NCBI GenBank assembly: GCA_964016885.1
Contig: OZ024743.1
Location: forward strand, 310,558,001-310,622,000
Source: Eledone cirrhosa
Lineage: Eukaryota
Length of the DNA stretch: 64,000 nucleotides
Direction of reading: 5' to 3'
The notes beneath the pieces were generated by a model, which searched no databases, was not told the origin of the DNA, and was given only the letters and a program-made list of their open reading frames with translations. Below are positions 1 to 64,000 of the stretch, piece by piece (the first letter of the stretch is position 1; the number at the start of each line of letters is the position of its first letter). Position numbers and translations under genes: made by a program.

Positions 1-110
1 ACCCACCACCATGAAAGATTTAATTGTGTTTACAAGAAATGTTGACCAATACTTTTGACAACTACAATCTTCAGAAATGCATCATCGTCGCTCGCCCAAA
101 TAAGGAATTA

Positions 111-196
111 CCCCTTGACAAGTTCGGCTATTTACTACTAAAAATCTAATTTAGTCCAGAAATAGCCGTCGAAAGTCTTGAGCTCTGCCGTCGGAG
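111..196 (+). ncRNA. Degenerate type-I hammerhead ribozyme (U3-A8 core) in a PLE pLTR-like end
   Basis: cccc-TTGACAA-stem II (cggctattt/aaatagccg)-GAAA-gtc..gcc-GTC-ggag. Stem III is degraded relative to the related copies at 17.6 kb and 45.0 kb (GAAACGGC..GCCGTC). Confidence 0.55.
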
Positions 197-646
197 TCTT
201 GAATATTTTCCTATTACCCACTCTACTACTCAAAGTATTGAGTACTCTGGTGCGTTATGGTACACTTGGTTCCTTTTTACACTTCCTAAGTATATATATA
301 TACTCTGGGAGGGTCATGCTGCCAGTAGAGCGTCATGCTGGGAGGGTCATGCTGGCACGTGTTGGTTTCATTTCAATTTATTGAAAATTTCCAGTTGGTT
401 GGTTTAATTACGGGATGGTTTTTTGGTTATTGTCAAACAAACAACCATCCGTGTATTTCTATTGGCAGCATGACCCTTCCAAATTATAACAAAATAAGAT
501 TCAACACACGTTTTCAGATGAGAATTCTTGCAAAAGAAATACAAAAATGAATTATATGACAGGAATAGAACTGTTTCATTCGTAAGCATCCACACGAATG
601 AAACAGTTCTGTAGAGTGGAAACAGTATATATATATATATTCTGTC

Positions 647-1478
647 CGTCCTAACCACCATCCTAAACCTTGTCTTTAGTAACCACACAGCTCTTCTCGT
701 TTCATAACTTTTTGTATTTACCGCTGTGACCCTACCTGCTTTGGTCGATCTGTGTACCCTCCACACTTTCGCATCGACCTTTCCCTCTCTCTTCCCTCTC
801 CTCACTCTCGTCTTTTTTCTCTCTCCCTCTCACTCTATCCATCCGTTCGGTTTTGATTGTTGACATGATTACACGTGCCGTGGTGGCCTCTCTATCCGCA
901 ATCTTTACGGCACGTTTTTACCACCGTCGTAAAAAACCCTTCTCCTCCCTTTTGGTTGCCCGTGTCTCTCTCTCACTTTCTCCTGTCTATACGAGAGGCA
1001 GCACGGTTATACCAGCTCTGAGTCGTAGCTGACCACCAGGCTAAAGTCTCCCAGGTTGGCCACAACTTACTTTCCATATTTTTCCACGGTTACTTTTTTG
1101 CATGTTTCTTTCACCTGTGTCTTCCCACGATGGGATCTGGACACTTTTTTTCTTCCATTCCTTTCCTACCTACCCCCCCCCCCCCCAATCCCCCTCTCTC
1201 CTCATTTCCCCCCTCTCCCTGTTTTTCCTCCTTTTCTCTCTCCTTTTGTTCTCTCTTTTTATCTCTCCTTTTCCACCTGGCTTTTTGATTAATAAAAGGC
1301 CCCGGGCGCACCCGAACTACACCGATGTCCTGTAATTCGGCGCCGAAACATCGGTTGGGGATACATTTACAGCTGACGATGGAAACTCCTTTCTTCCTCC
1401 CTCCTCCTGTTCCGTCCTAACCAGCATCCTAAACCTTGTTTTTAGTAACCACACAGCTCCTCTCGTTTCATAACTTTT

Positions 1479-1480
<2 letters not shown>
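647..1480 (+). repeat. Non-coding pLTR-like element with ~67-bp terminal direct repeat (period ~767 bp), flanked by (TA)n
   Basis: cgtcctaacc..cataactttttg occurs at ~647 and ~1414. A remnant hammerhead half (cgcc-GAAA-catcg-GTT-gggg) lies at ~1340-1360. Confidence 0.6.
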
Positions 1481-1543
<63 letters not shown>

Positions 1544-1546
<3 letters not shown>

Positions 1547-1757
1547 GAAGTGGTTACACAACAGTTAGTTCACCATACCGAGAACAATTGTTTCACATTA
1601 GCGGATCCTCAGCTCGTAATCCTGAGCATCCGCTAAGGTGAAATAATTGTTCTCGGTATGGTGAACTAACTGTCGTGTAACCACTTCTGCCTAACTCGTC
1701 CCATGGACTGAGTGCTCTACCACTACGGATATTACCTTCCAGTGTTCTACCACTATA

Positions 1758-1760
<3 letters not shown>
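1544..1760. repeat. Fold-back mini-element derived from the pLTR of the PLE family at 36.9-39.6 kb
   Basis: Arms ~1546-1612 and ~1622-1688 are reverse complements. The sequence is shared with 29176-29252, 36917-36980 and 39360-39490, and is flanked by (TA)n. Confidence 0.85.
1579..1616 (-). ncRNA. Minimal type-I hammerhead ribozyme
   Basis: Minus strand: cgag-CTGAGGA-tccgctaatgt-GAAA-caatt-GTT-ctcg, with palindromic stem III (AACAATTGTT). The mirror copy on + carries CTGAGCA. Confidence 0.7.
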
Positions 1761-1810
<50 letters not shown>

Positions 1811-1812
<2 letters not shown>

Positions 1813-2975
1813 TTTCTGAGTGCAACTGCTCCACCGAGATAATTTCTGAATATTTAGACACCATCCTCACCCCGTTGGTCGGCAATCTCCCCTCCCGCAT
1901 CCACGATACAAATCATGTCCTTAGACTTTTCAACTCTTTCTCCTTCCCTCCTGGTCCATCCGCCTTCTCTTTACCCTGGACATCACTTCTCTCTATACCG
2001 TCAACCCTCATGATGACGGCCTCCGCGCTCATTTTTTAGATTTACGCCCTACCCCTTACCCAGCACTTACACTCTTCTCCGTCTGGCGGAGCTTGTTCTC
2101 ACCCTTAATGGATTTTCTTTTTCGGGTGAATTTTACCATCAGGTCTCTGGGTTAGCGATGGGAACCAGAATGGGTCCAAACTATGCTAGCTTGTTTGTTG
2201 GCCACGTCGAAGCCCAGATCTTCTAGTATGCTGGACCGACACCTGAGCTATACGGTCGTTTTATAGACAACTGTATCAGCGTCACCTCTCTATCACAAGA
2301 ACAACTCGACTGTTTCCTTTCTTTTGTCCAATCTTTCCATCCTGCTCTCAATTTCACCGCCTCTGTCTCCGATTCTTCTGTCGCTTTTCTAGATATCTCT
2401 TTATCTATTAATCACTCTCACCACACTCTCTCTACTTCCATCCACATTAAACCAACAGACTCCCAATCTTATCTCGACTTCACCTCCTCCCATCCACTCC
2501 ACACCAAACACTCCATAGCCTATTCCCAATTCCTCCGTCTTCGTCGACTCTGTAGCCGCCAGGACGACGATTTCGAAACCCATTCCCTTTGCATGGCTTC
2601 CTGCTTCATCCAGCGTAGATATGCCCCCACCTTTGAGTGCTCAAGTATAGCGCTTTTTACAAAGCGTGTTTTTCCTTTTCTGGTAGACGCGCGCCATCAT
2701 CCACTTTTGTAAAAAAAACAAATCATACACAAAACGCCAGCACCAACAGTTTTGCAAGAGATGTCAACATGAATGGAGCTATTATTTTTATCTAAAGACA
2801 TGTTTACCAATTCCATCCCGCTTAATCTATTTTATTTCTCATTCTTTCTTCTGACGAAGGACTGGCGTCCGAAACGTTAAGACCCTCTTCCTGCTATATC
2901 AGGCGTTAACCTAATATATACCTTCCATATACTGTACCGATTGTGTATCGTTATTTATGTTTACCTTTTACATAC
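1811..2975 (+). mobile_element. Penelope-like element fragment: frameshifted RT plus 3' pLTR, endonuclease missing
   Basis: Manual translation gives QVSGLAMGTRMGPNYASLFVG, GRFIDN, FLDISLSI and KPTDSQSYLDFTSSHP..SQFLRLRRLCS (PLE RT/thumb). An HHR lies in the 3' flank. Confidence 0.85.
2847..2882 (+). ncRNA. Minimal type-I hammerhead ribozyme
   Basis: tctt-CTGACGA-a-GGAC tggc GTCC-GAAA-c-GTT-aaga. Confidence 0.8.
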
Positions 2976-2977
<2 letters not shown>

Positions 2978-3045
<68 letters not shown>

Positions 3046-3068
3046 ACACACATATATATATATATATA
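2978..3068. repeat. (CA)n/(TA)n microsatellite
   Basis: Direct reading. Confidence 0.95.
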
Positions 3069-3239
3069 ATATTATTATTGTAGCTGTATTCATTTCTATC
3101 GGTTATTTTGCCATTTTACCATACTGTATTCTATCGGTTATTTTGATAGCCATGACTGGCTGCCTACCTCACAATTTCCCTCCCACCTACCCCATCACAC
3201 CACCATAGCCAATTCGACCAATCAAACCTCAGCATGCCA

Positions 3240-3251
3240 TTTCTTCTTCTT

Positions 3252-3321
<70 letters not shown>

Positions 3322-3322
3322 C
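3240..3322. repeat. (CTT)n-(CTA)n microsatellite
   Basis: Direct reading. Confidence 0.95.
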
Positions 3323-3415
3323 TAACTCTCTCCTCCCCCATCCCAGCCCAACACACCCTGCCATTATTAGCACCACCACTGTTCTTCTAGCCCTGAAATT
3401 TTCCTACCATTATGT

Positions 3416-6400
3416 ATGGATGAGCTGAGAATAAATTGGCGCAACTCTGAATTAATAGATGAAATGAATATGAATCCGCGAGCTACCAAGCACCCATGTG
3501 AAGCCCTAACCCAGAGAGAGGAAGCACACACGCACCCCTGCAAAAATCGACCCTTCCCTACGAGTGTCGACAAATGCCCAAAACTCCGAGTTGGTACCAT
3601 CAATGTAAGCACAATGAAAGGAAGAGCAGGAGAAATCGTAGAAATGCTAGAGCGAAAGGAAATTGATGTATGCTGTGTGCAAGAGACTAGATGGAGCGAA
3701 GAGTCTTTGTAGGAAAAAGTCAGTGCTACGAATTTTTCTGGGTGGGAAATGACGAAGGAATGGGTGGTGTAGGTATTCTACTAGCTGACAAGTGGGTAGA
3801 TAAAGTAATCGCAGTGAACAGGATGAATGCAAGAATCATTAAACTCAGACTAGTCCTGAATAAAACAATTACCACAATAATATCAGCTTACGCACCCCAA
3901 TCGGGGTTGCCAGACGAACTTAAGGATAGATTTTACGAGTCCCTAATGCACACTACTGCTCTAACAAACGACAATGACTTCCTAATCATCGCAGGAGATT
4001 TTAACGGACACGTATGTAAACACTATGATGGCTTCAATAGAGTCCATGGAGGCCACGGTATTGGCACAAGAAATGAGGAAGGATTCAGATTTCTAGAATT
4101 CTGCGACGCCAATGACATGTCGATATGTAACACAAACTTCAAAAAAACCGACAACCACCTGTTCACCTATAGATCAGGGGAGCATTCTAGTCAGATAGAT
4201 TTTATCCTCATCAGAGGACGTGACAGATGGATGGTTGTAAACACAAAAGGCTACCCTAGTGAGGAATGTACCTCCCAACATAGCTTAGTTGTCAGCGACC
4301 TCACGGTCAGTACTAGACGAACCTGGAAACAGAGGCCAACCTGGAGAAGAAAGATCTGGAAGCTGAAAGACCCCCCAGCCAGTAACAGATTTAAAGATAT
4401 TTTACTCAACGCCGACGACAGTAAAGAAAAACAAATACAGACATTCAATGTAGAAGAGCACTGGGAGTTCCTAAAAAATAACTTACTAGAGGCGTCGGAT
4501 GAGGTCTGTGGCTGGAGTAAGACCACAAGCAGGAGGAGAGTGACTTGGTGGTGGAACAATAAGGTAGATGAGGCAGTTAAGGCCAAGAGACAGGCATGGA
4601 AATAATGGAAGAACGGGGGGAGCAGGGTACATTACATAGAGACGAAGAGGGAAGCTAGGCGACAAGTATACTTAGCTAGGAGGGAAGCAGAGGATAGAAA
4701 ATTCAAGCATGTTTTGCAACATGAGGACCAGAAACAGGAGGTGTTCAAGATTGCGAGGCAGTGTGTCAGAGAGAATTGTGATGTCATTGGAGAGAAGTGT
4801 ATCCGGGATGATAAAGGTGAGCTTGCCCTCACAAGTGCTGAGAAGAAAGATGCATGGAAGAGCTATGATGATAGATTACTAAATGAGGAGAATGCATGGG
4901 AAGAAGGGACCCTACCCCCAAGTAGACCCTATAGAGGGGCCAGTAGTACAAGTCAACAGCAGCGTAGTAAATAAGGCAATCAAAGATATGAAAATGGGGA
5001 AGGCAACCGGTCCATCGGGTATAGCTGCCGAGATGGTGAAGGCATCTGGGTCTGTAGGTCACACTATAACCACACGTACTGTTAACCAGGTAATACTAGA
5101 AGGTGTCATACCAAAAGATTGGTGCAGTAACATCATTGTCAACTGCTACAAAGGTAAAGGTGATGCACTAGATAGAGGAAACTATAGAGGTATAAAGCTA
5201 ATGGAGCAGGTCATGAAAGTAACAGAAAGAGTTATAGCACAGTTGATTAGGGACCGGGTGAAAATAGATGAGATGCAATTTGGGTTTGTACCAGGAAGAG
5301 GCACCACTGATGCCCTCTTCCTTGTGAGGCAGTTACAGGCAAAGTACCTAGCTAAAAGTAAGCCACTCTACCTGGCATTCGTCGATCTCGAGAAAGCCTT
5401 TGACAGAGTTCCACGTGCTGTAATCTGGTGGGCTCTTAGAAAACTAGGAGTAGATGAATAGCTTGTGAAAGCTGTACAAACCATGTATAGGGGAGCAGTC
5501 AGCAAAGTTAGGATTAGCAATGAGTATAACGATGAATTTAGCGTACAGGTTGGTGTCCACCAGGGCTCTGTTCTTAGCCCTCTCCTGTTCATCATAGTCC
5601 TGCAGGCAATAACGGAGGAGTTTAAGACCGGATGCCCATGGGAACTCCTGCATGCTGATGACCTCGCACTTATAGCTAAATCTATGGTAGAACAAGAGAA
5701 GAAATTCCAAACTTGGAAGCAGGGACTAGAAAGAAAGGGTCTCAAAGTCAACATAACAAAGACTAAGGTCCTTGTAAGTAGACGAGAAAACAGAACCCAG
5801 ATCCCCTCAGGGAAATGGCCTTGCTCAGGATGTAGGAAAGGTGTAGGTAGGAACTCCATTCTCTGCCCCAAATGCAAACAATGGGTACACAAGAGATGTA
5901 GCGGGATCTCAGAAAGCTTAATTAAGATTGTAGGTTTCACATGCAGCAGCTGTGCTGGGACAGCAATCAGCAAACAGCCACAGGAAACAAGTACCACCAA
6001 TCTCTGGGAGGGCTCTGTAGAAACAGTAGACAGCTTCTGCTACCTAGGTGACCGAATTAGCAGCGGAGGTGGGTGTTCAGAAAGTACAATAACTAGGGTA
6101 AGAACGGGATGGAAGAAGTTCAGGGAACTACTGCCACTGCTAGTTGCAAAAGGCTTCTCCCTCAAAATGAAAGGCAGACTGTATGATGCGTGTATCCGAA
6201 CAGCATTGTTACATGGTTGTGAGACCTGGGCGCTGAAAGTGGAAGAGATACGTAGATTAGAAAGAAACGAAGCCTGCATGATCCGATGGATGTGTAATAG
6301 TAATATACGCGAACGACAAAGCATAAATGAATTGAGAGAGAGACTGATCATAAGAGGAATCAAATGCTGTGTGCAGGAGAGGCGGTTGCATTGGTATGGA

Positions 6401-6902
6401 CATGTGATGCGTATGAAGGGTGACAGCTGCATAAAAAGGTGCAGAGCACTAGAAACCGCGGAGAGGGGAGACCCAAGAAGACCCATGAGGCGATAAAGTC
6501 GACCTTACCCAATTACACCTCTCAAAGGCGATGACACATGACCGTGACCTCTGGCGTCACGCAGTAATAGAGAGTACCCGACCTCCCATGGGTACAAGCT
6601 GAAGCATATAGACAATATGTGCCCACCACTTCCCACTGCAAGGTGGTCGTGGAAGTGCCACGGCAAAAATGCACCCAGCCCACACTGTAAAGTGGACATG
6701 TAGGCGCCACGAAAAAAGCACCCAGCACTCACTTTAAATGAGGTTGGTGTTAGGAAGGGCATCCAGCTGTAGAAATCAAGCCAAAATGAGTTCCTGTATG
6801 AGTCAGCCGACTAGACACTGCCCACAACAGGACAACCCGTCTAACCCATGCTAGCATGGAAAAACGGACGTAAAACGGTGATGATGATGATGATGGTGGT
6901 GA

Positions 6903-6905
<3 letters not shown>
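3416..6905 (+). mobile_element. RTE-clade non-LTR retrotransposon, near full length and inactivated (APE endonuclease + RT + PHD finger), (GAT)n tail
   Basis: APE motifs LRVGTINV, CVQETRW, SAYAPQ, GDFNGH, SQIDF. RT motifs NYRGIKL, QFGFVPGRGT, AFVDLEKAFD, GVHQGSVLSPLLF, HADD, RRLHWYGHVMR. Stops at 4603 and 5459 plus frameshifts. The 3' end reads cccatgctagcatggaa..(GAT)n. Confidence 0.93.
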
Positions 6906-6950
<45 letters not shown>

Positions 6951-7079
6951 AAAGTTATATTTAAATTGTTGGTTAACAACGAGAGTAAATATTTATAACT
7001 GATATAAAAGCACTCAACAAGTATTTGGAGTATATTTATGATATTAAATAAATGGAAACTATATTTATAAAATCATATT

Positions 7080-7145
7080 TATTTCGTTATATATATTTCA
7101 GGGATATCATATTAACAATATGTTATGCCTTCTTCAGACAAAATA
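7080..7145 (-). ncRNA. Type-I hammerhead ribozyme in PLE pLTR
   Basis: Reverse complement of 11157-11222. Confidence 0.85.
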
Positions 7146-8456
7146 CAATATAAACAGTCTTATAAATAAATAGATACGACATACCTTTCAATCACCTTGC
7201 ATTTGGGAAGTTGATTTGGCAGTAAAAAATATTGTGGACAGTTGTAAAAAGAAAGAGAGAAAGAAAGAAAGAAAGAGAAACGAAGAAAAAGAAGAAATGC
7301 ATGTGACTAAATAGAGAGATATAGAAAGATAGATAAAGAGAAGAACTTCATGTAAAGAAACAGAGAGAAATATATATAGAGAGAGGAAAAAAGAAAGAGA
7401 TAGATAGAGATAGATAGAGAACCTAGGAAGTTGAGTATCGGTTGATACATTTATTTATTTATTTATTTATTTATTTAGCTCTAGTATTAATGTAAAGAGA
7501 GATGTATGTAGTTAAGAGAGAAAATAGCCGTTATATAGAGAGAGAAAAGAGAAAATGAAAAAGAGAAAATGAAAAATAAAAAATAACCAGAAATAAACGA
7601 GGCAGAATTTAAAAACGCTGTTTCATCCTGTAGAAAATATTAGTTCGTATAAAACAGGCATTATAATGTAAATATCAGTATTCATGAATGAGACATGTAT
7701 CTATAATGTGTGAAAAGTAATGATCTTATGTCTAGTTTTTAAAAATTCATATGTTTATATCATAATTATAAACAAACTCCCAATTCACACGAAAACATTC
7801 TCATTGTGCTATAAAAATTCAAGTATACATATATGTGTGTATATATACACATATATATAGAGTCTATATTAATTTTAACAATACTATTCTTGTCTTTACT
7901 CTACATGATTGTCGATCAAGCAGAAATAGAGAACAGATTTCAATATATTAATAAAAATAAAAATAAAAATAAAAATAAAAATAAAAATAAAAATATCAGA
8001 GACAAGAAAATAAATAAATAAACAGAAAACTAAAACATTTAATATTAAAAATAAAAAATATTACAAAATATTAAAAAATAATAAAAATAAAACATAGTAT
8101 GCCACGCAAATCGGCCACAGAGATCAGCCTTTCAAAGTTAATTGACAATATATTGCCAAGTTCATCATAGGCATCAGAGTCGAAACAGATAAAACAAAAA
8201 TTGTTTACCAAATCCTGTCTAGCAGAAATCATTCCAAAAGTTTAGGATACCCATTTGGTCTACATATGTTCTTATATTTAATTATAGAAGTTTATCTAGT
8301 GTAAAATTTAATTCGATATATTTGGAGCATCAGCTTTTAGGGTAGTTTAATTATTCATGAAGAATGTTTTAATAAAAAGAATGTTTTAATAAAAAGAAGA
8401 AATCGAAAGATTTATCGGCTAGTTTCATAAATAATTACAAATCAAATCAAACATAA

Positions 8457-10240
8457 CTACATTTTAAATTTAAATTTATATTTAAACGTTGAGTTCAATC
8501 TATGTCTGCAGCAACTGAATAAATTTGTCCGTAGATTAAGGGAATTTTTAGATTTTAGTATAAAGAATATCTCCTCCGCACAGAGGTCACATGTCTCAGA
8601 GGATGAATTAAAAGGAATCCCCCTTGAAACTATATTCCAAGTCGTCGAATATCTAACGTTATCATGCCTAAGTTGCCAGAGTACGCCTGATAGTGCTGTT
8701 GAAGATTTTTTTGATGGATCTGTGAAAGAATTCTTGTGGTTGTTATAGCGAAGTTTAAATTCCGTCGATGTAGAACCAACGTAGTTAAAAGAATTAACGT
8801 CCGTTTTAACATTACAGTTGTATATTATATTTTTAACTAAGCAGTTGTTATTTAACGGACATTTAGATCTATCTCTACAGTTACATTTGTTAACTTGGAT
8901 ATTATTTATGCTATTATCGCTAGGTTTTAAGTTCCTGTTATTTATTCTATTAATATTTTGCGCTAAATTTTTGGTGGATGAGTAGGTTAGTTTTATAGTA
9001 TGTCTATTGAAAATTGAGTGATACCTATGTGTTCTAGGGAAGCGATTATCAAGAGCTTTAAAAAATAGTTTAGCAATGTGGGTTTTAATGTTTAGTGAGA
9101 AAGGGGGGGGGGGGGGGCAAACCATATTATATTCCTAGTTCTATTTCTTTTATGGCTTTTGGAATTATTGTAATGCTTTCTATTATAGTTGTTAAGGTTG
9201 TGGCCGTAATTAAAATAGTTGTTATTTTGTTTAATTTGTTTATCATTATCTATGTACATAATTTTATCACTATATCCTGCTCTAGCTAACGCTTCATTGT
9301 AATAATGGGCTTTTTCGTCGAAAATCTTTTTATTAGATGAGATTCTAGAGATACGTGATTGAACAGAGTTTACTATAGTATTTTTAACAGATCTGGGGTG
9401 GTTAGAGTTAAAGCTGACATAGTTTAAGTTTTCATTCAACTTGTGAAATGGATAGTGAAGACATGTGTTGAGATTTAATGTTATATCTAGGAAGTTGACT
9501 ATTCTATGGTTATTCTCAATTTCTATTTTTAGATTAAAGTGATTAAAAAATTGTGTAATTTGTTTTCTTTTTCTATTTAGTTCAGAGTTATTATTATCAA
9601 TAAGTAAAAGCATGTCATCTCTATATAAACCTCCGGTAGTACCAGGTATTTTCCTATGCAGCGAATTGATTAAAAATAAGCCCACAAGGTCAGTTACCTG
9701 AGCTGAGTCGGATGATCCCATAGTAATGTCAAAATTGTTATCTCTATCTGCTCGGGTCCATAGTTGGTCATTAAATTCTATCAATGTTTTCCTAGCCGAT
9801 AATATAATGTGCATTTCATTGCTAGTTAGGTCTGTATGTTTGAATGCGTAATTTAGTGCCTTATTTAGTAGATTAGGGGTAATGGAAGAATAATAGTTAG
9901 CAATATCAAGTTGAATAAACTTATTATTATTGTTATATTTAATTTGCTTAATCCACTCAACAACCTCACCAGTTCCCTTCCACAAGCTCAGGTTAGGTAA
10001 ACAACCCAAGTTTTTAATTTGCTGTATCACCCTGTCAAGAATGTTTATGCTTAGTTTACCCAGGTCGATTTTGATGGTGCAATCAATCTGACTGGCAAGT
10101 CATTCTCAAAATTTCTCTTATGATCTTTCATATTGATCTTCGGTTTCCTGGGCACGAAAGGTTGTGTTCTGTTCTCAATTTCCAATTCGTGCATTATACA
10201 AGATGCCTCAACATTCATTTTCTCTAGCTCGGCCTTATCT
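8457..10240 (-). pseudogene. PLE reverse transcriptase + C-terminal GIY-YIG endonuclease (frameshift in G15 run 9103-9117)
   Basis: QLDIANYYSSI, DITMGSSDSAQVTDLVG, GLYRDD, NFLDITL; CNCRDRSKCPLNNNC, IIY..YVGST..FKLRYNNH, CDLCAEE, LNLR..CRH. Confidence 0.92.
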
Positions 10241-11156
10241 GCTATTTTTTATTTTTAATATTAAATGTTTTAGTTTTCTGTTTATTTATTTATTTTCTTG
10301 TCTCTGATATTTTTATTTTTATTTTTATTTTTATTTTTATTTTTATTTTTATTTTTATTAATATATTGAAATCTGTTCTCTATTTCTGCTTGATCGACAA
10401 TCATCTAGAGTAAAGACAAGAATAGTATTGTTAAAATTAATATAGACTCTATATATATGTGTATATATACACGCATATATGTATATTTGAATTTTTATAG
10501 CACAATGAGAATGTTTTCGTGTGAATTGGGAGTTTCTTTATAATTATGATATAAACATATGAATTTTTAAAAACTAGACATAAGATCATTACTTTTCACA
10601 CATTATAGATACATGTCTCATTCATGAATACTGATATTTACATTATAATGCCTGTTTTATACGAACTAATATTTTCTACAGGATGAAACACAGCGTTTTT
10701 AAATTCTGCCTCGTTTATGTCTGGTTATTTTTCATTTTCTCTTTTTCATTTTCTTTTTTCTCTCTATATAACGGCTATTTTCTCTCTTAACTACATACAT
10801 CTCTCTTTACATTAATACTAGAGCTAAATAAATAAATAAATAAATAAATAAATGTATCAACCGATACTCAACTTCCTAGGTTCTCTATCTATCTCTATCT
10901 ATCTCTTTCTTTTTTCCTCTCTCTATATATATTTCTCTCTGTTTCTTTACATGAAGTTCTTCTCTTTATCTATCTTTCTATATCTCTCTATTTAGTCACA
11001 TGCATTTCTTCTTTTTCTTCGTTTCTCTTTCTTTTTTTCTTTCTCTCTTTCTTTTTACAACTGTCCACAATATTTTTTACTGCCAAATCAACCTCCCAAA
11101 TGCAAGGTGATTGAAAGGTATGTCGTATCTATTTATTTATAAGACTGTTTATATTG

Positions 11157-11222
11157 TATTTTGTCTGAAGAAGGCATAACATATTGTTAATATGATATCC
11201 CTGAAATATATATAACGAAATA
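11157..11222 (+). ncRNA. Type-I hammerhead ribozyme in inverted pLTR
   Basis: tattttgt-CTGAAGA-agg..catatt gtt aatatg..cct-GAAA-tatat-ATA-acgaaata. Confidence 0.85.
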
Positions 11223-11259
11223 AATATGGTTTTATAAATATAGTTTCCATTTATTTAAT

Positions 11260-11293
<34 letters not shown>

Positions 11294-11296
<3 letters not shown>

Positions 11297-11664
11297 GGAA
11301 AACAAAGAATCAGTGATGCATCGGAACACAATTTATTAACGTATTACACAATCGAAGAGCTCAAGGTGCGATCTATTTGTGGATTGAACCTGACCCTGCA
11401 TTTTCAAGCTCCTCAGATAAGGATTTGCTTCGAAGTCACTAGACGTATCTGAGGAATTTGCGAATCCAGAGTCAGGTTCGATCCACAAACAGATCGCACC
11501 TCGAGTTGTTCGCCGGAGAAATAATTGTAATACCGTAATAAATTGTGTTCCGATGCATCACTGATTCTTAGTTTTCCATATTATTATTATACTCTGCTCC
11601 AAAGGATCATAGAATGCTCAACCGGCATACCACCAATGGAAGCATCCAGCCAACCATACTAGAA

Positions 11665-11665
<1 letters not shown>
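11294..11665. repeat. Fold-back pLTR-like element between (TA)n tracts
   Basis: Arms ~11295-11419 and ~11446-11579 are diverged reverse complements. Confidence 0.8.
11444..11534 (+). ncRNA. Type-I hammerhead ribozyme with extended stem II
   Basis: gtat-CTGAGGA-..gcgaa...ttcgc..-GAAA-taatt-GTA-atac. Confidence 0.7.
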
Positions 11666-11695
<30 letters not shown>

Positions 11696-11699
11696 TATG

Positions 11700-12502
11700 A
11701 ATTATTGACTTTATTTTCTCATTTTTACCTCTCTTTACGTTGCCTCACCACTCGTGTTTGTTTATCTGTCTCTCTTTCTCCACCCAACTCATTTTATCCC
11801 AATAACTTATTTTAGTTATTGCATCGCCCTTATATGCGGTATGTGGTCTGTAATGCGAAGAAATGCCTATGATGGCTAGTAGACCACTGATGACGGATAG
11901 TCCTGGCTTCTATTTCTAATTCTTCTTTTTTTATATATATCGTATATGCAACAACACAGCTCGCAATTTTTCATTCTTATATGCTTTCTCCTTCGCTGCG
12001 ACCTGTCTTTTTCTCTTCCCTTACTGCTATCCTCTTTCTCCCCCTCCCCATTCTCTCTCCTTCTCCCCCTTACTTTCACTCACACCCTCTGCTAGTCACC
12101 CTCTCTCGGCTAGCCTCTTCCTCATACTTTCACTCACTCACTCTCTGCTACTCACCCTCTCTCTCCCTTCCTCCATCGTCCCACACCGTACGAAATTTGT
12201 TCCTCGCTCACATTCGCACGGCCAAGATGTGTCTTTCGTATTCTCGTCAATATTCGAACATTCTTATGTGTAAAATAAATTATTGATTTTATTTTCTCAT
12301 TTTTTCCTCTCTTTACGTTGCATCACCATTCGTGTTTGTTTACCTGTCTCTCTTTCTCCACCCAACTCTTTTTATCCCAATAACTTATTTTAGTTATTGC
12401 ATCGCCCTAGCCTGAGGTATATGGTCTATAATGTTGAAGAAATACCTATGATGGCTAGTAGACCACTGATGACAGATAGTCCTGGCTTCTATTTCTAATT
12501 CT

Positions 12503-12508
<6 letters not shown>
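11700..12508 (+). repeat. ~580-590 bp non-coding unit in ~1.4 tandem copies between (TA)n tracts; same family as 30108-30828
   Basis: 11701-11930 is repeated at 12280-12508. It shares agaccactgatga and ataacttattttagttat with 30.2-30.8 kb. Confidence 0.8.
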
Positions 12509-12558
<50 letters not shown>

Positions 12559-12789
12559 TTGCGAAGTTTCTGATATGAAATCGTGTGTCGAAACAAATAT
12601 TGTTATACTTGGGGAGGGTCATATTTGTGTAATATTGCCAGAATTAATAACAGAACACACTCACTGTTTGGTTGGTTTTCGCTTCTGTGTCTTTTATATC
12701 GGTTAATTTAATTTATTCGGTCCTCAATGTTGCCATTCACTGACCAACGGTCAACAATACAGATACAATATAGACACAAACACATATAT

Positions 12790-13990
12790 ATAGTTTATCA
12801 AAGTTCTTTCGTTGCACATCTGCAACAACGTCAGTGGTGCTATTGTTTCCTCCCGTTGCACTGTATTTTCTACGCCATCTTTATTTAGTCTGTTTATATA
12901 TTTATTTATTTGTTTATTTTTATTTATTTATTTACATATGAATAAAATTAGTCCTTCATCAGTGATCTTCCAACTTTCATTGGTATTTCATCGCTTTAAA
13001 AATCATATACCTCTGGTTGGTGCGAGCAATAACTAAATAAAGTTATTGGGATAAGTAAAATAGCGTGAAGCGAGCAAGACATGTAAACAAACAAAGATGG
13101 TATTGCAACGGAAAGATAGGAAGAGACAAGTACATGATATCTATAAGCTTAAGCTTGGTGAATTCATGGACAAGAGATACAGACCATATATACATAAGTA
13201 TATATGTGTATATTAGTGGAGGTGTTAGTAGGATGTGTGTGTGGGGGGGGGGGTAGTACGGGGGGAGAGATAAAGAGAAGGTGCTGGGTACAGTATGAAT
13301 GAGGGTAATATACAGGTGTGTGTGCGTGTTTGGGTATGAGTGTGTATGTGGTAGGGTGGGTGTTAGTGGTGGTGGCGCGGGTGTGGAGTGGGTTGCGTAT
13401 CGGTGTGTACGTGGGTGTGGGTGAGTGTATGTATGCTGGTGTGTGTTGGTGTGTGTGTGGTGAGGGGGAAGGGGGATTGGGGGAAGTTTAGTATTATTAG
13501 TGGTGGCGTGGTCGGATGTGGATGTGTGGGTGGGGGTTAGTGGTGGTAGTAGGGTGTGTGAATAGTGTGAGTGTGTATATGTACTGGTGTGTGTGTGTGC
13601 GCGTTGAGGGTCTGGGTTCGCGTGTGATAGTGGGAGGGGTGAGGGTTGTTAGTATTATTAGTTGTGGGGTGGACCAAGGGGGTGGCTGCAAGTGGAGGGG
13701 ACGGTGAATCTTGGGAGTGTTTTAGTTTTGTTAGTAGGGGGTATTCGCCTGTATATTATTTGTAGGAATTCAATACAAAAGCTAATAATCTACAATACTC
13801 ATAAGATTTAATCTTTTGTTATCTCAGCTAACTCGAAGGTGATGTTTTTAGCATGGTCTTTTAGCTAACGAATTAGTTTCGGATTATAAGTCTCAGCTGC
13901 CTGTCTTCTGTGGTCATATTCCACTGTTGTCAATTTTGATTTCATCCTTTCACAACCTATAAATAATGTACTAGTTCAGCAGTGGTGGGC
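12790..13990 (-). mobile_element. Probable decayed PLE 3' end and GT-rich pLTR
   Basis: Composition and layout resemble 31000-31600 (decayed endonuclease tail followed by a CA-rich UTR). No clean motif was found. Confidence 0.35.
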
Positions 13991-14293
13991 TGGCAAAATT
14001 GTTAAGAATTCGGGCAGGTTATTTTGCGATATCTGTTCGCGGCCTTGTGATCTCGAATCACACTGCCTTCTACCAGGTGTTGCGACCAATATTATTAGCA
14101 ATAAAATTACAAATGTAAACATAGTTTTCTTGGTCTGATTTGGCAATCGGCTCCTTTTCTTTTTTTGCACAGCTTAATAAGTTAAACTATTCAATTTACA
14201 ATAAGTAATAGTCAATAGATTTCGGTTATTGACCAGTATACAGGATAATTATACTCTATCATCCGGCGACCTCAGTCGAAATCGACTCAAAAA

Positions 14294-15450
14294 TTAAACT
14301 CCACATGGGTTGTCGTTCATTGCCGTTGCCAACTCCTGGATTCCAATACCAGAATCTCTGGAGATGACATCGGGATAGGAGAGCTTGCACCCCCTATTAT
14401 TAGTGTCTGCTTGTGGTTTCCAGAGCACTAGTGCGGACACAGCCTCATAAGTTGCACGATGGCAGTGGCCAGCAAATCTTACTCTCCTTTTACGTACAAC
14501 GACAGATTCGTGGGCGGCCGGCATATATTTCTTTCAGAGTCAGATGCCACCTTATGTTCTGAAGAAGAAGGCGAGTGTAGGTGCCATCAAGGCGCTGTTG
14601 TTGTTTGGATAAAAGCATCCATGTTTCACTTCCAGATAGCAAGATTGGTTGAATTGTTACTTGAAGAGTCTGATTTTGGTGTGGTTGCAAAGATTTGAGC
14701 GCCAAACTCGATCCATCCTGTTGCAAGCTGAGCATGCTTGGGCTTTTCTGGTGGCAAAATCCTTCCCAGAGTCCATGATCCAGTACCCAAGATACTTAAA
14801 ATCCTTGACTTGCTTGATATCACTGCCATTGATGCTTTGCTATTGTTGCCTGTACTGTTTGATATGTACTCTGTTTTGACCTCCTTGTGATGAAGGCCAG
14901 CCAGGACGGCTGCTTCCTGGAGAGATGTCAAAATTTGTTGCTCATTTTCTTGGCAATCTGCACGAAGCGCAATGTCATCCGCAGAGTCAAGATCAGTGAG
15001 ATGTTTAGATGGGTGCCTAGAGCTCATACGGGGTTTGATGGTTATACCTTTGTTACTGATGTTGTCAATTGAGAGTCTCAGAACTTAGTTTAGTGCAATG
15101 ATAAATAGAAATGAGACAAAGTGTCACCCTGTAAGATTCCTGCTGAAATATTAAAGAACTATGTTGGGCCATCAGGGGTGATGATGGTGGCACTTGTGTT
15201 GAGATACAGAGCTTCAATTGCTTCAACAATTCTCGATGGGATGTCATACAATGGTATCATTTCAAACAGAATGTCTCTCTTTATGCTGTCAAAACCTTTT
15301 CTAAGGTTAACAAAAACTGGAACCATTTGTTTGTTGCAGTTCCTCATCTCGTCGACTACTCTTCTCAAGGCCAAACTCTGTACAAGTGTAAATCTATCGC
15401 GCCTAAAACCGTTTTGGTCGAAGCGAAGGATTGGATCAACAAAACGGAAC
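14294..15450 (-). mobile_element. Degenerate RTE-like LINE RT fragment
   Basis: FVNLRKGFDSI, DLDSADDIAL, ILLSGSETW, LDGTYTRLL and RRVRFAGHCHR across frames. Confidence 0.85.
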
Positions 15451-15614
15451 TATATTTTATAGGAATGTATAGTAACTAATAATTGATTCAATTCATTTGT
15501 AATTCACAATTTTACTTGAGGAATGTTAATAGAAATATATTTCAACTGGCTCACTCATTATTAAAACTATATTTTATGGTCGTCATTAGCAAATACAATT
15601 TTCTAACTTCTCGG

Positions 15615-15850
15615 CGAAATTTACATATATAATAGTTTCTTATTTAGGGACAAGGCCAGTAATTTTGGGGGACGGGAAGTCAATTAAATCGATCCTGTAC
15701 GTTGCTGGTACTTTATTTTATCGACCCCAGAAGGATAAAAGACAAAGCTAACTTTGATGATATTTGAAATCAGAACGTAAATGTCCAAAACTCTATACCA
15801 TGAAGCATGATGTGCGAAGATCTACCGATACTGTTAATCCACAACCCTGA
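15615..15850 (-). mobile_element. tRNA-derived SINE (decayed)
   Basis: Reverse complement of the ..tcttttatccttctggggtcgataaaataaagtacc core also seen at 29449-29640. Confidence 0.75.
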
Positions 15851-16333
15851 GATCTACATAGATAATAAGTAACGTTAAATTTATTCATATGTACGTTACT
15901 ATGTATGACATAGGAATAGAGCCGTATTTACGTTGCTATTATAGATCCAAATGGTGCTCACAAATGTTTATCAATTTTATACATACAAACATGAAAGAAT
16001 TTAGCACTCATAACTTTAAAGCAAAATTAATTCGATACATATTTAGATTTTTCCATGTAAATAGTATCATTATATAAAGTGCGTTATATGAAAAAAAAAA
16101 AACAATGTTTAAATTCTATTTAATTGTTGCCTGAACGATATTGATTAATTTCATGAATAAATAAGTGGTACTTCTGTATATATTCCTGTCAAACCCTCCA
16201 GACATGTCTATACCGACCATTTCCCAGTTTTGAACGTTGGTACTTATCTATATTTTTAAGCCAACTCTTTCGAATATGTACCGTACATTTTTTTCACTGT
16301 TCCAGTCAAACTCTACCCGTAATGGTTATATGT

Positions 16334-16378
<45 letters not shown>

Positions 16379-16599
16379 AATTAAGTTAAAAATGTACATC
16401 TACATATGCATACTGAAATACTAGTATTCATATGAATACACACACGTATACATATGTAGATGTACCAAGTCTTTCACTGGTTACTTTACTGTGAGTATCC
16501 AGCTATTCTGTATGTAAACACACAGACAAACCGGTTTTTAGAGTCATACTGGTTTTTGAGGAAACACCTTTCCTCTATTCTCCAGAAAGCCAGACAAGG

Positions 16600-16644
16600 A
16601 ATATTGAACTAGTTTCGTTGTTGTTACAACTCATCAGCAATATT
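16600..16644 (-). ncRNA. Type-I hammerhead ribozyme
   Basis: Reverse complement of 17212-17256. Confidence 0.9.
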
Positions 16645-17211
16645 TACCTATCTACCGGCCTTTCTGGAGAATCGTAAAAGCACATATCGTTATATGCTTT
16701 TTCTATGAAAATTAGTAGTGGGCAGACTAATTTGCATAGAGTGTGAGTACGTACCGGTTCAACGGAGACGATAAAAACAAATAACGAAACGAAATTAAAT
16801 TTCGTTTCGTTTGTAACTCACTTTTGTATGACTTAAACAATTAAGTTAAAAATGTACATCTACATATGCATACTGAAATACTAGTATGCATATGAATACA
16901 CACACGTATACATATGTAGATGTACCAAGTCTTTCACTGGTTACTTTACTGTGAGTATCCAGCTATTCTGTATGTAAACACACAGACAAACCGGTTTTTA
17001 GAGTCATACTTGTTTAAGCGTCCGTCATACAAAAGTGAGTTACAAACGAAACGAAATTTAATTTCGTTTCGTTATTTGTTTTTATCGTCTCCGTTGAACC
17101 GGTACGTACTCACACTCTATGCAAATTAGTCTGCCCACTACTAATTTTCATAGAAAAAGCATATAACGATATGTGCTTTTACGATTCTCCAGAAAGGCCG
17201 GTAGATAGGTA

Positions 17212-17256
17212 AATATTGCTGATGAGTTGTAACAACAACGAAACTAGTTCAATATT
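17212..17256 (+). ncRNA. Type-I hammerhead ribozyme
   Basis: aatattg-CTGATGA-GTTGT aaca ACAAC-GAAA-cta-GTT-caatatt, with palindromic stem III AACTAGTT. Confidence 0.9.
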
Positions 17257-17544
17257 CCTTGTCTGGCTTTCTGGAGAATAGAGGAAAGGTGTTTCCTCAA
17301 AAACCAGTATGACTCTAAAAACCGGTTTATCTGTGTGTTTACATACAGAATAGCTGGATACTCACAGTAAAGTAACCAGTGAAAGACTTGGTACATCTAC
17401 ATATGTATACGTGTGTGTATTCATATGCATACTAGTATTTCAGTATGCATATGTAGATGTACATTTTTAACTTAATTGTTTAAGCGTCCGTCATACAAAA
17501 GTGAGTTACAAACGAAACGAAATTTAATTTCGTTTCGTTATTTG

Positions 17545-17576
<32 letters not shown>

Positions 17577-17730
17577 ACGGAGGAAAGTACTCAATACTTA
17601 AGGTAGTAGAGTGGGTAATAGGAACGAGTAGGACCCCCACTGCTGAGCTCAAGCCGTTTCGACGGCTAATTCTGGACTCAGAATTAGCCGTCGAAACGGC
17701 TTGATCTCAGCCGTCGGGGTCCTACTCGTT

Positions 17731-17735
<5 letters not shown>
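17577..17735. repeat. Fold-back mini-element centred on HHR stem II (family of 111-290 and 44978-45180)
   Basis: aggaacgagtaggacccc..gacggctaattctg / cagaattagccgtc..ggggtcctactcgttcct. Confidence 0.85.
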
Positions 17736-17815
<80 letters not shown>

Positions 17816-17818
<3 letters not shown>

Positions 17819-18325
17819 TTAAATTAACAGATTAAAGCTTAAGCAAAGAATCTCTGCTTTCACCCTTAACGGGATCTTCTGAAAGTAAAAAGTCAATCTG
17901 TGAACGCAGAAGTAAATATTTCAAAAAATGTTGCAACCGAAGGAAGACAGGAAGACGATACTTTGGTTCGTGGAGACGTTCCCTGGCAATGAACGAAAAA
18001 AAAACGAAGATAATACGTCATTATTTGGAGCGGTGAAAACAATTACATGCAAAGACAAAACCACGTTTATGGTATAAATGAAGTTGTAGACTAATATTCT
18101 GTTAGGTGGTTCATGGAGAGATTCTCTGGCAATGAACGGAAATGATACGTCATTATGTGGAGCAGTCACAACAATTACACGCAAAGACAAAACGACAAAA
18201 ATGTTATAACTGAAGTCGTAGACTAAAATTCTATTTAGGAAACCGAATTATTCTCTGCTACGGAGTTAAGAATAAAGTAAATAAAATACAAAGGTAATTG
18301 AAAATGTGTATATTTATAGACGTTT
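17816..18325 (-). repeat. pLTR fragment of the PLE family at 54.5-57.2 kb, with A4-variant HHR at 17836-17886
   Basis: Reverse-complement similarity to 59170-59670; CAGAAGA-tccc gttaa gggt-GAAA-gcag..ttg-CTT. Confidence 0.85.
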
Positions 18326-18331
18326 ATTTTA

Positions 18332-18690
18332 CTAGCTGACGTACCCAGCTTCGCCCGGGTAAACAGTTGATAAGAGAAGACAGGTAAAAGAAAAAAATGA
18401 TTGTACTGGATGTTTGTCTGGTTACAGTATGAGGCGATTCCATGGTGTCTGTGTGATACGAAAAACAGTAAAAAAAAAACCCAGATATACCAGATTCTTC
18501 GTTGAATCGTTTGTGCATAGTATATGAACAATTCTAGGTGCTCCCACCTAGAATAGTGACCTCTAGGAGATGATTCATCTTCTGCTTGACAGTAAAACGT
18601 GTATCATTGCATGGACGTGGTTGGTCCTCGTTTCTCAAAAGGATGATGGAAGTTCCAATCTTTTATATTATATGTAGATATAGATATAGA
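18332..18690 (-). mobile_element. Short non-autonomous Helitron
   Basis: 5' TCTATAT..AATATAAAAG. Internal Pif1-helicase remnant (GTSIILLRN..PCNDTRFTVK). 3' hairpin acccgggc gaa gctgggt followed by CTAG then T. Confidence 0.8.
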
Positions 18691-18699
18691 TAATTAATA

Positions 18700-21600
18700 T
18701 AAAAGATGTCCGTCAATGTAAAAAAGGTCCTTATTTACTTGAAATGGTTTATACAAATGCCAAATTAATATGGATATGGATAACATGATTATCTATAAGT
18801 GGTCAGCTATAATAATAAAACAACAAATTATATGACAAAAAAATGTATTCAGTAATATCCAGGCTCTTAGCCACTGAGTAATAGAATGTCAATATTGCCC
18901 AGAGTTCAACTCGGGGAGGTGGCCTGGTTTGAACTCCAAATGGCGGATCCTTCTACTTCGAAAATAGAATCGTTTTTCAATATTACTCTAGCCCTGGCCG
19001 GCCATAGGCACCAGACTCAGCATATGATGAGGTTTTATTTCGACCGCTCTCAGAAGCGATAAATTTGAAGGCAATTTCTACCAATACATGTTGGTTTTTA
19101 TTGCTCATTATCGACAATAAACGACATTGAACAGAAATGATAACTCTGTCAAAGCTCACAATACTGATCAAGGGATCAATGTCTGAATCATTTACGTCGA
19201 ATATTCATAGCAATGAAGGACATTTCTACCAATGCTTGTTGGTATTCATTGCGCAACATAGCTCATTAGTGGAAATCGAGTGGAGAACCTCATCGACCAA
19301 TTCTTTCTGAGATTGGGTCACCATTGGCATATGTTCATCCACAATACGTTGCTGTTCCAGTGGATCAAACTGGAATAGTTCCCTCCGATCGAGTGACAAC
19401 CGTCTAATCTGCAATCTCATGTTCAACGCTAAGACACGTTGCCGCATTTCTTCATCAGGAATTGGCAAATTGAAATCTGTTAAACATTTGAAATGAACTT
19501 CAAGCAGTTGCTCAATTGAGCAAAACAATAGTTTTCAACAAATGTTCATCATCGACCTGAAGATTATGCCTAAAATCATCAGCCATAATTCCCCAATGGC
19601 GTTCAAATAACCCTCTTGGATCGGCAGGATTGCAGAATCCTAGAATCGTGACAAACAACTGCCTTATTTGAGCTGGCATCTGTGATGTTCCTGCAGCTTC
19701 CATGGCGTTATTTCATTTAGCGTCATCCTGAAGGAGTCCCAGATGCTGACACACATCCTGGTATGTTTCATATTCCGCGCCATTGATTGTTTTCAAATCA
19801 GCGAAGCTCTGTTTACCTCTCGAAAAATCATTATGCAACAGAATTAGGAGATAAAACACATCACCAGATGCTGGATGGACATTACAAATCCGTCCTATAG
19901 TCATGAATCTCAACTTTTGTTTTCTATCATTCCATTTCTTTCCCTTCTTATCCCACGTATAGTGCGAAGGGAAATCGCAGTAGAGTTGCCTTTGGTCCGG
20001 GTTCAAAGCATGTTCCCTATTATGCTTGAACCACTCAGGCACTTCCGTCTTAGGAGGTGGTGCGTTAGCAATTCTTTCGACACCTCTTCTAGTGTCCTGA
20101 AAACAGACCATTTGCCTATCCTCTAAGTTAACCGTCAGTTTCTGAACGCTAAGTTTGCGTTCATTGAGATCAAAATCGAACAATCTCCAGCAAGCTTCCC
20201 TAGATCCAATCGAGCGAACATCCTGGAACCTGTCAACTTCATCTCCTTGGCTCGCTTCCTCATTCCTGATATTGATCATTGCCCGATCATGACCTTTGTA
20301 AACATATTTGAATAGATATTTGCAAGGTTTCACTGAGCTACAAACTTCTACATTAATATGACAACGATATTTCATAATCAAATATGGATTGTACGGTTCT
20401 TTGGCTGTTGTCCTGGCAAAAGTGCATCCTTAATATCAGTCCATTCGGGATTGCATGTAACCATTATAAACAAATCTGGCTTTCCAAACTTTCTAACAAT
20501 AGCCATTGCATCCTGATAGCGAATGTTCATATATCTCGGGCCGCCGATGAACGACGATGGCAAAATGATGCGTCGACCAATTTGCTTGTAATTGGCATCA
20601 TCGGCTGTTATAGCATCCTGTATACTATTATACAATTCAGCTCTGATATGTTGCTGATGTGTAGCTATATAATTTAGCCTTTCATTTTCGATCTTTGCTA
20701 ATGTCAAACAACAGTATTCCTGGAACAATCTGCTGGCTTGAAATAGTGCATTTCTCTGTTGATTCCTCTCATTCAAATGGAACGCGTAAAAGTCGCGAAT
20801 CGAATTATTGTGTCTATTGACACCTCCCTGTTGATGCTGATTTTCATGATCATCTAAATGAACAGACATGTTCCATCCATTTTCACCTTTTGGGAATAAA
20901 AGAACATAATGCAATGGATCGTATGCGCTATTTGACTCATTGATAGTCTTGAGACCACCATCTCTGCGATTGAGGAGGATATCTCTCGATCCAGGCTTAT
21001 CGTCCATCAACACAGCAACTTCACGAAATCCTTCAGGGGCATTATATCGCCATTCGTGTTGATTCCTTGGCACTGCGTCAGTCTTAATCAACAATATTTG
21101 CTGCTGAACATGTTGCAGTTCAATCACCAACATTAAATCCATAACCTAAGGATTACACTGTCTAAGTCATGGTTGCAAATCACGGATCAAATCACTGAAC
21201 TTTTGCCGTTTAAGTTCAGTTACATTTCCCGGCAACTTCATCCACCGATCCTGATATCCTCCTCCGATTCACTATAATCTGGATCGTTAACGTACATTTG
21301 ATCGAATCGAGGCCTCTCTCCTGGGTAACTTCTAAATTACCGATACGATGATACAAACGGCCTTGAATGACTACATTCGGTTGCCATGCTCCACTCTCAA
21401 ACATCTCACTAACTCTCTGCGATGCTAAAGCTAATGAATTGTTAATTTGCCGCGAATAATTGCGCAGTAATCTACCTCCGTCTCCTTGATCACCCCACAT
21501 ACTTAGTATTTTAAACTCCGGTGACTCCTCATCATCCGGCATTCGCAAGGGTTCTAGTTGAACTGCTCCTTTATGACAGCACGTTGTGGTCCACGTCTTT

Positions 21601-22928
21601 TCGTGCCTCCAAAGCAATGCTCCACAATGTGGACATTCTGCTCGTCCACCAATATGAAAATGACACGGTTGCCATGATCCATTTTTAATATCATTCGTTT
21701 GTTTCTAGCCTCTTTACTGGAATGAAGAGCACTTTGGCGACACATTCTCTGAACTTCTGTATTGCGCTGGCGCTGTTCAGCCAGCTCCTCTTCATCCATC
21801 GCAGCACGCCATTGCTGCTGAATTCTGGCCATCTGCTGATGATGCTCAGCCAGTTCGTCTTCCACTATCGCAGCACGCCGTCGCTGCTTGGCTCCAGTGT
21901 TTCGTTGGCGTTGTACAGCCAGCTCCTCTTCATTCATGGCGTCACGTCTTCGCCTCTGAAGTTTGGCGTTCCGATGGCGCTGTTCGGCCCGTTTTTCTTC
22001 ATTGCTGATGCACGCCGTCGCCGCTGTAGTTCACTATTTGATAAGGGTCGAATTGCTTTTATTGTCAGTATTCATTTCGAGCAATTGTCAAAAAATGACA
22101 CAATAATAAATATAAAAGATGTCTGTCAATGTAAAGAAAGGTCCTATTTACTCCCTTCACAACTCTCTGTATGTTAGACTGACAGACAGGCACACAGACA
22201 GATAAACTGCGTGGCGATTGTGGAACGCCACACACATACACGCATGGAAACGCGCACACGCACGCAAACTTACACACGTACACACTCACACATGTTGATA
22301 GTTTTTACTTTCTGTGGAACGCTGCACGCACGCACACACACATAAAGATACACGCACGTACATACACACGCACACATGTTAATAGTTATTGCTTTCCTTC
22401 CCTCTTATTTCCACACACATCACACACACACATGTCTCTACACTGACACATATACATAGTGTATAAAAAATGACACAATAATAAATATAAAAGATGTCCG
22501 TCAATGTAAAGAAAGGTCCCTATTTACCCCCTTCACAAATCTGTGTATGTTAGACTAACAGACAGGCACACAGACAGTTAAACTGCGTGGCGATTGTGGA
22601 ACGCCACACACATACACGCATGGAAACGCGCACATGCACGCAAACTTACACACGCACACGCACATGTTGATAATTTTTCCCCCCTGTGGAACGCTGCACA
22701 CACGCACACACACATAAACATACGCGCTCATACATACACACGCACACATGTTAATAGTTATTGAACACAGCGTTCACACACTCTCCTCTCACTCTCTCTT
22801 TGGCATTATGCATATTAATTTCAGTTTGGCGTCGTTGAGGTGGGCGGAGTCGTTTGAAACCTATGAACCAATGATAATCGAGAATTATGACACACGGAAT
22901 ACTGACGTTCTTGAAATTAATAAATAGG
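18700..22928 (-). mobile_element. Helitron (Rep pseudogene, internally deleted, helicase largely lost)
   Basis: YDPLHYVLLFPKGE, IILPSSFIGGPRYM, Rep motif 1 KPDLFIMVTCNPEW, motif 3 KYLFKYVYKGHD, CPHC..CC zinc finger region, and EEELAEQRQR repeats. ~380-bp 5' duplication (22085/22465). Confidence 0.92.
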
Positions 22929-22929
22929 T

Positions 22930-23182
22930 GTATACACGCACACATACACACATACATATATATTTTTTTTTTATGTGTATTTGGTGTATATGTTCGTATG
23001 TGTGCGGGTACTGGCGTTGCGTGGTTTCTGTATGTGCGTGCGTGTTTTTTTGTGTACGTGCTTGTATTTGCATACCCATGTCGAGTGTTTTCGCGTATGC
23101 TTATTTATGTACGTATATGGATGCGTGTATGTATATATTTATTTTCAATTACCTCTGTATTTTACTTACTTTATTCTTATAT
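22930..23182 (+). repeat. pLTR fragment of the 54.5-57.2 kb PLE family
   Basis: Similar to 56340-56480 and 59080-59215. Confidence 0.75.
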
Positions 23183-23189
23183 ATATATA

Positions 23190-23745
23190 AATGAAAAAAA
23201 AAGAAATTTCATTTCTCACTCTTAGTACGGCTGATACTTAAATATAAGAATGTATACGTACTTACATATATGTATGCATACCCACAGTAGTATATATATA
23301 CATACATACATGCACACATATATATATATATATATGTACGTATGTGTTTACCGAAAATTTATTATAATGTTCGGTTTGTTTCTAAACAAACAGCCCGAAT
23401 TAAGCCGTACAGTGTTCAGCAACTAACGTTGCCCTTTTGTTCAACGCTGACAAAGGAAAGATGAACTAGTTTCTAGCTTATTAGATGTCATCAGCACCGT
23501 ATACCTTCCTGTCAGTCGATTGAACGTTTGAATATATATACTTTCCTTATGCATATTAACGGCTGAGCAGCCTAATTTGCATATCGAGTAAGTTAGTCGG
23601 CCCGGCGTACCGAAAACGCTTATATGGAAAAAAAGGAAATTTCATTTCTCACTGTTAGTACGGCTGATACTTAAATATAATTATGTATACGTACATACAT
23701 ATATGTATACAGACGTACAGTAGTATATATATACATACATACATG

Positions 23746-23790
<45 letters not shown>

Positions 23791-24255
23791 GTATGGGTTT
23801 ACCGAACATTTATTATAATGTTTGGTTTGTTTCTAAACAAACAGCCCGAATTAAGCCGTACAGTGTTCGGCAACCATCGTTGCCATTTTGTTCAACACTG
23901 ACAAAGGAACGATGAACTAGCTTCTAGCTTATTAGCTGTCATCAGCAAAGTATACCTTCCTGTCAATCGATTGAACGTTTGAAAGTATATACTTTCCTTG
24001 TGCATATTAACGGCTGAGCAGTCTAATTTTCATATCGAGTGAGTTAGTCGGCCGGGCGGACCGAAAACGATTAAATGAAAAAAAAGGAAATTTCATTTCT
24101 CACTCTTAGTACGGCTGATACTTAAATATAAGTATGTATACATACATACATATATGTATACAGACGTACAGTAGTATGTATATATATACATACATGCAAA
24201 CATATATATATGTACGTATGGGTTTACCGAACATTTATTATAATGTTCGGTTTCT
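23190..24255 (-). repeat. Retrozyme-like tandem array: ~430-450 bp unit, ~2.4 copies, one HHR per full unit
   Basis: gaaatttcatttctcact at ~23203, ~23636 and ~24087. Distantly similar to the 16.4-kb unit (gcag.ctaatttgcata). Confidence 0.88.
23460..23498 (-). ncRNA. Type-I hammerhead ribozyme (second copy 23911-23949 has GAAG)
   Basis: ggtg-CTGATGA-c a(g/t)ct aata agct a-GAAA-cta-GTT-catc. Confidence 0.75.
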
Positions 24256-25869
24256 TTGTAATATATTGAAAGAGGCGTGCGAAAGGAGGAAGATAAGCGA
24301 GAGTAGAAGAAATGTGTTCAAGAAATACAAACCCAAAAGCCATCAGAGAAAGATTTATTTTATGGTCTTTTCTCTGCTAACTCTACTGTCTGTGATGAGG
24401 CACATCATAATTCCTCGTGTATCAAGATAAATTTACTCATGCGAAGGGATTCTTAGTTATTTCCATTTCTGCTTTCTCTAAATTATTCAATAGTTTAAGC
24501 AAGAACCATCCCAAAAGGATCACAGCTGGACAGGGACGTTTATCATACTATTATAAATAATACGTTTTTATTTCTTACGTATGTTTTTTTTTTTAGAAAT
24601 AAACTTCTAAGAGTGATAGAATCCATTCAGCTTGCTTAGAGCAACTAGTTATCCATTTCATTCTGCATCATTTTGACACATCCTAGAGGGCAGTAGTATT
24701 TCAACTATTTTTCCTGTTGGTTTTGACATAGTTTTTCCTGTTTTCAAGATTTTATCTCATAGCTGTCAGTTTTTATTTGTCATGCTGCAGGCTTATGGTA
24801 CTTGATTTGTTTTGCAATGAAATACAATAAGGATGCCTATGCATCAAAATTATAGAAATTAATTTAAAACAGTGAATGCGTAAGTAGGTGGGACAGCTCC
24901 AGTGTGACCCTCTGAGAGTCTCAAGTGGTGTAGTGGAAGCAAGAGGCACCAGGGCGAATGCGTTGAAAACCAAAGAATGATGCTGGAAGAAAGATGCAAA
25001 TTTTACAAATTAATACTTACTTAGAAAACTGTCTTTAATTATTCAATAAATGCTTAAATACAGAAAATATTAAAATTTACTTTTCAGTGTATGCTTTTAT
25101 CATCCTTCTGGGTGTGGGAGGCACAACTGATGGAATTTTCTCATTAAAAGAGGACATTATTCTAAAATGTTTGTGAAACTCTGATATAAAGAGAACCATC
25201 TAAAATTCTGAACACCAATCACACAAAAATATATTGTGACAGATGTTCTACTTACACTTAGGAAAAGTAAAGAGAAATACCAGTTGAAAAGTTTAATTAT
25301 ATTGATTTAATGTCGATCTACAGTGATTAGCTGACACAAGAACGATCAGTTACAAAGCCACACATCAATCACTGCACAGTACATGTCTAATTATAGAAGT
25401 TTATAATAAAATCCATGAATACAAGAGCGAAGTATTATTACTGCCATGAATGGGTTACATGAAAGATACTTACGAATGTAATGATCAAATATTGTTTGAT
25501 GAGTATTTCAAAAAGAAGTAAACGAAAAGAAAGTGAATCTTGTAAGAGTGATGCGAAGCTACGAGAAAGTATACGATAATTGCTCCAGACAGTATATTGC
25601 CCACCCCCGGCTTTATACTAAGAGCACTAGAAATAGGCAAAAGCAGAAAATAAAGATGGGCTGCGTCTAAGCATCTGGGCAAAGTTGTCACAAGAGATAT
25701 TGCTGGCTAAAAAAGTATAAAATCTATCTAGAGCCCTGGGGCTCATCAGGCCGGTGCTTATCTCGGATTCCGTGGTGTGAAGTGACTGCAAGTACGATGT
25801 TCATAGAAACTAAGCAGAATGTTGCGTTCGACATCAATATTGACTGAAATCACATTCCAAGAGTTTGTG

Positions 25870-26095
25870 TATGTGCTGGACAGACACAAGTTCTCTTAAT
25901 ATAATACTCAGAGATATTCCGTGATAGACCGTGTAGGACAATACTGGTCTTTTAAACCATGGATACAGCTTAATTTTTCCCAGCTGACAGGGCTGGAGAA
26001 ACAGGAATGTCTTGCTCAAGGACACTATTCGCAATCAAGAATCGAAATCGTTACTTTGCGATCGTGAGTCGAATATTCTAACTGCTAAGCCACGT
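25870..26095 (-). mobile_element. Decayed tRNA-derived SINE
   Basis: Minus strand: gtggcttagcagttaga (A box)..atttcgattc (B box). Similar to 49900-50200. Confidence 0.55.
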
Positions 26096-26744
26096 AGCTT
26101 CAACAAAACCAAAACCGCATGTGGAGGACATAAAACGCGCAGCTAGGCTGAGTTAAACTGATGGAAGCTGCAACAGATATTATTTTATGGTATTTGCCTG
26201 TAGATTCAGATGCTTCGCATTTTTAACATTGAAATATTGACTTAAATATCTCTCACATATTCACGATTTCAGTTTCCAATATAACGTCCATTACAACCAT
26301 TATGCGATGGACAAGAAAAAAGACAACGTTGCATACGGAATGTCTTTGAATGCTGATTCATCGCGTATGTGCATCTGTCACAAAGTTGTATTAATATGTT
26401 AGGAGAAGAAACGTACCACATTAACACAGAAAGACATTTTATACCAGTGAAAATTTCTGATGCTTTGAATGCTTTGTAAGAAAATATATTGGTTTGGTGT
26501 GTTTCAACAGAGAAGATAGTGCTATACAGAATATTTTAATGCCAAGTGCCAAGTTTTGAAAGATAAAAGACAATAGATAAATGGTGCTAAACAAAACATG
26601 TGTTCAAGTAAATAATAACATGACAGAAAAATGAAAAATATTGAGTAAACTTTATCTCTATTGTGTATATACATAAATCAAATGCTGAGATAGCAGGAAT
26701 AGAATGAATGCACGATAGTACATAGAAAAACGCGTAATAAATAC

Positions 26745-26866
26745 AAATATATATGTATATATTTATGTATTATATGTATATATATATATACGTATATGTA
26801 TATATGTAGACACACACTCATACACACACTCACACGCACACACACACACACACATATATATATATG

Positions 26867-26945
<79 letters not shown>

Positions 26946-27030
26946 TATACATACATATAGTATATATTTATCTGTGTGTATATATATAAATATATATATA
27001 CATAAATACTTAGATATGTGGGGATATGTA

Positions 27031-27120
<90 letters not shown>

Positions 27121-27162
27121 TACATATCCCCACATATCTAAATATTTATGTATATATATATT

Positions 27163-27218
<56 letters not shown>

Positions 27219-27225
27219 TATATAC
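26745..27225. repeat. Compound (TA)n/(CA)n microsatellite containing a short inverted repeat
   Basis: ttagatatgtggggatatg (27010) versus catatccccacatatctaa (27123). Confidence 0.9.
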
Positions 27226-27614
27226 TCTGACTTATTAATAACAAGATAATTTTCATTTTCCCACTACGATATTATTTGACTCAGCATATAGTAGATTTTA
27301 TTCATTTATATTTATCCATTGTTTTTCTTCTCATTTCCGTCTGTCTGTGATGTTAGAATTGTGTGTATGTGTGTGTTTATGTGTGTCTATGTGGGCCTCT
27401 GTGTGTGTCTCTCTCTCTATCTCTCTCTATCTATCTATCTATCTCTGTTATGATTTATTGAAACATTTGAGGTTGCTTTACTTTCACCTGCTAACAAGTC
27501 TGAAAAAGAGTCAAATTGAAGGCTCATGAACTTCACTCAACCTCGACTCAACGGGAAAATCTATCTATGAATTTAGAAAATTGAAGCTTTCGCCGTATTG
27601 TTTGTGTGTTGTGT

Positions 27615-27850
27615 GCTCCCAACACGCAAAAACTAGATGTTGTAGGACAGGACAAAGGAGGGACACAAAAGAAAAGTCCAGTCATTGAGGAGGTCATAGA
27701 ATGTGTTACAAAAAAGCTGACAACATATAAACAACCATCCGGTTATCGAACCAACCAACCAACCAAGCGGAAATTCATAGTAAATTGAAGTGAAAATCGA
27801 GAGGTGCGTGTGTTTATATTGACTGTATGGCCCGCCTAAAGTATAACTAT
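27615..27850 (+). repeat. Decayed pLTR of the PLE family at 44.1-46.5 kb
   Basis: Matches 44510-44757, including a decayed HHR (gtca-ttgagga-ggtcata..tgttac-aaaa..tgac). Confidence 0.7.
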
Positions 27851-27907
27851 TTAGACATAAATATAGTGAGAGAGAGATACTTATATACATACACACACAC
27901 ACACGCA

Positions 27908-27938
<31 letters not shown>

Positions 27939-27941
27939 GCA

Positions 27942-27974
<33 letters not shown>

Positions 27975-28221
27975 TTACACACACACACACACAAACATAT
28001 ATATATATATAGTTCTTTCGTTACTTTGGTATTGTGTGGTTGTGATTTGCCTACAGCAATGTTCAAATTGTCAAGCTATTTAAACGTATGTTATTACTCT
28101 AAGGACCTACCCGTATTGATTGCTTTGCTAACTCATTCCTATTGTAGGTCGACTTTGCTTGGCCACAGCCATAGCTTCGATTTTACTAAGCTTCCACTTG
28201 ATTACATATATATATGTAAGG

Positions 28222-28252
<31 letters not shown>

Positions 28253-28772
28253 TTGGTGTCCCTCAAATTTGTATATTGTAGATGGCATTGCCGCGAACCA
28301 AGAAGTTAACCCAAAAATGTGTATGTATCTTTGTCGCTACTCATATATTCCTAGTTTTGTCATGTAATCGTTATCTTGACACTCGAGGCTCACCTTTAGC
28401 TTCTGAGTTCCACTATGAAAGAGTTTCTACAGTTTATAAGTATCACAACTAGAAGAGGGCGATAATAAGGCAGATGTAGAATTGAAAGGGCCCACAGAAT
28501 CATTGCAGGGTCCACTGTAGTATTTTAGGGGCCAATGCTTTGCTTTCAAAAAATACCTGAAATCTCAGAGAAAGAATACATTTAAAAAAAAAAAAATAAA
28601 ATAATTAAACAAAGCATTTGGTCAACCAATTCCCCAGCGAATTACTAGAAACCAAAATATATGATAGTGCAAATAGCTGGAATCAGTGGTTGTACATTCT
28701 ACTAAATCTAAAGCTTAGTGTATTAATTCATACATGCAAACATACATATATAGAGACAGTCACACAAACATA

Positions 28773-28821
<49 letters not shown>

Positions 28822-29085
28822 GTATATATACATATATATATATTTATATATATATGTATATATATGTATATATATATATACATTGTGCATTGCTGCATAA
28901 TATATGCAGACAGATGGTGCAGTGCACCTTACAGCTGCATTAGTACGGCAGAAACTCGAGCCCGGGAACCTTATAGACACCCGTTTTACGTGTGTTGAGG
29001 CAAATAACTATATGTATACTCTGGTAATGTATCTTACATTGCCCATTGAGTGCGCTGAGATACAACCGGTACTGGATTCGTCAAC

Positions 29086-29173
<88 letters not shown>

Positions 29174-29448
29174 ATATAGAAGTGGTTACACAACAGTTAG
29201 TTCACCATACCGAGAACAATTGTTTCACCTTAGCGGATCGTCATCTCGTAATCATATATATATATATATATATGAATATATATGTATATATATATATTTA
29301 TATACTTACACACGAACTAATGGACCAAATAATATTTGGTATCAATAGGATAAAAACATCTGTCAAATCAATTAGTGGTGAATGTGGTGTATATATATTG
29401 CCTAAATTCAAGATATGAAATCTTCTCACGTTGTATATTTATATATAT

Positions 29449-29640
29449 TTGGCCGTGGATTGGCAGTATCGGTAGAGGGTCGGACGCCATGCTTTCCAGC
29501 ATAGTTACGTCCCTTTACGATCTGAGTTCAAATCCCGCCGAGGTTGACTTTGCCTTTCATCCTTACGGGGTCGATAAAATAAAGTACCTGTGATGAACTG
29601 GTGGTTGCTGGCCTTGTGCCTAAAGTAGAAACAGTTATAT
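29449..29640 (+). mobile_element. tRNA-derived SINE
   Basis: A box tggcagtatcgg, B box gagttcaaatc, core gactttgcctttcatcctt.cggggtcgataaaataaagtacc, tail ggccttgtgcctaaagtagaaac. Confidence 0.85.
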
Positions 29641-29681
29641 ATTTATATATATATTTATATATATATATATATTTATATATA

Positions 29682-29720
<39 letters not shown>

Positions 29721-29854
29721 ATAATCATAAATTTAAAGACTAAAATCCAAAGAGGGCTTGATAAGAATAAATATATATCAAATATATAAGAACCGTAGAG
29801 CAAATATTTATTAAAATTTCAGATTAAAGTCTTTGCTTAAACTTTAATCTGTTA

Positions 29855-30828
<974 letters not shown>

Positions 30829-31399
30829 ATATATATATATATAAACGTTTGAATATGTATAATAAAGCCAAAACAATGCAGGTATGGACATAGAAAAAAG
30901 AATGCAATTGCAAAAGATATTGTTGACAATTCGTCTTTTACCTTAGATTTATTTAAATGTCCTTAATTTTAGAGATAATATCTATTCTGCAGAGGGAAAT
31001 AAAGGTCTCAAACCAGCGTTCTAACTAGCTTGCCAAGCCATGCTGACAGGAAATAGTATAGAGTATATGTTCTATCTCTAATGTCAAAGAGTTAAAATTA
31101 GGTGGATAAAGAGTAGTCTCCCTTTAAAAGGGGTTTGTTTTTCGTTTTTTTTAATTTTTTATATATATACATGCCTGTTTAAGTGTGTGGGAGAATGCAT
31201 GAAGGTGTAAGTATGTGAGTGTGTGTGTGTGAGTGTGAGAAGATAAGTCTATTCGTAAATGCGGGGGATAGGTGTTATCTGGTGTTAGAACTGGTTTTGT
31301 GTGTGTATGTGTGAGAGAGAATAAGTGGAGGTGTAAGCGTGTGTGCGTATGCGTGCGTGTATGTGTGTGGGGTGTGTAAATATGGGGCTAGAATCCCTA

Positions 31400-33982
31400 T
31401 CAGGTTATAAATTGGGTGTTGAGTTCTAGTCTATTATTGATTGGTGGTTGTGTTTTATCTATAATTAGTGCTTCCTTAATTCTAAGATTGCCGAGGTTTC
31501 TTTCCTTAGTTTCTATCCTAACTGTTATGGTTTTGTCGGTGTTTTTGCATTTAACTAGGTGTTTCTTAAATGAGGAAGCGTTAGTATTGAGGTGTTCTTT
31601 TATTCTTATGTGGAGTGGTCTGGTGGTGCTACCTACGTAGAAGTTGTTGCATTTGTCACACTCTAGTCTGTATACGACGTAAGCCTGGTGGCATAGGTCT
31701 GTGTCGTTGATGGGGCAGTTGGCTAGTCTGCAGCAGTTGTCATGTCTGGTGGAGTGTCTTTTGGTTAGCTGTCCGCGTAGAGAAGGACCTGAGTGGGCCA
31801 GTTGGATATCTAGTCCCTCTCCTCTGATGGCTCTGCGGATGGCTGTTGTTGTTTCTTCACTGAAGTGTGGGAGCTTCAGGAGGCAAGTGTTAGTGCCTCG
31901 GGTGTGGTGTCCTCTGTTCTTTCTGGCACGGTTTGTGGTGGATGTCGTGTATCCGTTCAGTTTGAGTACTTTTCAGGAAATGTGTGGTGTGTGTGTCTCG
32001 GTCTCTAGCGTCGGTGCATTTGTTCCGGATACGTGGCAATTCGTTCCTTATGTATCCGAACTTGGCACCAAGTGGGAGGGCCGATCTGAAATGTACGAAC
32101 AGGTCCCTGCTGGCGGCTTTTTTATAGAAGCAGGTGTGGATGTTGCCTTCCTCTGTTACCCTGAGTTGGAAGTCCAGTAGGGATAGGGATCCGCGGTCAT
32201 CGGGGTGTTCCATGCTGAACTTTATACTGGCGTCCATGCTGGAGAATGTTGTGTATATATTATCTGCCTCCTCACGGGATGATGTAAGGATGAGTATGTC
32301 ATCTACATATCGGGTGAAGAAGGCATGGGAATGGCAGGTGTTGAGGGCTCGGCATTCTAGCTGGTTCATGTAGGTGATGGCCAGCAGGCCCGATAGGCTG
32401 GATCCCATGGGTAATCCTGTTGTCTGTCTGTATGTGTGGTGGTGGAAGGTGAAGTACATGTTGTCTACTGTGAAGGACAAAAGCTGGTGTATGTCCGTCG
32501 GGTGGAGGCCGTAGCAGTGGATGTCCTCTGCGACCACGCAGTCCGTCAATAAATTGACAGCTGGATGAGCGGGGACTGTAGTGTAGAGGGAGACAACGTC
32601 GAGGCTAAAAGCGTATTTATTTAGTTTAAGTTGTTCTGGCTGGAGTTGGTGTAGTCTACGTATAACTTCGTCGGAGCTACTGACATGCCCGGGAAAGGTG
32701 GAGAGTAGAGGCTTGAGGACCTGGGAGAGGAGCCCGGAAATTTTGTATAGGGGTCCTTCTATGCTAGAGACGATGGGTCTTATCTGCGTCTTAGTACTAT
32801 TCTTGTGGGTCTTGATGAGGTGGTAGAAAGTACGCAGTCTGCTATTTCTAGTGGTGTAGTTGAGCTTAACTTTATTTGGGAGTTGTCTTCTCCTACAGAT
32901 ATCGAACCAAATGGAGTTGGTTTGTTTTTCGATCTGGGCTGCAGTCATGTCCGGGATCTCTGTGTATAACTCATTGTCGCTTAGGTGTTCAAGGGCTAGG
33001 TTATTGTATGTGGCTTGAGAGATGACGCAAAACTCTTTACCTTTGTCGGATCGTAAGTATATAAGTTCCCTATTCCGTAGGTTCTTCAGGGCGAGTTGTT
33101 GTGTCCTGGAGAGGTGTGGGACTATCTTCTTCTGTTTCCGTAAGATGTTAAATACGGAATGTTTTAGTCTCGAGAGTTTTTCTTCAAGCTCGCGGTTGGC
33201 AGGCGGTGGACAGAGTGGGCGATCTAGTTGGTATATCGGGAATCTGGGTTTGATAGATTCCGTGTTGTTGTTGTCGAGAGTCGATATCCATTTTAGTTGG
33301 TAGGCAGCCCGACAGAAATTCGTTTCTATGTCGAGCCATAATTTGTCGTCCAGTCTCTGTTTCAATATGAACTTGGGACCCAGGCTGAGGAGGTCTAATT
33401 CCTCTCGGGAGAGGGATCCTGTCAAGTCTGTGACGAGGTGTTTTGCGTCAGGTGTGTTGTTAGTCGGGGTGCCGCTAGGTTCGGTGTTGGTACCGTCTTG
33501 TTCGCCTCTGTTGGTGTTTAGAGTTGGAATGTTGTTAAGACAATTGGCCGTCCTGAGTTTGAGAAATGTTTGCGTTAGACGTATTTTCTCGTAGTCTCGG
33601 CGATGGTGGTATGAGCTGTCTATCGTGGCGGAGATGACTCTGGACAGAGGTTCTGGGGTTTCAGCGAGTTGTGGTACAAGGCTGGAAATAGTCCGTATGT
33701 GATGTTGTAGCGTGCGGTGTAGGTGTTGTATGAGTTTTCTTAGGCAGAATTTTTGTATGTAATTAAGTGATCGTTTGTGGCCTGGTGATTTGAAGCATGT
33801 TGGTAGGTGCAACTTTTTGATAGTTTTGGGATGATGTTGTTATTCAGGCATCGTTTTAGGAAGTTTATTTGGCAGCTGGCTTTGGCGCGCTTTTCAGATA
33901 GCTGGAAGTGTTTCTTTACAGTTGTGAACTGGGCCTGGCTCAGGCGTAAGGAAAGGAGGAGGTTATAGTTCACTTGAAGCAT
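31400..33982 (-). pseudogene. PLE RT + GIY-YIG ORF with two frameshifts
   Basis: RSDKGKEF, LIKTHK, IRPIVS, SLDVVSLYT, GLPMGSSLSG, TRYVDD, LLDFQL. Manual translation gives LCHQAYVVYRLECDKCNNFYVGSTTRPLHIRIKEH and PINNRLE then TGA at 31400. ATG at 33982. Confidence 0.92.
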
Positions 33983-34117
33983 TGTGTAATGAGGTATAAA
34001 CGCTTGAATATGTATAATAAAGCCAAAACAATGCAGGTATGGACATAGAAAAAAGAATACAAATGCAAAAGATATTGTTGACAAAATTCGTCTTTTACCT
34101 TAGATGTATTTAAATGT

Positions 34118-34152
34118 CCTTAATTTTCGAGATAATATCTCTTCTTCAGAGG
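34118..34152 (-). ncRNA. Minimal type-I hammerhead ribozyme in 5' pLTR
   Basis: cct-CTGAAGA-a-GAGA tatta TCTC-GAAA-a-TTA-agg. The 3' copy (~30961-30995) is mutated. Confidence 0.75.
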
Positions 34153-34430
34153 GAAATAAAGGTCTCTCGCTCTATATATATATATATATATAAGAGAGTA
34201 TTGAAGTTTGCTTGAAGCATTGTGGAATAATAAGTAAATATCTTTAAGTCGTTTGTAAACCTCGACAATGCAAATGGGTAACAAGATCCGGTGGTGGAGA
34301 GAGAGATGTAAGTGGGTGTACGTTGAGATGCGTGGTGTGTATGAGATGTGTAGATTAATGGAGGAAAGAGTATAAAGGATGAAATAAAAATAACAACACG
34401 AGAGAGAGTTACCTTGGGAGAGATTTAATT

Positions 34431-34464
<34 letters not shown>

Positions 34465-34496
34465 TATACACACACGCACACACACACACATATATA

Positions 34497-34552
<56 letters not shown>

Positions 34553-34655
34553 TAAATATTTGCACATACACCAATTAAACAAAGTCACAGGTATATATGT
34601 GATATGGCAACTATTCACGATGTGGCTCAATGAAGAATTAAACAATCAGAGCCAA

Positions 34656-35255
34656 ATACTATAGAGTAAAGCATGTCCAGAGAATTATTTGATAATATAT
34701 ATATATCATCTCTACACCCAATCAGCATAATTAACCACACAAAAAATCAATTAGACCAGGCTATAAGAATAAAAGGCATCTATGAAGAAACAGTAAATAA
34801 ATACGCCACAGCGCGTCTTCGCGTCCAACCGCTATAGAATATTTATCAAACATCTGTTCTAGCGAGTTTGTCCCCTGAAGAGTTCTAAAACTCGAGATTT
34901 ATCCTTAATAAGGTATCTCAAAAGTGAGCGAAACCCATGTGTCGGGATTTAGTGATTTAATCCTGGTATGTATATAAGCATTTCAAACTTTAATTTTACC
35001 TAATTATGTATGGTTGACCGTATATTTAATTAATTTCCACGTGCTGTTGAAATGTTGGGTAAATATTCTATAATGGTTGGACGCGAAGACGCCGCTGTAG
35101 CGTATTTATTTACTGTTTCTTCATAGATACCTTTTATTCTTATATCCTGGTCTAATTGATTTTTTGTGTGGTTAATTATGCTGATTGGGAGTAGAGATGA
35201 TGTATATATATATTATCAAATAATTCTCTGGACATGCTTTACTCTATAGTATATA
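34656..35255. repeat. Inverted repeat with ~195-bp arms around a ~200-bp HHR-containing spacer
   Basis: 34656-34852 is the reverse complement of 35053-35254. Confidence 0.88.
34870..34948 (+). ncRNA. Type-I hammerhead ribozyme with extended stem II
   Basis: gtccc-CTGAAGA-gttc..gagat..cctt aat aagg..atctc..gagc-GAAA-cccatgt-GTC-gggat. Confidence 0.8.
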
Positions 35256-36611
35256 TATATATATATATATAATTGGTGTGGGATGCTTAAAGCGTCCGTA
35301 AGCGGTAGGCCGTTTGAGCACTCGATGCTCTTACAGAGCAGAGTACTGTATCACATAAGAAACGGAGAATCAGTTTTGCGACTGTAGACACCTCAGGGCC
35401 GATACCTCCCTCAAGCTATATGGACAATAACAAAACATTGAGATGGACCATCCCTCTAACTATAAGGACAGCAGCCCCACCATACCACTGCCTCGATAGA
35501 CTCATGTGACAACACATACTTATGCATATGTCCATACATAGATACTGTTATTTAAGATTGTACATGCACAGATACTTACATGTGTGTATGCGTGTGGGTG
35601 TGTGTGTGTACGTGTGTGTATGTGGGTGGGTGTGGGTTTATAATGTGTGTGTGTATGAATGGGTGTGTGTGTGTGGGGGGGTGCTTAGGGGATGCACCTG
35701 GGCCTGTGCGTGTGTGCTTGAAACGATGTGAATTGACATACACGCATATGAGCTCCATTCCAAAATGGGAACTGTAGTCCTCTGCACTTCCTGAGTTTAA
35801 CACTCGGGTTATGGGGTATTACACTCCACCCTTGTCTCATTTGCTCTTAAAACGAACCACACAATAATAGCGTAAAGATTGATTCTGACACAGCCTTTAT
35901 ACTTCTGTCAATATCTTCCAAATGTTTCTAACTTTGAGATTGGTTATAACACACACGCATTTTATTTGATTATCTTATTCCTTTTACTATTTTATCCTTC
36001 TTTGTTTATTTATTTGCTTATTTCATTTTATCTTATTTTATTTTTTATTTCCTTATTTTATTCTTATTTTTTAGTCTTTTATCATTTCATTTCATTTTAT
36101 TTTTCTCTTCATTTTTCTATTTTTATTTTTTTTATTTTCTTCATTTTATTGCCTTTTATTTCTCCAATTTTACTGTATCTTATTTCTTTATCTGCTTGGC
36201 ACAACTCCCCCCCCCCCCCTCTCCCCTACAACAACCACGAGAAATGGTGGCAGGATAGATGCCAGCACACACAAATTCTTCTAAAAATAGGATCAGCCGG
36301 AATTAAGCTGACCTCAACACCACTACCAACATAAGGGAAGAGGTCGGATGTACTTAACAATAACAAAAACAACCACTACATCTTGCCTCGCCTCAGAATG
36401 AATTTATATAGACTTTTGACTGAAGAATGTTCTCACAACTGACCAATGGGGGGAGATGGTGTCCTTTGACGCTGAAATTCGTTTGTTCGAATTCATATGA
36501 TTCCAGTTCCTCAGAGAAATAACAACCCTACCAGGAACTGAGCATATCAGAGTAATTACGAAGTTAAAAACCTCAACAACATGTCTACCCGTCGCTACCA
36601 CACCAATTCGG

Positions 36612-36666
36612 ACTGCCTGAAGAGGTTACAGCCAAAGATAACTGTCACCGAAATATATATAGCAGT
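36612..36666 (+). ncRNA. Type-I hammerhead ribozyme near the 3' end of a ~1.5-kb TA-flanked non-coding segment (probable solo pLTR, 35272-36810)
   Basis: actgc-CTGAAGA-ggt.acag..ctgt.acc-GAAA-tatat-ATA-gcagt. Confidence 0.88.
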
Positions 36667-36808
36667 AATAAACGAAGCCAAATTTTAAATATTTGACTTA
36701 TTTATTTTATTTTACATTACTCTGGAGTAACCAAACCAACCTGCGCACTTTCGGGTGTTCCAATCTGCATACTGCGGTGTCGGTAAACAACTAACATATA
36801 CTCAAAAT

Positions 36809-36863
<55 letters not shown>

Positions 36864-36910
36864 GAAAGAGAGAGAGAGAGAGAGTGGGAAAGAGAGAGAG
36901 AGAGAGAGAG

Positions 36911-39565
36911 GGGGGTAGTAACACAACAGTTAGTTCACCATACCAAGTACAATTCTATCAACTTATGTCGATCTTCAGCTCAGTTATACGGAACACGAAA
37001 AACAATCGCATGACGCGCGTGCGCAGAAACGGTCACTTCACCCAAGTGATACAAAACCACGGGCGAAAGGTGTAAGGGAGATAACTGCGAATGTCTGGAA
37101 TAAAATGTTCGAGTTGATTAGATTATTAGAATCTTGTTGTTATTAAATCCGGTGCTTTGTAGTTATGCAAGAGGTGTTTCCAGACATGTGGACAACGTGA
37201 GAAGATTTCATATATTGAATTTAAGCAATCGCTATTGCATAATCACCTTAGAATATTTATCCTTTCTTCAATACACAGTCCACAAACGGATTGTCCCTTG
37301 CGTATGGTTTGGACTTAGTGATAGCTTTCCATTGAATGGAATAGTTTATACCTGAGTCTTTGAGAGACAATACATGGCTCGCGAGCTTCGTGGATAATCG
37401 TTTGTCCGTGTACCTAAAGTTCGACTAATGGTTCAGGAAGCGTTCCTTAAATCGGAGCTCCACCATTTCCACATAGGATTTGCCCTCCTGCGGTTGACTT
37501 GGTCGGTTGGAAGTGACCACAGCTTCATAAACTATATTGGGTGTGTTGCATTGCTTTTGAAGGGGACCAGCTTCAGGCTTTCGACAAGAGCATCCTGGTG
37601 GGCTGCCGTTCTTAGGACTGTTGGTGATGTGGGCCTGCATATTCTTAGCGCAGGAGTACCCTAGTTTTACTCTGTGTCTGTTAAAGATGGTGCGGTATTT
37701 GTGACCTATAGGAAAGTGTCTATCTAAGAGGGCTAAACAATGTTTTCCTACATTAGTTTTAACGTTGAGTGAGAAGGGAGGGGAGAACAGATGGTTTGTC
37801 TATTGTTATGATTTCTTTTCTTATTGCTGTTGGTGTTAGAGGGGGGAGTAAGTAATTGGTTGCGAGAAGCCGCTGTTGTATTAGGTGGCCGGTCTGTCAA
37901 AGATTGTTTTATTAGAGGAGAGGTTAAAGATTCTAGTATTGATATTATTTACGAAGTTTCTAAAAACAGTAGGAGGGTGGCATGAGTCCTTGTGTATGCA
38001 ATTAAGTTTTTCGTTTAGTTTATGGAAGAGTCTAAAGGTATGTGTGCGAAGGTCTAAATTAATGTCTAAGAAATCTACGCTAGAGAGGTTGGTAGCTGCC
38101 GTTATCCTAACTCATTAAAAGTAGAAATTAAATCTTTTTTATTCCGCTCCAGGTCGTGACCACTTTTATGGCTCGATAACGTCAGACCATCGTCGCGGTA
38201 TATTCCCGTGTGGAAGTCTGGGAATCTAAAACGTAATGTATCTAAAATAAATAATCCAACCAAGTCGCATACGTCAGCACTGTCGAACGATCCCATGGAA
38301 ACGTCGAATAGTTCTGAAGTGTTTGACTTCTTTGCCCAGGCTACTCCGTTGTTGAAGAGGAGGGTTGAACGGTAGTGAAAATGGTAGCAAAGTCCAACGC
38401 TTTGTTTAACAGGGTCTCTGAGATCGACGGGTAAAAATCCACAATGTCGAATTGCGTGAACTTCGCTTTTTTTTGGAGTTGAAGGAGTTAAACAACTTAA
38501 TGACTGAGTCGAGTCGCTGTTCTCCCATTGGGACAGGTTGGACTTGGTCCTAATGGTCGTAACTATGTTCCTAAGTATAGCCTTACTGACTAGTCCCATT
38601 TCCGTGCGTATCGGGCTTAGTAGTCTACACGTGGGATTAAAAGCAAAGTCTACCTTGTGATCCTTCCGGGTGAGAAACGTCTCACGATTAGCTAAGCATT
38701 GTAGTATCTTATCTACCTTAAGGGCAGCAGCAAGGTCTTTGGCTTCTGTGTTGATGTCGTGGTAGGCCGTAAGGTTAGCCTTCTTATATTTAGAGATTAT
38801 GGCGTTACGTGCCAAGAGGCTGTAAGTAGTGTTGTCGACTTCGTAAATATTATTGGTTTTGTCAGAAAGAACGAAAGTTTTATTGTAAGAACTTAATTTC
38901 TTAACATTATTTCTAAGTTTAGTTTGGAAGGTGCTAGAGTGTTTGCAAAAGGAAATGTTAGCGACTAAGTCAAGGAGATCCTCTTCGAAAGGAGCGAGTT
39001 CATATACTTTAGGAGGGTAGGCTCTCGATTTCAAGTTGAAGGTGTTACTGGTGCCTGTAATTTTACCGACAAAAGCTAGGGCTTTCCATCTTAAGCGTTT
39101 GACGACGCCTTCCACTTTTCGTAGGAGAAGTTTTAAGTAAACATAGTTGGAGGGAGTGGGTATATTCTTCAGAGAATTATCCAGTTCGTATAAACCCATT
39201 CTGACGTTGGTGAGACAGAAAGTTGTATAAGACACGAGGATATAGAGAGCGCTCACAGGGTAGAAAGCCAAAATCCATGTGATGAGAAGGATCTGCTAAA
39301 AGCCAAACTTCCACCTGATGAAAAGAATCTGCTGACAGCTGCCGGAGACGTGCATAGAGGTAGAACACTGGAAGGTAATATCCGTAGTGGTAGAGCACTC
39401 AATCCATGGGACGAGTTTAGTAAAAGTAGTAACACAACAGTTAGTTCACCATACCGAGAACAATTTTTTCACCTTATGCCGAGCTTTAGCTTGGGTAAAG
39501 TGACCGTTTCTGCACACGCGCTTTCACACGGTTGTTTTTCCTGTTCCGTATAACCATTACCCGTC
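36911..39565 (-). mobile_element. Penelope-like element (Hydra-type motifs), decayed ORF ~37160-39200, with pLTR copies at both ends
   Basis: SLKNIP, LRWKA, SDKTNNIY, DVSMGSFDSADVCDLVG, GIYRDDGL; CSCRKP..PLQKQC..NIVY, FKERFLNH. 36917-37045 recurs, partly inverted, at 39426-39555. Confidence 0.9.
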
Positions 39566-39569
39566 CAGG

Positions 39570-39712
39570 CTTTCACGCTTAACGGGATCTTCTGTAACTG
39601 TTCTTTAATCTGTTATTTTAATAAATATTTGCTCTATGAATTTATATATTTCGATATATATATTATCCCCATCGGGCCCTCTCCGGATTTTAGTTTTCAC
39701 ATTCATTGTTAT

Positions 39713-39716
<4 letters not shown>
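39570..39716. repeat. Rearranged pLTR fragment of the 54.5-57.2 kb PLE family
   Basis: ctttcac.cttaacgggatcttctg followed by ctttaatctgttattttaataaatatttgctcta. Similar small pieces occur at 29716-29860. Confidence 0.7.
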
Positions 39717-39749
<33 letters not shown>

Positions 39750-39754
39750 TATGT

Positions 39755-40125
39755 ATAGTATATTTGGCAATATACCGTATGTTTAATTAAAAACATGTAG
39801 AAGACCATTCGCTATCAGTTTTAAAGTAGTGACTATGTCACTTACTTATATTTTCGGCAAAAGGTGAGAGAATGGCTGACAGCTGTTTCTCGCTGCTTGG
39901 CGTTTATCAAAGCCACGCACTCACCCGCCTTGCCGAAAATTATAGAAGCTGGATTCTTATAGAATTCCAGTAATAATCAGGAGCTGATTACACAGAGCGA
40001 TTGCCGGTCCAGCAAAAATTAGGTATTATTATTGGTGCTCTGAAATAGCGATATATACATGAATGTATATTTGGCAATATACCGTATGTTTGATAAAAAA
40101 CATTTAGAAGACAATTCGCTATGAG
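39755..40125 (-). repeat. Retrozyme-like ~310-bp unit (1.2 copies) with U3-A8 HHR at 39873-39915
   Basis: gtatatttggcaatataccgtatgttt at 39758 and 40065. tggct-TTGATAA-a cgc caagca gcg a-GAAA-cagct-GTC-agcca. Confidence 0.82.
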
Positions 40126-40337
40126 AGCCCCATATATACATATATATATATACATGTAATCTGATCTTTTCGAATATTAATAATAACATTTGATTCGTTT
40201 GCAATTATGCAAACAACCCTTATTTTTAAAGCCATATCAGTAGAATTACAAACGAATCGAATGTTATTAATATTCGAAATATTCAGATTACATTTACAGT
40301 ATTCAGCCATGTAGAGCAACATTTTACACACACACAC

Positions 40338-40397
<60 letters not shown>

Positions 40398-40444
40398 AAC
40401 GTAGAATAAGAAAATTATAAAATTAACTTACTTACTAATATATC

Positions 40445-40526
40445 ACTTCCAACTAATTAGTTTCTGGAATGGAGTAAATATGTTTTCCGAAGAAGATATT
40501 GAAAAGCATTCCGTCGTCAGGGAAGT
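40445..40526 (-). ncRNA. Type-I hammerhead ribozyme (sister copy 40967-41048 has A9T)
   Basis: Reverse complement of the 41698 motif. Confidence 0.85.
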
Positions 40527-41697
40527 CTATTTTCATCCAAGTTACCAGGCAAAGCCAGGACGCTGGAAACTTATTAAAAAATAATTCAGTGGATAGGAAA
40601 TAGCAAAGCGTGGACTGAATTCCCAGCCATTGAGAAAATCACTGCCTCTACGTCTGTGGCAAATTCAAAAAGAATCAATCACGTGACATCGAGGTCAATC
40701 AGTGGAAAGTGGTTTGCTAATAAGACGGCGGCCTACCTACTACCATAGCAGCAGTCATGGCCAATATTGCTCGACAAATAATTTGGAGATAATAATAAAG
40801 AATTTATATCTAGTAACATATATATACATACAGATGCATATCAATGCTAGCAGATATATAGGTTTTGTCTTAGTAACATTGTGGTTCAATGCATGGGGTT
40901 GCAGAACAATAATATGAGAAACGTAAAATAAGAAAATTATGAAATTAACTTACTTACTAATATATCACTTCCAACTAATTAGTTTCTGGAATGGAGTAAA
41001 TATATTTTCCGAAGAAGATATTGAAAAGCATTCCGACGTCAGGGAAGTCTATTTTCATCCAAGTTACCAGACAAAGCGAGGACGCTGGAAACTTATTAAA
41101 AAATAATTCAGTGGATAGGAAATAGCAAAGCGTGGACTGAATTCCTAGCCATTGAGAAAATCACTGCCTCTACGTCTGTGGCAAATTCAAAAAGAATCAA
41201 TCACGTTACTAAGACAAAATGTTACTAAGACAAAATGTTACTAAGACAAAATGTTACTAAGACAAAACCTATATATCTGCTAGCATTGATATGAATCTGT
41301 ATGTATATATATATGTTACTAAGACAAAATGTTACTAAGACAAAATGTTACTAAGACAAAACCTATATATCTGCTAGCATTGATATGCATCTGTATGTAT
41401 ATATATGTTACTAGATATAAATTCTTTATTATTATCTCCAAATTATTTGTCGAGCAATATTGGCCATGACTGCTGCTATGGTAGTAGGTAGGCCACCGTC
41501 TTATTAGCAAACAACTTTCCACTGATTGACCTCGATGTCACGTGATTGATTCTTTTTGAATTTGCCACAGACGTAGAGGGAGTGATTTTCTCAATGCCTA
41601 GGAATTCAGTCCACGCTTTGCTATTTCCTATCCACTGAATTATTTTTTAATAAGTTTCCAGCGTCCTGGCTTTGCCTGGTAACTTGGATGAAAATAG

Positions 41698-41779
41698 ACT
41701 TCCCTGACGACGGAATGCTTTTCAATATCTTCTTCGGAAAATATATTTACTCCATTCCAGAAACTAATTAGTTGGAAGT
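41698..41779 (+). ncRNA. Type-I hammerhead ribozyme
   Basis: acttcc-CTGACGA-c GGAATG...CATTCC a-GAAA-ctaatta-GTT-ggaagt, with palindromic stem III AACTAATTAGTT. Confidence 0.88.
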
Positions 41780-42218
41780 AATATATTAGTAAGTAAGTTA
41801 ATTTTATAATTTTCTTATTTTACGTTTCTCATATTATTGTTCTGCAACCCAATGCATTGAACCACAATGTTACTAAGACAAAACCTATATATCTGCTAGC
41901 ATTGATATGCATCTGTATCTATATATATGTTACTAGATATAAATTCTTTATTATTATCTCCAAATTATTTGTCGAGCAATATTGGCCATGTCTGCTGCTA
42001 TGGTAGTAGGTAGGCCGCCGTCTTATTAGCAAACCACTTTCCACTGATTGACCTCGATGTCACGTGATTGATTCTTTTTGAATTTGCCACAGATGTAGAG
42101 GCAGTGATTTTCTCAATGGTAGGAATTCAGTCCACGCTTTGCTATTTCCTATCCACTGAATTATTTTTTAATAAGTTTCCAGCGTCCTCGCTTTGCCTGG
42201 TAACTTGGATGAAAATAG

Positions 42219-42300
42219 ACTTCCCTGACGACGGAATGCTTTTCAATATCTTCTTCGGAAAATATATTTACTCCATTCCAGAAACTAATTAGTTGGAAGT
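42219..42300 (+). ncRNA. Type-I hammerhead ribozyme
   Basis: Same as 41698-41779. Confidence 0.88.
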
Positions 42301-42469
42301 GATATATTAGTAAGTAAGTTAATTTTATAATTTTCTTATTTTACGTTTCTCATATTATTGTTCTGCAACCCCATGCATTGAACCACAATGTTACTAAGAC
42401 AAAACCTATATATCTGCTAGCATTGATATGCATCTGTATGTATATATATGTTACTAGATATAAATTCTT

Positions 42470-42544
<75 letters not shown>

Positions 42545-42777
42545 TATATCTATCTATCTCTCTCGCTCTCTCTCTCTATCTCTCTCTCTCTCTATAAATA
42601 TATATATATATATTGTTATACTTGGGGAGGGTCATATTGTTGTAATAATATTGCCAGAAATAATAACAGAACATACTCACTGTTTGGTTGGTTTTAGCCT
42701 CTGTATCTATTATATCTCCATAGTTAATTTATTTGGCAATCAATACTTTTCATTGACTAACTAACGGTTAGAAATAC

Positions 42778-42882
<105 letters not shown>

Positions 42883-43074
42883 CAGTTCAAGAGTAAACCA
42901 ATCTTAAATAGAGAGATTGAGATAGGATAGGAGAGATTGGTGAAGGCATTAGAAGCCAAAATCTTAAAAGCGGGTGCTCGATGTGCAATATGCAGTGGAA
43001 AACAGTTGTAAAACTGGATTCATGCGAAGGTTAGGTGTACATAGCTGGAAATATTCATTAGTACACACCAGCCG

Positions 43075-44100
43075 CATAGTTTAAACAATCCTACTCCTAC
43101 TAATCGTAATCGTAATTGGAACTGCCGTAACCCCAGTGCGTGCCCGCTGAACGGGCAGTGCCTTACGCCCAATATCGTATATAGGTGCATGGTTAGAACG
43201 GCCTCATCTACTAGCTCTTATATTGGCTCTACATCTAACCCCTTTAAGGTTCGCTGTAATGCGCACACATTTTCCTTCCACGACCCTAGCCATAGATGCT
43301 CAACTTCTCTAGCCAGGCTCATTAAAAACTTTAAACTAGCCAACATTGAACATCCACTAACTTGGGATATCTTAACTACATCTCCAGCGTTTGATGGGAG
43401 AAGAAACTGTTGCGATCTCTGTCTTACCGGGGCCTATCAAATAACTTCGTCAAGGCCACCCCATCAACGACTGGAATGAGTTGGTCATCCACTGCCTCCA
43501 CCGCAGAGCGAGCTCCTTCGCTAACAGAATATTCGACCCAACTTAGCATATCCTTAGTCATGCTCCTCCCTATAACTAACAAACCAAAGGCATCGTTATT
43601 CCACCACATAAACACCTATAAGTTACCTCCCTCGCATTATCTTAGTTACAAATCTCATTGTGACTATACCTATAAGCTACCTCCCTCACATTATCTTGGT
43701 TACAACTCTCATTGGGGCCTTTAGCTCTTCAAGGAGTTACCTCCCTTGAAACCCATCTCTATATAATAAGGTAATTTTCCTACAAGAAGCCATATAGTTA
43801 TGTGATAGGCGCCATTGTTTAGTTTCAGCCTCGACAGATATGTAATCTTTGTTTATACCACACACTTGAGTTCTCCAGTGCTAAGGGACCCCATCTAGGG
43901 AGCTGCTAATCTGAGGAGACTTTACGGACACGTAACCCTCTTGTTTTATTGTTATTTCTACTTTATATATATTAATAATTTCATTATCTCATCTCAAGTT
44001 CCGAGGATCTGCTCCATAATATTATTTTATGTTACTTATCTTTCTCTGCACCAAATCAATAACGATCTTACCATCGATTGATCCAGAAACATTATATGGA
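43075..44100 (+). mobile_element. PLE 3' fragment: GIY-YIG endonuclease remnant plus pLTR
   Basis: NCRNPSACPLNGQCLTPNIVYRC..YIGSTSNPFKVR..H..SF, LTWDIL, CDLCLT. The 3' boundary is approximate. Confidence 0.8.
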
Positions 44101-44154
44101 GTAGTGAAACAATTCTAAACTGACATTCTTATCCTCTCTTTTTATCCGTTCTTG

Positions 44155-44760
44155 AACGATTAAATGAACACAGGCGAGAGCTTCAAGATAGAAAAGATTC
44201 TTCAGTACTCCACCGACATGCTAAAATAGAACATAAGGGCAAATTAGAGAACATAGAATTAAAAATAAAATCTACACACAGAAAAGACGCAATGTTTAGA
44301 CAAATCAAGAAAGCAATAAACATAAATGAACTCCAACCAAAATTAAATAGAAAACATGAATGGAATAGCAACATTACAACTTACAATTAAGGACAAAATG
44401 AAAACACACACACAAACAACCAATCAGTAACATGTAAATAAACAAATGAATAAACAAATAAAAACACACACAGACACCCGGATGTAACACATACGCAAAT
44501 GAAACACACAACACACACAAAAACAAGATGGCGCAAGACAGAACAAAGGAGAGGCACAAAACAAAGAGAAGAATCCTCAGTCACTGAAGACGTCACAGAA
44601 TGTGTGACGAAAGAACTTTGACAATATATGAACAACCGTCCGGTTGTGGAACCAACCAACCAACCGGAACTTTATAAATTTAATTTATAATAAATTGGAG
44701 TGAAACAACTGGTTCGTGTGTTTCTTATTGGCAACATGACCCTCCCAAAGTCTAACAATA
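44155..44760 (+). mobile_element. PLE 3' fragment (GIY-YIG C-terminus plus pLTR) with HHR at 44580-44622
   Basis: ERLNEH..SSVLHRHAKIEH..FRQI..AINI..LNRKHEW. gtca-CTGAAGA-c GTCACA gaatg TGTGAC-GAAA-gaa-CTT-tgac. Confidence 0.85.
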
Positions 44761-44977
44761 TATATATATATATAGCCTAACAAGGTTGTTTCTTTTATTT
44801 TATAAATAAAATAAAAATGGCGTAAACATTACAATACAATAGGAGGGAACATGGTAATAGTAACACTGATAATGTTGCAGATGACCCTCACCAAGTATAA
44901 CAATATTTGTTTCGACACACTATTTCATATCAAAAACCTTGCAAAACAAATATACATATATATATATATACATATAT

Positions 44978-45180
44978 AGGAAAAAGTATGACCCCGACGG
45001 CAGAGCTCAAACCGTTTCGACGGCTATTTCTGGACTCTATTTCAGTCCAGAAATAGCCGTCGTAACGGCTTGAGCTCTGCCGTCGGAGTCATACTTTTTC
45101 CTATTTCCCACTCTACTACCCCAAGTATTTAGTTCTCTAGTGCATTATGGTCCATCTGGTTCCTTACCACAATTCCTTTA
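44978..45180. repeat. Fold-back mini-element centred on HHR stem II
   Basis: ggaaaaagtatgac..ctatttctggact / agtccagaaatag..gtcatactttttcc. Confidence 0.85.
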
Positions 45181-45181
45181 T

Positions 45182-45235
<54 letters not shown>

Positions 45236-45236
<1 letters not shown>

Positions 45237-45365
45237 TTCACCGTATTTTTTACTAAAGAAATTTTAGTCTGATAATGGGCTTTAGAACCCTCAGATAAAT
45301 GGAAAAAGAGGGTTCTAAACCCATTATCAGGCTAAAATTTCTTTAGTCAGAAATACGGTGAAAAC
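45236..45365. repeat. ~58-bp-arm hairpin adjoining (TA)n
   Basis: tttcaccgtattt..agaaccctc / gagggttct..aaatacggtgaaa. Confidence 0.85.
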
Positions 45366-45607
45366 TATTCTATTTTCTAATTTCAAACCTACATACACTA
45401 TCTAAAAACTAAAAATAGATCTTATACACTTAAATGGGAAGTGATAGGTAAGGCGGCATCGTACAAACCACCTAATAAATTTTGTAACCTGTCTACTAGA
45501 GACCCATACTATAACCTCCTTAATAAAAAATCGGAAGTGTTCGCGTCGTGCCAGCACCGCTTCCGACACTCCTTCCAAAACTTTAAACCCAATATATAGC
45601 AATGTCA

Positions 45608-45703
<96 letters not shown>

Positions 45704-45719
45704 ATATATATATATATAT

Positions 45720-46520
45720 TTCCTTTCTGAATTTGTTTAGCAAGATTCTTTATCTGAAAACGTGTGTTGAAACCGATATTGTTATCCTTCGGGGGGTTAT
45801 GTTGCCAATAAGAAACACACGCACCAGTTTCTTTCACTCCAATTTATTATAAATAAAATTCATAAATTTAAGAAATTTGTAAATTTCCGGTTGGCTGGCT
45901 GGTTGGTTCATATATTTTCAAAGTTCTTTCATCGTACATTCTGTGACCTCTTCAGTGACTGGGGATTCTTTTCTTTGTTTTTTGCCTATCCTTTGTTCTG
46001 TCCTAGGCCATCTTGTTTTTGTGTGTTTTGTATGCTTAGTTTGCGCATGTGTTACATCCGGGTGTCTGTGTGTGTTTTTCTTTGTTTATTTATTTGTTTA
46101 TTTACATGTTACTAGTTGATTGTTTGTTCTATTTGTGTGTGTTTTCATTTTGTCCTTAATTGTAAGTTGTGGTGTTGCTATTCCATTCATGTTTTCTATT
46201 TAATTTAGGTTGGAGTTCATTTATGTTTATTGCCTCTGTGATTTGTCTAAACATTGCGCCTTTTCTGTGTGTAGATTTTATTTTTATTTCTATGGTCTCT
46301 AATTTGCCCTTATGTTCTATTTTAGCATGTTGGTGGAGTACTGATGATTCTTTTCTATCTTGAAGCACTCGTCAGTGTTCATTTAATCGTTCGCCTATAC
46401 TACGAGCCGGCTCACCTATGTACACTATATTCTTATCTTTACATTGTCCCTCAGTACATCTTATGCTATACACTATGTTTCTAGTTTTGCAGTTAATATG
46501 GGGGCTTAGTTTACAGATTG
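45720..46520 (-). mobile_element. Second copy of the same PLE 3' fragment, inverted relative to 44155-44760
   Basis: CKTRNIVYSIRC..C..VYIGEPARSIGERLNEH; FRQITEAININELQPKLNRKHEW. Confidence 0.88.
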
Positions 46521-46789
46521 AGAAGAAAAACATTACGCATTTAAAAGACAGAAATGAATCTCTAACGGGAAAATATATCATTACGATACAATATAGGAGG
46601 CTTAACAAGGAAATACGTCTAAATTGTAGCCATCTCTCTTCTCTCCCACTTTGAAAATTGGGGTTATCACTCAACGATTGCTATTGCTAAAGTGACTTTC
46701 TAGATACCCAGGCCGTCCGGCACACATGAGTCAGCCAGAGAATACCTTCTCTATTTAAGGATTTATTAAAGATCTATTTTAATATCTCG

Positions 46790-47730
46790 GGCCGACTATT
46801 ATCCTTTCCAGAGTCATTGCCACATTTGGGCTATTTAAGTGCTCCTATGATCTCAGCTACTCCGGTAAAATCTATGCTAATTGTGTAGCAAATACATGTA
46901 GGGATATTGTTGACTTTAAGCTAGCGGGAAAACAATGGGGTTTTCGCCCTGGACGTAGCACTGAAGACCAAATATTCACTGCTGGAAGGCCTATGGTGCA
47001 TTGACTCTCTGTCAAAGGATGTATGCTTATTTTGTAAACTTCAAAAAGGCATACCCGTATGACTGCATTCTACAAAACCTGCTGTGGAAGGGTCTGCAGG
47101 TCTTTGTGATCGATGGAAAGCTTCTTGGTGCCCTGATGTCTCTATATTCATGTCCTAGTATTTATGCGCGGATGAATAGTACTTAATTGAAACCATTCAA
47201 TATAGAAGTTGTATTATGGCATGGGGACAGACTGTTATCTTCCTTGTTCATAATCTTCATGAACAAGTTTCAAATGCGAAGCCGAGTTGGAAGTGGTATC
47301 AAGACTGGTGGATGTAAGATAAGTCGGCTGGAATTTGCAGAAGATACGCTACGACTTACCCCGTCAGAAGGTGATATCCAACATGCAGTTCATAGGTTTG
47401 ATGCCAAGTGCTGCATGGCTAGAACGAAAATCAGTGCTGCCAAGTCAAAAACACTCATCCTCTCAGGAAACCTACACCGTGCACTCTATATGTGAGTGTT
47501 CCAGTGAAGTAGGAGAAGATGTTCAAGTAACTAGGGCCTGTGTTCACGAGTACTGGAAGGCAGGAAGCTGAATTAAGTGCAAGAATTGCAGGAGCTGGTG
47601 CAGCAAGGCATCAGTTTAAGAATTATGTCATCAGAGGTAGGGAGGTAGGTGTAAAAGCCAAATTGGGTATCTTCAATTCAGGATTCATACCAACCTTTAC
47701 CTATGGACTAGCTGGAAGGCGTGTATGAGG
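46790..47730 (+). mobile_element. Highly decayed RTE-like LINE RT fragment
   Basis: QWGFRPGRSTEDQIF, FVNFKKAY, LSSLFIIFM, LEFAED, ELSARIAGA, IPTFTYG. Confidence 0.8.
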
Positions 47731-47820
47731 ACTTTATCCCTACGAGTCTACCATGAATGAGTTGGTGGAGAAGAAAAAGAAGAAGAAGGACAACACAGAT
47801 ATTTTAACATATACAGTCAG

Positions 47821-47864
<44 letters not shown>

Positions 47865-48010
47865 TTATATATATACAAATATATATACACCCATATATAT
47901 ATATATACATATATAGTCCTGTGAAATTCACGGACAAGAGAAAGTGTAGAGTTTAAATATGTTTTATTACGGCTAAATGTGGTGTTTTGTTACTCTGTAA
48001 CTCTCTCTCA

Positions 48011-48093
<83 letters not shown>

Positions 48094-48534
48094 ATTTTAA
48101 CGGTAATACATTGGTCCGGCAAACCAAAGGTGTGGGTTCTTTTCCCATGTACGCCAATGCTCATCCTTTTTTCTATTCAGAGGGTTTTTAAAATTCCAAC
48201 GAACAGACTAATTCTATTTAGTCAAATACGGCGTAAGCACATGTTACTAACTAATTTTCAAATTCACGTTTGCAAACAAAACCTGCTTTGTGTCTCCCTA
48301 ATTATATAAAGGGAATAGTAATTTGTACATATTTAGGCTAGCTAAAATGATTTTACTTGGTACGTTATAAATATGGAACCTCTCTGTTAAAAAATATTTT
48401 CAAGCCGCGTCTCAACAAGATAAAATAGTTAGAGATAGAAAGAAAAGAGTTAGATGTTTTGCCAATATATATATCGGCAAAATACCTATACTTTGTTTTG
48501 AAGCATATATATATATATGTGTGTATATGTATAT

Positions 48535-48656
<122 letters not shown>

Positions 48657-49129
48657 ATATATATACATATATATATCACAGATATGCGTCAGTGCTACCA
48701 TTTGTGTACAAGCATGTGGGTTGCAAATAAATTTGTTGTGCCATTGTTATTACTATATGCCCATGTTGCTTACTGATTTGAAAAATACCGTTTGTTGATC
48801 TGGATTTTATTTTTCTATCACATTTCCCACCTTTACCTATATTGGAATTTTCTTACGATATTGATGCCATACTGTTTCAGTTTTTCCCCCATAAATTCTC
48901 TCAATATCTATAATATTACAGCGGTTACTTAGCATCTAACAGATGTTTCCGAAATTTTAGCATCCAAAGAGTAAGTTTTCTATAGTTATTTCATTGCTGA
49001 AGAAAACATTCCCATCGAGAACAGTCTGCGATAGTCACTACATCTGATGAATACAGCAGACCGGGAATTCATTTATTACTTGCCATTCTGAGTATCCACC
49101 ATTAACTTACTCTTTATAAGTATACGTTT

Positions 49130-49530
49130 TTAATAATTGTTTCTACTTTTGGCACAAGGCCAGCAATTATCCCAGTGTATTACTGGTACTTTATTTTATC
49201 GACCCCGTAAGGATGACAGGTAAAGTTATTACATTTCTAATAATAGTATATGCTTGTATACGAACAACATGCTTTGCGGCCCTTTACGCTCTGCATTTAA
49301 ATCCCGCCGATGGTAGATTTGCCTTTCACCCTTACGAGGTCCATAAAATAAAATACCAGTAATGCACTGGAGTCGATTTAACCGATTTTCCCCTCCCTAA
49401 AAATTGTTGGTCTTGTGCATAAATCAGAAACCATTATATATATGTTAGGGCGGTGGATTGGCAGTGTCGGTAGAGCGTTGGACATATGCTTTCTGACATA
49501 TAGTTACGTACTTTTAACTTCTGAGTGTCA
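49130..49530. mobile_element. Cluster of three tRNA-SINE fragments (49130-49225 minus; 49260-49435 and 49447-49530 plus)
   Basis: Same core and head as 29449-29640. Confidence 0.75.
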
Positions 49531-49899
49531 TTGACCATATCCTCGGTTAACACATGTAATTAAATTGAGTAGACGGAAACTACCTAGAAGCCCGTCGTAT
49601 GGAATGTACCTGTAATACAAAGTCCTGTTACATACTGTATTACATTGAATATTCCTGAGAATTACGATAGGGATACACGTGTCTGTGGACAGATCAATCA
49701 ATTGCACATTAACCTTAAAAAATGAGTAAAATAAGGTAAAAATTGCAAACTGTTTTGTTTCATTTTTTTTTCTTCTATTTTTACACTTCCTTAATTTCAA
49801 CTTTTGTATTTCTAATTTGCATTGAACCAACTAATCTTGAAACTTAAACCTCCACATATTTGACATTGTTTATATCAATTAAAGTACTTCGTAAAACCT

Positions 49900-50200
49900 C
49901 ATGGCTTAGCGGCTAAGGTTTTCGACTCTCGTTTGTGAATTCGATTCCCGGTGATGTATTTTGTCCATGAGCAAAAGCAAAATACTAAATTTTACGTTAT
50001 TTCAGTCCAATGAGTTGAAAATCACAATGAGCTGTACCTGTGATTCAAAGGACGAGATTTGATATGCGCTGCGTTACGCCGAAACACATTGAGAACTACG
50101 TTAAGTGTACGCGTGTCTCTGGACTGCTTAACCATTTAGATGTTACTTTTACGAGTTGCTTGATGAAACATCAGGAACAGACGCCGTCGAAATAAAACAG
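49900..50200 (+). mobile_element. Decayed tRNA-derived SINE (second family)
   Basis: tggcttagcggctaagg (A box)..gaattcgattccc (B box). Confidence 0.55.
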
Positions 50201-50358
50201 GATCGAACACTGCTTTCATTTTACCAATTTACATTAGCCAGAATTTGGTCACAAGATGAAACCATTTTATCCGAAATTGCTGTCGGATAATTAATTATAC
50301 GGTAACATTGCTCAGAGACATATACTCTCTCTCTCTCTCACTCACTCTCTCTCTCTCT

Positions 50359-50420
<62 letters not shown>

Positions 50421-50859
50421 TATAATCTATAAACTATAATTCCTTGAAACAACATTCACAACATTGCAATTATCAGCGTTATTATGTTATATTAAGATAT
50501 TTGTTCACCAACAGTATATTGGCAGGAAGATATTTAGTTCTTCAAAATATGAAATTATCTACAATTTGACGAATAACAACGTCACTTGACAAATATAACA
50601 TTTAATTTCAATCGATCTCATATATTTATATATATTTAAAACATATATATAGAGAGAGTTTTAAAAGATATCCCTTATCCGGCCTTCTGTTGTTTTAATC
50701 AAATTATATATATATATACATGTGTGTGTGTATATATATATATATTGTTATACTTTAGGAAGGTCATGTTGCCAATAAGAAACACGCGCAGCAGTTGCTT
50801 TCACTCCAATTTATTATAAATTAAATTTATAAATTTAAGAAATTTGTAAATTTCCGCTT

Positions 50860-51147
50860 GGTTGAAAGTGTGAGAGGAATAAGTAAAAGGCACAAGTAAA
50901 AAAGATCACAAGCAAAAATAACACAGGCAACAAAATTATAAACAAGGAAAATTGGTGTACAATGCAGGAGTCAATACAGTCCATAAGGCATGTATGAGGA
51001 AAGAGTTATAATGCCTTATTGACTGTATTGACTCCTACATTGTACACCAATTTTCCTTGCTTATAACTTTTTTGCCTGTGTTTTTTTTTTGCTTGTGATA
51101 TTTTTGCTTGTGCGTTTTACTTATACCTATTACACTTTCAACCAGTG
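50860..51147. mobile_element. MITE-like fold-back element, ~130-bp arms
   Basis: ggttgaaagtgt..ataaggcat / atgccttat..acactttcaacc. Confidence 0.75.
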
Positions 51148-51375
51148 CTGCCTGTAATTGTGTTATTTCAAGCAGAACATCTTTTTAACTCCTGACTCTC
51201 CACATGATGACTATGACACTAACAACAATTATGAACCCTAAATGTTTTAAATGACTAGGATTTTAGTAATATGTTTTGACATTCCTTATGCTCCGATGAT
51301 TCCAGACTTCCCTCTGGAAGAAACAATGTTCAGCAAATAAATGTTCTAAACTAAAATTTCATCGTTTTAACACGT

Positions 51376-51451
<76 letters not shown>

Positions 51452-51469
51452 ATCATATAAATGTATATA

Positions 51470-51950
51470 TCATAGTCATCATCATCAGCATCATCATCAA
51501 GTACGTCCGCTTTTCTCTGCTTGCGAAGGTGGGACGGGTCCTATTCAGCACAGCATCTCTCCATTCGTCACGGTCCTTCGTCTTCTCGGTGAGCTTCAGC
51601 AATCTGAGGTCAGCTCTCACCACCTCCACCAATGATTTTCGTGGTCTTGCTCTACTGCATCTTCTTTCTACTGGGATTTCATGGCACTTCTTTACCCAGC
51701 GGCCATCCTCCATGCGCATCACATGTCCATACCAACGCAGTCTTCTCTCCCGCACCCTACAGTTTATCTCTCCTATACACAGTTTCTCTCTCCACTCGTC
51801 TATGCTTGGTCGTTCGCGCACATCCATCGGAGTATGATTGCTCCATTTCGCTCCAGCCATGGAATATCCTCCGCAGTTGCTGCCCATGTCTTACTACCAT
51901 GAAGCATCGCGCATCTCACACTGGCATCATATAACCGGCCTTTCGTTCGT
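51470..51950 (-). mobile_element. RTE LINE 3' fragment with (GAT)n tail, related to 3416-6905
   Basis: RERRLRWYGHVMRMED, RARPRK, DRDEWR. Confidence 0.88.
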
Positions 51951-51974
51951 AGGGGGCAAACTCTTCTTTGTCTA

Positions 51975-52500
51975 CATATATATGAATGTACGTATTGTAT
52001 ATTTAATAATACACTCTTAGTTTATTTTAAAACATTTTGAAGGCCTTTCGCTATGAATTTAAGGTAGCGATTATAGTCCCATTCCTAACTTCAGCAAAAA
52101 AAAAACAAAAAAAAAACGAAAATAACCGACGATCGTTTGGCGCTGGTTAGTGGTTATCAAGGTTATATATCGCCTCTATTTTCGCTGTAGGCTCTAGAAG
52201 CTGTATTCTTATAGAATGCAAATTATGTTTATGAGCTGCTTAAACTCATCAACATACAGAGCGATTGTCGTCCAAGCAGCAATTAGAAATTAGTGTTGGA
52301 GCTCTGAAATAGCGATGTATATATGAATGTATGTATTTACTGATATTTTGTATGTTTATTTTAAAACATATTGAAGGCCTTTCGCTATGAATTTAAGGTA
52401 GCGACTATAGTCACATACCTAGCTTCAACAAAAATAAAGGGAAACAGCCGACGATCGTTTCTCGCTGTTTAGCGGTTATCAAGGTTATATATCCATCTGT
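51975..52500 (-). repeat. Retrozyme-like ~340-bp unit (~1.5 copies) with U3-A8 HHR at 52446-52486
   Basis: gaaggcctttcgctatgaatttaaggtagcga at ~52039 and ~52373. aacc-TTGATAA-c CGCT aaac AGCG a-GAAA-cgatc-GTC-ggct. Confidence 0.82.
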
Positions 52501-52522
52501 TTATATATATATAAAAACACTG

Positions 52523-52565
<43 letters not shown>

Positions 52566-52570
52566 CACTG

Positions 52571-52627
<57 letters not shown>

Positions 52628-52628
52628 C

Positions 52629-52731
<103 letters not shown>

Positions 52732-53299
52732 TATACATGTACTTCATAAATTATACATACCGAAAATGTTGACACTGTTATAAGTAATTGTGTTAAAGAT
52801 TACATTTAAGCGAATATTGAACAGTGTATATTTTTCTTTCGCGGGCCTAGTAAATCCTTTAAATTTGTTTTCATAAAACTCAGAATTTTAGAAATGTAAC
52901 ACATTTAAAAAATTTATAAAATTTATAAAATTAATATAAATAACCATCAACTTTTAAAACCTAAAATTTTGATTCTTCACCCTAAAATAACATAAATTAA
53001 ATATTTTGAAATTTAACCGCTAAGTCTATATGTGGAAAATTTTATCTCACCCTCTCTTTAATTATCTATCGGTTCCTTTCGTAAGCCAAAAACTGTAATA
53101 AAATTATAACTCCAGAGACGTCTTCCTCTATAATCCTAATTTGTAGTATCCCATATTTTAAAAACTATATAACTGTTACATTAAAGCAATGTTCTTCTTA
53201 CTCATACCTTCTCTATTGATTCTATTAGGTTTTCGCATTTTCTCATTATTAGGGTATAAATGTTGAGTTTTCTCATAAGTTAATCACTACCTTGATTAA

Positions 53300-53935
53300 A
53301 TATTAAGTTCACTCTTTGAAGGATATGCTTTTGCAATCCAAGAACAGGAAATCAATACAAAATACCTGATTCACCAAGCGACAGTGATGCAAGCAAAACA
53401 CATAGATGTGACAACAAATGCAGACTCTGCATAATTAACATTGAAGATGTCACCCATGTCATAAACAGCTGTCCAAAAAAGTCATCATGGTACTATCTAC
53501 CTATTAGACATGATGTAGTGGCCAAACAACTATACAATGCAATCCGTAGAAAAAATAGCTCCGAAAATAACCATATTAAAATGTACAGCAATGTGGAAGA
53601 CATATACATACACAATATGAAGGAATACTGGTGGAATGTTTCAGTCATAAACCCAACTAAATGCAAACTTATCAGACTAGACAGTAATAACGGACAGGGA
53701 AAAGAAGACATGCACAGTAGTGGAAATCAGCTGCTTATCATATGTCAATATAGTACTAAAGATTAGTGAAGAAGAGATCATATATGCTGAAAGTATGGGG
53801 AATATGCAGATACTCCACCCTGATTACTCCTATGATACCTGTGATAAACCAGAAAGAGCACGGCTAGTTAGGAAGTTAAAATCTATTAATGAAACTAAAA
53901 GCATGTAAAACATTTCAGAAATTCAGAAAATAGTT
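53300..53935 (+). mobile_element. R4/Dong-like non-LTR retrotransposon 3' fragment (zinc knuckle + restriction-like endonuclease)
   Basis: EGYAFAIQEQEINTKY, CRLC..IEDVTHVINSC, RHDVVAKQLY, WWNVSV, VEISC. Confidence 0.8.
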
Positions 53936-54344
53936 GCATATACACAGATACAGAAATATATATGCACATGTCCACATATAACTAACAACATACAGATCCA
54001 CATATGCAATAACACCCATACCTGTAGAAACCAACATACACAAAAACACATACAGACATACATACGTATCTAACTAGTTGATATCTAAATTACAATGAAA
54101 GAATCTTGTTTCTATGTTAAAAATTAAAAACCGGCTGTCACCCTCTATTGGTAGAAATCTATAAAATAATACATAAATAGAAATACATAAACATATATAT
54201 ATACATACAATAAAATCTTTTTTAAGATGTTAACATGAAATACAATCAGTGATGGAAAGCATTGTCATCTTTCTGTAGTATTGCAAATAAAAAAAAAGAA
54301 ATATTTGTTGCATTACATCTAATCTAAAACATATCTAGAAATGT

Positions 54345-54408
<64 letters not shown>

Positions 54409-54412
54409 CACA

Positions 54413-54505
<93 letters not shown>

Positions 54506-54508
<3 letters not shown>

Positions 54509-56263
54509 ACGGGAAAAAACGAATATAGTACGTCATTAATAGGAGCGGTGAAAAATAATTACGCGCAAAGACAGAACCACGTTTATGGTATAAAAGAAGT
54601 CGTAGACTAATGTTCTCTTAGGTGCTTCATCGAGACGTTCTCTGGCAATGACGACTCTATTTGGATAAAAAAATCCAATAGTACCCCATTCGACGTCAGT
54701 ATAGGCGCCAGCGATTCTGCGGAGGTTACTGATCTTATCGGCCTTTTCCTTCTTTTCTCTATCAAGGACGAATTCCCCAACGCGGGCGGTGGTTTGTACC
54801 GTGATGATGGTCTTTTGACCATGACTAAGTGCGGACCTCGTGCTTGCGACAGGTTCAGAAAAGAACTCAACACCTTCTTTAAAGGATTCAACCTCTCTAT
54901 ACAGGTTGAGGCCAATCTCTCGGTCTTTAATTACCTCGACGTTACCCTCAATTTATCGAATATGTTGTATTACCCGTATAGAAAGCCGAATGATACGCTT
55001 AATTACATAAGTAAGCATTCCACCCATCCTGCCAGCATAACCAAGAACCTGGTAAGAAACGTTTCGTTGAGGCTTTCCCGTCTATCTACTAACGAGCATA
55101 TTTTCAACGACCATTCCACTTATTACAATGAAGCTCTTTCTCGGAGTGGATTTGTCGATAAGGTAGCATATACAGAGTACGAAAATAGACCGAGAAGAAA
55201 TAGATCCCGTCGCATTTGTTGGTATAACCCACCATATAACATGGAGGTGGCCACACCATTAGCTAAGATCTTTCTTTCCCTTATTACGAAGCATTTTCCC
55301 CCTACACATAAATATAGTAACATTTTTAAGAGAGATACTATTAAAATTTAACCTTGCACATATCATCACAGCTTCAAATTTAGCTAAACTACCTAGCCGT
55401 AGGAACACATGCAACCCTGTAGTTAGTACTAACTGTAATTGTAGGAATCGGGTTGATTGCCCCCTATCCGGGAAATTCCTCTCTAGTAACATTGTCTACA
55501 AATGTAAGGTTGAAACACCCACGTCCCGTAGGGCCTACATAGGGTTAACCGCCAATAAATTCAAGCAGCGTCTTTACATGCATACCCATTCTTTTCGTTA
55601 CCCTCTAAGAAGGAATATGACGTCACTTTCAGCTTATATCTGGAGTCTAAAAGACAACCACGCCCAATATAAGTTACACTGGGAGATCCTAGCTAGGGCT
55701 AGATCCTATAACGGAAATAAAAGACCATGTTACCTCTGCGCCGCTGAGGCTCTGGAAATACTCTACGCCACAGATCGCATCTTAAACAAAAGATTTGAGG
55801 CAATTTCGGCTTGTAAACATAAATTGCACAAAACTTTCCTGTATTACAGCCCCACGTTATACCGTAACGGATAGTACGATCTATACGTGGATATTTTACG
55901 TCTTGATGTGGTAGCTAAGTATATTTTTTGTTTATACCATTACTTATTTGCATAGGTAAGTATATATTACCTGTATATTTTGTGAAGGTACGTATACTTT
56001 CTCGTACGAATATTTGATTGTATATGTTATGGGGTATAATTTTTTATATATTCTGGTACATATGGTTTGGTTATGTGTATACGGGAGTTTTGCGTCTGTG
56101 TGAGTATGCGGGTTCGTACGTATGTAGGGTGTGTGTATATGTGTACTTCATGTTTTGGTTGACTTACGTCTCCGAACATTTGTGTATTTACATGTAGGTA
56201 TGTGTGTGCGCTTGTTATATACGTATTTATTTATATACGTTTATTTAATTATTTATTTATTTG

Positions 56264-56346
<83 letters not shown>

Positions 56347-57233
56347 TTATACGTGCATGGTTTTGTATACCTATGGCAAGTGTTTTCGCGTATGCTTGTG
56401 TATGTACGTATTTGCATGCGTGTATGTATTTATTTAATTTCTATTACCTCTGTATTGTATTTTATTTACTTTATTCTTAACTCTGAAGCGGAGATTCATT
56501 CGGTTTACTAGTTAGAATTTCAGTCTACGACTTCAGCTATACCATTTATGTGGTTTTGTCTTTGCGTGCAATTTTCTCCACGCTCCACATATGACGTAGT
56601 ATCTTCGTTTTTTTCGTTCATTGCCAGAGAACGTCTCTATGAACCGCCTAAGAGAACATTAGTCTACGACATCTTTTATACCATAAACGTGGTTCTGTCT
56701 TCCGCGCGTAATTGTTTTTCACCGCTCCTATTAATGACGTAATATATTCGTTTTTTCCCGTTCTTTGCCAGGGAACGTTTCCACGAACCAAAGTATCGTC
56801 TTCCTCCGGTTGCAATGTTTTTTGAAATATCCACTTCTGCGTTTACAGATTGACTTTGTTAGTTTCAGAAATAATATATATATATATAGTAATAATAATA
56901 AATTTGAAGACTAAAATCCAAAGAGGGCTCGATAAGGATAAATATATATCAAATATATAAGAACCGTAGAGCAAATATTTATTAAAATAACAGATTAAAG
57001 TTTAAGCAAAAATCGCTGCTTTCACCCTTAACGGGATCTTCTGAAACTAACAAAGTCAATCTGTAAACGCAGAACTAGATAGAACCAAAGTATCGTCTTC
57101 CTGTCTTCCTCCGGTTGCAACGTTTTTTGAAATATCCAGTTCTGCGTTTACAGATTGACATTGTTAGTTTCAGAAGATCCCGTTAAGGGTGAAAGCAGCG
57201 ATTCTTTGCTTAAACTTTAATCTGTTATTTTAA

Positions 57234-57240
<7 letters not shown>
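54506..57240 (+). mobile_element. 5'-truncated Penelope-like element (Hydra-type motifs) with inverted 5' pLTR piece, ~1-kb 3' pLTR and a further inversion
   Basis: 54506-54650 is the reverse complement of 56618-56763. RT-EN runs 54650-55874 and pLTR to 56870. 56888-57075 is inverted and 57080-57240 is direct. A4-variant HHRs at 56999-57048 (-) and 57166-57216 (+). Confidence 0.92.
54650..55874 (+). pseudogene. PLE RT C-terminal half + GIY-YIG endonuclease
   Basis: FDVSIGASDSAEVTDLIG, GLYRDDGL, NYLDVTL, WYNPPY; CNCRNRVDCPLSGK, NIVY..YIGLT..FKQRLY.H, CYLCAAE, LNKRFE..CKH. Confidence 0.92.
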
Positions 57241-57275
<35 letters not shown>

Positions 57276-57457
57276 AAAAATATTAACAGAGAAAGCTTTA
57301 AGCGACACTCTGACCAACTCCATCTCACTCAACAAACATTAGGATATACCTAAGTATAATCCCAATTAAGTGTTTGAGGTGTTAACTGTATAGTATTCCG
57401 TGGAAAGTTTGTTGTATTATTTTATATGAGATATAATGAAATAAATCTCTATTTCTT

Positions 57458-57580
57458 TCCATACGATTGTTTCGTTATAAGAATTCTACAAGTTGGGATA
57501 AATAAAGTCCAAATTATGTAGAAACTTGTATATAATCCATAGATATACACACAAGCGGTCCCTTATAACTCATCAGTGGA
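57458..57580 (-). ncRNA. Type-I hammerhead ribozyme with very long stem II insert
   Basis: tcca-CTGATGA-GTTATAAG..(~80 nt)..CTTATAAC-GAAA-caatc-GTA-tgga. Confidence 0.8.
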
Positions 57581-57964
57581 TGCCCATAAAATATTGATAT
57601 GAAAAATTACATCGATCTTAATAATTAGTGATGGTCTCCGTCAGTGCTAGAAGGACAGCTAAATTTGAAAAGCCAGAAGTCCTTCAAAAACATAAAAATT
57701 TACACTGTCCCCAAAGGGGAAAGTGGAGATCATCGTAAAATATAAAATAATATACACGCTGGTCATTGAAACCTGTTAGGTATTTTAACCACGTGTTTAA
57801 GAACTCACTTGGATATTTAAAAAATAAATATATGTATGTACCAACTATACACACAGAGAGATATTTAAAAAATAATAAATATATGTACGTACTATCTATA
57901 CATACATATAGGTATTTTCTCAGGCAAGAATATCAGACACGAGATATAGAAAAATGCAATCATA

Positions 57965-58031
<67 letters not shown>

Positions 58032-58116
58032 GGTGAGTTTTATTGTAGCACAATAAAGCAATGCAAATATCGGATAAGTAGCACTCAACAGAGTTTATAG
58101 GACTGGAATATAAATA

Positions 58117-58479
58117 ATATAAAATCAAAAGATAGTTAAAATAGTTCCATGTATTTTATGCGCATTTCAAAAACAAATATCATCATGGGTGATATTTGCG
58201 TTCTAATCAGATAAAATAGGGAGACATGATATGAAGCTTAAAAAACACTTGCGAGCAGTGAAGTGTCAAATCAACATATGTTGATTTGACACTTCACTGC
58301 TCGTAAGTGTTTTTTAAACATGTATGTTGATTTGACATTTCACTGCTCGCAAATGTTTTTTAAGCTTCATATCAATTCTCCCTATTTTATCTGATGAGAA
58401 CGCAAATATCATCCCATGATGATATTTGTTTTTGAAATGCGCATAATAAAATACATGGAGCTATTTTAACCATCTTTTG

Positions 58480-58488
<9 letters not shown>
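58117..58488. repeat. Fold-back pLTR-like element with a duplicated ~45-bp segment at the apex
   Basis: 58117-58278 versus 58279-58488 reverse complement. atgttgatttgaca..tttttaa occurs twice. Confidence 0.88.
58383..58453 (+). ncRNA. Type-I hammerhead ribozyme
   Basis: tattttat-CTGATGA-gaac GCAAATATCATC ccat GATGATATTTGT tttt-GAAA-tgcgc-ATA-ataaaata. The mirror copy has CTGATTA. Confidence 0.9.
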
Positions 58489-58537
<49 letters not shown>

Positions 58538-58671
58538 TTAACTTAAATCGTCTCTATTGTATTGTTTTCATATAAACAAAATAAAATATCTCTTGCTTTT
58601 TTCAATAATATAAATAATTGTATATATATATATATAACGAAGGAAATATATATATATATACATATATATAT

Positions 58672-59760
58672 TTACGTGGATTTTTTACGTCTTTATGTGG
58701 GAGCTAAGTATATGTTTTGTTTATACCATTACTTATTTGCATAGGTAAGTATATATTACCCGTATGTTTCGTGAAGGTACGTATACCTTCTCGTACGTAT
58801 ATTTGATTGTTTATGTTATGGCGTATAATTTTTTTATTTTTTATTCTGGTACATATGGTTTGGCGATGTGTATACGTGAGTTTTGGGTCTGTGCGAGTAT
58901 GCAGGTTCGTACGTATGTAGGGTGTGTTTATATGTGTACTTCATGTTTTGGTTGACTTAACTCTCCGAACATTCGTGTATTTACATGTAGGTATGTGTGT
59001 GTGCTAGTTATATACGTATTTATTTATTTATATACATTTATATAATTATTTATTTATTTGTATACACGCATACACACACACACATTTATATGTGCGTGGT
59101 TTTGTATACCTATGGTAATTGTTTTGCGTATGCTTGTGTATGTACGTATTTGTTTGCGTGTATGTATTTATTTATTTCTATTACTTCTGTATTGTATTTA
59201 TTTACTTTGTTCTTAACTCTGTAGCGGAGATTCATTCGGTCTCCTAGTTAGAATTTTAGTCTACGACTTCTGCTATACCATTTACGTGGTTTTGTCTTTG
59301 CGTGCTATTGTTCTCCACGCTTCACATATGACGTATTACCTTCGTTTTTTCGTTCATTGCCAGAGAACGTCTCTATGAACCACCTAAGAGAAAATTAGTC
59401 TACGACCTCTTTTATACGATAAACGTGGTTCTGTCTTTGCGCGTAATTGTTTTTCACCGCTCCTATTAATGACGTATCTTATTCGTTTTTTCCCGTTCTT
59501 TTCCAGCGAACGTTTCCACGAAACAAAGTATCGTCTTCCTGTCTTCCTCCGGTTGCAACGTTTTTGGAAATATCCACTTCTGCGTTTACAGATTGACTTT
59601 GTTAGTTTCAGAAGATCCCGTTAAGGGTGAAAGCAGCGATTCTTTGCTTAAACTTTAATCTGTTATTTTAATAAATACTTGCTCTACGGTTCTTATATAT
59701 TTGATATGTATTTTCCTTATCGAGCCCTCTTTGGATTTAGGTCTTGAAGTTTATTATTAT

Positions 59761-59765
<5 letters not shown>
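58672..59765 (+). repeat. Solo pLTR (~1.1 kb) of the 54.5-kb PLE family with A4-variant HHR at 59604-59654
   Basis: Colinear with 55885-56870 plus 57080-57240. agttt-CAGAAGA-t CCC gttaa GGG t-GAAA-gcag..ttg-CTT-aaact. Confidence 0.9.
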
Positions 59766-59827
<62 letters not shown>

Positions 59828-59829
<2 letters not shown>

Positions 59830-60451
59830 AAATTAGAATTGGTGCTCTGAAATAGCGTTATATATATGAATGTATATATAGTGTATTTTGCAATACACTG
59901 TATGCTTAATTAAAAGCATTTCGAAGACCTTACGCTATTGTTATAGAGTAGTGACAGTTTCACTTACTTTAAATTTTCAGCAAACAGGGGAGATAAAGCT
60001 GACAGAGCTCTGTTTCGTACTGATTGGTACTTATCAAAGCCAATACTCCACCTGTTTGCTGAAAATCATGAATGTTTGATTCTTATAGAATTCTAGTAAT
60101 AATCAGGAACTGATTATACAGAGCGAATGCCGGTCAAGCAGAAATTGAGAATTAGAATTGGTGCTCTGAAATAGCGATATATATATATATGAATGTATAT
60201 ATAGTGTATTTTGCAATACACTGTATGCTTAATTAAAAGCATTTCGAAGACCTTGCGCTATTGATTTAGAGTAGTGACAGACTCACTTACTTTAAATTTT
60301 CAGCAAACAGGGGAGATAAGCTGACACAGCTCTGTTTCGTACTGATTGGTATTTGATTCTTATAGAATTCTATAAGAATCAAACATTCATGATTTTCAGC
60401 AAACAGGTGGAGTACTTGGCTTTGATAAGTACCAATCAGTACGAAACAGAG
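59828..60451 (-). repeat. Retrozyme-like ~320-bp unit (~1.65 copies plus inverted piece) with U3-A8 HHR at 59998-60040
   Basis: aattagaattggtgctctgaaatagcg at 59831 and 60150. gct-TTGATAA-GTAC caatca GTAC-GAAA-cagagctct-GTC-agc. Confidence 0.88.
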
Positions 60452-60539
60452 TAGAAGAGAGAGAGGGACAGAACAAGAAACAGAGAGAATGTCTATAGGA
60501 GGGAAACAGCGACAGAAAGAAAGAGACAAAGAAAAAAGG

Positions 60540-60587
<48 letters not shown>

Positions 60588-61042
60588 AGGCTTTGTGAGA
60601 GAAGGGGCTGGCAAAAAGAGAGAGGAAGAAGAGGCTGTGTGACAGGGGAAAGAAAGAGAGGGTGAGACAGTAAGTAAACACCTGTTGCGATAAGAGAAGC
60701 AGACGACAATATAAAATATTAAACACGATATTAGAAACATATTTTTGTAAATATGACAATATTTTATATATAATGCATAGATAAATCTACATATACAATT
60801 GCATGTGTTTAGTAAAAAATATATGTGTATGTACGCATTTGAAAACACGTATACATAAATGAAGGTAGAAGTAAAATACTTATATAGTAGATGATAGACG
60901 ACTATATACGCACATATAAATAAGAATAAATACATACATTAACATATAACAATGAAATGGTAAAATAATATAATAAAAACTAAAGATAAAAATAAAAATA
61001 AAAATAAAAATAAAAATAAATAACCTTATGCAAAAAAATATA

Positions 61043-64000
61043 TCTATATATTAATTTCAACAATGTTATTATTCCGTGTGTCATAATTCTCGATTATCAT
61101 TGGTTCATAGGTTTCAAACGACTCCGCCCACTTCAACAACGCCAAACTGAAATTAATATGGATAATGCCAATTAGGGAGTGAGAAGGGAGAGTGTGAACG
61201 CTGTGTTTGATACACTATGTATATGTGTCAGTGTAGAGACATGTGTGTGATGTGTGTGGAAATAAGAGGGGAAGGAAAGCAATAACTATTAACATGTGTG
61301 CGTGTGTATGTACGTGCGTGTATCTTTATGTGTGTGTGCGTGCGTGCAGCGTTCCACAGAAAGTAAAAACTATCAGCATGTGTGAGTGTGTGCGTGTGTA
61401 AGTTTGCGTGTGTGTGCGCGTTTCCATGCGTGTATGTGTGTGGCGTGCCACAATCGCCACGCAGTTTATCTGTCTGTGTGCCTGTCTGTCAGTCTAACAT
61501 ACACAGAGTGGTGAAGGGAGTAAATAGGGACCTTTCTTTACATTGCCGAACATCTTTTATATTTATTATTGTGTCATTTTTTGACAATTGCTCGAAGTGA
61601 ATACTGACAATAAAAGCAATTCGACCCTTATCAAACAGTGAACTACAGCGGCGATGGCGTGCAGCCAGCAATGAAGAAAAACGGGCCGAACAGCGCCATC
61701 GGAACACCGAACTTCAGAGGCGAAGACGTGCCGCCAACAATAAAGAGGAGCTGGCTGAACAACGCCAACGAAACACTGGAGCCAATCAGCGACGGCGTGC
61801 TGCGATGGTGGAAGACGAACTGGCTGAGCATCATCAGCAGATGCCAGAATTCAGCAGCAACGGTGTGCTCCGATGGATGAAGAGGAGCTGGCTGAACAGC
61901 GCCAGCGCAAAACAGAAGTTCAGAGAATGTATCGCCAAAGTATTCCTCATTCCAGTAAAGAGGCCAGAACGCGAACGAATGATATTAAAAATGGATCATG
62001 GCAACCGTGTCATTTTCAGATTGGTGGACGAGCAGAGTGCCCACATTGTGGAGCATTGCTTTGGAGGCACGAAAAGACGTGGGCCACAATGTGCTGTCAT
62101 AAAGGAGCATTTCAACTAGAACCCTTGCGAATTCTGGATGATGAGCAGTCACCGGAGTTTAAAATACTAATTATGTGGGGTGATCAAGGAGACCGAGGTA
62201 GATTACTGCGCAAATATTCGCGGCAAATTAACAATTCATTAGCTTTAGCAGCGCAGAGAGTTAGTGAACCGAATGTAGTCATTCAAGGCCGTTTGTATCA
62301 TTGTATCGGTAATTTAGATGTTACCCAAGGAGTGAGGCCTCGAGTCGCTCAAATTTACGTTAACGATCCAGATTATAGTGAATCGGAGGAGGATATCAGG
62401 ATCGGTTGGATGAAGTTGCCGGGAAATATAACTGAACTTGAACGGCAAAGGTTAAGTGATTTGATCCGTGATTTGCAATCCTGGCTTAGAGAGTGTAATC
62501 CTTATGTTATGGATTTAATGTTGGTGATTGAACTGCAAAATGTTCAGCAGCAAACATTGGTGATTAAGGCTGACGCCGTGCCAAGGAATCATTACGAACG
62601 GCGATATAATGCCCCTGAAGGATTTCGCTAAGTTGCTGTGTTGATGGACGATAAGCCTGGATCGAGAGACATCCTCCTGAATCGCAGAGATGGTGGTCTC
62701 AAGACTACCAATGAGTCAAATAGCGCATACGATCCATTGCATTATGTTCTTTTATTCCCAAAAGGTGAAAATGGATGGAACATGTCTGTTCATTTAGATG
62801 ATCATGATAATCAGCATCAACAGGGAGGTGGCAATAGACACAATAATTCGATTCGCGACTTTTACGCGTTCCATTTGAACGAGAGGAATCAACAGAGAAA
62901 TGCGCTATTTCAAGCCAGCAGATTGTTCCAGGAATACTGTTGCATGGCGTTCGCAAAGATCGAAAATCAAAGGCTAAATTATATAGCTACACATCAGCAA
63001 CATACCAGAGCTGAATTGTATAATAATATACAGGATGCGGTAACAGCCGATGATGCCAATTACAAGCAAATTGTTCGACGCATCATTTTGCTATCGTCGT
63101 TCATCGGCGGCCCGAGATATAAGAACATTCGCTATCAGGATGCAATGGCTATTGTCAGAAAGTTTGGAAAGCCAGATTTGTTTATAACGGTTACATGCAA
63201 TTCTGAATGGACTGATATTAAGGATGCACTTTTGTCAGGACAACAGCCAGAGACCGTCCTGATATTGTGGCAAGAGTATTCAAAGGATATCTGAAAAAGA
63301 TAATGGATGATGAAGAAAGAGAGGGAATCTTTGGAGGTATAGTTGCTTTTACATACGTAATTGAATTCCAAAAAAGAGGATTGCCACATGCACTTTGCTG
63401 ATCATTTTACATAGAGATTGCAAATTGAGATGTGCTGAGGATGTTGACAGCATTGTGAGTGCTGGACAGCCGGAGAATGAGGCACTACGCAAATTGGTGG
63501 CAAAGTCAATGGTGCACAACCAATGCGGAGTGAAAAATCGGAAAGCGCCTTGCATGAAAAATGGCCAATGCAGTAAGCACTTTCTGAAATCTTTTGTCAC
63601 GAACACTTCCTGGAACGATGGGGATGCTCATCCCTCATACAGAAGACGGTCGCCTGCCGATGGCGGTTTGGTCGAAAATGTAAACGGTCGACAGGTTACA
63701 AATCAGTGGGTTGTGCCATACATTCCATATTTGATTATGAAATATCGTTGTCATATTAATGTGGAAATTTGTAGCTCAGTGAAAGCTTGCAAATATCTAT
63801 TCAAATATATTTACAAAGGTCATGATCGGGCAATGATCAATGCCAGGAATGAGGAAGCGAACCAAGGAGATGAAGTTGGCAGGTTCCAGGATGTTCGCTC
63901 GATTGGATCTAGCGAAGCTTGCTGGAGATTGTTCGATTTTGATCTCAATGAACGCAAACCCAGCGTTCAGAAACTGACGGTTCACTTAGAGTATAGGCAA
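61043..64000 (+). mobile_element. Helitron (5' end and Rep pseudogene), running off the window
   Basis: 5' A|TCTATATATT. CPHCGALLW..CC, YDPLHYVLLF, KPDLFITVTCN (motif 1), YVIEFQKRGLPHA (motif 2), KYLFKYIYKGHD (motif 3). Homologous to 18700-22928. Confidence 0.95.

Follow-up and report, generated by a model that had tools for sequence, protein, structure and literature searches.

Non-LTR retrozymes of animals are non-coding tandem repeats of low GC content in which each unit carries one type I hammerhead ribozyme. The accessible parts of two accounts (Cervera and de la Pena 2020, PMC7229834; Li 2026, bioRxiv 10.64898/2026.07.22.740005) describe thousands of dispersed copies, ranging from monomers to large multimers, with structured RNA and Penelope-like elements (PLEs) as proposed helpers. 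A tiny palindromic helix III is the hammerhead form that works in dimers (Cervera 2014, PMC4209133), and it has been proposed in print that retrozymes spread as circular RNAs which PLE enzymes copy (PMC4209133, PMC7229834). The EN+ PLEs themselves (Neptune, Hydra, Naiad; PMC8557442, PMC11167929) insert into (TA)n targets and carry hammerheads with a small palindromic helix III. Their insertion signature is a partial tandem, an inverted 5'-truncated copy and a tail on one end, and the origin of these tandem and inverted insertions and of the tails has been posed as an open question (Craig 2021, PMC8557442). According to the accessible text of a more recent study, the PLE cuts and extends both target strands, and the tail is the stretch between two internal RT start sites on the RNA (Frangieh 2024, PMC11167929). 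Non-autonomous, multicopy head-to-tail insertions are known from MRC1 and other Chlamys PLEs of Chlamydomonas, which share 3' sequence with an autonomous family and mostly lack hammerheads (Craig 2021, PMC8557442).

Here we describe a repeat of the octopus Eledone cirrhosa that has the traits of both animal non-LTR retrozymes and EN+ PLEs listed above, and that resembles the Chlamys elements in its non-autonomous, multicopy head-to-tail insertions. Its unit of 466 nt exceeds the 170-400 nt given in PMC7229834 and lies within the 51-972 nt of Li 2026. For retrozymes, the accessible text of these two sources makes no mention of arms set head to head, of fixed start sites at two positions or of templates bearing edits (the word 'inverted' occurs 0 times in that of PMC7229834), and whereas circles have been demonstrated for the published animal retrozymes, the one proposed here is predicted from genomic sequence. 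Unlike the EN+ PLEs, the unit has no ORF, its tail is 69-74 nt long (30-40 in the PLEs) and both arms often contain several units; unlike for the Chlamys elements, no sequence-related helper was found among the PLE families compared. The accessible text of an octopus repeat annotation (PMC13282606) contains neither 'ribozyme' nor 'retrozyme'. A literature search, with most subscription papers, Repbase and supplements outside its range, returned no account of inverted retrozyme insertions with two start sites or of unit-wide editing marks.

Structure of the inserted repeat

The analysed window is a stretch of 64,000 nt, and the insertion with its flanks occupies positions 16339-17576. The features are as follows.

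16339..16375, no strand: left (TA)n target microsatellite
16374..17010, minus strand: left arm of 637 nt (1.37 units), which begins on the outside with the 'short' start site (unit 464)
16600..16644, minus strand: left-arm hammerhead motif of type I, with its core at 16613-16637
17007..17015, no strand: head-to-head (5'-5') arm junction at 17010, 1 nt of microhomology
17010..17551, plus strand: right arm of 542 nt (1.16 units), which closes on the outside with the 'long' start site (unit 67)
17019..17484, plus strand: one full 466-nt monomer in ribozyme sense, highly structured, no ORF
17113..17154, plus strand: stem-loop at about unit 98-136; A>G clusters of related insertions fall at unit 101-122
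17212..17256, plus strand: type I hammerhead of the right arm, predicted cut after 17249
17471..17482, plus strand: 'short' start site, unit 453-464, resembling the sequence at the long start site
17483..17551, plus strand: the 'tail', 69 nt from one fixed start site to the other, U-rich at its end and containing a hairpin of 13 bp at 17511-17539
17549..17576, no strand: right (TA)n target microsatellite

The left arm runs from unit position 464 to 6 and then from 466 to about 289, where it is 5'-truncated; a 6-nt deletion at its tandem junction (16832/16833) gives this arm a period of 460. The right arm consists of unit 458-466, one full unit and unit 1-67. An earlier sequence-only reading had proposed a monomer of about 465 nt, written as 1.4 copies followed by 1.15 inverted copies. 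The repeat unit is confirmed with an exact length of 466 nt, the copy numbers come to 1.37 and 1.16, and the two arms share an inverted match of 459 nt with 2 mismatches. Both arms cross the unit boundary and (TA)n borders both outer ends, in agreement with that reading and its recent, (TA)n-targeted insertion. The element is also non-coding, the longest stop-to-stop frame inside it having 69 aa, and its GC content is 35% from base counts, retrozymes being characterized by less than 50%.

The single hammerhead motif per unit (CUGAUGA/GAAA/GUU) had been recognized correctly and is of type I. Stem I has 7 bp (17212-17218 paired with 17250-17256) and is followed by CUGAUGA at 17219-17225, a stem II of 5 bp, GAAA at 17240-17243, and a helix III of 2 bp with the palindromic ACUAGU, with the GUU triplet ending at 17249. 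An Rfam scan of the unit gave no match at gathering score; the best match by E-value was Hammerhead_HH9 (38.6 bits, E 3.4e-8), below its 52-bit cut-off. Among about 130 haplotypes the catalytic core is nearly invariant, N17 being U in 93, C in 38 and nothing else, and stem II shows one compensatory pair across subfamilies. The folding of the unit gave z = -11.2 against 100 shuffles. No ligation footprint was seen at the predicted cut, where 3 indels lie near the site among 444 units; the corresponding unit position, 231, ranks about 35th for variation and bears no mark of ligation.

Directly next to the insertion, at window positions 17577-17735, a small hairpin element between TA runs consists of 57-nt inverted arms and a 41-nt one-sided extension, a one-tail layout in miniature, and related copies lie at 153-258 and 44950-45136. 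Further hammerhead-like motifs occur in the window at 2851, 36617, 40484-42261, 44584 and 45955. Rep/helicase fragments and decayed RT-like sequence at 20378-22030 and 14626-15462 are, we assume from their motifs, Helitron-like and RTE-like.

Distribution in the genome and insertion ends

The 466-nt repeat is a family of at least 2,300 insertions. The 3.0-Gb assembly of the source animal itself was searched: a DNA search returned 572 candidates (40 were scored, mostly 98-100% identical), the exact hammerhead pattern matched 5,273 times with 0 matches of a control pattern, and the tail end followed by (AT)n matched 2,334 times. The copies are dispersed and range from monomers to multimers (under 1 to about 147 units); those classed below fall into about seven subfamilies that are 2-13% apart. 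An LTR-unique-LTR layout was seen in no locus read. A sister hammerhead repeat, homologous to the unit along its length, is present in the window at 23235-24240 on the minus strand, with a period of about 434-451 nt (about 451 here); this family is older, has 2,246 genome pattern matches (control 9) and likewise sits in (TA)n with a short and a long end of its own. An intact RTE-type LINE frame of 1,040 aa was found inside one retrozyme arm (L061, 4288-7410).

For the analysis of the ends, 131 insertions were classed, to which the DNA search and the first hammerhead matches contributed 27 loci each and the first tail matches 75; two loci hold two insertions each, and duplicates of one place were dropped. 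The outer ends are fixed family-wide: the 'long' one is at unit 67 and the 'short' one at unit 458-464, and on a circularized unit 69-74 nt lie between them. A long end is combined with a short one in 95 of the 131 insertions and two alike occur in none, while 34 have one fixed and one other end and 2 run off the stretch. Since 75 of the 131 loci were chosen by the tail pattern, long ends are over-represented, yet such picking cannot account for the absence of long-long pairs. A short-side sample of 20 loci without an exact tail match contained 10 insertions with long and short ends, 7 with a short and another end, 1 composite and 2 unclassed. Exceptions are L263, with short ends on both sides, and likewise the composite L310, which consists of two insertions. 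The different registers of the two halves, previously taken as circular permutation and expected to vary among genomic copies, are instead two fixed sites.

Two-strand insertions are strictly minus-then-plus in 90 of 94 cases. Their inner ends are spread over the unit and independent between the arms, lying within 20 nt of each other in 13 of 104 (p=0.23), and the longer arm can be on either side (45 vs 40 of 85). Microhomology of 1-10 nt is present at 52 of the 104 inner junctions, and 5' truncations are not enriched at the predicted cut (7 of 208 vs 4 expected). Since the outer ends are fixed and the inner ends unrelated, two separately primed cDNAs explain the insertions better than one switching cDNA, and we infer that the two were primed from two nicked strands. 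Both flanks are TA-rich in 85 of 97 insertions, and an anchored target duplication of 8-39 nt was detected in 13 of 97, compared with 0-4 in 20 shuffles. One insertion (L256, 2230-2812) lies outside (TA)n and shows a clear target duplication with microhomology at both ends. The fixed ends, one of each kind, together with the inversion are the 'tail plus inversion' signature of PLEs. In L1 twin priming, two cDNAs are started on a single RNA from two nicks in the target; the result is an inversion with junction microhomology, and the second primer lands at variable internal places of the linear RNA. Here, in contrast, both sites are fixed and each cDNA may exceed the length of the template.

Changes shared by all units of an insertion

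The same haplotype is present in both arms of 56 of 62 testable insertions. Editing specific to one arm was not seen, the remaining 6 of the 62 carrying 1-2 arm-specific changes. We defined a change as array-wide if every unit of an insertion carries it and none of the five closest relatives does, which could be scored in 120 insertions with enough cover. On the ribozyme strand, the 72 array-wide changes include 27 A>G and 11 T>C (p=0.009). A looser rule gave 49 vs 15 among 117 array-wide changes, and the use of seven relatives as reference gave 25 vs 11 among 68. Among 427 single-unit changes the numbers are 47 A>G and 44 T>C, which differs from the array-wide set (Fisher p=1.5e-7). The 5' neighbour at the 27 array-wide A>G sites is U in 15, A in 8, C in 4 and G in 0, and ADAR disfavours a 5' G neighbour; 21 of the 27 sites are paired in the predicted fold. 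A single insertion, L110, supplies 7 of the 27, and by subtraction 20 vs 11 remain without it. Two other sources of the bias were considered and rejected: RT error or transcription-linked mutation would appear in the single-unit changes, and selection for wobble pairs does not fit C>T changes (8) as numerous as G>A changes (8).

Three clustered haplotypes were checked genome-wide, 'private' otherwise holding relative to the sample only. The L109 haplotype, with three A>G beyond its nearest relative, has 4 genome matches, all in one insertion (1 + 3 per arm). The L110 haplotype is 8-11 A>G away from the two closest to it, and its 3 matches lie in the same arm of a single insertion. Both A>G clusters are thus present in every unit and only in their own insertion. 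The third, an edited 468-nt haplotype, is not private and has 69 genome matches at 7 places, forming a young sub-lineage; two of its arrays, of 19.8 and 25.6 units and with both arms long, contain 0 substitutions in 9,156 and 11,850 unit-bases. If a single RNA of monomer length served as template for successive rounds, all units of the array would be expected to share an edit pattern unique to that insertion, as seen in L109 and L110. The array-wide A>G changes of some insertions suggest that these were likely copied over and over from one edited, probably circular, RNA; a haplotype could also look private if its source copy is absent from the assembly.

Variation within arrays was observed as well. 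In one arm of L077 (1338-6466), 6 of the 11 units carry an A>G at unit 342, which recurs with a period of 3, and the other arm is without it. Within the otherwise uniform arrays of L109 and L268, the A run at unit 363 differs between units, as independent polymerase passes would give.

Growth of older arrays

Array growth by DNA recombination in older arrays is real, since mutations are common to subsets of their units, one array of about 69 kb and about 147 units (G000:C5:87617750-87686377; L301-L304) has higher-order repeats, and array length and within-array divergence show no correlation (rho -0.09, n=90). The 69-kb array, which still terminates with the tail and (AT)n, is a satellite that grew out of a single insertion. 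An in-register subfamily switch inside an array, with its breakpoint in unit 232-300, was seen only once (L262, 2265-3054). For the alternating units of L073, a dimer circle from a dead hammerhead was considered and failed at both array ends, which points to later duplication.

Two sets of contigs close a 466-nt loop, namely one contig of 496 nt (466+30) in run X4 and two contigs of 343 and 183 nt in run X6; they were given no weight, because a tandem array would close the loop too. Nor was weight given to the lack of cover in run X4 for an abundant neighbouring hairpin element. Among the sequencing runs that contain the repeat, none is recorded as RNA.

Coding PLEs as candidate helpers

The genome contains a Neptune-type PLE family with zinc-finger and GIY-YIG motifs and 11,892 pattern matches, and in all 18 of its inverted pairs that were read one end is tailed and the other untailed. 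Two copies (L186 and L187, at G000:C1:9960400 and 14222300) have a 4.8-4.9-kb tandem unit with two frames and a 40-nt tail. Neither a pattern search nor Rfam revealed a canonical hammerhead in the Neptune-type unit, so these tandems are without a known ribozyme. A second PLE lies in the window itself at 6949-11264, arranged head-to-head in (TA)n with one short end and one end with a tail of about 90 nt. Its RT frame (9092-10099) has a YRDD motif and gave no Pfam hit, and a hammerhead-like motif is present in both arms. This PLE, which we take from its motifs to be Hydra-like, is young and very abundant, with 40,164 candidates and frames of up to 802 aa; its full frame is present in L154. Further PLE frames of other families were noted in L094 (1052-3391, 780 aa) and in the window at 31893-33839 (649 aa) and 38105-39295 (397 aa).

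The retrozyme unit was not found joined to an ORF as a pseudo-LTR among the loci read, as the sequence-only reading had left possible, and an RT plus GIY-YIG ORF between pseudo-LTRs is absent from them. Comparison of the unit with four PLE families yielded no common sequence; a DNA search with the Neptune 3' end, in a program that skips common words, had no matches; and a relaxed hammerhead pattern used in the helper search recovered only the sister family. Where the tail is followed by other letters, 30 of 75 such places are point variants or ends, without an ORF, and the 20 short-end loci added no new unit-PLE chimera. Four junctions between the unit and a PLE are known. In L096 a unit with its long end lies head to head with a Neptune-type short end, which obeys the one-of-each rule; in L118 the unit is joined to a tailed Neptune end; in L127 it is joined to a second PLE family via a LINE fragment; and in L021 it adjoins an old decayed Neptune, which makes target deletion likely. 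All four could be explained by target deletion between (TA)n neighbours, and these few junctions point to different PLE families. The odds that the Neptune-type family is the putative helper are about even.

Discussion

The element is not an autonomous PLE. Judged from its insertions, it works like a PLE at integration, and its sequence has the characters of a non-LTR retrozyme. We therefore regard it, with a probability of about 0.7, as a non-coding hammerhead non-LTR retrozyme that is moved in trans by a PLE RT-endonuclease, which would nick both (TA)n strands and use each nick for repeated copying of a single monomer RNA, probably circular. Tandem copies would first be transcribed. Judging by the motif and by published retrozymes, neighbouring hammerheads may then pair through helix III, which is palindromic, and release monomers of 466 nt, to be ligated to circles, and the A>G signature suggests that ADAR edits some of the stems. 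The observed target duplications are consistent with staggered nicking of both strands, presumably by the PLE protein. At the fixed ends, one nick would prime at unit 67 and the other at unit 458-464. Each cDNA would proceed for 0.05 to about 17 rounds to a variable stop, and the two would be joined head to head, giving the structure observed. Later, as the shared mutations show, some arrays grow or turn over by DNA recombination.

The most serious rival is PLE-type twin priming on long linear read-through transcripts of arrays, with unequal crossing-over making the arrays long and uniform and no circle needed. DNA-level turnover is indeed observed, the edited 468-nt haplotype occurs in 7 young insertions of which one is possibly the source of the others, and published work adds that hammerhead cleavage is unnecessary in vitro (Frangieh 2024, PMC11167929) and that local DNA amplification has been proposed, with cleavage in 1 of 9 dimers (Li 2026, bioRxiv 10.64898/2026.07.22.740005), as stated in the accessible text of both. 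However, the genome-unique A>G clusters of L109 and L110 are present in every unit, whereas editing of a multimer unit by unit gives unlike patterns, so a linear transcript must assume a missing source copy twice. The hammerhead core is, moreover, conserved. We consider this explanation unlikely.

A linear hammerhead-cut monomer, on which the enzyme jumps from the 5' end to the 3' end in each round, would account for clonal arrays and edits equally well, and the interval of the L262 switch begins at the predicted cut. Nevertheless, units follow each other seamlessly at the cut (3 indels among 444), which favours a circle over end-to-end jumping without proving it, 5' truncations are not enriched there, and only a single in-register switch was seen; such jumping is quite improbable. 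Repeated copying of one monomer-length RNA, as the sequence-only reading had proposed, agrees with the haplotypes and edits, but its single strand switch finds no support. One rolling-circle cDNA starting in random register, with one fold-back giving the inverted part, would fit this locus taken alone as well as the 13 of 104 insertions whose inner ends are close. It is hard to maintain against outer ends that are both fixed and one of each kind, a uniform inner-end distance (p=0.23) and arms of which either can be the longer, and we give it very little credence. That the unit is only the pseudo-LTR of truncated coding PLEs, or the inversion an assembly error, is scarcely credible: 5'-truncated PLEs of this genome look alike from outside and none of the examined contigs of the sequencing runs spans the locus, but in the loci read a unit always meets another unit in the 5' direction, up to 30 and more times, and never an ORF, the 30 of 75 places with other letters after the tail proved to be point variants or ends, and the 104 inversion junctions all differ from each other.

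The retrozyme moved in trans by a PLE enzyme can also be read more boldly, with the chances evenly balanced for and against. Each insertion would then be the fossil of one ADAR-edited circular RNA, on which two Penelope-type RT subunits, from two fixed starts and in opposite directions, ran up to about 17 rounds each at one staggered cut; RNA editing would drive the evolution of the family, and the hammerhead-less Neptune may be the helper. If this joint reading is true, the edits are single-molecule barcodes showing rolling-circle retrotransposition in an animal genome, and the tandem, inversion and tail of PLEs are all explained as one event.

The family links the hypothesis of retrozyme circles with the question of PLE tails and inversions through countable genomic marks. 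For in vitro work it supplies a minimal substrate of 466 nt, start sites mapped at two positions, and candidate helpers. The family also points to a reverse transcriptase that can make 8-kb products from a template of less than 500 nt, and to RNA editing that is written back into the animal germ line.

Follow-up and report, generated by a model that had tools for sequence, protein, structure and literature searches.

Positions 40390-42475 of the window (the whole stretch of 64,000 nt analysed here, part of a genome assembly of 3.0 Gb) are occupied by two tail-out arms of one ribozyme-bearing non-coding repeat, lying between (TA)n tracts. In total, the array holds 3.75 units with a length of 521-522 nt and 97-99% identity between units, and the longest ATG-started open reading frame (ORF) of the window monomer has 58 codons (27-58 codons across four subfamily representatives). 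The description of about 3.7 non-coding copies in an earlier note on this DNA was thus borne out. The features of the array are as follows:

40338..40393: left (TA)n target tract
40390..41209, minus strand: left arm, 820 nt, 1.57 units
40445..40526, minus strand: type I hammerhead 1, core intact, predicted cut between 40451 and 40450
40967..41048, minus strand: hammerhead 2, A9-to-U, core CUGACGU instead of CUGACGA
41205..41340, plus strand: junction, made of a 16-nt repeat (x3.9), unit positions 90-162 and a 16-nt repeat (x3.1, to 41361)
41341..42475, plus strand: right arm, 1135 nt, 2.18 units
41698..41779, plus strand: type I hammerhead 3, intact, GUU triplet, predicted cut after 41773
41774..42294, plus strand: predicted cut-to-cut monomer, 521 nt
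42058..42074, plus strand: conserved block with an E-box-like palindrome, kept in all four subfamily representatives
42219..42300, plus strand: type I hammerhead 4, intact, predicted cut after 42294
42356..42475, plus strand: tail of the type found in Penelope-like elements (PLEs), about 120 nt, from the short-end to the long-end position, on one arm only
42473..42557: right (TA)n target tract

The outer end of the left arm is the short end (61 nt beyond the cut) and its inner end is 5'-truncated at unit position 286; the outer end of the right arm is the long end (about 180 nt beyond the cut). No clean inversion point is present in the centre of the array (41205-41340), which consists of two 16-nt repeat runs and a 94-nt duplication, and these junction repeats are likely the product of reverse-transcriptase slippage. 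Fifteen variants relative to the family majority are common to all pieces of the window insertion, which fits a single template for the whole of it. The conserved block, of which a variant other than that of the window has 4,494 exact genomic matches, is possibly an internal promoter element.

At E<1e-3 the unit gave no further match in the rest of the window, in agreement with the earlier statement that it is unrelated to a 465-nt family, which we took to be the hammerhead element with a period of about 460 nt at 16374-17551. This second, non-coding-looking element also has inverted arms, with hammerheads at 16637 (minus) and 17219 (plus) and with ends that lie about 231 and 299 nt beyond the cut. 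PLE pieces at 37425-39295 and 43045-43479 were counted as neighbours and not as parts of the array, with (TA)n and unrelated sequence lying between. Hammerhead-bearing end fragments of other families are found at 58108-58498 (a short+long pair around a tiny insert), 36617-36811 and 57576, and a PLE with RVT_1 and GIY-YIG Pfam matches, which we take to be of the Poseidon-like type, lies at 31400-33839 (minus) with a hammerhead at 34875. A two-copy tandem with a period of 451 (23318-24211) showed no hammerhead in the scans. The segments at 19713-22468 and 61206-64000 are presumably Helitron-like fragments, in two inverted copies with 94% identity, and 3691-6496 is presumably a broken RTE-like LINE.

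The hammerhead and its covariation

Core starts were located at 40520 and 41042 on the minus strand (522 nt apart) and at 41704 and 42225 on the plus strand (521 nt apart). Each unit builds a hammerhead with a helix I of 6 bp, a helix II of 6 bp with a long loop and a 12-nt palindrome across helix III, present in four copies (at 40451, 40973, 41762 and 42283). The four ribozymes that had been announced can therefore all be placed, but the core at 41042 is altered and three of the four are intact; to judge from its core, hammerhead 2 is likely inactive. Because the core at 41042 carries A9-to-U, the right arm alone could release an exact monomer: the spacing behind the earlier claim of exact excision was recovered in both arms, but two intact cores occur in the right arm only.

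The build corresponds to that of the PLE hammerheads described in PMC4209133, with an extra base after A9, G10.1-C11.1, a long helix II and a palindromic helix III. Unlike the minimal PLE hammerheads of that source, the unit closes a helix III of 3 bp with a tetraloop, forms a second stem within loop II that covaries, carries an additional A ahead of G12 and has GUU as its cut triplet, which is among the listed cleavable hammerhead triplets (PMC3138052).

An Rfam scan of the window at gathering thresholds returned no match, the other hammerheads of the window included, and the ribozyme call thus rests on core sequence and covariation. GUU, a slow hammerhead cleavage triplet, is the cut triplet in 82 of 87 distinct intact cores. 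Among these cores, helix II pair 2 takes all four Watson-Crick types (UA 44, GC 36, CG 4, AU 1, unpaired 2) and pair 5 is mainly GC (43) or UA (40); the second stem within loop II covaries too, and the changes in helix I are a one-pair co-deletion. When 30 of the 43 representatives chosen from intact cores were aligned on the fold, 94.2% of cells were paired compared with 82.2% after shuffling (0 of 500 shuffles as high), while slid registers gave 33-48%. By this comparative evidence the hammerhead fold is under selection across the family, with the reservation that kinship among the sequences inflates the counts.

The isolated helix III palindrome is predicted at -9.0 kcal/mol as a duplex and at +0.8 kcal/mol per hairpin, which bears out the earlier proposal that it suits dimeric folding. 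When the complete transcript of the right arm is folded, neither helix I nor helix III exceeds a pair probability of 0.03, so that folding alone does not predict activity. The local hammerhead fold is no stabler than shuffles (z -0.70), and U17 is able to pair with A14 (-1.3 kcal/mol).

A dispersed family with two fixed ends

For the 19-mer spanning core and cut site, exact matches in the genome number 12,089 (reversed control, 0), which supplies the copy count called for in the earlier note, and a second family motif has 14,251 (control, 3). The window array is a single insertion of a genome-wide dispersed family, whose natural monomers measure 520-590 nt and whose subfamilies are 68-88% identical. 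Elsewhere, arrays reach up to about 11 units arranged head-to-tail, from hammerhead to hammerhead in 520-590-nt steps. At C5:11373382-11379652 there are about 11 near-identical units (0-4 substitutions), with private variants common to two units four apart. A pattern scan of metagenomes gave no match, and an intron within the unit was dropped as a candidate, the acceptor being absent from a sister subfamily.

Family copies end either about 61 nt (the short end) or about 180 nt (the long end) beyond the predicted cut. A microsatellite adjoins the short end in 44 of 46 cases and the long end in 42 of 46, counted with stricter end classes than the revised ones used for end pairing. Among 123 elements wholly inside retrieved loci (80 position-ordered on C1 via three motifs and 43 best BLAST matches), 77 have two outward arms and 46 have one; a short end is paired with a long end in 64 of the 77, a non-standard end occurs in 13, and short+short or long+long in none. 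The same pairing was found in all 11 complete two-armed elements of a further 30 loci, and the window copy obeys it, with the short end on the left and the long end on the right. The outer ends merge into (TA)n, where no target-site duplication is readable; in non-LTR retrozymes such duplications, when present, exceed 4 bp. On the copies compared, the inversion is the normal insertion form of the family and not a later accident. The central inversion reported earlier does comprise two opposed arms, but it is a regular two-ended PLE-type insertion product with fixed ends in (TA)n.

PLE insertions are recognised by partial tandems, a truncated copy in inverted orientation and a tail on one side (PMC8557442), and the unit family shows the corresponding layout of a non-autonomous PLE, with a partial tandem, an inverted 5'-truncated copy and a tail on one end. 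Hydra-clade PLEs as described by Craig et al. 2021 (PMC8557442) resemble it in the (TA)n target, hammerheads near the ends, the inverted 5'-truncated copy and the one-end tail, whereas the unit has no ORF and no extended homology to the coding families sampled. The tail is about 120 nt in the unit, compared with 30-40 bp described for PLEs in the same source and 66-100 nt in the other hammerhead families of this genome. A further likeness is found in the Poseidon PLE of Anolis (Frangieh et al. 2024, PMC11167929), in which two internal reverse-transcription start sites 3' of the hammerhead bound and define the tail, the purified protein cuts and extends both strands, and RNA 3' of the start sites is required. 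Poseidon uses the same start sites on either strand in vitro (PMC11167929), while the unit family uses one of each per two-armed insertion.

Tandem non-coding units with type I hammerheads are non-LTR retrozymes (PMC7229834), and a recent preprint makes the case that retrozymes derive from PLEs and are non-autonomous (Li, Clavereau and Pollet 2026, bioRxiv 10.64898/2026.07.22.740005). The right arm has two consecutive intact type I cores 521 nt apart, and the unit has neither protein coding nor an LTR layout (PBS and PPT were not separately searched). Like animal non-LTR retrozymes, it forms non-coding, low-GC tandems with one type I hammerhead per unit, high copy number and co-occurring PLEs (PMC7229834; bioRxiv 10.64898/2026.07.22.740005). 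Its length falls within the 51-972 bp range of retrozymes given in the preprint and exceeds the 170-400-nt retrozyme RNAs of Cervera and de la Pena 2020 (PMC7229834). As these sources describe animal retrozymes, their hammerhead is canonical, whereas that of the unit is PLE-type and its copies are mostly dispersed two-armed insertions in (TA)n; in the text consulted, neither inverted two-ended insertions nor fixed ends are described for retrozymes. The preprint reports that, of nine Xenopus retrozyme dimers, eight failed to cleave in vitro. In the partial survey of the literature made here, the short+long pairing, the hairpin described below and the stops at the cut site were unreported; the hairpin or the pairing may already be documented in the supplements to PMC11167929, PMC8557442 and the preprint.

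Taken as a whole, the array is best explained as the insertion of a non-LTR retrozyme, likely reverse-transcribed in trans into (TA)n by the RT-endonuclease of a Hydra-clade PLE, and we place the probability of such a PLE-mobilised retrozyme at about 0.82.

Stops at the predicted cut

Inner ends were scored in 106 colinear arms with standard ends, hand-copied from 80 position-ordered elements, with complex arms dropped. Twenty-three of them lie at +1..+35 after the cut, compared with 9.4 expected (P about 1e-4), and 20 without an artefact-prone position (P 0.002); the cut was read through in 112 of 135 passes, and stops peak a second time at unit 441-480. Of 215 contexts in all retrieved loci, the cut is read through in 185; among the other 30, 22 stop within +1..+12 and eight begin at the cut, with 0-7 matching bases upstream of it (two of these 30 cases resemble internal deletions and one was counted twice). 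One element (L243) begins exactly at the cut, and in another (L248) both arms begin there. According to the text of PMC11167929, no ends at the hammerhead cut were found in Poseidon RNA-seq, whereas the unit family holds a genomic trace of them. At L288 (about 1460-1600), the inner end of a unit consists of short repeats of the cut-site stretch alternating with (TA)n, resembling telomerase-style repeated priming.

The pile-up of inner ends just 3' of the cut suggests that some templates were self-cleaved; the unit is AT-rich at +7..+40, and microhomology in this stretch could be another cause of the enrichment. The pattern would fit templates that were mostly circles or uncleaved multimers, with self-cleaved linear RNAs as the smaller share. 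From these genomic traces, hammerhead cleavage in vivo appears reasonably likely, and for a circular template we would give even odds.

The same PLE parasite could also carry its hammerhead as a rarely cleaving passenger, with an uncleaved multimeric transcript as template and with no need of a monomer or circle. Such a passenger would account for the predominance of read-through (185 of 215 contexts), for helices I and III not being predicted in the long transcript, and for the finding that hammerhead mutants were without effect on anole PLE insertion in vitro (PMC11167929). However, compensatory changes keep core and helices across subfamilies that are 68-88% identical, and stops crowd +12 to -4 of the cut while being absent just upstream save for one deletion. 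The near-identical units of long arrays fit a circle, yet they also fit a homogeneous source array. We regard a passenger hammerhead as unlikely, though by no means negligible.

Coding PLEs, the bulged hairpin and the mode of insertion

The window also contains a coding PLE, and it shares a short structural motif with the unit:

6949-11258: coding Hydra-type PLE of family N1, hammerheads at 7137 (minus) and 11165 (plus), short+long tail-out layout
41840..41861, plus strand (also 42361-42382 plus and 40885-40906 minus): bulged hairpin of the short end, 6 nt past the end position
41958..41976, plus strand (also 41436-41454 plus and 40770-40788 minus): bulged hairpin of the long end, 5 nt past the end position

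Family N1 is young and genome-wide (71,678 first-look candidates), with open frames of 745-748 codons and many intact copies. Its protein contains RWR, DKT, a CxCx5C linker and terminal CxxC/CxH, without CCHH in the endonuclease; its target is (TA)n, and one short and one long end occur in 13 of 14 pairs. Short+long pairing was also found in all seven rows (six distinct loci) of three other hammerhead families. N1 thus shows the Hydra diagnostics given in PMC8557442, namely an RWK-like motif, DKT, CxCx5C, no CCHH, (TA)n and a hammerhead, and a Neptune label for these coding elements was dropped in favour of that description. Pfam recognised RT or GIY-YIG in only 2 of 11 frames, and the Hydra assignment therefore rests on motifs (no tree). 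Another Hydra-type family (54611-56870 and L211-L218), with frames of 709-726 codons, had no canonical hammerhead in the scan and keeps the bulged hairpin just upstream of the start codon; hammerheads are reported to be universal in the Hydra clade.

Both N1 ends are closely followed on the 3' side by a bulged hairpin, which the descriptor also places at the short end in four of eight other families. In the window monomer the descriptor has exactly two matches, 6 and 5 nt after the ends (shuffles, about 0.017 per 12-nt window), and the short-end match has pair probabilities of 0.78-0.94. The short-end hairpin is kept in 40 and the long-end hairpin in 43 of 48 monomers, the landmark being absent in 6 and 3, respectively. 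Ten hairpins of other hammerhead or PLE families covary (87.3% paired vs 76.0% shuffled, 0 of 500 as high), and a covariance model was built from them with no retrozyme row. The long-end hairpin was its top match in every unit, with 19.3 bits vs 7.1 for the next (E = 0.0045 over the array and 0.14 over the window), and those of other subfamilies scored 10-19 bits; the short-end hairpin obtained 3.8 bits (E about 9). As the motif was first noticed by eye, before the model, this test was not blind. At the level of sequence and predicted structure, the long-end hairpin appears clearly common to the unit and the coding PLEs, while the short-end match is weak by the covariance model.

Among the loci sampled, no coding element showed homology to the unit, and we therefore infer the PLE partner from target, layout and short motif. 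The three coding families sampled showed no homology to the unit, and about 30 other hammerhead groups (647 kb of loci) gave best local-alignment z values of 3.9 or less against its first 230 nt. Inside the units there were no PLE protein matches and no frame with RT plus GIY-YIG, as would mark an autonomous PLE. Cores with another base before GAAA gave 148 matches (control, 56), and the 30 loci retrieved were mutated units or chance matches. From the target, the layout and the motif, a Hydra-clade PLE is the probable helper of the retrozyme.

Alternatively, the units might be pseudo-LTR or UTR remnants of an unfound autonomous PLE, with the arrays being its 5'-truncated copies. The PLE-type build of the hammerhead (Cervera 2014, PMC4209133), the 5'-truncation of most PLE copies and the size of the sample, a few hundred of several thousand loci, would all accord with such an origin, as would locus L173 (1254-1803, minus), where unit positions 2-425 and the final 41 codons of another Hydra-type family meet in a 5-nt microhomology. 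However, this fusion is possibly a single template switch, and the coding family concerned showed no unit homology in eight near-full-length copies. L217 was rejected as a coding element framed by units, being a nested insertion across (TA)n. Moreover, arms of up to about 11 units run from hammerhead to hammerhead without coding sequence, whereas 3.8 kb separate the hammerheads of coding N1, and no same-strand core pair 3-5 kb apart was found among the first 100 matches listed. The remnant origin is thus improbable, and the caveat raised earlier, that the unit may be the mere UTR of a coding element, did not apply to any examined locus. Satellite amplification at the DNA level, with inversion by recombination, fold-back repair or misassembly, is largely refuted: unequal crossover can expand retrozyme multimers (bioRxiv 10.64898/2026.07.22.740005) and the private variants of the long C5 array would suit it, but neither DNA expansion nor assembly error would be expected to yield short, dispersed insertions that have two base-precise ends in (TA)n, strictly pair a short with a long end and vary at their inner junctions.

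For a PLE-mobilised retrozyme, the following course of insertion may be envisaged. A tandem copy would be transcribed, perhaps from the conserved E-box block, the hammerheads would cut a fraction of this RNA, probably in dimeric form or aided by protein, and released monomers may be ligated into circles. The PLE protein would cut both strands of the (TA)n tract and be positioned by the hairpins, with +61 as the priming site of one cDNA and about +180 as that of the other. Each cDNA would run upstream through the cut site into further units, of a circle or multimer, until it stops; joining of the 5' ends of both cDNAs would then give the tail-out inversion, and slippage near the end of the right-arm cDNA would give the 16-nt and 94-nt repeats. 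More specifically, a hairpin 5-14 nt 3' of each start may position a Hydra-type PLE dimer for asymmetric short and long priming, on a retrozyme RNA that is self-cleaved, circularised and reverse-transcribed by rolling circle; we put this forward tentatively, with rather less than an even chance of being correct.

The type of element is already known; the short+long end rule and the hairpin are added detail and make PLE priming testable. The family offers a clean substrate for two open PLE questions (PMC8557442), the origin of tandem, inverted and tailed insertions and the role of the hammerhead, since a 521-nt RNA with two base-precise starts, a candidate hairpin and a young, intact candidate helper could be tested in the published in vitro system. 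If the specific scheme of hairpin-positioned asymmetric priming on a self-cleaved, circularised RNA is true, a single mechanism would account for the PLE tail, the tandems and the inversion, and a genome would for the first time be seen to record that a PLE-type hammerhead cuts in vivo. The link between retrozymes and PLEs is also extended, from sequence similarity in vertebrates to insertion mechanics held in common with the Hydra clade.
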